Source: Lingula anatina (lineage: Eukaryota > Animalia > Brachiopoda). Taken from it: a stretch of 64,000 nucleotides of DNA. The stretch is from the NCBI GenBank assembly GCA_051362555.1, contig CM120641.1, forward strand, positions 33,300,401-33,364,400, given 5' to 3'. Both the position numbers and the translations under genes were made by a program. Shown here one piece after another: positions 1 to 64,000 of this stretch. The notes beneath the pieces were generated by a model. That model searched no databases. It was not told the origin of the DNA and worked only from the letters and a program-made list of their open reading frames with translations. Each line of letters opens with the position of its first letter. Position 1 is the first letter of the stretch.

Positions 1-1581
1 GTACTGGGAGAGGAGGAGAGATAATATGGATGTGAACTTTTATATAAAAAGATTATGCTAGTTTGATTTGCCTGAGTAGTACACCTACCATCCTAGCTAT
101 TTTTGGAGCAGCATACACGGTTTCAGCATGGTGAACCCTAAGACCCGGCTCTCTCATGCAATTCAATACATATTTGCAATAAAGGTGTGGAGCAGTTATA
201 ATAAAAATAATAACCTCTTCCCCATGCTAGCTTCCAGGGTATAGAAATATATCTCAGCCGTGATCAGGTAGACTATTATTTTGTGAATATTAAGCATAGC
301 AAGCGCGATGGGCCGCAGCAAGGGGCGGTTGGGCTTGCTGAATGTTTGTTAGCGTTATTTGCCACCAGCAGTGTTACCGTTACCGTTTCTTAAATAACAC
401 TGAGTCATGTTATTAAATGTTCTAAATCTGTAGAAGTAATTTGAGGAGTGGTATATATGCTGTGCATCTACTGCACGTGACTTAATACGCCACCTCGTGG
501 CAGGTGAGAGTGGCTAAGAACCTAGTAAGCAGACACTATAAATAATGATATTATAGTAGTTATATATCAGTTATGTTGGTGGATTTCATTTCTTTGTATT
601 TAAATGTTTGACAAACGTTTAAGGCGAAAGGGGTGGGGGGAATTACTGACCTAAAATGTCTTCTTATTAAAAAAATGAAATAAATTCTGTTCTCGTTTTT
701 TGTACCATTTCCTTTATTTCCGTTGTCAAATTCCAACTTATTCGTTCGTTGGTAACACTGCGCTCAACGTTTTTTTTTTTCTTTGTCGTTCCAAATGGAT
801 TTAAATATATTTTAAGTAGATTACTAGATATATTGAGGTTCAGTTAATTTCCTGGCTAAAACAACAGTGTTCTTATGTCAGTAGGCCTAATGTGAGACTT
901 GGAAGCGTACGGGCTATTTCTTAAAGAAAAGATGGGGTGTTTTTTTGACTTAGTTAATTAAAAAAAAAACAGCGAAAGCCTCTGCCAAGGCAGCTCATTT
1001 CTCATTATTATTCATAAATTAGTTATTCAATAAATCAAACAATCAATCTAATAATTAATTAATTAACTCAATAACATAACCTGATATGTAGTTATGATGC
1101 AGGATATTCGGACTTTTTACTGACTGTGGTAGTTGACAGCACATCCATTGCTGTAAAGCAATAGAACTGCTTTCAACTACCACAATTGATCAATGTAAAG
1201 TCTTTCGTTTAATTAATTAATAATAGAAGTAGTAATAATAATAATAAAGAAAGAAAGTGAGAGAGAGAAAATGCAAAAAACTTTCTTCACAATATTTCTT
1301 CACTGATTTTATAATAATGAGATGTAACTTACATAAAATTTTAATTAACATAAAATATGTAAGCATATTGATAAAGCCTTTTGAAGCAAAAACTTCGTCA
1401 CTTCCCTAGTTTTATCTGAAATAATTTTCAAAAGGGGGTCAATTTTTTAGTGTTACAAATAATTTAATGTGAAAAAAAAGACTGTACCTGTATTTGTCTG
1501 TAGAGCTAAACGTACTCCACTTTTTTTCAAAAAAAATCTTTTTTTTTCTAAGCATAGGAGTGGGGATTATTATATATCATG

Positions 1582-1682
1582 CAGTGGCGGATTTGGAGAG
1601 GGGGTTCAGGGGGGTTGGCTTCGCATCCGAGGCCTGTCGTTCTGCCCCCCCCCCCCTTCAAATAATCCTGGATCCGCCCCTG
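1582..1682. mobile_element. Short non-autonomous DNA transposon (MITE) with CAGTGGCGGAT...ATCCGCCCCTG termini and 5-bp TSD TCATG
   Basis: Imperfect terminal inverted repeats. TCATG at 1577-1581 and 1683-1687. A related, longer copy lies in the opposite orientation at 24988-25260. Confidence 0.75.
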
Positions 1683-4501
1683 TCATGTTGTCGCCAGTGG
1701 CCTAACGGAAATTATGCAACCACTACACGCTATGTGTACGGAGACTACCTGACGGTCCAGGTACAGTACTGCAATGAGAGTAAAGATGGCGCTATTAACG
1801 TTAGAAAAAAAAATCCATGTTTTGTGTTTTTTTTAAGTTTGTACAAATTTACATTATTCGGCCGTTGTATTTGACCAAACTTGTATATTCTGTCAAGCAT
1901 CCATTTTCGGGTAGTTTGAGCATGCACCGACTGAAGACTGACACTCACACAATAACCTTGCGCGCGTTATACGTCACAGGTCTTGCGTAACTACCCGCGT
2001 GCTACGATTTTTCCCTTGGGGGGCAGCAAGCGGCCATTTTGTACACGAGCAAAGCATAGATGGGTGAAAACGATACGTTGTTTTTAACCAAAAACGATGT
2101 CCCCAGGGCGAAACTGCCAACACCAAAAGTAAAGGAGCATACCAACGTTGTTTTGAAACGATGTGGTTAGCCTGTCAGTGGCGAGTTGGGGAGAAAAGAG
2201 CAGCACTGATAACAAGGTACTGTATACACGTGAACCGGCAAAGTTACTGATAATTTCATGTTGCAAAAGCATAATTAAATCAGTAAGTTATTTTCCAAAG
2301 GATATTATTTGAATAGCAGATACATAAATCAAACTAACAACAATAAAATTTTTTGATGACATTGAAAATCAAAACCTGCGGTGCACGATAGGTTGAGGAG
2401 GACACTGCCACAGCAAGTAATGCATGAATTTTGTTACACAACACCATATGCTTGTGTCATTGTTAACTCTGTGGTATTATTACTCAATTTACTGCTCAAA
2501 TTAATACCTGATACTATTTCTCAGGCTACCAAGTACAAATCAATTTATTTTGTGGCAATTGACCTCCATGTTCCATCTTGTGTGCAGGTTGTTTATTTTT
2601 GTTATCATTATTATTATTATTTTTTCAAACACATTTTGATAAAGTGGCTATGCTTTAACAAGAGAAATTTATGCTGAAGTTTAAAAGATTAAATTATCAG
2701 TAGTATGTACAATTAAAGCTATTAATTTGATTATGCATATTTGATTTTCAATTATCTTGATTATGATATGAGGTTTCTGCATTTTTCTCTTGCCCTCAAA
2801 TCAATATCTAACAAGTAAATTAATAGTGCTTTATTACAAATTTGCTTTATACTTTCAGATGTAACAACTGTGTAGCAGTTGGTAAAGCTGTAGAGATTGA
2901 TGTGAGCATAGATCAGGGGAAATGGTATTAGAGAAACTAGGAGGACAAGACATAGATAATGTACTAGTAGATCCATCATCACAGCAAGGATAGATGGTGT
3001 GATCTTGTCCCTGAAGCTATGCCACAAGTTTTCAAACTGGTTAAGTCCTTACTAAGACAAGCTGCTGCGGTGTGAATCGTTGTACATTCAGGTTATACAT
3101 GGCAGATTTATGACAAAAGAGACCTTCACAATATACTTCAAAGAAGTTATTCTTGCATCTATGCCTCAAAAGTACACAGTTACAGTGACTAGAGCATTGT
3201 CTGCAAATAGAGAGGCAGTGAAGGCTGCAAGGTGCCATTGTTTTTCAGTATTAAGAATGACAGTATCTGTTTTTTATTTGTTTATTTTTATTTTTCATTT
3301 TTAATGGGAGGGAGACTCACTTTGTTCTTTCAATGCCCATTCAGTTAAGGGTTGGTGGCAATATATGGTAAATCTGTCATGCCTGTATGTAGAATTTCTC
3401 TGTCTCAAATTTCTACATTTATTGGGTGCATTATGAAGTTTCCTGACTGATTAATGAGGTTACTTGCAGAAATATCTTGCTTACACACATTTTGTGATAT
3501 TTTTACTACTTTATACATATGATTATTCACATCTCATCAGTGGTGTGTGAACGGTACTTGGTATTTGCATTTTAGAACTGTAGATCTGTGTACCAGCAGG
3601 GTTATATTTCATATATCTGCGAATGTTTCCAAAAATAAGCTTCATGTTTGATAATTAATTGGTTTGAAATAAATAAATAAATAACCCAAATAAAATCAAT
3701 TCATTTTATATTTCACATAATTTGTTTTTATTATTCTTCTAAGCATTTAATCATAACATCTCCCATCATTATACTGTTATTGTGTAATAACATTGAAAGT
3801 TTCCAAGTTTTTATTAACAGGTTGATGCTAACGTATTACAAATGAACATAACTTCATAAGCATTAAAACATATTTCCTTACTCAAATGTATCAAACGTAC
3901 CACTGGCATAATAGCGGTAAAGATACAGGTAAAGATGACAGCATTGATAACTGAGTTTACAGCGCTTTTAGTGCAGCTTGGCTAGTGTCAGATTGTTATC
4001 TGATAAAGTTTGCTACTAGTACCTGGGAAGAAAAGGTCTGGCACTTGGCAATCAAGTTGATAAAATCACAAAACGCCTGTAGAAAATAGAGCATACCTGT
4101 CCAACAGCGATTTGTTCAGATTCTTGACTAAGGGGTGCGTTACTGGTGTCAAGGGCCAAGACTTGAACTTTGGGGTTTGGCATGTCACTGGACATTCCTC
4201 TCGATTTCTGCCCAAATCTAATAAAGCCTCAGTTGCTTAACTTTCGCCAAATTTCCAATATCTACAGGTTGTGTTGTTTAATGCTTGGGGTCTCTTCTTT
4301 GGTGGCGGTTAATTGGGGACACCTGTGCGGCCTGTCAACGCACCAAGATTCACTTTTGCCGTTGCCACATTTTCAATTGCCGTAAATATCAAATTCATGA
4401 ATAGAATGAGGAAAAATGACAGTTATGAAAAAATGTTTGGAAGTACCTGTCACCTTCGCCACAGTAACCATATGGGCTGTGCTGCCCCCCCCCCACCACA
4501 G

Positions 4502-4515
4502 GCGCCACCTTGCGG
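4502..4515 (-). promoter_or_regulatory. CTCF-like motif (CCGCAAGGTGGCGC) in the CpG-richer region upstream of the TGN-family gene
   Basis: By-eye match to the CTCF core consensus, about 160 bp upstream of ATG 4675. Motif match only. Confidence 0.35.
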
Positions 4516-4674
4516 AGCAAGCGTGCGTAATCCAGGGTGCAACTGAAAATAACCTTGTCGCGCGACCTTATTCACTGAATGCAACAACATAGACGTCTTG
4601 GCAATACATTTGTGACCGACCCGACATCTATTGGTCAGATTCAATAGTTACCTGCGGGAAGCACTGACTGTACG

Positions 4675-7600
4675 ATGACACGTTTTCTCTGTTGCGTTTT
4701 ATCGCTTTTCTTTTGGATTTCCTCAGCAGAAGATACTGGATTGAGTGAAACAAAATCAGCATGCCTTTCGCAGATCTTTTCAGCACAGTCTTCAAGATGT
4801 ACCGGTGTGGTAAACCCAGCATCAGACGCCAGAACGCTGACGAAAGCTGCCTGTTTACAGCTTATAAGCAGTGCAACCAGTGATTTATGCGCAAACGTAA
4901 AATCACCAAGTTGTTTGAGCGAGGCGGCTGTGTTGTATTTGTTGAATGATGAAGATAAATCTAAATGGGGTGTTGTCTGCTCGGTGATAAAAAATGCCCC
5001 GATTAAGATACCTGATCAAGTAATGAAGGGACAGTATGAGGTTCTGACCCAGGATGATACAATATGCAGCACATACTGCCCCAAAGATGACATGAAGGAA
5101 ACCTGCATTATGCTATATTTGATAGCACAGTCTCAGAAAGAAGGAGGTAATCACCATATACCCGTTTACACAACTAGATAGCATTTTTAGTTACTTTGGT
5201 GCCAGTCTTATAGTGGTGGCATTAAATGCCGAAATGACACCTTAGGTTGTGTTCAGATTGATAGTAGTCAGTCCAGCGGGATTGATCTATCTTGATCTAT
5301 GGGGATTCTCGCTTAAGTGCACTTAATATAGTCAACTTAATTGTCTGGCCCACAATCTCCAGAAGCTAGGGGGTAATTATCATTCCTAGCTTCTGGGGGG
5401 CAGACAATTAAGCTGGTTACATTGACTGCACTTTAGCGAGACCTCCCACTGAGTTAGATTGCTGTACCGATAACTTTTAGGCTCTGTTCACATGGAAAAT
5501 CTATTTTTTAAAAATCTAAAAATCTATTTTCGGTATCTTGTGATCACGGTCTGTGCCCTGGATACCCCTCGGCTTAATAACTGGCAGCGCAGAGAATTAA
5601 TTACAGCTTTGGAAGTAACTAGTAGCGCTGCCCGTAATTATGCCGTGGGGTATTCAAGGCACAGACCGTGATCACAAGATACCGCAAATAGATTTTTAGA
5701 TTTTGAGAAAATAGATTTTTCATGTGAACGCAGCCTTAATCTCAGGAGCTGCAAAAATATTTTTTTCTGTAACAGATGAACATTTACTGTACTGAGTTCA
5801 AGATTAATGTAATTTGCAGTGCAAAATCTAAAGAGCAAGTTATTTTGATGTTAAAGCAATATAGAGGTGTCATTCCTTGTCATTTCAGTATTTTAATACT
5901 TAAAAGTGACAATTGTCTTGTAGTTATAGTACAAAGTTGGAACAGACTGGGAATTAAAGTTAACCAATAACTAAGCAACCATGTTCATCTGATATCTAAT
6001 ACCTGAGAATGTTGAGCAGCAGGATTTATATGTACAGAGGCATGAATTGTTGACAAAAATAAAACACATCAGCTTGATATGCTGAACAATCTAACTTGCA
6101 CATATATAATTAATATTAATGATGGTATATGTATAAATAAATTTTTAATGGAACATAATATTGAAAAGCAAATTACCCATTCAGTTTGTTACTGGACAAA
6201 AGATAATATTTGTAAAGTCTAATTGGTTAAGAAATAAAGGGAGGTGAGAAAGGGGGAGGTAGAGAAGAAGAGAAGCATATCATATATTACTGTACAGATT
6301 TAAATACTACAGGCAAATAAATGTAAGATAAACTCCATCGGCTTGGATCCTTCTCAGGGTAGATAGTACACCTCAGCTCACACTGGTCCTGCATTGGGTC
6401 CTCCTCTACTCCTACCTCCTGCATATCCTCTTTGATAGCATCCATGAACCTTTTCCTTGCAAGGCTTGGCCACAGACAAATGTAAGATATGCTTACCAAG
6501 TATGTAAATGAGTGAGAATATTATTTTGAATATTTAACTGCATGCTTCACATTTTTTCAGTTGTTTGCCCTACTGCTGCCAACAACGTGATTGGTGTAAA
6601 TCAGGGTGAGGGTGGGGCACCAACACAGCCACAGGGAGGCAGTGTATCAGGACAGACAGGCAGTGTACCCACACAGCCACAGGCAAGCAATGTACAGCCA
6701 CAGGCAGGTGATACACCAACACAGTCACAGTCTGGTAGTGTACCAACACAACCCCCACTTGGGAACCTGAACCAACAGTCAGGGTTGGTTAGTGGACCTA
6801 CACAGCCACTGGTTGGCAGCCTACCTGGACAGACACAGCCTGGCAGCCTACGTGGACAGACACAGCCTGGCAGCCTACCTGGTCAGACACAGCCTGGCAG
6901 CCTACCTGGACAGGCACAAACCGGCAGCCTACCGGGACAGACACAGACTGAAAGCCTACCGGGACAGACACAGGCTGCCAGCCTTCCAGGACAGACACAG
7001 ATGGGCAGCCTACCAGGACAGGCACAAACCGGCAGCCTACCGGGACAGACACAGACTGAAAGCCTACCGGGACAGACACAGGCTGCCAGCCTTCCAGGAC
7101 AGACACAGATGGGCAACCTACCAGGACAGACACAGACTGGCAGCTTACCTGGACAGACACAAACTGGCAGCCTACCTGGACAGGCACAGACTGGCAGCTT
7201 ACCAGGACAGACACATGAAAGCCTACCGGGACAGACACAGGCTGCCAGCCTTCCAGGACAGACACAGATGGGCAGCCTACCAGGACAGACACAAACTGGC
7301 AACCTACCTGGACAGACACAGACTGGCGAACTACCTGAACAGACACAAACTGGCCGCCTACCTGGACAGACGCAGACTGGCGAAATACCTGAACAGACAC
7401 AGTCTGGCAGCCTTCCTGGACAGACAAAAGAAGGCAGTTTGCCCTCAAAACAAGAAGGTGACGCACCCAAACAACCACAGGCTACCAATGTACTGACAAA
7501 TCAAGCCAGTGGGTTACCAGCACAGCAACCGGCCAGTGCTCTACCAACACAGTCACAGACAGGTGAAAATCAGGGACAGTTGAGCAAGCAATCATCACAG

Positions 7601-9225
7601 GTTCCTGCTTCTTTGTCTTCTACATCCCCAAGTGCAACAGGTGCTGGTGTTACTGTGTCAGTCACTACATTGGGAGTGTCTGTGAAAGATTTAATTAGCT
7701 CCACTGCAACCAGCTTTTGGGCCTCTACTGGTAAGTTAAGTTTGCTTTGGAAAACTTTTTTTTTTTATTTCAAAACAAAAAATACAAAACACTCTCACAT
7801 CCATATATACATACAAGCTCTAACGATACTTAACTGTTAAATTTCCTATCCACAAAATCACTTCCTAATTTTTTCCATTTTTTAATAAAACCATCATTAT
7901 CCATATTTTGGCTATAAGTAAAGTAGTCACTTTCCATATATTGATCAATATAACTTTTTACTTTCAAGAAATCTGGGACACTTTTGGTCATTTTCTGGCA
8001 ATATATAAATTTTTTAACCAGACAAATAATTAAATTTACCAAACTTTGTTTTTTTCCAAATATAATGTCAATTAAGTTTAATCTTTCTTTTATATTTAAA
8101 TCATTTTCTAACCATTCTCTTACTTGTTCCCAGATTTCTGAAATTCTACCGCATTCCCAAAACAAATGAACAAAAGTTTCCTCCTCTTTTATACAATATA
8201 CACATAAATTTGATTCTACTACATTTATCCGAAATAAAAAAGAATTTGTTCCTAAGATTCTATGGACCAGTCAATATTGAAACCATCTAAGGCTCATTTC
8301 ATCCAACTTCTTAATCGAGTTATTCTTTTCCATCCACCATTTTTCATTGTGGTACACATTCAATTCCCTTTCCCATTTTATTTCACTTTTTGGTCTAAAA
8401 TACAAGCTAGTAACAAAGGTATCATATATAGGTCTTACTCCCTTTTGATTTCTCATCAGAACTTCTAGAAATTTTGGTCTAAAGGGAATATTCATATATA
8501 TATCAATGTTTTTCTTATTTCTAATCATTTTCTCAATGCACTGTACAATACCATAAAACATTGTGAATGGTGGGTAGAAATTAAATTTACTACAAAAATT
8601 GGCATAATTTAAACAGTTATTATTTTCATCTACAAAATCAGAATTGCTTTGGAAAACTGATTCTTTTGAAGTTGTAAACTAAAGTGTTTGACCTATATAT
8701 AACAAGAGAAAAAATTAATATTTCTGGAAATCGCAGCAATTTTCTGTTTTTTTTACCAAGGCATTCCATTCCAATGACGATGTCATTGTGGGTGTGCACT
8801 TTTCATTCTTAACACAATAATGGATGTATTATCCTCAAACTAACTGGAGTGATTTATGGCACTTTAATAGCAACATTGTCTGAATCCCCTTGGTAGTAAC
8901 AGTTGTACATAATGAGAAATTGGTTGTGATTTTGCTGTTAAGCATTGTGTACTTTAACTTTGTGAACTGTCGTCATAAATTTCTGCTTTATGTCTATACA
9001 TTTGACATCTATGCTGCCTTGGTTTCTGTTAAACATATCCAAGAGATAGATCACACAAAAGTGGGAAGATTTTTTTCTTTTTTAGTTTACCACCAGAACA
9101 TTTTTTTCTGTTTTCATCATTAGTTTCTGTGTATGAAAACTAAAGATATTGTTTTTTTTTTTTCAATGGAAAGATTATTGTTGAGTTTTCCTGCTGTAAT
9201 ACTTTCAAATGCTTCATAATAGTTG

Positions 9226-9295
<70 letters not shown>

Positions 9296-12200
9296 CGCAC
9301 ACATACCTGTATATATCCTATTAGAGTGAATAATTCAGCAGTTGCTTTAGTGAATAATGGATGTCAAGCTGTTACATTAACTACGCAGTTGTACTGCATT
9401 ATCACCAAGCATTAGCTCGTGGAGGTTTGAAATATTTAGTGAAATTGTATATGTGTTGCAACAACATAGAAATAAGTTGAAAGTTTCAGTACTAAGTGGG
9501 CCAGTCAAAGAAATACTTTGTATTATGGCTATAAATTTTAAAAATATGTTTCAAACAGTGAAATCATCCTGATTAAAAAGAATCCAATTTAATGAAAGCC
9601 AGAATTATAGAGTTCAGACTCTGATGCTTTATCTTTTAGAAGCTGCTTCATTTTCCGTCTTTCTCTCTCTCTCTCTCTCTCTGACAACAAAATGCAATAT
9701 AGTTGAGGAGTTAAAATTAAATTATATCTTCCAAAGTGACTTCCATGACCTTTAAGAGTGAACCTTTCTGTTAAGATCTTCAAGATTCTCTTTCTCTCTT
9801 CAGGAAGTACAGTAGAACTTGGGAATGGTGTTCCAATTGGAAATCAGAACCAAGGAGATGGTAAGTTTGATTTTCACCACCAGCATAGTTGTCTGTGGCT
9901 AAATTGTGATAAATGTTTCGCTTCATTTTTTTTGGCAATATTTAGGTCTGTTGGTGGAAAAATTGATTTTGCAGATATTGGTTAGCAGTTTGTCTTTCTT
10001 TTCACCTGTTGTTAATGGTGCTTTCTTTTATCTCATCACCAAAGTAAGTACTTGTGTTATCGTGTCTGCTTCTTTTCACTTACTTACTTATGATGGAAAA
10101 TTTAAATGTGATAATTTTATGGTTGTAGACTACGGTGAAGGGGAGCCTGATGAAACTGCAAATAATCAGAACATGCTTAACTCTAATGATGGTATGTCTT
10201 TTTGTAGTGCCCACCTCGTATCTTATATCTCACACCAATCTTAATCACAATCATATGAAATAAACACATAAAGTGCAGCACTGTCACAACTAACGCAACC
10301 ACGCTTGACAGCAAACATTAGCCCAAAAAGTACACACTTATTAAACAAAATTAGTCTAATTATACTTTATGTCACCTTTTCTTTGTCTCGCCATTTTAGT
10401 CAATTTAAAAGTAAGCTAAAGTAGAAATATGCACTAGATAATTTCTTAAGGCAATTCTTGTGCCAATAGGTGAATAATGAGCATTTACTAGTATATTACC
10501 TAAAGCCTTTCTTATTGATATTGTATTTCTGTGCTTTTCTCACTTTGATTTTAATACTATCATTCTCTGGTGAAAAACTATTTTATTGATGTTGTTGCCA
10601 TTGTAATTGCACTGGTGTTGATTTTACTTATTATTAATCTTTTGATATCTCAGCAAACTGTTACATTCCCCTCTGTTTTCTTACTAGACTTTCACTTTTT
10701 TAATTGCTTCTGCTGTTTTAAAGTCCTATTTGCTTTGTCTGGTTGCAGATTTTTTTGAGAGTGAACAAGACAACAACTATGGGTATTTTGAAAAACCTGA
10801 TGGTATGTCATTTTCTATGTCAGCATTGGATCTCTATACAGTTACCAAAAAAAAAAAAATGGAAATATTCCTGGAAATTTCACCAGTTTATACAGACAGT
10901 TTTGAAATTTCCATGAAATTTTGTTTTGCAGTCATGTTTATTATTTTATATATTTATTTATCTTATTATTATTTTGCTATATAAAGGTCTAATGTTCATT
11001 GTACCACATTTACACTTTTGCACCCAGCAACCTTTCAGCTCAGATCATAAATCTCAAACCCAGTGACAGCTATCACTGCTTTCCTCATACAGTTTGCACT
11101 GTTAGGCTCACAGTGCCACCTTAAAATAAACAGACACAATTTGTTCTTTGGGGTTCACAATCAAACAAAGTGCTCCATCTTGAAAATTCATGGTTTGGAA
11201 TAAAACCTATTGTCACAGTAGGACTTAAGTTACTAATACCCCATTCACACTACAGTTGCAAAAATGCGCATTTCTACAATCCAAATTTTTCTTGAGGAAT
11301 TCGATTCGGTATTGCGTTCACACACGCTAAGCGAAACCGAATTACATGTTGAAAATTTCAGGCTTAACTTCCTGTTTTGAACACTCGCGCATGCGCCGCA
11401 CAGGAAATCTTAAAATACCAACAAAAATTTGTTACGACAAATGCAACTCAAAAGACATTCCAGCATTCTTGAGAAGTATAAGGTGGCAAAATAAGTTTGG
11501 ATCCTCATGTTGTAGTGAGTGGTGACGTCCAAATACGTTTGGTGCAATCGCTAAAGTAATAAACAAGCGTTCATAGATACCCGCACTTATCTGCACACAT
11601 GCGCAGTAAGATCTGTACAGGTGTCGATTCCGGTAAGTTATCCGGATCGCGCTTAGAAATCCACCTTGCTTGCAGGATTTTGAAAATGCGCATTACAAAA
11701 ATCCTCTTGTGTTCACACTACTGCATTTATTCGAATTGTGACCTAATTCGCAATTTATCCGGATAACTGAGCGTAGTGTGAATGGGGTATAAGAGTGGGT
11801 AGTATGTTCTGTGTGTGGAGGATTTTAGAAGGAGCAAGTTTTTTTTTTTGAAAGAAAAAGGATATCAGAACACTGATAAATTTCTGTTTGGTTGAGCAAG
11901 TAGGATACCAATATGAATTCCCCATTTTGTTTTTATTTCACTTGATATCCCAGAAGATGTTCCAGTTCTTGATGAAGTATGGTTGACCCCCTAATTTCTG
12001 AATTGTTGAAAATTGTGATGTTATTTGACACAAAGGATCCTTCTTTAGTTTTGATTTTACTGCTGCTGCTATTGTTATTGATTTTTACAAATAGTTAAGC
12101 CACAGTCTTATAGTGCAGCACTTATATCAACAACATTGAGAAACTTAATTGGTAGGAACCTCAAACAGACATCTTGCAGAAAAACATCTTGCAGAAAATT

Positions 12201-13424
12201 TCATTTTGCTTTGCTATGTAAACCAATAATATATCCTCTGTTCATATAATGATAGCCAATCACATTTTGGGCACCACATCATAAACTTCTGAGGAATGAG
12301 CTTGTATTTCACCTGTTTCAAGGAGAAATTTAAAAAGTTTGATATGCCAAATAGATTACCTACAGCAATATGTATAATGATTATTCAGTTAACTGTAAAA
12401 ACATGGCTTTGTCAGAATGTACATTTTTGTGAGTGTCTCAAAATGATAAACTCTGAAAAAGTTTAGAATTATAAAAAATGAAGCTCTTGGAATTTCAAAG
12501 AAATTCCTATACTTCATAAACTAGTTAATCTAAGCACTTAACTTACATATATTATAGCCAGCCCACACTTCTAGTTCAAACACATTCTTCTTTGTATCAG
12601 ATTATCCCTTTATTTACACCTTATTTTTATGTTTGTTTAAGGAAGTGCCACAGGTGTCCGCTTTCGCAAGCCTGGGTTAGCTGTAAAGCTACAACCAGAA
12701 GAGGATAGACCAAAGAGCCACTTCATTGCCTATTTCTTTACAGTGGTGATCCTCTGTATTGTGGGATATATTGTGTTCCACAACAAGCAAAAGGTAAGTG
12801 ATACCGCTTGTCCTAAATTTAATTGACATCTCTGCTGTGTGACACAAAGTGATCCACAACAGGTAGAAAGTTAGTTATATAGCTTAATTATTTTAATTAA
12901 TTAAGAGATAGTTGTGGCAAAATCCCTCCATGCCCACACCCACCCCTACTCTCGCCCACCCCATAGAGCTTAATGTATTGCAAGGATGTTGATTTGCATG
13001 TATGAGATAACTCTGGGCAACCTCTTGCTCTGGGGGTTTCTAAAGATTTCCCAGTTTCAAGGAATTTCATTCTGACCCAGTTGCATCTGTGGCAGTGACA
13101 TCTGATATCTTGATGACAGATAACAGCACAATTGTTGATTAGAGATTGTTTATTCCCCCCCCCCCTTTTTATTTTGGAATAAAACTTGTAAGTTGATGCC
13201 ATATTTTGATTTTGTTATTGTGCAATATGAGGTTCATTTCTTAATTTTGATCTGTGCATTAAAGATTGTTTTTTTATTCTTTTCAGATAATTGCCTTTGT
13301 AGTTGAGGGTAGAAACACAAAAACCAGACGGCCAAACAGTAAAGACTACAGCAGGTTAGAGTCAAATGTTTCTGAAGTTCTTCCAGAGGGTGAAAAACCA
13401 CCGCCAGGGGGATATGTATACTAA
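4675..13424 (+). CDS. TGOLN2: Trans-Golgi network integral membrane protein (TGN38/TGN46-KCT2 family), 7 exons
   Basis: Phase-compatible GT-AG exons: 4675-5146, 6561-7730, 9804-9860, 10129-10191, 10749-10802, 12642-12793, 13287-13424. Signal peptide, Cys-rich N-terminus, Q/T/G/P/S repeat stalk and acidic stretch. TM segment SHFIAYFFTVVILCIVGYIVFHNKQK and tail IIAFVVEGRNTKTRRPNSKDYSRL resemble TGN46 (SHFFAYLV...[30 protein letters not shown]), including the YxxL sorting motif. Confidence 0.85.
5301..5448. repeat. Palindromic (fold-back) element, probably a MITE remnant
   Basis: Nested inverted arms: TCTCGCTTAAGTGCA/TGCACTTTAGCGAGA, TTAATTGTCTG/CAGACAATTAA and AGAAGCTAGG/CCTAGCTTCT. Confidence 0.6.
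5480..5735. mobile_element. PIF/Harbinger-type (Tourist-like) fold-back MITE
   Basis: GGCTCTGTTCACATGGAAAATCTATTTT... is inverted to ...AAAATAGATTTTTCATGTGAACGCAGCC, with arms of about 100 bp. TTA on both sides (5477-5479, 5736-5738). Confidence 0.8.
6814..7440 (+). repeat. 27-bp coding tandem repeat (GSLPGQTQT unit) with a 4-unit higher-order structure
   Basis: Unit about GGCAGCCTACCTGGACAGACACAGACT, more than 20 copies within exon 2. Confidence 0.95.
7757..8643 (-). mobile_element. 5'-truncated L1/Tx1-like non-LTR retrotransposon (3' end of ORF2 with the zf-RVT region)
   Basis: Minus-strand translation ...LRWFQY*LVHRILGTNSFLFRINVVESNLCVYCIKEEETFVHLFWECGRISEIW... (CxxC...ET..HLFWEC motif). 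AATAAA runs into an A-tail at about 7757-7770. 15-bp TSD TTGCTTTGGAAAACT at 7742-7756 and 8644-8658. Confidence 0.9.
9228..9287. repeat. (TA)n microsatellite
   Basis: Directly visible. Confidence 0.95.
11237..11789. mobile_element. PIF/Harbinger-type MITE
   Basis: Perfect 17-bp TIR TACCCCATTCACACTAC / GTAGTGTGAATGGGGTA. TAA TSD at 11234-11236 and 11790-11792. Confidence 0.85.
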
Positions 13425-14795
13425 CTGTATCACCTGTCCATAAGTTAACTTTCCCAAGAGAATTCTGGAACGCTTTTGCTCCTTAGAGATATTTAACTTT
13501 TCTTGTTTTACTGTGATTAGTTTCATCTTAAAGGTTGGACATCTGTTTTGACAATGTTCACTTGTAAACAAGAGAAAATATGGCAAATTATCTTGATGCT
13601 TGAAATCTAGTGTCAGACCAAATATTTATTTTTTTATCTTTTTGGAATTATGTAGTATTTATTGATCTGGAAGCTTTAAAATTCTAAAAATTCAAATACA
13701 TCTGAATTATATAAATGAAAAGTATAAATTATAAAATGCAACACAAGGGCATCAATATTTTATTCCAGAAAAGGAGGCAGCGTTCTTTAATGATAATGAT
13801 ATGATAACATGATAATGATAACAGTGTTTTATGGCTATCCTTTATTTATTGGAGTTCAGTATTGTGATTCTCCTCCCATTATTTTCATACTTCAGAAATG
13901 TGATGAATTGGAGGTAAAATCTTCTTTTTGGGGAAGGCTGTCACATCTAGCACAATCACTTCCAGCCCAATCACATTACTCACAACCAATATGTCAAGTC
14001 AAAAAAATTCAATAACAGTAACAACTGATTACTTCTGCCAGTGAAGTGTTTTTTTTTTTTTTAATTTTTATTTATCTATTTATTTATTTGTTTTTGTTAG
14101 TGGACAAGAAATCTCAAGTATGATTCCACAAAATTTTGATCACTTTCAGGGTGGACAGATTTTAGAAGTTTTGTTGGTTGTATCATTCAGTAGTTATCTT
14201 CTCCATATGGTCTTAGAGTACTCTCTAGTTTTAGAATTAGTAATTGAGCTTCCTTGTTCCCACATCAAGTTAGACATAATCAATTTCCTGAGTTTTTAAC
14301 ATACAAGTTTATTCACTTTCAGCAATTCTTAAATTAGTGGAGGCAGTGTATGACTTAATATTTAACACTTTCTTACTGTATTTGTTTTATTTGAAAGGGA
14401 AATGTGGCCATATTCATTTTAAATGTGTGAGGATTTATCAGTGGGTATAATGTTATGAACATATGTTATGCCTTATGTTATCTTGCATATAATAACTGTT
14501 TACAAGAGTGAAAGTTAAGGTGTTTGGACAGAGTTAGTGTGGTTTAATTTTAATTTGGGTTTCAGTTAGTGACCATAGCTAGTTCAGATCAAAATTTTAA
14601 CACTATCCTTAGAAACCAGTGGCATTTTTTTTTCACCAGTTTCTTTGTGTATAACAAATATATGAGCAAATAGGGAGTTATGTCTTTCAATTCGAGATTT
14701 CCTTTTATTTTCTCAATTAAAAAAAACGTGTGCAATATAAGCAAAGAATCTTAAGAAAGGTATATGGCTGATAACTACTTCTCATGCAGTGTTCA

Positions 14796-14797
14796 AA

Positions 14798-14848
<51 letters not shown>

Positions 14849-14850
14849 AT
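14796..14850. repeat. (AAAT)n microsatellite
   Basis: Directly visible. Confidence 0.95.
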
Positions 14851-16039
14851 ACTTGAGAAACAACAAGAAGGGAAGTGGGAGGACTGAATTATTTATAGTG
14901 TATCATGTGCTTTGCCATGCTCACCTGCACATAGGATTGTTCTTTATGTTGGGAGGTTGTTGCACTATGACATGCTGTTAATGTGCTCATGTAATTCTTA
15001 ATGTATTGGTTATGCAGTGCTGTTGGTAAATTAAGCATGTAAACTGTTCTGACAGTTTCTTCTGTGGGTTCCTTTAGAGATGCTTATCAGTGTTTTGTTG
15101 GTGAAATTTGGTGTTATCATAGTCTTTGGTACTTTATTTGATAGTTATATGATAGATTTTTAAAAAAACACATTAATAGAGTTCAGTTTAACTAGAATGT
15201 TTGATAGCTCATCTAGATCTCAGTCATGTTCTTATATAATGAATATCACAGAATGACATTCCATTAGGTTTATGCCTACAAATCACAAGTCATCTTACAG
15301 GTTCAATCCACTAAATTGATTGCTTGTGAACCCTGGACTAAATTGTATTCCATATCTATATAAAGATATAATTTCCTGTTATCTTTTGCTGTTGACAGTT
15401 TAGGGCAGTGATGCCCTCAGTGTATCTTTTCTTGACATCCAGTGGCATCCAATATTTGCGCTGAACAGCTCTGTTTTTATGGAAAAAGTATAATTACCTT
15501 AATACCAAGCAGCATTTTGCTTTTTGTCAAATGTATGCCAGTGACTTTGGTGATGTGTAAAATAAAGGGTTTTTCTTATTTAATTTTTGTTTGTTATGAA
15601 AAAAAATAATAGTAACACAGAAGAAACCCCCACCCCCAGTGCAGCTGAATGGAAAAAATGTCATACTTTGCACTTATTTTATTTTTAAAATGTGACAAGA
15701 AGGAGTATGGTGTGGTATGGGGATGATTCATTGGGCTAGCTCTCTGTGAAGAGATCTTGAGTAATTGTAAAAGCCACTGATTCAGAAATTGAACATGCTG
15801 GTATGCTGGAAAATATCTCTACCCCAAGCTGCTGCCATATTCCAGAAAGTTATAAGGGCGAAGATAAATGACTCACTACTATCAAATATGTATGAATGTA
15901 ACGAAAATGATTTAAAGACATCTTGATACGTTGGAAAGGCACTCCTGTAAGCTTGTTTTTGTCTTATTTATTCAAATGGAGATATACATTTGTGGAAATG
16001 TGGTGGTGCAAACTGATATGTAAAGCATTAGTCACAAAC

Positions 16040-16297
16040 TTTTTTTGCAAAAACTGGAACTTTATTGCAATAAAAATATATAACAAACACTGTACAATTG
16101 ATACAGAAATGGCAGTGGGTTGCTGGAATATTTTTGTTTCAGAAATATACCTGCCAATTAAAAATAATCAATATGGTCGTGTTGGAGTTGTATCGTCATG
16201 GAGAAGAGATTACTTGAATTCACATCTTAAAATAACACAATGGTGTCACACCTAACACAATACTGACGAATCTACTTTGTTCACTGCAGAGTGAGAA
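16040..16297 (-). repeat. ~260-bp dispersed repeat, copy 1 (probable 3' end of a retroposed element)
   Basis: Highly similar to 26145-26407. Begins on the + strand with a T-run followed by TTTATT, which reads AATAAA plus A-tail on the minus strand. Confidence 0.75.
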
Positions 16298-17078
16298 ATA
16301 TGATAGGTCCTCTATCTAAAACGTTCCAAAAAGAAGTACGTTTTCCACGAGCGTGCAACAGGGCCTAAATTGTGCAGCCAAAACAATGTTTCGCCCAGTG
16401 TTTTGTCCGATTTCGCCAACTTTATCGAATATGCCATTTTATCAGTGAATGAATCCTGGCTTGTGAAATTGAAAAATCGAGCATCCTTCTGCCGCATAAT
16501 ATATCAGCGACCCAAACACATTCAAGATGTGCAACTGCAGGACAAAATAAAGGTACTTCCGAATCATCCTCCCCGCCCCCCACTCAGCCACCCTATACCT
16601 CTCTAATTTTTCAGGTTAATCAAAATTAAGTTTGGTGACAAAAGATTTATGTACAAGTCATCGTTAAATTATATGTAGTACCAGTAAATAAATTGTCAAA
16701 ATAATTTGTCTGAATAGCAGAGACATTGTTTAAAGTTACCACAAATAAAATTAGAAAAGATATTGAAAATTTATACTCCCGCTCACGTGACCCACAGGCG
16801 GGAAATCAGTGATATGAGTGAAATAATCATACGATGTGATAATTTATCACAATCCTGTTACAACCCGGTGAAACATTACAAGGCACTGGTAAAATGGCAT
16901 TCCATCTTTTATTCTGTTAATGTTCGTGGCAAATGACCAGGTGCATGTTCGATCGAAGATTTTGATAGGTACATTGACTAACAGAAGGAGCGAAATTAGA
17001 GTATGCCTAATTAATGGATAATAAATGGATATTTTCTATATATCGATCCGTGTTGCCAACACTTAAGACATTTCAGTG

Positions 17079-17086
17079 TATATAAA
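17079..17086 (+). promoter_or_regulatory. TATA box of the glycine-rich secreted protein gene
   Basis: TATATAAA about 75 bp upstream of ATG 17159. Confidence 0.5.
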
Positions 17087-17158
17087 ACAATCAAACGTTT
17101 GCGCTGAATCGGTCAATGCCCTTCAAGCCAAATAACTCTCGCAGATCAGAACATTAAG

Positions 17159-20100
17159 ATGCTGATTGACTACCATTTAATTGTTGTTGTCAGCTTATTT
17201 GGTAAGTAATGATAAAAATTTAAATGTTCACTTAACTAAGAATGATATTTGGTTTTTGTTGTTTCTACAATCCTATCAAATGGCGTCGCATCCAAGTTTG
17301 TAATTTTTTTGTAATTTTTCTTTAACCTAAGATGGCTAGTACTAGTAGGGAAAGAAGAATTTTCCTAAAATTGTGTAATCACCTAACTGTCATACAAAAT
17401 TACTCAAAAAGAAGTTTGCTTTTGTAAACGAAATCAGACATAATTCCTTTTTTATCCAGGTGTCATCACCGCCACCGACCAATATCTACAATATGCCAAT
17501 CTACCTGGTCTTTTCCACGAATCCAACACAACCAGGCAGGGGTGTTTTGCCGAATGTTCTAAATTCAAGCCGGTCGGTCCCCATGGCTTTGAATGTCTCC
17601 AGGCCAAATACGAGTCCGCTCGAGAGGTGTGTGTCCTTTTGCTAGGTAAGTCGACTTATTCACGTTTGACCGCATGAATTTGAGCATGAAATTTAGCGTT
17701 TAGAAATAATAAAATTTATCCTATTTTTTAATTTATTGTAGAATAAGAAAATTTAATACCACTTTCAGGTGTGTTGTTTTAGTTTAAGATTGTCTCTCCC
17801 TTTGCCTTACCCTAAGCTTCAGACACGATGCGTGTCAGTTTTTGAATTCTCGAACTTTAATCACAACGAATTCTCGTCAACACTGACTTTCGCCATTAAT
17901 TCAAGATTGCCACGTGAATTTTTAAAGGTTATTGGTTCATTTAATTTGGCAATCAGGCGCTTCACTTTGCTAACAAGTCTTTTTTCAGTACCTTGAAAAT
18001 AGTATTATCTGTAGATGTACGTCCATGATACTTTCCTTTAATGTATTTCAACTCAGTTGTTTTGGTCGATGGTATTTGAAGATTTGGGTCTACTGTTATA
18101 GGGCGCATCGTGATAACATTACAATTGCATTTGAAACCGTATTGAACTTTGCCTTTACATCATCAATTTAACTTGATAGCTGAATAAACTTATTTACGAT
18201 TAGGATGTGTTGGACAGAAAGAACTTGTTCAATGCGAAAGAAGAGGTACAATATATTTGTTACGGGGTTTTTGGCTTCGTAACTATGGATGAAATGAGTC
18301 AAGTTCTCGGAATATATACGTTTATTTTCTTTCTGAAGTACAGCTTACAAATTTCTAAGTGTTACTTTCAATCCTGAAGCAACTGCTCTTACGAATTGCT
18401 GATCCTCCGTTTTAGCACTTGAGCTTTTTGGAACTTAATGTTATTTTACCCTTTATTATCATCCAGATACCGAAAATTTTACTTAGTGAACATGCTGATT
18501 GCATGGACAATGCGTGAAATCATCATACCCAAACGCTGGATTACATGAGATTGGATACAAAGATCATCTGCGTCATGCAGCTAATATCTTCACCTTACTA
18601 TGTTACGTGCTGCAAGAGGCAGGTCGTTGTTTTTGCTTAATTAACATAAGGTATCAATGTCCAAATTTCCATAACTAATTGACACGCCTTAGAAATAAAA
18701 CGTGACTTCACAAGTTAAATACAAAGATGGTCATAAGGTACAGCTATACAGTGCACGGGGTTATAGAGCACTCGATATATTAGAGAGGGGTTTTTTTAAC
18801 TCAAAATTTTCATTTTAAACGTTATGAAACCCCGTGACATATGACCTTCCAGCGATGAAAGATTTGCCTCCTGGCAAAGGTATAACAGCACAATAAGGCT
18901 ATCGTATCAAATAATATTAATAACATGAACAACTAAGAATTAAGCGAAAAACATTTCGATCATAGTAAAAGAAAATAATCAATGGATTAAGCTTTTACGG
19001 TGGCTAACACTGGATGCAACTGTAAGTACAATTTGCGCAGTCCTGAACGCAAAGAGACGGTGAAATATAAAAGAGATCCATGAATATGCCAGAGTTCATT
19101 TACTTTATAGCTTGTCCATCGCAGTATAGAGTTAAGTCCTGAATGTACACAGTTATTTTAAGTACATTAAAATATTCATGAACACGTCCAGTGTGGCATA
19201 TTTCATTCTGGTAGTAGCAGTTCCAAACCGTTCCTTTAAAGTGTAGCCATCGATTTTGAAGTTATGGTAACAAATATGTGAACTATACATTATGAAACAA
19301 ATCACGGACTGTAGGCCTACATCATTGGAGAATTACAGAATACTGATAGTCGTTTACATCATGGATACAGTTCGTGCTGGATTAAAGGTAAGTTATCAGT
19401 CTATGATGATTGAGTTAGAGCTAGGTCCTGATGGGGCTGGTCTGTTTTGTACACGAGTCGTATTTTGGTCGTATTTTGGTGCAGGTGGTCAGTGCATCCT
19501 GGATGGCGTTGTACGCCGGTGGTAGCAACGGGAGGCGTCTGTATATTGGAGTTAGATCGGCCATAGTGAGGAATGCTATTTGAGGACATTCCACACTTGC
19601 TCGTTCCAGTTCCAGTCGAAGGAGATAGGGCACTGGGCCACCAACAATGATGATAACCTTCGGCTCTGGTTGGTCTCGCCATTGCGCAGGTGAGGGTGAA
19701 CAATATGGCCAGAAGGAAGCCGAAGGAATCTGGGGTTGACGGTTGCCATTTCACGATGCCTAGTAGGCGTGGGAGCCATACCACATTTGCGACATGCAGC
19801 TTGACGAAAAGGACAAAACTGGCGAACGTGTACATTACCACTGCCATTGCACTGTTGTCCTCCTCTGCTGTCCATCTGTTGCTGTCCAAACGTGGGTCTC
19901 TGTGGTGGCGGTAGGGCTGCTGACCTTGCATAATTAAGGTTCCTGCCGTCTGCTTTAAGCACAGCTGGTGTTTGACGCAATTAACCTTTGTCAGATTGTT
20001 CTTACAAAGAGTCAAAAAAGTCCCTATCTTTATTGTTGTTGATAAAAGCCTTAGGAACCATTCTATCGACTACGATATTTAACGGGTTTAAATAATTGAT

Positions 20101-23100
20101 ATGAGGTTTGAAAAATTTTGTAACCCAGCAATTTGTTCCCTTGTTTCTTATGATTAATTAGTTTGGCACCAATTCAAGATAGGCGGTCTTCCTTGAAATT
20201 GCTTTCAGTATTAATATCACTTTTTTCATCACCGGTATTAATGAGGCGTTAAAATGTTTCCTTTTGCTGCGTTTTAATAGTGAAATTTACTTTCTATGCT
20301 CCACGTTTTGCAAGATAATGTTGTAGGTAATCTCTAGCTGATTCTCTCTGATTCTCTATTCTCTATCTCTATATCTAATTCTCTGTTATATCCGAATGCT
20401 CTCCCTAAGGATATTGTCATCCTTCGTCCAAAACTTCTTATTTACTTACATACATTCTTTTGGGCGATTTAATGACACCATTCAGTACTCAAAATCACTG
20501 CCAGTGATTTTTCTTAAAACTCTTAGTTCGGATTTTATCGTTGATAAAGCAAAAATAATGCCTTTGTTTAATAAAATGTGTAATAAGGGGCTCATTACTC
20601 CATAACAAAAACATTTAAACCAAAATGACGGCACAGGATTGTGACCCATATACTCGTGGTCAAATGTGCTAATTTTCGTGATAAAAACTAAGATCCATGC
20701 GCCAACCACCACGATTTTCTAGGACAATGCCATTCGTTGATAAAGCAAAATAATGCCTTTCTGTAATGGACATTTGTAATTAGGGGCTCATATCTCTATA
20801 ACAAAAGTATTTAAACCAAAATGACGGCACGGGATTGTAGCCTATACTCTCCTGGTCAACTCTGCCAATTTTCGTGATAAAATCTTGTTCAGGGATGAAG
20901 TTACGCCCCCATGCTATCTCACCTCAAAATAGAAAGGCGTTAAATTGATGATTAAAGCTTTGATTTGCCTATGCTTATACATTGCACTGAGAATTATAAA
21001 CCCCGATATTTTATATTTTCGAGGTTTTTTATTGTTTTAAATCAGCACAAAGATAGATTCTCAATTGAATAATTGGATGCAGGAGTAACCTCATTTTCGG
21101 TATCTGGATGATAATAAAGGGTTACAAAAGCCTGTAACACCTTTTTATTGTCATATTACATGGTCTGAATATTAAGAACTAATTCTGTGACGGTTCACTT
21201 TTTGGTTGTTTTTCAAACGAGTATCATACATCATACCATCTACTGCGATATATGATTGTGTTACATTTATTTTCGATTAATGATCTTATATATTATTCAA
21301 TATGTTGATGTCATTACAATACAGATAAAGACGAGTGTGTGGACGGCACCCACCAGTGTCAAGAAACATGTGTCAACACCGCCGGCAGTTACAGATGCGA
21401 GTGCAGCAGCGGCCTGTTATTGGATTCAGACGGGTTTTCCTGCATAACACGTACGTTATTTCCTTATACATATGCCTACAGATGTTATGTGACCGTGGCT
21501 ACGTACGCTTTAAATACTCGGTTTTAGGGGTGATATTGGGGTGAAACACGAGTACTTTCTCTGAGTGTGTACGTTTAATAATACACTGCCACCCTCTGGC
21601 TGACGCTCGAGGGGTTCTGGCATATATCGCCCGGGTAGCAGTGAATTATCTCACGCTTACAACTGTTAATATCTTCTCTTATCATCGTTAAATCAAATTC
21701 TTGTCAGTCAGAATACGGGAATTTTTTAGTTTCAAATATGTGCAACCAAGTGCGACTGCTAATAGACGGGGAATTTTAAGATCTCAAATTCTGAATTTTT
21801 CAATCAGAATACGAAGAAATCGACTCCGCATTAATAATGCTCAGCTTTTTCCTTTTGGTATAAGCTGTAGCTTACGATTATTACCTTATTTGAACATATT
21901 TTCGGTCCTTTAGTGTCGGAGTTATGCAGAGTCTATTGTGCCACGTATTTTTCTCATTTTTATAAATGATAATGCACTCAAAATATGTTAAAGTTTACCT
22001 CATAGGCATTTTAAAAATACTATTATTTTAAAAATACTATTCAGGTACCTGTTCGTTGTGAGATAATATTGTTTTTGAGGACTTTTGCTATAGGAAAAAG
22101 ACATCAACGGCTATTATTTAATGTCAATACTTGATTTCAATCTGAAGCATGGGAACATCCCAAGTAGCGTGTCATTAAGAATGGTGTCATATTGTATCCT
22201 TCTTTATTCTGTAGCGTTCGGAGGTGGGACATTCACAAACCTTGGCGCCACAGGAAGGGATGGACCTACTTCGGTGGGCTCTCACTATGACGGTACAGAC
22301 CTTCAGGGACTGGTGACTGTTACCAACGGCATCCAGTCCATAACCATGCCTGCCGGTGGTACTTACAGAATAGAGGCTGCAGGTAAGTGGACGGCACAGA
22401 CTCTTTACTACTTAGGCGTAAAATTAACTTTTTGGTAGAAGTCTCTTGCGACGGTGCTGATGTTAAACGGGACTTTTGTTTTTATATGTTGGAGAAGCAT
22501 TGTTCCACTGTTTGGTCATGGAAGTTTATTCTAATCTTCCATGGTCTGGTAAAATAAACCCGGTATTTATGCAAGGTTAAATGATCTTTCCCACAAAACT
22601 ATTGGCATATGCTTATTTTTTAGGTGCCGCTGGCGGGTGTGACAATAGTGGGTGTACAAACCGAGGCTACGGCGCGTATGTGGTTGGAGACTTTACGCTT
22701 AATGCAGGTAAATATGCGCTTGCGTGTGAGTTTGTGTGTGCATGCACGGTATGGAAAAGTGTATTTGGGCATGTCTGTGCATATATGCAAGTATCACGAA
22801 TTATATGAAAATAAATCTTTTAGGTTAGTCTTCGTGCACACCCAGCAGTGAGCAGTCATCCCAGCCTGCATAACTATCGCTAATTCTTGACCAACGGCTA
22901 TTTTACAGGTGACCAACTGAAGATTCTAGTAGGACAAATGGGCGGTGAGAATTCCTATTCCTCCTGCGGTGGTGGTGGCGGCACATTCTTGACGTACGCT
23001 GATAACACGCCTATCATCATAGCTGGTGGCGGGGGAGGTATTGAGGGGGCTTCAACTCGGCGAGCAACGTGTGGTGGCACTACAAGCACTACCGGAAACA

Positions 23101-23516
23101 GCGGTCACAGCGGTGGTACAACTTGGCCTGGTGGTTCAAACGGAGAGGGCGCTTCAACTGCGGACACCAGTAATTCAGGCGGCGGCGGCGGTGGCCTGCT
23201 GACTAACGGGCGCAGTAGCAGTGAGTTTGGAGGATCCTACGGTACGGGAGGTGAGGGTGGATTCGCTTTTGTTAACGGAGGTACTGGTGGCAGGCCGAAA
23301 TCACACAATGCCTGGGGAGGATTCGGTGGTGGGGCCGGGGCATATGGCAACGGCGGAGGGTCGGGGGGCGGAGGCGGTTACTCGGGTGGAGCTAGCGGAG
23401 ATAATTACGGAGATTCATGCGCTGGAGGAGGGGGCTCGTACAACGCAGGAGACAACACTTCGGGTCAAAACGATTACAACAATGGTCATGGTTATCTGAT
23501 CATGACCAGAATATAA
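17159..23516 (+). CDS. Secreted protein: signal peptide, PAN/apple-like Cys module, calcium-binding EGF domain and ALK/LTK-type glycine-rich domain; no TM or kinase
   Basis: Exons joined by phase-1 introns: 17159-17201, 17460-17645, 18204-18245 (less certain), 21325-21450 ([27 protein letters not shown]...), 22215-22382 ([13 protein letters not shown]...[19 protein letters not shown]), 22624-22707 and 22909-23516 (LKILVGQMG...GGGGGTF...IIAGGGGG...GGFGGG...GGGGGYSGG...GGGGSYN...[10 protein letters not shown]). These motifs typify the ALK/LTK extracellular glycine-rich region. Confidence 0.8.
19576..19980 (-). mobile_element. Possible degenerate LTR-retrotransposon gag remnant
   Basis: GC-richer intronic island. 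[26 protein letters not shown] resembles the double zinc knuckle of Ty3/gypsy gag. No LTRs or pol seen. Confidence 0.3.
20539..20885. repeat. Two diverged tandem copies of a ~196-bp unit
   Basis: CGTTGATAAAGCAAAA...TTTAAACCAAAATGACGGCAC...AATTTTCGTGATAAAA starts at 20539 and again at 20735. Confidence 0.8.
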
Positions 23517-24987
23517 TCCACAAACTTTTTACCTAGCCTGGGCGATAAATACGTCACGCCTGCCTTTGTAAAGCTTTACTTATAAAAGTTACATGCATTT
23601 ATCTTTTTGAAATTAATGTCGGGTGACCACTGTTATGAATGATAATGTTCTAACTTTGGTCCTGTCAGTTGAGCAAAGGAAATGTTTATGCTTAGAACGG
23701 CTCCTCAGCTTGGAATTCGACGGGGTGATGTTTTTTCACCGACTCTTTTGTCCATTTACCTAAATGACCTTAGATTTGAAATCAAAAGTCTCGGTTCTTG
23801 TAGTAAACTGTTATAATACTCTAGTATATAAATTTCTAAACGCTGATGACTGTTTCTGAAATTTATTTGCATGAAGTGATTAATGTAGCAGAAAATTGAC
23901 GCAGGAAATGGTGTTTAGTTGGAAAAAAATGTATTGCACTTTTCTAAAACATGTAAAAATGAATTTGACCTAAGACAGGGGCATATCTAGTACGGAAAAA
24001 ATTAAATAAACGGCTGATGAATGACAAACATCTCGTTAATACCAATATTAGATCTGTCTTCAGTGCCTTGCAAATAAGTAACAATTTTTTTAGCGCAATT
24101 TATTTTTAGGTAAAATTCACCTGTCTGTGTGATATGTAAGCCATTTGTGACTGGTTGTTCTTTTTTTGTATAAAGTTATTGTATTTTCGTTGTATTATCT
24201 GGAAACACGTTATGATAATAAAAAAAAACTATCTACAGTAAAACAGACGTAACGAACCGGCGTTCAATTCAGTTACTCACAGGATAACTGGCTTTCTTTT
24301 CTTTTTCTTTTCTCTTTTTGTACATACCTATTGTACTCTAGTTGTATTTTCTGGAAACACGTTACGGTAAGAAAAAATTTCGTCTATCTGCATTGTCTAC
24401 ATCTTAACAACCGAAACAAACCGGTTCAGTCCAGTTACTCGCAGGCTTTCTTTTCTTTCTTTTTTCCGAGTCGCTACAGCCTGTTGCTGCTTTTAATTTG
24501 TTTAAAAAAAAAACTGGAAATGAACACAAGTAACATTGGCATTTATCGACGTAGTATAGAAAAATATCGCCGAAGGGGGTAGATATCTTTATGATATCAT
24601 CGACACTACCGATTTGATTACATAATTCACATAGTTAATTATTTAAAAGATTAAATAACTATCAGCACAACTACGTATGAATTAGCGTCATAACGGTGGT
24701 CAATACGATTCAATGAGCTATATAGCTCATTGATCGGAATTAGTCTACCATAACTAAAGATCAATAACCGTCTCATCATTACGCAATGAAATACTTGTCG
24801 TGCACATTGTTTCTCTATTCAGCCGTTTATGCTAAGCTTTGTCAGGCCCGCTGTACTTCAATGTATCGGCCAACATAACCCCAACTTCAATATTATGATT
24901 TTAAAACACAAGACGGTCAAAAGAAACATTCTTTTTGCTTACATGAGATGTTAAAATAGTGTTCTGACAAACATTAATCTAAAAGTA

Positions 24988-25260
24988 CAGGGGCGGATCC
25001 AGGATTATTTGAAGGGGGGGTGGGAGGTGTGGGTGTCCGCGGATGCGAAGCCGACCTCCCTCTTCCCCCCCCCCCCCCCTTTGGCGTGGGGTTCGGGCCC
25101 TTCAGCGGGTCCCGAAAATTTTTGGTAATTTAGAGAGGAGAACGGTGCTATTTGGTACGGTTTAGAACTATGGTTCAGCTAGTCAAAATTCTAATTTCAA
25201 GAGGGAACCATTGGTGTGATTTTTTTCAGAAATCGATTGACCCCCCTAACACCCCCACTG
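24988..25260. mobile_element. MITE related to 1582-1682
   Basis: CAGGGGCGGATCCAGGATTATTTGAAGGGGGGG...CGGATGCGAAGCC is the reverse complement of the 1582-1682 element. Right end uncertain. Confidence 0.65.
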
Positions 25261-26144
25261 CACTAAGAGCCAATTGAGAAGGCCGAGCCTCCAGTAAGCT
25301 ATGGCCATTATTAAATAATTTAGCAACCCACGAAGAGTTGGATAAATACATAGACGTATCATAAAAAATTGGGAATATCAGGAAGTTCGAACAAGCTGTT
25401 GGTGCCTTCTGCTGTGGCGCTCTCTGTAATAATCAAGAAAAAAAAAATACTAATGTTTAATAATACCATGGCAACCAACAGGTTGAAGCTTCACAAAGAA
25501 ACATAAAACTTGTTAACATATGCACAAAATCAGGCCCATGAAACACAAGTTTCTAAGAACGAAGAAATCCAAGATATACAGTTACACGTACTCAATGGAC
25601 GTATAATCGAGTGCACTTCTGGTCTTAACATACTAAAAATGACAAATTGTCAAGATTCACCCACCACTCAGATTACTTCCTTCAACCCTCTTGTTCAGGG
25701 AGTGGCGGAGGTTTTCATGGTGAAGTAGCCTTGTAAAACAAAAGCAAGCAAAAAATGTCACGGTAATGATTTTTCCATGGGGAAAGTTATCGATCTTTCA
25801 GACACACAAAATGCAAATCATTAAAAATATACTTCTACGTAGCATTTCTGATGCTTCAGGTGCATGGAATAGAACTATTAGGTGGCCTGCTTTTCAATTT
25901 TGTTGCTAACACTAAATATGTATGTTCTAATCTTAAGAATAAATGACTTTTATACAGAATCCGTAAAATTCATAATTTTCCTCATTGAAAGATCGAATCA
26001 TTACCGTATTTTAACTTATACACGCCAAGGATATCCTGTGAGAGGAGTCTTCTAATAATTCTTTCGCCTAATACTCACTTTAGGTTCCGCACATACGTCA
26101 GAATGTGGTAAAATAAATGAATACAAACAACATTTTGAGATTGA

Positions 26145-26407
26145 TTTTTTTTTTTTGCAAAATCCGAACTTTATTTCAATAAAAATATATAACAAACACT
26201 GTACAATTGATACAGAAATGGCAGTGGGTTGCTGGAATATTTTTGTTTCAGAAATATTTACCTGCCGATTACAAATAATCAAAATGGCCGCGTTGGAGTT
26301 GCATCGTCATGGAGAAGAGATTACTTGCATTCACATCTTAAAATAAAACAATGGTGTCACACCTAACACAATACAGACATACCCACTTTGTCCACAGCAG
26401 AGTGAGA
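26145..26407 (-). repeat. ~260-bp dispersed repeat, copy 2
   Basis: Aligns by eye with 16040-16297. Confidence 0.75.
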
Positions 26408-26582
26408 CTGTTCACAGAAGAGCAAGGACCGGTGTGACGAAACTGTGGGTCCTCGTAACAGAGAGTCCAGCCTTCATTTAATTATACAGGTTAGGGTTAG
26501 CCTGACGTAAGTGGATCAAACTATGACGAGGCTTACCTGTGCAAATTAGTGAGAAACGGACTCTCTTTAATGGGGGGACTCT

Positions 26583-26756
26583 AGGCCCATTCAGAATAGG
26601 GGACCAACTAGTCCAAGGGTCAAATATGGCCGACCCACTTGAATACTTTCCACGGGATATCTATTCAGTGCCTATTAGTGGATTAAACAGCAAGCTTTGG
26701 AATGGGTCGCCATATTTGACCCTCGGACTAGTTAGTGCCATATTCTGAATGGGCCT
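26583..26756. mobile_element. Fold-back MITE
   Basis: TIR AGGCCCATTCAGAATA / TATTCTGAATGGGCCT plus inner arms ACTAGTCC.AGGGTCAAATATGG. A partial copy lies at about 29095-29155. Confidence 0.75.
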
Positions 26757-28378
26757 CTGTCACGTCACTCTGGTTTTGCAAAGTTACTGATAACTAAAGA
26801 TTGTCACCAACTAGCCGTTTGCTAAATTCACCCGTTTTTGAAACGGGTTACTCAGAACAAATTAACAAGAAGTCGTGACCTACAAAGTTAATTTTACCGG
26901 TCACTGTCTGCTGGTACAAAGCTCATCTTGAAGTTCTATTACAATTACCTCTATCATTGTTCTCATCTAAGGCCCCTTGTGTTATTTCTATGAGGTATAA
27001 ATATATTGCAACCAAGTTAACAACATTTTGTAACATTTTGTAACATTAACACTTTCACAACAATTCAGCACATTATGTAACCCAATACAAATAATTCTGG
27101 AAATTCTATTTATCTTACACTGCTGTACCTAACTGTACACTCCACTTGTCTAATAGAATATCATACCACATATTCTATTTGGCCTTTATCTTTTGGCCCT
27201 CCAAGCAAAATGCTAGAAATGCATTTTTTAAACATTTTCCCACAAGTATTCCACTTTGACACAAAAATACTACATTTGTCCTGTCCAAAAATAGCCCAAT
27301 TATGAAAGTTTTTAAAAAATCGCAAATATTTTTTGAAAATTAGAAATCAGACAAGTTTCTATTGGCTTCTTTTTATGCATATGCTTAACAGGGGCCCCAC
27401 CTTAAATTGTATATACAGTCTGACACGCCCATACAAATACATACATCAAGCTACATTGGACATTAAAAGGAAATGAAATGAAGAAAAAAAAAACAGTTAA
27501 TTTTTGTCAATTCTTTGCTGGTTTTTGTGGATATGGCTGGATATCACACCCATTGAGCTAATAACAAAATGAGTTTTGTGTGAGCAAACATTTATGCTAA
27601 TTAGCAAAGTGATCTATCCTGCTCTGTCAAGTTTGCTCTAAATGTGCAAACATTAATAACAGTAAAAAGTCCTGGGTGCAAAAAAACACAATATACCAGG
27701 CATGCAACATGTCAAATTCAATTACTTTTTGCTAGTTTAAACTAGTTAAATCGATTATTGAAGATTTCATTGCTGCAATTTCATTGCAGCAAGACTTTGT
27801 AGGGTTATGACCAGCTTATTGCATCAAATGGAAGGTATATCCTGATTATTTTCTTTTTCTCATGAAGATGCCTTATGTTGACAACATTCCCTAATAAAAT
27901 ATTCCCTTTAGACCCTAATTAATAAAGCTTAACTACTTCACACAGTCCACTGTCAAATTCTGCTAAGTTTCTCAAATAGCAACAGTTTTCAGTCTGCCAA
28001 CAGACAGCAGCAATTCCGATACAGTACACCCACAGATGAAACTACTGCCTCTCAATTCACCCAGAGTTTTCCATCAAGCAAATGGTGTCCCTGAATTCTC
28101 TTGCATAATTTTGGTTGTTCAGGTAGGAATGTGCTGAAAGCTCACACTCGGAAAACAATGCCACACCTACCACAAAGGTCTTCTAACAATTCTAACTCTA
28201 CCTATATGCACCATTATCAATTTATAAGAGAAGACTGACATAGCACTAAATTTTAACAATTCCATCCCATATTGTCTCCTGGTAGAGATCGCATTGTGTT
28301 AGGTGTGAATGTGTTGGGTGTGACATCTGGTTAGACACTGCATTGGGTGTGCCCTAGGTGAATCCTTCCATAGCACTG

Positions 28379-40342
<11,964 letters not shown>

Positions 40343-40964
40343 TTTGCTTCTTAATATTTGACCGACTTCGTCGATTCCGCGGGAAAGAGTCATGCACACA
40401 TTGGCTGGCGCAAAGCATGACGGGACATGGCTTTTGACCTGAAATTGATCGCCGTCCAAATAAGGAGCACGTGGATTTAAATGCCGGTCACACCTGTCAA
40501 AAAGTAAACACCGGTTGTGCGCATCCAGCTGAAAATTTTGAGGACAAGTAATTTGATTGTTGTTGTTGTTGCAGTAGTAATTCAGGTATGAGCTCAGTTG
40601 TAAAAACATGTTAGTGCTGCTTTTTTAATTCTAAATTTTATTCAGAAATCATTTACTGTTTAAACAGATATCGAGTCCCGGATTATTCCAGAAAAAACTC
40701 TATTTAAATAACTTTTTTGTTGAGGTGACTGTATAAACAATGGACCCATATGATAAAAGGATCAGCTTTTAATGTATGTTCAATTAAAAAATATTGAATC
40801 CCGTGAACTGGTTAAAATTTTGCACTCTGATAAACAAGCAATTAAAACTCATAGAATTTAAATACCTTATTGAGCTCTTGATTATGTATATAAAGTGTTT
40901 TACTACACACTCCTCAATAAGACCATGCGCTATTTTGGACGTCATCCATACTCTTCAGTCATTG

Positions 40965-40965
<1 letters not shown>

Positions 40966-41007
<42 letters not shown>

Positions 41008-41009
41008 TT
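40966..41009. repeat. (ATTT)n microsatellite
   Basis: Directly visible. Confidence 0.9.
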
Positions 41010-42370
41010 CAGTAGTTCTACGTTGTTTATGAAGTTGAAGAAGGTCTTAGCATTTTCATCATTATTTGAAAATCAATAGATTTTAAACTGATCTTTAATC
41101 ATTGGTAAAATATACAGTTAAAGACACGGCGAGCCTTTCAATAAACAGAAACAAAATATATGATTTAGAATGTAAATAGGCCTAGTAATGCAATTTTTAT
41201 TCAGTCAGAAATTCTAAATTAGCCATGCCTCACGCTTTCCTACCACTAAGCCATCGCCGTGTAAATCGGTCTATCAATTTCGCAAAACACGTTTTTTAAT
41301 TTTCATATTCAGATCCTTTTCAGAATGGATACCGAATATTTTTTTTCAAGACATAAAAACCCGCGAAGATGCCTCTTATTTTTGGGTTATTCTTTTCCTT
41401 TCAGTCATGAGAACTCTTTATCGATTAAAAAAGAAATATACATATAGTTAGATAGCCTTATGATATAGCTGCGCTAGTTGAGATGGGGAGTTAGTTCATA
41501 CTCTTCTCTGTCGCAATTTCTGTATTGTTTACAGTTGCTATGTGCAGAAAGCGTGCAGCTGAGCTGTCGTGATTTGAGGTGTCGGGTGACCAGGTAAGCT
41601 ATCCGATATTAATCTGCTCATAAAAGATGATGTTTCTATCAAAGTAAACCACAAGATCCACGGTTTAATATTGACGATGTCTGAGATTTGTGTTTAGAAA
41701 TTATCATGGCGTTAATTCATTACGTATGCGATATATAGGGTCTAATCGTATACCTAAACTTCAAAGAAAGGACGCATTTATTAATACGTCCGCTTTAACA
41801 AGTTTTGACAGAATTATATATCTTTTTTATACTCCCAAGCCTTTAATGAGCTGCTAATAGATAGATGTTAATATAATAAAAATGTTGGGAGAGAGACTCC
41901 TTCCCTCCCACCCAAACAAGTAAAGATACGTATACTGTGTGCTCTGTATCGCAAGTGACCGACTTTGCATTCAAATTATGGTAGATCAAAGCATATCTTC
42001 ATAATAGTTGAAGCAAAATTACAAACCCGTCTTATGCACAGCCTGGATGAAATGCGCTGATATGATACTCAAACTAATAAACCTGCATGTAGATGTTAGT
42101 TAATTATTGGAGACAGCCTGGGAAGGAAATGGACGGAGACATGGATTGATAGCGGAGACATGAATAACAAAACAACTACGGTGTGTGTGTGGGGAGGGGG
42201 GGGGGGGGAGGGGGGATTCGAAACTCGTTTCTTTTCATATTTATTCATATTCTGAATTATTCTGCCGATGGATTTCGTTTATTTCATCGTGATCTTTTAA
42301 AAATTACTTTTTTATGCTCCTGACAATTTTTTTTAGCAGTTTATATTGCGAGGATTGTAACTGAGTCCAT

Positions 42371-42600
42371 TTTATTACCTCCGCCAAGGAAGTTGTTTTC
42401 ACCCCTGTTTGTTTGTCTGTCATCAACATAACTCAAAAAGTTAAGGACCAAGGAACAGATGATTAGTTTCAGATTGATTAGTTTCAATAATCAATCAATA
42501 ATCAATAATAAAAAATATCGAAAATTTAGGGGTGAAACGGCATTGGGTGGAGACTTTGCTGCCTTGACGGAGGTCTGCGCTCTCGGAGTGCTTTTCTAGT
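42371..42600 (+). mobile_element. Non-autonomous Helentron/HINE (DINE-1-like) element
   Basis: 5' TTTATTACCTCCGCCAAGG, internal GTTT/GTCT microsatellite, subterminal inverted CCTTGACGGAGGT, short 3' hairpin GCGCTCTCGGAGTGC and CTAGT end. Confidence 0.75.
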
Positions 42601-45600
42601 TAATCTATTAAATTATCTAATTTGACCAAAAAGCTAAGGAAAGAAATTGAAGATTGCATCACAATATGATTGAAATATGAAAAAGACACAATAAGCTCGG
42701 TGGTTATGTGGTTTTTTGACAATACGAAATGCATGCTAGAATTTACATATTAAAGGTAACCTACACGGGGTTTTCCAGCCAAAATCGATTTTTCTCGAGG
42801 GAAAAAAACTTAATTTCTCCTATTCACGTTTCATTGCTGCACCCGCCCCTACACTTCAGTTCGATACTTTACATTTCTACATAATGAATTCTATACGAAA
42901 CAAAATTAAATGTTTTCCTGACATTTCACAAGAAAATAACGACTCCAGGAACCTCTACTGGACGTGTTTTATCTGAGTTAGGAAATATAAATAACTTCGA
43001 AGGAAAATTTCTTTTTAAACGCGCACTGGTTTAGTAGGCCAATAGCTATAAATTTTATGCGAATATGTGGAAGAAAATTTTTATTATTATTATTATTTCA
43101 AGCTGGTGCTTCTTTTGAAGCATGATATTTTAATAAATTAATATACGCTTATTAGACTTTAATATTAATAATATTAACAAGTTTTCAGTGAGAAAAAGTA
43201 ACATTTATTTACCGATATCATATTTTATCAATAAAGATGAAGAGGTTCACGCTGAGTCTTTCATGAAGAAATAATATCTTACATGTTTTTTTTTTCTGTA
43301 GCATAACACCCTCTAGATATGACGTCAACTTATCTCAGCTGGAGTAACCACAGATGGCGCCAGCAGCCAGAGGTAGATCGACTCCAACGTCACAGATTCG
43401 TTCAGCCCCACTCTGGCCGTCTGCCGAGTCTCAGCCCCTGGCAAATAGGAGACATGCACTACCAGATCGACCGCGGGGAGAAAGAAAGGGCCACTAAGAA
43501 TCTGTTTAATGCCAAGGCTGGACTCCCGCTCTGGCTCCTAAGGGAGCGAGAATTAACACACATCCGGGCCCCTGAAGGTCATGAACTTTACAGCCACTCC
43601 CTCTCAGGGCACAACAACCCGAAGTTTTCCATTAATTCTGGACGTGAACTACCACAACTTAGTCCTTATAGAAACAGCTCATTTAGGACATTAGAATCTC
43701 AGAAAGCGTTGCTCAAACATAAGTATGTCTCGCAGGAAAGGCGGAGAATGGCTGTAAGGGGGACCTATTGTTAATGCGTGACGTCATCTGGATCGTACAT
43801 TATTCATTTTACGTCATTTTATGACGTCATCATGAACAAACTGAAAGTGCTCATTTTTATACCATTTGGCTTGCATTAACCCATGGTGGTCGTATTTGAG
43901 GTACTCTAATATAGCCACATAACTCGGGCCAATCACATCTGCAGGTACCCCGGTGCGACACCACAAACACTGTGTGAAGGATGTAAAATTAAGGGAGAAC
44001 TACGCAGTTTTAGTCCTTGTATTGGTTACATTGAAATAACCGTTCTAGAGGGGGCGACATTTCAGCTTTCCAGAGACCCAAGACGAAAAAATTAACTCAG
44101 TTTACTGGGATATGTATAGTTGTGAGAACTGTGCTGTGATTAACTAGAGACAAACGCCCAACGGATATTCAACCTGAAAAGTCCAATCTTAAGTATCTTT
44201 GATACAGTATGTTTGTGCTTTTTAAATTAAAATTACATTAAAATTGTTCAAATACGTCTTTTGCATACATCGTTTTATGGCCTTTCAATATAAACATGCT
44301 TTCAAACACACTTTTTGAGTTTTTTGATGCCTTTGTTATAATTTTTACATCGTTCAGTACATGAAAAAAATCAATCCAGGTATGGATGATAATGCTGAAG
44401 TTTTCTTCTGTGGAGTAATAGAAACTTTAAAAATCTATTCATTTCTTCTATGAAAAAATGATGTGCAAAATAAACGATTGAAAATGGATATAGGACCTTA
44501 ACTGAAAACAATTATAATAACAAGTTTATTATTAAGCTTCATATATAGCAAAAGTGCGTCACTACGAGATAAACCGTGAGAATCACTTGACACTAGCGTA
44601 ACCTGACTGTGATCCAAACGTGACCTCTCCGTACTCCCCGTAGCATAATATACTTTTGAGAACATGTCCCCTCGACACATAACGCCATCCCTGATAATGT
44701 AGGTTTGATTTAATAAAAGAATATAATGTGTGCATTCTACTACTACAAGCACAGTGGTATACTCTGGCTGTTACCGTCACCTGGTTGGTTTTACTACATC
44801 GGAATATTTTAACTTTTTTACCTACGCATATCTTTACGTTTTAGAAATCAAATCAAAATCAGACATGAAAGTTCGTTTCTTCGCGTTTATTGGGAAGAGA
44901 TGGGGTATCAGTTCTTTCTATCAATTAGATAGCACATTTCCGGAGCTATGTTTGTTACTAGAGCTACGCATGGGAAAATACGCCTGTCTCCTTAGTGGGA
45001 AACCGCCCTATATGTACACTGAATCAAAATTAAATCACTTTTTATCACCTAATTATTTTATATTACGCTATTTATAAGTGAATTTAGGCAATTGAAGTTA
45101 TTGAAATTGTTCACAATTTTACATACTCTTTAATCGCGAAATTAACAACCCGACTTCAAGCAACTGTATAAAAAGTGCTGCAATACCGAGGAATATACGA
45201 ATATCTATGACACATAATTCATATTCATGTTTAATGACATAATAGAGTGGCCTCAATAAACCCCGGAGTTACCAAGTCAAAGGAAAGTTAATGTCAAAGG
45301 TGCAGGTATGTAAAATACTTCATAGCCCTAGGGACCGCAGTCTCAGCCAAGTAAAAGATGCCGTTTTTTGGTGGTTCGGGCACTGATTAGTTCTCTAGGG
45401 GTTAATTATCCCAGGTAATTAATGCATGTAATGCCGGTATCCGTGGTTGGTTTAAACGAAGAGGTAAACAGCGAAAAGACGGTCTTTTCATTGCTCAGTC
45501 GGTATGTGTGGATGGACGGATTGAAACAGGTAACTTTGAACAGTTTATCTTATTTCCGTCCTTAAATATCATTTATCGACTCATTTGTAGCGTTCTAGAT

Positions 45601-45958
45601 ATAACTTCTATTTAAATGGGGCAACTCTTACATTTGAAAGGTTTTAATGAACTTTCTTCAGATGCTCCATTCAGATCAGTTAAATTTGTTTGAAAATCGA
45701 TTTATCGTTCTGAATCAGATGTAAGGAAGTTTTAGATACTTCTTTCTATATGTTCTGTGTATGCGGCGTATCCAGGTAGTCATGGATCTCAGTCATTACT
45801 GATTTATAGCCACAACTGACTGATTTTGTATCATTTCAATGCGAGGGTAAGGCATATGCATCATGCATGTAAGAAGTCTTTCTGTCTATAAATCTTTCTT
45901 TCAGTTCAGTCGGTTGGTTCTAATGGTGTTTTACGTTGTTTGCAAACTATTCGAAACC

Positions 45959-47192
45959 ATGGCGCGAGGAGATATACTTGTAACTGCATTCACAGCTATA
46001 TTGTTGGTAAGAATTATCATTTCTCGAGGAATGTGCTCGTTTATTTCGAATATGGTCAAGCAGTGTGTTAATAGTTGGTGCTTGTGTGTGCGTGTTTATG
46101 GCAGTGTATATGGCACTGTTAAACATGGTAGATCTATTCTATCTGATTGCATTATCCAGAAACTCTAGGTTTGAAATTCTGGGAATACATAAATAAGATT
46201 ATGGTAACCATGTACGACAGCCAACAACATTACGAAAACAATCACTGTATGTATTTGATATGGGGATGACCGTGGCGGTGACTAGCGCTTATTGATGGAT
46301 TTGGTGCTGCTGTTGGTGTGCGATACGTTTTCTCTTTTTTATTTAAGCAAAACCAAACCGTCTTTTTGTGCTTTTTGGTAGATCTGTAGAACTTAACTGC
46401 TTTTTCAACATAACCTTCACCCAAGCAATTTTACCTTTGCGTAGGATCAACACATGTTTAACACCATGCGAAAAGTGTACACTTTCCCCTGCTATTTGAC
46501 TGCAGTTTATGTTTGTCTATTCATTCAAAATATTGGGAAAAAACTAAACCACATTCCTCTCCCTTTCTCTCTTTTATTTTATAATGAGGGATACGCTAAG
46601 CATCCTATGGATTTTAAGCAAATTTTCAGTAATACAAATTATGTTTGAGAGGTTTTGTGTCTCTGTTGCAACAGATGATGTGGACAAGTCGCGCCACGGA
46701 AGTCGATGTTGGAACCGCGCGTAAGGTAAGTTACAAAGGATTTACCTACAGTTTAATCATTTTATGTTTTATATAGTAGCTTGACAATCCATGTACCTGT
46801 GCCTTTCCTTGCATAATGAATGTCGGCCTATCTGTCCCGCTTTTTTCAACTACTTGCCTTCGGTGCTTCCCTTCAGTATTTCCCACATCGATGTATGTAT
46901 CAGCGCTAGCAGCGACACAATTGAATACCTCATGTCTTATTCCTTAGTATTCGTCTTTGTAGCTATGCCAAGCTGGGGCAGAAGTCATTGCACCGAGAGG
47001 TAAGTGATCAATTTTTTCATTTCTGTACTTTTTATAAGATTTTCATGTTAATATTAGCACTAGAGACGGTGCTTGACAGTTCTTGCATGATACGTGTTCT
47101 AGATTTAGCCTGAAATACGATACGATATTATTGTGCAAGAATTCAACCAGCTAAATTATCTTTTAAATTTTATGACGTCTCTCTTTCTCCCC

Positions 47193-47229
<37 letters not shown>

Positions 47230-49763
47230 GCGCGCCCACATTTTCGATACTTTCATAATGACGTTGAAGTAAAATATATCAAGTAGATCGTTGTCTAAAT
47301 CAAAGAAATCGAAAATACAATGATCCCGCCTTACCCTAGCCCCACAAAACATAAGAAGGATATGTATTTGTTTATGCTTGCAGCCTCGTTTTCCTGTTCA
47401 CGCAATCCGGACGAGCTAGTAGTGTCAGTGACGGACAGCGAGGACGTGACCATCCGCGCCGTGTACGTGCAGGGAAAACGATCCATAGAGAACTGCGTAG
47501 CCAAGGAAGGGAATGGCTCAATCTATAACCCGCATAAACTGGTCCTGAACGCTTCCTTTCAGAACGAGTGTGGCATCATGGTAAGGGTTTTTAACATTTT
47601 TATTATTTTTTTAACTATCGTCACGGCATTAATTATCTATTTGAAATCTAGGGTGGATGTTCTGTTATATGAATAGCGACTCTTGTACGACGATTAACTC
47701 TTTTAAGTTAAACACTTTTTTAAAAATTGTATTAGGTATAATCAGATATGACAGCACAGGGGGCTAAACCTGCATTGCTTTAGTCCTTTTCTTTAACCAA
47801 GCTATACTGTTTCCACAGGGTGACGGCATGCCTGAAACCCCATACACAGTTACCGTCCTCGCGGTCCGCAGTCCGAAGATAGAGACATCGCACGACTACG
47901 CCTTTCTGCTCTCCTGTGAAACCGTGACAACCACACAGACCGTGATGAGGGAAGGAATGTCCATACAGAGGCTGTAAGTACTGCAAAGAACAAAAAATTG
48001 CATTTTGTGTAACAGCATTGTGTTTGGTGTGGCACCATTGTGTTTGGTGTGACTGAGTGGTGTAGAAGTCGGGTGTTTGCTGCGCAAGTGCGAGTGGATT
48101 TTTTTCGATGATTCAATTATTTCTTGGCAAATTCCACCCTCCTCTTAAAAAAAAGTTTTTTTTTTGCTGTACTGAAGTATAAATAAAGCGGCCTGTAGTA
48201 GACGCTTAGGAGTAGTTTTCATCCTCTCCCATTCAGCTCTTAATCAGTCTTCCACGAGAAAGAAAGAAAAAGTCAAATGTCAATTTTGTGTAGAGATTTT
48301 ATAAATAGAAACTAACACACTAATCAAACTCATACATATTCATAAGTTAAAATAATTATTTTAGGCAATATATCCAAGAGGCAGCTAATAAAATCTCAGA
48401 GCAGGTGAAGATGGATCTGGTAGACATGACAGTTAACGCAAGCGGTCTTCCCTTTGATGAACCTGTCATCTCCTGTGTTATGGGACGACCAGTGGCTATA
48501 CGCATCACACTAACGCCCTCTGGTAGTAGGTATATTATTATGTTATATAGAAAGTGGCGCCAATTGCCCGTATGATCACAAAATGAACACACAAAATCAT
48601 TTTTTTATTTATTGCCTCCATATTTCAGCTATCGCATTACAGATAATTACCCCGTTTTTCGTAAAAGGTTATTCCGATCACCAACGTTCTCTTGAAAATG
48701 TTTTTCGTTATTGCGTGCTTTTTGCAGATGCCAAAGGTATCCACCCCATCAGCTGCGTTATAGCCCCAAGTATCTCCAAGCGGTCATATCTACAGCTGCT
48801 TCAAAATAGGTAAACAATGCAGACATACATCGATCTCCCACTCATTACTCAATCACAGATATCACTAGGTTTAACAAAAGGGCAAGCCTCTTACATTAAC
48901 ATATAATAACCAACTCAATGTCAAAATGATAAAAAGAAAGAAAGAAAGAAAGTGAGGTTCTTCACATTGAAACAAAATACGCGTCACCAACTAAAAACTC
49001 AATTGTTCTTTTCCTTTTAGCTGCCCTATTACAGACAATCCACCAGCAGCTGTACTTGTGACAGGGTTTTCTCAGCATCACACGGATCCAACCCTAGATG
49101 GAGCCATCATACAGTCAGGCACGTTTGAATGTTTTCGGTTCCCAGATGTAAACACGCTGCATATCGAATGCGAGGTGGACTTTTGTCCAGATGCAGAAAA
49201 TCTAAAATGTACCCATGTAAGAAATATTTTTTATTTGTTTTATTTGCTTTTTTTTTCATTTATTTATTTTAATGTGTATATTTACCGGATTTATGGTATC
49301 ATTTATTACTTAGAAAAATTAACGCAGACCATGTTTAGAGTGGTATGCATTAAACAGTAGGTCACGATAGTGATATGATAGTCACCGGTTAGTGATATCA
49401 TTATCCAGTAAAAAAAGGATAGTTTTGTGTTGGAAATAATAATAAAAAATTTCACGAATTAGGCGCCGGACTGCCCTTTTGAGGCTGCAGTTAGTCGTCG
49501 GCGTAGGTCAGCTACTAACTACACTGACCACTCCACCATTGGTGCTACCATCCTGGTTCAGACTCTTCCCGAAGTCCTACACTCAGGAAAATCAGGTGCA
49601 TTATCTTTGTTATTTTATGTTTAATATGGCAAAATAATAATTAAAAAATCAAAAACCAGCTGTGCTTTTTAAATTCACATGGTTAGCGCTAGACTTCAGA
49701 TTAAGGCATATAAAAGTGTTCATTTGGAAAGTTGCCAACTGTTGTTGGGGGTGCATTCTTAGT

Positions 49764-49806
<43 letters not shown>

Positions 49807-50320
49807 GTGGATATGAACACAAACCAGAAATTTGATTAACAAAATACATAGAAGCATTTTACGGGACATATTGGTAATATATGTGACTTCAGTTTTCAGT
49901 TCTATTGATAAATTCCTACGGATTATCTTGTAAGGATGACTGCTTTTATTTGCCAATTTCTGGGATCATAGAGAGGTGCATAAAAAAGTTGAAAATTAAA
50001 CTGAGAAAACTAAACTATTTGAGCAACAGTATAGTATCTTTATTATTGACATTTTTTATATTCTCATAAGAAACAAACCTGTTTAACAACCCCTGTGTTC
50101 TTTTCCAGACTCGGGAGCAGTTGAGAGTAGCATTAGAAGTTGTATACAGAACATAGGTTTCATGGTGTTACTGGTGATCTTGGTGGTGCTGTGCGTGGTG
50201 TCAGTCTGCGTGACAGCTGTGTTCTGTTGGAGGGCGTGGCGTTATTCTATAACTGACCAATCAAATTTGGAGAGAAGAAAGAAACTGGAGCGGGAAGGGA
50301 TTGCTAACATCGCCTTCTAA
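45959..50320 (+). CDS. Zona pellucida (ZP) domain type I membrane precursor
   Basis: Exons 45959-46006, 46675-46720/46725 and/or 46963-46999, 47384-47580, 47819-47973, 48365-48522, 48728-48809, 49021-49216, 49463-49595 and 50109-50320. Signal peptide, ZP-N Cys pattern (SFSC...ENC...NECG...LSC), ZP-C motifs (NSCP; TFECFRFPDVNTLHIECEVDFC), furin site RRRRS, TM FMVLLVILVVLCVVSVCVTAVFC and a short tail. Confidence 0.85.
49764..49805. repeat. Poly-G homopolymer (about 40 nt), intronic
   Basis: Directly visible. Confidence 0.9.
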
Positions 50321-52080
50321 ACAGTCTCAGTATAATATTATCTGTTATCATAAATTGAACTGACGTACTCCCTCTCTTTAAGAAGTTACTTTAAGGAACT
50401 GTTTGTGGGATTTTGTCGGAAAAAAAACATCCCCATCGACAATATCAATATACCTTTTAAACATCACTGCATCAAGGTAAAGTGTACACGGGAGCAAAAA
50501 CACTACATGAAACAGGTTATCGATACTTTTCTTTCAATGCCCAATCTAAATTTTCCTCTATACATTCAAAACACTTTAGGGGCTATTGGACCGCATTCTT
50601 AAAATCATTTATTATATATGAATTGTCTCGACGGAAACTTAATACTATTTTCGCCAATAGATTTCTCCTCTTGATCTTGAATGTCGATATTTTTACTTTT
50701 GGTGTCAAAGGTGACATATTTAGGTCGTGGAACGGTAAACCATCATGGAACTAAATTTGTTTAAATCTAAAACATCACTAACTTTGGTAGTACACGATTT
50801 TAAAAAAGAAATCAAGAATACAACATCCCACAAACGGTCTAATTCAGATTTTCATTGTGCGATAAGTGTTCTTCGATAATCTCTCACGGAGAATGAAGGA
50901 CAGAGATTCGAACCCCATCTGTGTAAATGTGCTTAGGAATCACTCCCATTTAGATTGCTATTTCAAGTTTTGAATACTTTACAGCCATTTTTGAAATCAA
51001 TTATTGTTATCGGTTAACTTTTAAGATGTTGAAATATATATGCATATTTGTCAGCGATTGTTACAATTAATTGCCCGCATATATCCTAATGGTCAAGTCG
51101 TTAATAACAACACGCAGTATTTCAGTTATGTCAGTTTTGCCTAATGCGGTCTTTGGCATAGACTCTTGATTTCAACCTTCTTTATATGAAATATAAACCA
51201 TGAATAAGAGCGTCATCATAATGCACAGTGTATAACGTGCAAAATAATAAAAAGATTGCATTTAAGGGTCCGTCTTCAGGGGTGAGGCTTAAAACCTATA
51301 TAGGATAAACTGAGAATAGTGAATACGTTTTTTTTCTTTTTTTTGTGCCAGAGAGACGAACTTCCATTAAGTGAACAAGAGTCCAATATCAACAAATTGG
51401 TAATTGGTTTTTAATATAATGAAAGATGCTATTCATCTTCGTATTTTTACGGAGACTCCATTGTGTAGTTCATGTTTAGTTGTTCTAATGAGACATTTAA
51501 TAAACACAGCTTATATCCAACTGTGACGTACGTTTTTCACTGGAGGGTGGGCAGTATTTCTGACAGCTTGTATTCTTGCATAAAGGGGAGTCGACATTGT
51601 CTTACCAGAACGAAGTTCACTTCTTCAGTCTCTTTCATGTCCCATAAAAACTTCCTTTTCAAAAAAGAGTTATCTAATATTACGCCAGACCGACACTGTT
51701 TAACAAAGTGATATAAAGCGATGGATAAACACAGAATACAAAAATACATAAGAATTGCAAATAATTTATTAAAATCTAACTTCTGTCAAGAAGTTTAAGC
51801 TTATTTGAATGAGAATATAAGTTACAACAAACAATCTAAAAAGACAACTCATTTTTTGGAAACCTAATAAAAAACTTTCATCAGAAGTCTTGCTTGATGC
51901 TTTTGTTTATTTTTTCTTCAGAAAAAAAAAAAAAAAACTTTCGTAAACTAAGGTAAATAACACTAAAACCTTAGACATCTTAAAGCTAGCTAAGAACATT
52001 GTTAAAAACTTCACACATGAACAATGGGATTTTGATCTAATTAATGAAACAGCCCATATATAACTTCACGATCTAAGACA

Positions 52081-52935
52081 TCACTGAATGGGAGCGTCAC
52101 ATCCAATAAGCCGTCTTACATAGGTGGCGTATTGGTCTCCGTAAGTTTTCTGGCACAGGCCGAGAACATGAACTTTGACCTGATCTGACCAAGCGAGAAC
52201 CTGTTTATGACAACGTTCAAAATGCTCTCTGTATTCTTCCACGCTCTGGCCGGCCACTAATTGAAGCGCGTGCGGGTTTACGGCGCCAGGACTTATTTTG
52301 GCAAACATAACTTTCCTGGACGATTTCAAGATTTTCCCTAGTCCTGACATATCAAGGTGAGCCATGGCTTGCTGGACCTTGAAAAGAGAAGGGGTGGGAT
52401 CGCTAAAAACTTTTAAAAGCGAAAGCAAATATAAAGGGCCTTTTCGTATATTTTAATATAAAAATTTTTAATTAAAAAAATTTGTAAAAATGTATACATG
52501 CTAACTTACTTTAACTTTTTTTTTCTTATTTTACTTTTTCCTTTTTACAACAGCAATTCAAATATTTTATCTTTATTATCTGAAATAAATTTTATGGACC
52601 ACTTCACTTTTTCAAAATAACGTTACCTCTGGGGCAGTGTACATTCGCCCCGTGCGACAGGAGGAAAATGTCCTCTGTAACCCTCGCACCGACACCAGCG
52701 GGCCGCTGAATTTCAGGATACGTAAAGTGAGAAAGTTCAGACTCTCGTCCGTCAATGGCTTGGTGTCGGGGTGAAAAGTCAGAGTTTCCGGGTGGTCTGC
52801 CCCTGCCAATTCTGCTCCTCCGTACTGGACTGTATTTGCTGTTGATGACGGCATGAACATTTCAGCTGGCGTGGGCATATCGTTTCGACGACACGGGAAG
52901 AGCGGTGGGTGGGCGTGTCTGCTTGATATTTGAAG
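52081..52935 (-). CDS. Two-exon terminal module (52935-52627 + 52377-52081), putative winged-helix-like domain; most distal 3' end of a gene that starts outside the window
   Basis: Acceptor ttttcccttttag|CTT, donor GAG|gtaacg, acceptor cttttcaag|GTC, all phase 0. Product ...LRILKFSGPLVSVRGLQRTF...TAPEVQQAMAHLDMSGLGKIL...VMFAKISP...SVEEYREHF. AATAAA at 51770-51765. The fold assignment is inference. Confidence 0.65.
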
Positions 52936-53288
52936 CTAAAAGGGAAAAATACATCTTGGTGATCTGTTGAGTTATATATTATGAACACATATCACATCGA
53001 TATCATGATGCCCTGTGTTAATATGTATGGCAAGTGAGTTAACGTGTAGAATCGGTTTCGGAGTTAACTTAAACCGCTTGTCAAGTAATTATTTTTTTCA
53101 GTTGAAATAATTTTACTTTTTTCATTGTCAAAAATGGATATGTAATATCAAAGATAAAATGCATATAATTATGACTGATTCAGCCTCAAATTTCATTGGC
53201 AACACCATTTTGGCGGGAGAAGTGCCAAAAAACGGACTTTGATGGGGTAAACAAAATTTTCCCCATACTTTATAACGGTAAATGAATC

Positions 53289-53448
53289 CAGGGCCGTAGC
53301 CTCCGGGGGGGCAGGGGGGGCAGCTGCCCCCCCTGGGATTTAGAATTTTCCACACTGGTAGGGGGACACCCCCTCCCCCTTCGGGGGCTTCGCCCCCTCG
53401 AGTCCGCTTACTGCCCCCCCCTGGCATTTTGCTCAGGCTACGGCCCTG
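53289..53448. mobile_element. MITE with TIR CAGGGCCGTAGCCT and 5-bp TSD GAATC
   Basis: Perfect 14-bp TIR. GAATC at 53284-53288 and 53449-53453. Confidence 0.85.
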
Positions 53449-54509
53449 GAATCTGTTCTGACATTCAAATTTTGTCGATCGTTTCTTTTAAGTGCAGTTT
53501 TGGTAACAATCTCTTATTATGGAGGACTATTTATGCGCCTCTCATACGAAGTCAATGGCAGATTCTGAAGCAAACCTTTCCAATCAGCCGTTGGACACTG
53601 AAAAGCGGCACGACATATGTGGATGGAAACTTGTAAAATTGAATTTTTTATTATTCCTATTTCACAAGCAAACCGTTATTGAGAAAGAAATGGGTTTAAG
53701 GACAATTTGATTATATTCGCAGTCTAACTCGAAATTGATTCTTAAATAATTTATGGACGATCAAAGCCGATACGCGAAGGAATGGTTACAAAAATTACAG
53801 AAGGAAAAAAATCAATATTTGTTGACTTATATTATGAAAGACGCTAGTAAATGGTTAATACAGTGTATATCAAATGAGAAATATAAATATATAAATATAT
53901 CTATTGCGAACTCGTAGGCATTAAGAATGACACTTAACTTGATGAAATACACGTATAAGTAAAACGTAAGAATTAATTGCAAAATTGAGATTTATTACAT
54001 TAAAAAGCACCAATTGCAATACAAAACCTAAAAGAATTTGGACATGGGTAGTTTAGTTACGTACTGTGCATAAGATTAGCTACTATACGAGTGTTGGTAC
54101 CTTTAAGTATGTTGACTGATTAAGCATGTCTAGATACACACAATTCTATTGTGTTACATCGAACAGATACCGGTACATTATCAATGTCTACAATGTTGTG
54201 AAATGATTTTATATAATAAGAGTGAAAAAAAGTGAAATATGATATCAAATTTTTAATGATGTAAACAAAGAACCACATATCTGGGGTTTATGAATCTTCT
54301 GCTTACTGGACAAATGGGCTTGTCAATAAAAATGGGCTTGTCAATAAAAATATAAGATGCCCTCACCTATGGTGAATACACAGAATAAGCATCAATTGTT
54401 AAGTGATTGATATTTTTAGTTTGTTTAATGTGTAAATGTTTTTATTGTATATATGTTGTGGAAATATGAACTACCTGATGATCTGTGGCATGAATTGAAT
54501 GTCATTTCA

Positions 54510-56121
54510 ATTCAAAATGGGCTGCTTTATCCAATATGGTGACCAAAATTTCACCAAATTTTGCAATTAAGTCATGTATACCTTAATTTATAATTTCATT
54601 CAATCATGATAAAAGTAAACTGTTATCAAATGTAGGTTTTTTACAATATTATAGATTCATCTTACTACCTATATTACAGTATGAAGTGAAAATCTTTCAG
54701 AACAAGAGTTACGTTTGAACTACTATTGCATTTATGTACACACACATTATTAGCACAGAGCTCTTTTAATGTTAAAGACCAAAAAGAGCTTTTGTCAACA
54801 GAAGCAATATAGCAACCTCTTCAGGAATTAAAGTATGGAAACAATTTTTTACTTGATTACCATTTTTAAAAACATGATGGATATTATAGATAAATTTATT
54901 TGGTAAGTGGCTATATTTATGAGGATATATACATAATAAGAAATACTCAGTAATTCAACAGTTAAGCTCTTAGAATTGTCTTATTTAATCCTAAAAGTAC
55001 AGCACATGTGTTTTAATGTGGATATAAATGAAGACACAAAAGATGGAAAGACTCTTGATGCAATAAATGAGAGCATTTTCTTACTAACTAGATTTTTACT
55101 GAACGCCTTTGCATTAAGAAGTGATATTGTAGATTATAATGTTAACCGTCCGGATAGGTAAATGAAATAATTGTGTTGTATTCATAATTGATTTCTGTAT
55201 GTACACATAAAACCTTGATTGTATATATCTTCTGTATTTGTACAGATTGGTATGTATTTTAGGTCAGAGGCCTATAACTACAACAAATAAACTCATCATC
55301 ATTATCACTGAACTTATTCTACAATATCTCAAAGAGATCCAAAAACATTGCTCAACCTGAATCACTTGTTTTGATGAAGAGAAGAAAGTTCTCGAGTCCA
55401 GATTCTGGCCTATTTAACATACCAGCAAGTCATATGAACTTGTAGGACAGGCAAGAAGCAAGATCAAGAGTCAGTGTACCTCTACTACCAGACCCATACA
55501 GTCCAATCAGAAAAAGAAAAGCACTTTGTAGTAAAGATGTGATTTTGTGTCTTATGCAGCATTGGTTAATAACAGTGTTCTCCCAACACAGACTGGTTTT
55601 TATGAGGATCTTACAGAAAAGAAGTTGCTGTAATAAGACTATACAATCAGATACCAGCTAATATTCCAATTGTCACCCACAAACCCTGATGAAGTTCAAG
55701 AGTCTTTGGACTATTTTGTGCAGCTTACACAAAGCAAGGGACAAGAAAAAACTGAGAAAACGTGATCAAACAATCTACGACATCCTAGAAAAAATAAAAA
55801 AGAAACATGCCCATATAAGTATAATGATGAGGTTTCACAATGCAGAGAATATTCTATGGAAAGCATTGGTGACAATGGAAAACAGTGGAATGGAAGAATT
55901 GATTGTGTACGGAATAGCAAAAAGGATTTTGAGTGGAAAGGATTACTACAAGATTGGGGGGTCTACTCTGTTGCTGGAAAAGCTATGTTGGGGCTTAAGT
56001 GGAAAGCATTTGAAAGCTGGTTAGAAGAAAGGCATGAGGCCGAGGCCTGCACGGTGGACGAAGAAGATGGTGTTTTTGGGCATGTATATAGCTGTCTTTT
56101 TATTAAAAAATAAAAATAAAA

Positions 56122-56160
<39 letters not shown>

Positions 56161-57445
56161 GGAAAGAGCTGTCTACTGGGATTTGCAGCTTGAGAAAGTC
56201 CAAAATATATGAACAGACTTGGCTATTGAGCAGACCTACAACAAAGAAGGTAAAACGTCCTTGCTGAAAAGTATCTTTCAAAACCAGGTAATCCATGATC
56301 AGTACATTAGATCTGCCCTCTTGTTAACTAGGGTGACTGAGATGTGCAGTCAGTGGCTGGTATGAAGGAAGAAGCATTGGGGCATCAGAGAGGGTCAAGC
56401 ACATTTTCAAGAGAAGAACAACAACTGATTAAAAAGGTCAGAGAAACAATAGAAGAATTCTTGATTGACCCATTCACATGCTCAAACTGGATAACCTCTT
56501 TCACATTGCCACAAGAGAGAAAGCCCCATCATCAGATCTTTAAGAAATTTAAGAAGTTCTGTAGCAAGCACAAAACCAAGATTTGCATAAAATTATGCCA
56601 CCACATTCAGCACTTCTCATCCAAAAGGCAAATTTACGGGTCTGCTTAATCTGTATCAAGATGGAGTTTCAATTACAAGAGCTCTTTGCCTTTTCAAGAA
56701 ACTGACTCCCAAAAATAACACTTCCATTTATGAAAGGGCGGTGTATCAACCATCCTTGTTTGAGGCAAGCCGGAAGCTCCTATAGGGACTAAGGGTTTTG
56801 CATGCTAAATGGGAAAATATGCTAGCTTCTGAAGACTGTTTCCCTGAGCCCACCTTAGACACTGCCACATTCTAATCTAAAATGAGTATACAGAGTGGAT
56901 GCTATGGCCTTCATTCAGAGGTTTTAGCATCTTAGGGTCAGTACCACTAGTGATCTGTCTGAAGCACATATAATCCATTTTCTTGGCGACAGGAACTTTT
57001 TTCACAAGAAGAAAGCCAAATCAAAGAAAGTCTCTCGTACTTTCTGCGCCAAACATGGGTTCAAGGGAATACAATTAAACCGAACATGGTTTGTTGACCA
57101 CCATCTTGGATGCAGTTGCCATCTTGGATTAAGATACCATCTGAAATTTGCCTCTATAAAAAATACACAATTGTCTGGGATACCATATTTTGTCAGATGA
57201 AAACCCACTTCATTAACATTTGAACTTTCAGTAGAATATGCCCCTTTGACTCATAATGGAAAGGGGCATATGGCAGCCATATTGCATTTTTCCTGATCAT
57301 AAAAGCCTTCAGAGTGCATATAAACAATAAAATTTGGGTAATATCGTTAATAATCTATTTTTCATAAATGCTTGCTTTTATCATGACTGAAAAAAATTTG
57401 GTAAAATTTGGGTTGCCATCTTGGATAAAGTAGTCATTTTGAATC
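54510..57445 (+). mobile_element. Decayed large DNA transposon-like element
   Basis: Broken + strand ORF remnants (DQTIYDI...MMRFHNAENILWKALVTMENSGMEELIVYGIAKRILSGKDYYK; IEEFLIDPF) of a type recalled as common in marine invertebrate repeats. Inverted sub-terminal similarity between 54510-54620 and 57370-57445 (CAAAATG...TTTATCCAA.ATGG...CAAATTT...TCATGATAAAAG). Confidence 0.55.
56108..56160. repeat. (AAAT)n microsatellite
   Basis: Directly visible. Confidence 0.9.
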
Positions 57446-58153
57446 AAGTAGACTTGCCAGTCATTTAAAACTCAAAATTAAAAATAATAATTGAAGTCAG
57501 AAATATTATAAAATATGGCCTCTAAGAGCAAGAGTGGCTCAAAACGTGATTAGTAAGTAAGACAAACTACTATTTGAGAAAAAAAAAACAAATGGCCGGA
57601 AAATCCTGGATAAGGAGGAAAATGGCACAAAAGAAAAAGCATGTAACTGGAATGAATAATTAATTGACAAATTAAAGAACAGATGTGTATATTCTTAGGT
57701 TGGATATATTATCTTAATACATCTTGTTAATATATCTTCTACATTCCAAAACTTAAAGCCTTATATTTGAGCATTTCATACAGAATATACAATAAAATAT
57801 GTAAAACAACATATTAAAACAAGCAAAATAATAAATTTTTGCTCTGTTACAAAGACAGCTCATCACTGGCCATGTTCCACTTTACCTTTTTTTAGTACAC
57901 TTAGTAAAGTAAAATGAATTTGATGCGTGTCTGATAACCCTTAAAATACTGCTCGCTGAACACGAACTAAAAATCCATTTTTGAAAAGACAGATTAATTC
58001 ATATCTACCTTACATTTGCCCTCTACCCAATTTCCCTTGAAATTCTTAGGACTGCGAATCCCTTACAAAAATTTCCTGTATTGGATGCCCTTATCAAAAC
58101 AATGCTTTATAGGTGACAGTGTCCTAGGACCCATAAATAATGCAAACAAAGGG

Positions 58154-58378
58154 CTAACTATCTGCCGTGTGGATGGGTGAAGATACATTTTGCTTCTGTT
58201 TTTCCAAAGCAACTCTTCTCCAGTGTGTGATGGTGGATTTGGGAATATTATATTTCTTAGCAACGTATATCATAGTATGGCCTTTTGCCTCTTGTAATAT
58301 CATCTCTTTCTCTTTCTGGCTGTAGGAGCGGTAGTTGCCACGAGGAGGTCGGCGTTGCTGGAAGGCAGCCCTTGGCCC
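58154..58378 (-). CDS. Alternative terminal exon encoding a psq/Brinker/CENP-B-like helix-turn-helix DNA-binding domain
   Basis: Acceptor cctttgcag|GGG, phase 0, 75 codons including the stop. RGNYRSYSQKEKEMILQEAKGHTMIYVAKKYNIPKSTITHWRR carries the (A..Y.IP.ST...W) HTH signature. Confidence 0.8.
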   Translation of the reverse strand, partial: GPRAAFQQRRPPRGNYRSYSQKEKEMILQEAKGHTMIYVAKKYNIPKSTITHWRRVALEKQKQNVSSPIHTADS

Positions 58379-58448
58379 CTGCAAAGGTATCAACACCCTA
58401 TATTGTTAATGTGGTACACAGGATATTGTGTTCATTGGCAGTATGTTA

Positions 58449-58879
58449 GACCCCATTCCCAGAGATTAGATCGATCCAAACTAGATCGACCTAACTCCCT
58501 GGGGGTTCACGCTAAATATCTGTCAGCCGAGCGGGCACGAAAGTTAAATACCCCCTTACAGCTTGTAGTAGGCGGGACGGACATTAAAGTCGGATTATCT
58601 GACAGTTATCTAGAGAGACTCCCCACGGGGATAGATCGATCTAAAATCTATGGGATACGCCCTAAGACCCCATTCCCAGAGATTAGATCGATCCAACTAG
58701 ATCGACCTAACTTCCTTGGGGTTCACGCTAAATAGCTGTGAGCCAAGCTGGCACGAAAGTTAATTATCCCCTTACAGCTTGTAGTAGGCGGGACGGACAT
58801 TTAAGCCGGATTATCTGACAGTAATCTAGTGAGACTCCCCACGGGGATAGATCAATCTAAAATCTATGGGAATGCACCC
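58449..58879. mobile_element. Head-to-tail tandem pair of ~214-bp Harbinger-type MITEs
   Basis: TTA-[58449-58662]-TAA-[58666-58879]-TTA. Each unit has imperfect TIRs (CCCATTCCCAGAGATT / AATCTATGGGA...CCC). Confidence 0.75.
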
Positions 58880-59705
58880 TTAGGTGACATTGTGTTAGGA
58901 GCAATGGGCTGTTGTAGGAGTAATAGTAAGGCTGTTCTAGAAAGTAAGATGTGGTAGCTAAAATAGATGTGATGGCGTGTTTGGTTTTGATTGTGTTACG
59001 TGTGATGTGAGTTTAGTTCTGGTGCTGTTAGATGTGATAGTATTTTAGGTGAAATAACTGATGTGATTGCACACTAGCTGGAACTGCATTGGGTGTGGTG
59101 TTGTGCTTGACATTAAATTTTGGAGAGTGAAACAAGCCAAGGCAATTATTAGCTGTGTGCTTAAAAAAGATAGTGTTAGGTGTAAAGTGACCAGAATACT
59201 AAGTGTTATGTAAAGCCTGAAAGCATTTCTGGTTACCATAAAGATGTCAAGACATTGGTAATCTTTGTGACAGTGCTGTCTGTGACTGTGGCATAGTTTT
59301 CAGTATATATGGTATAACATTCTTTAAATCATATCAGTATGTTCCGAAGGCCAATGCCTTAACAGAACAGTATGACAGAACATGTGAGAATTTGTGTTGA
59401 AATTTAATTCTTTATATATGAATATTCTGTATTTCATTGTTTTTTTTTTTTTTTGTATAGTTGCACATACTGACATAATAGGATAGTGGACAAGTGAACT
59501 AGAATTGTGAATGATGACATCATGCTTAAGCTACTATATGTGCTAAATAGATGAAATGTATAACAAGATAAGATTTAAGGTGAAGCACATACTGGCTCTT
59601 CTACTACCACTACTACTACTACGCAGGAACTAATGGTCACAGCCAATTATTGTACTCCTAAAACACTGTCACACCTACACACTCCCTGTCAAACATTTCC
59701 CTACA

Positions 59706-60068
59706 CTAAGTGAGCTTTGCTTTCATCTCAGCATTCAGGGCTTCTCTGTGATCACTGATCAGATCATGTTTGCTGACATTATCCTTTTTAAAGATGGCAC
59801 ATCCTTTGGTGAATGAATTGGTTTTGTTGTGCTTCTGACACAAAGTGCAGTACATCAGATTTTTGTCTTTATCGTAGTGGATCCAGTTATAGTCATACGT
59901 CCAGGATTTCTTGAAGCAGCGGCTGCCTTGGGAATGAACCCTGCGGAATCTGGGCTGCTCTGCACCCAAAATGGCAGCACTGTTTGGACGCTGTTTTGGA
60001 TCCCAAATTATGGTGGTAACTGGTGTCCAGGTGGCTTGACCCGTGTGGGTGCTGAGGGGGACCGTCAT
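59706..60068 (-). CDS. Alternative terminal exon encoding a TTF-type (hAT transposase/ZNF862/C17orf113-like) zinc finger
   Basis: Acceptor caatttttaaag|ATG, phase 0. RCFKKSWTYDYNWIHYDKDKNLMYCTLCQKHNKTNSFTKGCAIFKKDNVSKHDLISDHREA. Confidence 0.85.
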   Translation of the reverse strand: MTVPLSTHTGQATWTPVTTIIWDPKQRPNSAAILGAEQPRFRRVHSQGSRCFKKSWTYDYNWIHYDKDKNLMYCTLCQKHNKTNSFTKGCAIFKKDNVSKHDLISDHREALNAEMKAKLT

Positions 60069-60998
60069 CTTTAAAAATTGATAAACAGATTGCATTATCT
60101 TTTTTGTTGCTTGGAGGATATGTCATATTATGTTGTTTTCTATCATATGAACTTTATGAATGACTGAATGTATAGGGTCACAAAATAGATATACCCCTAG
60201 ATTACATTTTCAAAGAACTTGTTTATTTCATTTTTGTGTCTTAATTACAAAATATGTTTACCTTGGTAACAGTAACTGATATTATACAGTGAATCATATA
60301 ACCTAAAGTAAGATAGGAATGATCACCTTAACAAATTATGAAATGGTTTTAGCACAGTTTTTCATAAAGGTTCCATAATTATGTGTTGTCACAGTGATAA
60401 CTTCATGAAACATTGATTAGAGGGAGTAACATCAGTGATAGAATCATGAGTCTCATTAACACAATATAATGAGAATTTGACAAAGCCAACAACTGTCTCA
60501 AATCACATGCTACTATGGATATACCAAATTAGAGTTTTTTCATAAGATCATTTCCTAACTTGAAAAAAAAGGGTGATTTCTTAATGTAAGGCAGCTATAT
60601 GTTAATAACCTAATGCCAACTAAAATGTTAATTAAATAGGAAATATGGTAGATTACATACCCAACAAAAATTATTTGAAATTCTTCTCTGCCTCTGTTAA
60701 ATATTTACGTAACTGACTGTCACACCCACCACAGCTAGCACAACTTTTAATATATTTATTCAACTATCACATTTAACTTATTTCTAAATATGACCCATTT
60801 GATACATTAAGTTTCTGAACTTAAAAAACTGTCACATATAATACAATGAAGTATTTGTACAATTTTATTATGTGACTTACTCTGCTATGCCATATCTGCA
60901 TAAAAATTATATGCATATCCCTAAAGAGAATGTATTGCTCTTGTTGCGCTAAAAGGGTGCACAACTAACACACTTGCACAGCAGCACAATGTGTTACG

Positions 60999-61409
60999 TC
61001 AAGTGCACTGAGACTCTTGGCTGACAGCTTCTTTGTGATCTGATATCAGTTCATGCTTACTGGCATTGTCCTTCTTAATAGTTGTGCAGCCCTTTGTAAA
61101 GGCATTAATCTTGTTATGTTTCTGACACAAGGTACAAAACATCATTTCCCTTTGGGAATCGTATTGAATCCAGCCGAATTTAGCTCGCCATGACTCCTTA
61201 AACTCCCTCTTTTTGCTTTTTTTCAAATCCGAGTCCAGGTCATTTGGGGAAACAGGAATGAACGGGACATTTGAACTGCAGGTTGAAGCGATCTTCCACT
61301 GTTTCTCACCATCTTCATCTGGATCATGATGAAAAGTAGGAGTCTCTGCATTATATCTACTGTAGGGTGCAGCACGTGTGCTGTTATCAGAGCTGGTTTC
61401 AGGAGTCAT
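60999..61409 (-). CDS. Alternative terminal exon encoding a TTF-type zinc finger
   Basis: Acceptor cttaccactttcaaag|ATG, phase 0. REFKESWRAKFGWIQYDSQREMMFCTLCQKHNKINAFTKGCTTIKKDNASKHELISDHKEA. AATAAA at 60760-60755. Confidence 0.85.
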   Translation of the reverse strand: MTPETSSDNSTRAAPYSRYNAETPTFHHDPDEDGEKQWKIASTCSSNVPFIPVSPNDLDSDLKKSKKREFKESWRAKFGWIQYDSQREMMFCTLCQKHNKINAFTKGCTTIKKDNASKHELISDHKEAVSQESQCT

Positions 61410-61825
61410 CTTTGAAAGTGGTAAGACAAGTTTTAGACTAATTGTACAGGGGACAGATAAAGACAGATAAAGTTTCAAAATTGTGCTTGCAGTATGCATG
61501 ATTTTTGTAAAAGTTTAGATTTCAGTCTAAAGCAATGATAAAGGTCTCAAAAGTTTATATTCCGCACAATACCTCATCGATTAGAGTTTTAAACCCTTTA
61601 CATTTTTAAAGTACAAAGCATCATTTGCCAATTTAACATTTCCATCATAGTAAACAACTGTCACACCTAACAAACTGTCTTGTAAAATTTTTGCATATCA
61701 TGTAATTTGAATAAACCTGATAATTGCTAGCAAACTTAGTAAAGTCTGTAGCACAGATCATAAAATTCCAGTTGGTCACACCCGACTTTCCCTAACACAA
61801 TCCAAGTCTCACCTAACATAATATA

Positions 61826-62131
61826 TCAGATGTTTTCTGACATCTCAGCACCAGCAGCCTCCCTGTGATCAGTAATACAATCATGCATGAATAAATCATA
61901 CTTCCTAAAAATGCTCGTTCCCCGAGTAAATTTATTGGACTTGTTATGTTTCTGACACAGACTACAAAATAGTAAGTTCCTCTCCCTATCAAAACGGAGC
62001 CAACTGTACTCATAGGTCCAGGCTTGCTTGAAATAACGGTTTCCTTTGGTTGTACCAGCTGGTAATCTGATTCCACCTGCAACCTGCCTTGTCCACTTTA
62101 TACCTTCATCTGTGGCACCACCTACAGTTTT
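61826..62131 (-). CDS. Alternative terminal exon encoding a TTF-type zinc finger
   Basis: Acceptor aatttgcag|AAA, phase 0. RYFKQAWTYEYSWLRFDRERNLLFCSLCQKHNKSNKFTRGTSIFRKYDLFMHDCITDHREA. Confidence 0.85.
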   Translation of the reverse strand, partial: KTVGGATDEGIKWTRQVAGGIRLPAGTTKGNRYFKQAWTYEYSWLRFDRERNLLFCSLCQKHNKSNKFTRGTSIFRKYDLFMHDCITDHREAAGAEMSENI

Positions 62132-63931
62132 CTGCAAATTCATAAATAAGCAACCCAAGCTGTTGGTAAAACTAAAGAAGTAAAATATGAAGTGTATTTT
62201 TTTCTGCAAAAATAAGAATTCAAGCTTCTATATAAGCTTTTTTGACATTCCAATTGCAACACTGTGCCCAATTTGACTTGAATATATCTGACACTTTCTC
62301 ACTTAAAAAACAGAAATGTAAAACTGCTATTGCATGCCATGGTTATCTGCCACTGTGTTATTGAACACTTGGACACGCATTAAAAGCTTCAACCGTCACA
62401 CCTAACACAATCAACTAGTTTAATACTGACATTCAAATAAAACTGCTTTTCAAACTTGACCTGTATTTTTCAGTGTCATATATCATTCCAGTAAATTTGA
62501 GGCTAATCAGTCCAACAGTTTTCAATATATTGAAAAGTGCAGGGCAAAAACAGCAATGGAGGTAGTTCATTGCTGTATGCACAGACACACTGTGTCTACA
62601 CTTAAAAACCTCCCACATTATCTTTTCATTAAGCATGGAATTGCATTCTGTCCGTAGTAATTTTTTACCACTTCTGTGAAACCAATCATCTGAAAAACAT
62701 TCAGTAAGTCAGTCATTCATAAGTCTTCTCAGCCCAACAACACTTATATTTTCACTAGTGGAATAACAAAGCCCTTCTCAAAACCATGGGGTATGCCTCG
62801 GTAAAAGCTCATTTTGGTGGGGTTGGAGGTCAGCTACATGAAGGGGAAAAAAACCCTAGAAACTCCCACGCATTCCCTACCCAAGCAACTGAATAGTTAA
62901 GGAACTTAAACTACTTCTTGTGGCTGTACACATTTTAACTTCTAATAAATCATAATTACTAATAAAACAATTGTACTGATAAAAAAATTAAAAGAAAGTC
63001 GAAGTCTCTGAGCAAAATAAAGGAAATCCTTTTTCTTAAAATGTCTGACAAAACAGTGAATGCATTGTGCAATACATAACTGTCAGGCAGCTTTTGCTTA
63101 GTAAGTTGTTTCTCAAGTCCCACTAACATCTAAATGACCAAAACAGAAAAAGAAATTGAATCATAATAGCTTTAAAATTTATGATAATTAAGGTCTTATG
63201 CCTCAGGAGACATGTGAGATGTGATAATCAAGACCTTGTCATAAATGAAATGTAATAGGTGTGATAGTAAAAACCTCATAGCACGGTTATATTGTCATAG
63301 GTGTGATTATAAAGATCTTGCATCACAGTTGAATTGTGGCAAGTGTGGCCAACACCTGGTGCATTTTGTCAGCCAATCATGGTTTTAATTGTTTCTTTTT
63401 TATTATCTACAATATTATCTACTCTAAAAAAATACAATGTCACATGGCTTAAAGTATATAAAACTGAAATGAATATTAAGACTCTACAAACTGACTTCAT
63501 CTCTATGGCCATTTCTGTAATACAGCAACATTAGATAAAGACAGTAGATAAAGAATAATTCAATTTAAATGTTCAACAACATGGCAAAAATAATCGCTAA
63601 CATTAATATATGCTTTAATGCTTTAAAATTGATATAAATATATCCAATAACAAGTAAGTTATCTGTCACTAAAAATACTCATTTGCCATTCTGTTCAAAT
63701 AAACATGTTTTCAGATCTGAAGAGTCACATACTCATAAGCATATTATTCATTGTAAAACATGAGTCCCACCACAGAAAGACAATATATACTGTATAAAAA
63801 CTACTCAGCTCTATTTTTTTAAATTTCTCTGGTGTTAAGTGTTTTGTAGTAATAATGCCTAAGAATTGGGGGGGGGGGGGGGGGGGGGGTAAGAGTGAGA
63901 TGTCAAAGGTTTATTTGGACAGATTGTTCGT

Positions 63932-64000
63932 TCAAGACCACTTGTCATATTGCTGACCTAAAGACACACCCTCCATCTGTAACTTTTTCTTCAACCGCTG
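63932..64000 (-). CDS. Possible 3' end of a further terminal exon, cut by the window edge
   Basis: Open frame QRLKKKLQMEGVSLGQQYDKWS*, followed 16 nt later by AATAAA (63915-63910). Confidence 0.35.
   Translation of the reverse strand, partial: QRLKKKLQMEGVSLGQQYDKWS

Follow-up and report, generated by a model that had tools for sequence, protein, structure and literature searches.

The alternative 3′ ends of mod(mdg4) and lola each carry their own DNA-binding module, and some of these ends consist of two exons, as described in the cited portions of two reports (PMC13490949, PMC11426971). A locus of similar layout was analyzed herein in a window of 64,000 nucleotides from the brachiopod Lingula anatina (contig CM120641.1, positions 33,300,401 to 33,364,400), in which five coding modules, M1 to M5, were followed up (Table 1). 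The sequence-only reading of this DNA had described it as a mod(mdg4)/lola-like system. The likeness holds in the architecture: constant 5′ exons are followed by one of several alternative 3′ exons, most with a predicted C-terminal DNA-binding module, with one donor and alternative terminal exons found for three of the five modules. It does not extend to family membership. The Pfam scan of the RefSeq protein XP_013386636 at E values up to 5 returned only PF25431 and no BTB domain (this is isoform X3 only, and other isoforms may extend further 5′), and membership of the BTB family was rejected. With no BTB or other Pfam domain in the constant part of isoform X3, the locus resembles lola and mod(mdg4) in the way it works and falls outside their family. 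The TTK-type BTB domain is reported solely from arthropods in the cited part of PMC11426971. The Lingula tails also differ in kind, being TTF-type fingers, a weak helix-turn-helix and the M5 domain rather than FLYWCH or C2H2 modules, and all of them are seen on one strand.

In tetrapods, host-transposase fusions such as KRAB-transposase genes carry transposase-type DNA-binding domains that are alternatively spliced to a host N-terminus, according to the cited part of one study (10.1101/2020.05.07.082677). In Lingula too, domains of probable transposase type are spliced to an N-terminus that is likely regulatory; however, a single donor is used for a whole array of tails, the head differs from KRAB, and old duplication accounts for the fingers. 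The tetrapod fusions mostly carry a single captured transposase each. Purifying selection, a feature of the domains captured in such fusions, was found for M1-M3, and signs of it are weak for M4 and M5.

Tandem 3′ cassettes are shared with PGRP-LC, CG42235 and pip, and in Lingula complementary intronic elements, weakly supported, are possible as well. These three genes are, to our knowledge, not transcription factors. The proteins with a zf-C17orf113 domain (PF25431), which we take to include the ZNF862/C17orf113-like hAT-derived proteins, have the same finger family as M1-M3. In those proteins the fingers follow one another within a single chain or precede an hAT core, whereas in Lingula each finger ends a separate isoform. 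Within titles and abstract openings, no such locus was found described in brachiopods or other spiralians; the supplements of PMC10027918 on transposon-derived factors, including those of Lingula, may list the tails.

The array and its shared donor

The region is best explained as the variable 3′ part of LOC106156073, in which one phase-0 donor is joined to alternative tails and the gene likely makes a family of sequence-specific transcription factors. We place the probability of this reading at roughly 85%. The joining to the donor is established by reads for M4 and M5 and by the RefSeq model for M2, and is inferred for M1, M3 and likely exons beyond 64000.

The five minus-strand modules were confirmed at the coordinates first reported for them. 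An AG precedes each of them, the phase-0 frame is open, and every module closes with a stop of its own. The acceptors had also been called pyrimidine-rich; AG and phase 0 were found at all five, but the M4 acceptor falls below the pyrimidine filter, and yet it is used by reads. The combination of AG and a phase-0 open reading frame is by itself weak evidence. Five such frames were seen versus 1.7 ± 1.2 in 100 shuffles (maximum 5), and the counts in phases 1 and 2 were also raised (7 and 8). The stand-alone frames of M1-M4 had no exact entry in the protein collection queried. For M1, a second phase-0 acceptor is possible at 62203. At 63129, a possible further exon of 56 aa with a strong acceptor gave no domain match and was left out of the module count. 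The partial frame at the end of the window, M0, has AATAAA 17 nt past its stop and RNA depths of 6.6, 6.9, 1.6 and 1.5 in the last bin; this very short piece gave no Pfam match. M0 is likely the tail of a further terminal exon, and the gene likely has five or more alternative endings in total. The MITE-like insertion is outside the coding system.

Table 1 Features of the locus, in positions of the 64,000-nucleotide window
Feature	Position	Strand	Description
M0 (inferred)	63932-64000	-	last 22 codons and stop of a frame entering from beyond the window
M1	62131-61826	-	101 aa; predicted alternative terminal exon; linker and zf-C17orf113 (TTF-type) finger
M2	61409-60999	-	136 aa; alternative terminal exon; linker and zf-C17orf113 finger; residues 299-434 of XP_013386636
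M3	60068-59706	-	120 aa; predicted alternative terminal exon; linker and zf-C17orf113 finger; low RNA depth
M4	58378-58154	-	74 aa; alternative terminal exon; probable transposase-type/Brinker/psq-like helix-turn-helix; spliced to shared donor
M5 first exon	52935-52627	-	joined to shared donor by reads
M5 second exon	52377-52081	-	contains the stop; M5 total 201 aa
Recurring intronic/UTR motif, core TAGGTGTGAC	59645-62416	-	RNA-sense; candidate selector sequences
Degenerate array of complementary motif copies	58880-59300	-	downstream of M3; candidate docking sites
MITE-like high-copy insertion	58446-58885		two copies of ~217 bp; ends ~70 nt upstream of M4 acceptor

RNA reads were taken from five of nine Lingula runs (X1-X4 and X7), at about 6% of each and 25% of X7. 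The M5 acceptor at 52935 (loose ends at 52937) is crossed by 13, 12 and 16 reads in X1, X2 and X3. Similarly, the M4 acceptor at 58378 (loose ends at 58380) is crossed by 8 reads in X1 with an agreement of 0.99, among the loose ends listed. The loose ends of both acceptors have an identical 30-letter upstream consensus, with agreement of 0.94-0.99. The first 21 letters of this consensus are absent from the window at up to 3 mismatches, which places the upstream exon outside the window. Read in phase 0, the shared exon encodes AIARRQEQVK, which are residues 289-298 of XP_013386636 (RefSeq Lingula anatina, LOC106156073 isoform X3). In this protein a 298-residue N-terminus leads into M2, identical at 136/136 residues between the two assemblies. 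A single phase-0 donor beyond 64000, as had been proposed, thus holds for three of the five modules: reads show it for M4 and M5, and the RefSeq model does so for M2. The junction reads show that acceptors 52935 and 58378 share one donor, but none of the junctions listed belongs to 62131 or 60068; the loose ends listed are dominated by reads from the repeat at 58446-58885. None of the long annotated isoforms searched carries M1, M3 or M4 (0/22 candidates; 1/1394, which is the M2 form), and the protein search gave no long M3-bearing protein.

The internal GT-AG intron of M5 is supported by 6, 10, 1 and 1 reads in four runs. RNA depth is zero at 52954-53150, just upstream of the M5 acceptor, in X1, X2 and X3, and in the four stranded runs, X1-X4, RNA outside repeats maps to the minus strand. 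RefSeq annotates the second exon of M5 as the stand-alone 182-aa genes LOC106156066 and LOC106167351. M2 and M3 both start with ATG, and stand-alone translation from their own ATG is possible. A single protein chained from all modules, already doubted from the sequence, was ruled out by the stop in each module and by the reads that join the donor directly to M4 and to M5.

The tails and the head

The three TTF zinc fingers recognized in M1-M3 match Pfam zf-C17orf113 (PF25431) with 48-57 bits versus a cut-off of 29.5. They form one clade (95/89), and in pairwise comparison their synonymous sites are saturated (pS 0.82-1.0 vs pN 0.24-0.34). Judged by these comparisons, the fingers are old tandem duplicates under purifying selection. 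The tree resolved no transposon sister of the fingers, and 8 of the 29 long PF25431 hits picked carry DUF4371 or Dimer_Tnp_hAT. The idea of domesticated transposon domains stands at the family level only, in that hAT transposases also contain fingers of this family; M1-M3 go back to a single finger that was duplicated and not to three captures. A tblastn search with 162 proteins, including hAT-type ones, gave no transposase core (DUF4371, RNase H-like, dimerisation domain) in the window and nothing outside the modules except a weak unrelated match at 23617. No module runs on into a catalytic domain, and the reading of the region as a decayed transposase was rejected, with no catalytic remnant found in the window by this search. 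The sequence-only reading is borne out on these points: the acceptors of M4 and M5 are used by spliced reads, both sets of reads lead to one upstream exon, and the window holds no transposase core. No related locus was found in metagenome contigs.

DNA binding by the tails is predicted from their sequences. The psq-like helix-turn-helix proposed for M4 returned matches of the helix-turn-helix type, but weak ones (HTH_Tnp_1 with E 1e-4 below the cut-off, BrkDBD 0.016, HTH_psq 0.13). M5 had been called a probable winged helix; it gave no Pfam match above the cut-off, no PDB or PHROG match and ESM Atlas hits below 0.85. The pLDDT of its single-sequence model is 40.8, with values below 50 for residues 1-134. 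Among the read variants listed, 17 fall in M4 and M5 (10 non-synonymous, 7 synonymous), and this balance gives no strong sign of constraint on either tail.

The constant part of about 298 residues consists of a head of about 85 residues followed by a low-complexity linker that is acidic and rich in serine and threonine. The head had no Pfam, PHROG or PDB-sequence match. Its single-sequence model has a mean pLDDT of 47.5, and the best Z of the fold search, 5.0, is uninformative. The head is possibly globular and of no named family. The nearest ESM Atlas cluster (score 0.88, 66 members, unnamed, commonest taxon Annelida with 3 phyla records) is taken as a lead only. A HMMER search with the finger profile gave 1396 matches at E 0.001, of which the best 150 were listed; the donor-end motif was absent from the 152 proteins examined after this search.

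Tail choice and competing explanations

In the preferred reading, the last constant exon has a single phase-0 donor from which splicing leads to one terminal exon or another, and the gene would likely give proteins with a common head and differing predicted DNA-binding tails. Each tail has its own stop, and tail choice is therefore mutually exclusive. By analogy with the BTB domain of lola and mod(mdg4), the head would likely supply dimerisation or cofactor recruitment. The choice would likely be settled by 3′ splice sites that compete with each other, in coupling with polyadenylation; long-range RNA pairing, with the finger cluster looped out, may bias it. In this reading the repertoire grew as one TTF-type finger exon was duplicated in tandem, giving M1-M3, and as unrelated domains (M4, M5) were recruited; a transposon ancestry of the recruited domains is likely.

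Competing RNA pairing has been demonstrated in Drosophila, where PGRP-LC, CG42235 and pip show it in their 3′ variable regions (cited part of PMC6191721); that docking and selector pairing of this kind steers tail choice here is a tentative proposal. RNA-sense copies of the TAGGTGTGAC motif lie at 62404, 61815, 61784, 61669, 60840, 60728, 59677 and 59645, inside the finger cluster, and complementary copies flank it, with further ones at 63250-63310 and 58105-58128. This arrangement on either side of the cluster hints weakly at RNA-pairing control. A loop of 62416-62393 with 59188-59165 or 59005-58987 would exclude M1-M3, and one of 59680-59657 with 58128-58105 would exclude M4; 63272-63249 would pair with 62411 or 59684. 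Twelve helices at or below -20 kcal/mol were found versus 5.4 ± 2.1 (maximum 11) in 40 shuffles. For the 62404 copy, the top three partners are all within 58880-59200 (-27.4, -25.0 and -23.8), and 25 random intronic 26-mers give -19.4 ± 3.3. However, the motif was chosen post hoc, its profile has 22 antisense and 27 sense hits in the window outside 57900-63400, and other 5.4-kb regions of the minus strand carry 3-29 such helices. The best energy of -28.6 also lies inside the shuffled range (down to -31.1), and a complementary copy is the clear best partner for only two of the six sense copies tested (62404 and 59677). The motif is like a 5′ splice site (AG/GTGTGA; AG/GTGAGA at 61815) and, as we presume, also resembles a T-box DNA site.

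The same gene and tails could be joined mostly by trans-splicing from separately promoted cassette transcripts; all mod(mdg4) mRNAs are made by trans-splicing according to the cited part of PMC13490949. M5 is modelled by RefSeq as separate genes and yet reads join it to the donor, and the likeness of the intronic motif to either kind of site could serve such joining. We consider it unlikely, since all tails share a strand, RefSeq models the M2 isoform as collinear, and the contigs of this isoform and of the M5 model XP_013386618 are both 1,057,451 long. No RNA was seen in the three runs in the interval upstream of the M5 acceptor, where an acceptor precursor is expected; unpolyadenylated precursors could escape.

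It is rather improbable that only M2, M4 and M5 are true alternative exons, with M1 and M3 independent small genes or rarely used duplicates. The lack of a junction for either among the loose ends listed speaks for this, as do the RNA that is continuous across the M1 acceptor and further upstream in X1 and X3, the M3 depth below about 1 and its initial ATG. Against it, both are intact phase-0 paralogues of M2 with a strongly constrained finger, and both sit between the donor and tails in use. That the tails are decaying transposon fragments caught by leaky splicing, with no transcription-factor function, is very improbable: the hAT occurrence of the finger family and the transposase helix-turn-helix domains as best M4 matches favor it, but catalytic remnants and broken frames are both lacking, pS is far above pN in comparisons of M1-M3, M2 is unchanged between assemblies, M5 depth is made up of spliced reads, and the searches returned a single database protein for M2 and two for M5, unlike a high-copy family.

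Meaning for transcription-factor repertoires

Loci with one head and many tails that encode transcription factors have been described for arthropod BTB genes. The brachiopod case, on an unrelated head and with tails of unrelated folds, points to convergent evolution of this design. RefSeq calls M5 a stand-alone uncharacterized gene while reads join it to the head, and this suggests that spiralian transcription-factor counts are underestimated. The locus lets the growth of DNA-binding repertoires by exon duplication and capture be tested, and also opens to testing the role of the head domain and whether choice acts in cis, in trans or by RNA pairing. It is possible, though doubtful, that spiralians have in this head of about 85 residues their own equivalent of BTB, KRAB or ZAD, a multimerising effector domain common to brachiopods and annelids, and that its genes are open-ended landing pads that go on gaining transposon-derived DNA-binding exons of unrelated folds, with docking and selector RNA pairing deciding among the tails. 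If so, a widespread set of transcription factors would lie hidden, broken up in current annotations into small "uncharacterized" genes.

Terminal modules and their domains

All five minus-strand coding modules (M1-M5) proposed by the sequence-only reading were recovered exactly as placed, with acceptor, phase and stop as claimed. The array ends at 52081, and a convergent gene and then SUZ12 lie beyond it. At the other end, an open frame enters the window at 64000 and stops at 63932, followed by AATAAA, and looks like the end of one further tail.

Features of the window, in descending position
Feature	Position	Strand	Remarks
RNA cover	61975-64000		unbroken in two polyA runs; may reflect intron retention or an extended UTR belonging to a tail upstream
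Acceptor and frame	63129-62959	minus	strong, pyrimidine-rich; 56-codon phase-0 frame without domain match
M1	62131-61826	minus	AG before, phase-0 open, own stop
M2	61409-60999	minus	AG before, phase-0 open, own stop
M3	60068-59706	minus	AG before, phase-0 open, own stop
MITE-like element	58446-58885		high-copy; two ~217-bp copies, 93% alike; much RNA on both strands; inserted ~70 nt upstream of M4 acceptor, separating it from the complementary-motif array
M4	58378-58154	minus	AG before, phase-0 open, own stop
Two adjacent inverted-repeat arm pairs	54490-54651 + 57339-57464		located between M4 and M5 at ~2.8 kb spacing; arms of 60 and 48 nt with 77-81% complementarity; possibly the termini of an old insertion
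Second MITE-like element	53284-53453		19-bp inverted ends, G/C-run interior; reads on both strands
M5, two exons	52935-52627 + 52377-52081	minus	AG before, phase-0 open, own stop
Probable zona-pellucida-domain gene	~47300-50320	plus	convergent with array; weak ZP-C match, E 0.01
SUZ12 (Polycomb PRC2 subunit) gene	~30800-40600	minus	Zn_SUZ12 E 2e-25 at 31448-31738
Glycine-rich exons	22094-23513	plus	no Pfam match at E 0.01; similar to the ALK/LTK glycine-rich region
Decayed frames	7833-8678	minus	similar to a LINE reverse transcriptase 3' end
Long exon	6530-7837	plus	tandem repeats of 10 residues (G/S/L/P/Q/T), reminiscent of mucins or shell-matrix proteins

The zinc fingers called in M1, M2 and M3 were confirmed by Pfam zf-C17orf113 (PF25431; 48, 54.6 and 57 bits, cut-off 29.5), which we take to be the finger named TTF. 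The psq-like HTH called in M4 was found only below threshold (Pfam HTH_Tnp_1, E 1e-4; BrkDBD, 0.016; HTH_psq, 0.13), and domain searches with M5 returned no convincing match for the suggested winged helix. An AG followed by a long phase-0 frame was observed 5 times, whereas 100 shuffles gave 1.7 +/- 1.2; counts for phases 1 and 2 were elevated too. This pattern alone is weak evidence. The case for the array rests on RNA.

A donor common to several tails

Raw reads of the same species label were aligned to 51800-64000 (runs X1, X3, X4, X7) and to 52560-58445 (X1, X2, X3). The stranded runs showed minus-strand RNA throughout the first region, for which the listing of loose read ends was dominated by a high-copy repeat. 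The M5 intron was supported by 6, 10, 1 and 1 spliced reads in the four runs of that alignment. Read matching breaks off at 52937, the M5 acceptor (13, 12 and 16 reads in X1, X2 and X3, with zero depth immediately upstream in all three), and at 58380, the M4 acceptor (at least 8 reads, X1). Past both points the reads continue into one identical 30-letter sequence (agreement 0.94-0.99), the first 21 letters of which have no window match at up to 3 mismatches. In the phase-0 frame set by either acceptor, this sequence, which includes two ambiguous letters, encodes AIARRQEQVK.

When a profile of M4, M1 and M2 was searched among proteins of 239-2000 residues, it hit a single one of 1394 candidates: XP_013386636 (434 aa), isoform X3 of RefSeq gene LOC106156073. 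It consists of 298 residues ending in AIARRQEQVK, followed by M2 (136/136 identical). Its contig matches in length the contig that carries the M5 model XP_013386618. Therefore, the proposed shared upstream donor serves M4 and M5, as seen in reads, and M2, as seen in the gene model; M1 and M3 would be joined to it likewise. The label X3 points to two or more further isoforms, probably with other tails; the searches recovered no other isoform of the gene.

Neither BTB nor any other Pfam domain was detected in the constant part of XP_013386636 (E up to 5), and searches of PDB sequences and PHROG gave no match. By composition, residues 1-85 look globular. Past them the sequence is of low complexity, and in it a KVE motif resembling a SUMO site precedes an acidic stretch. 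Single-sequence folding with fold search was uninformative, and the nearest Atlas cluster (0.88, unnamed, annelid members) offers a lead. By analogy, this part may serve dimerisation or cofactor recruitment.

The second exon of M5 matched one of 36 candidates, XP_013386618 (LOC106156066, 182 aa; 99% identity over the exon), whose cluster includes a second copy, XP_013401558. These are near-identical stand-alone M5 models on different ~1-Mb contigs. Alleles of both occur among the RNA reads, so the two models likely represent haplotype duplicates and not paralogues. Against these models, M5 of the window has 6 and 5 differences in 182 residues, which indicates that the window comes from a different animal than RefSeq Lingula anatina.

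Origin and choice of tails

The finger profile search gave 1396 relatives. From these, 29 were picked, in most cases because of their length, and 8 of the 29 contain hAT domains (DUF4371 or Dimer_Tnp_hAT); therefore, the finger family of M1-M3 is transposase-associated. The proposed transposon origin holds only at this family level, but the top-scoring relatives lack hAT domains, and the tree (35 rows, 68 columns) clusters M1-M3 together (95/89) with the sister group not resolved. No transposase core was found in the window by tblastn with 162 proteins. M1-M3 are old tandem duplicates under purifying selection: saturation at synonymous sites (pS 0.82-1.0) contrasts with a pN of 0.24-0.34. The 17 listed read variants of M4 and M5 (7 synonymous, 10 non-synonymous, 0 stops) say little on selection.

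By default, the tail would be set by 3' splice-site competition, coupled to polyadenylation. Steering by RNA pairing is a doubtful addition. Around M1-M3, sense-oriented copies of a motif (core TAGGTGTGAC) are found repeatedly, with complementary copies upstream (63250-63310), downstream (58880-59300) and directly after the M4 stop; if these paired as predicted, M1-M3 or M4 would be looped out. The controls were mixed: 12 strong helices versus 5.4 +/- 2.1 in 40 shuffles, 3-29 in other window regions, and the motif present elsewhere in the window as well. Trans-splicing of head to tails, a less likely possibility, is made unnecessary by the collinear gene model and the single-strand layout.

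Relation to known systems

The layout is that of Drosophila mod(mdg4) and lola (PMC13490949, PMC11426971). Their TTK-type BTB, reported as arthropod-only (PMC11426971), is absent from the Lingula constant part; the locus works like mod(mdg4)/lola and is not a member. Further parallels are transposase capture (bioRxiv 2020.05.07.082677) and genes whose 3' variable regions use RNA pairing (PMC6191721). A survey of transposon-derived factors with Lingula among the species covered (PMC10027918) does not use the word 'isoform' in its main text. No published description of such a locus in spiralians turned up in the literature searched. The Lingula array is real and RNA-supported, a variant of the known one-head, many-tails design.
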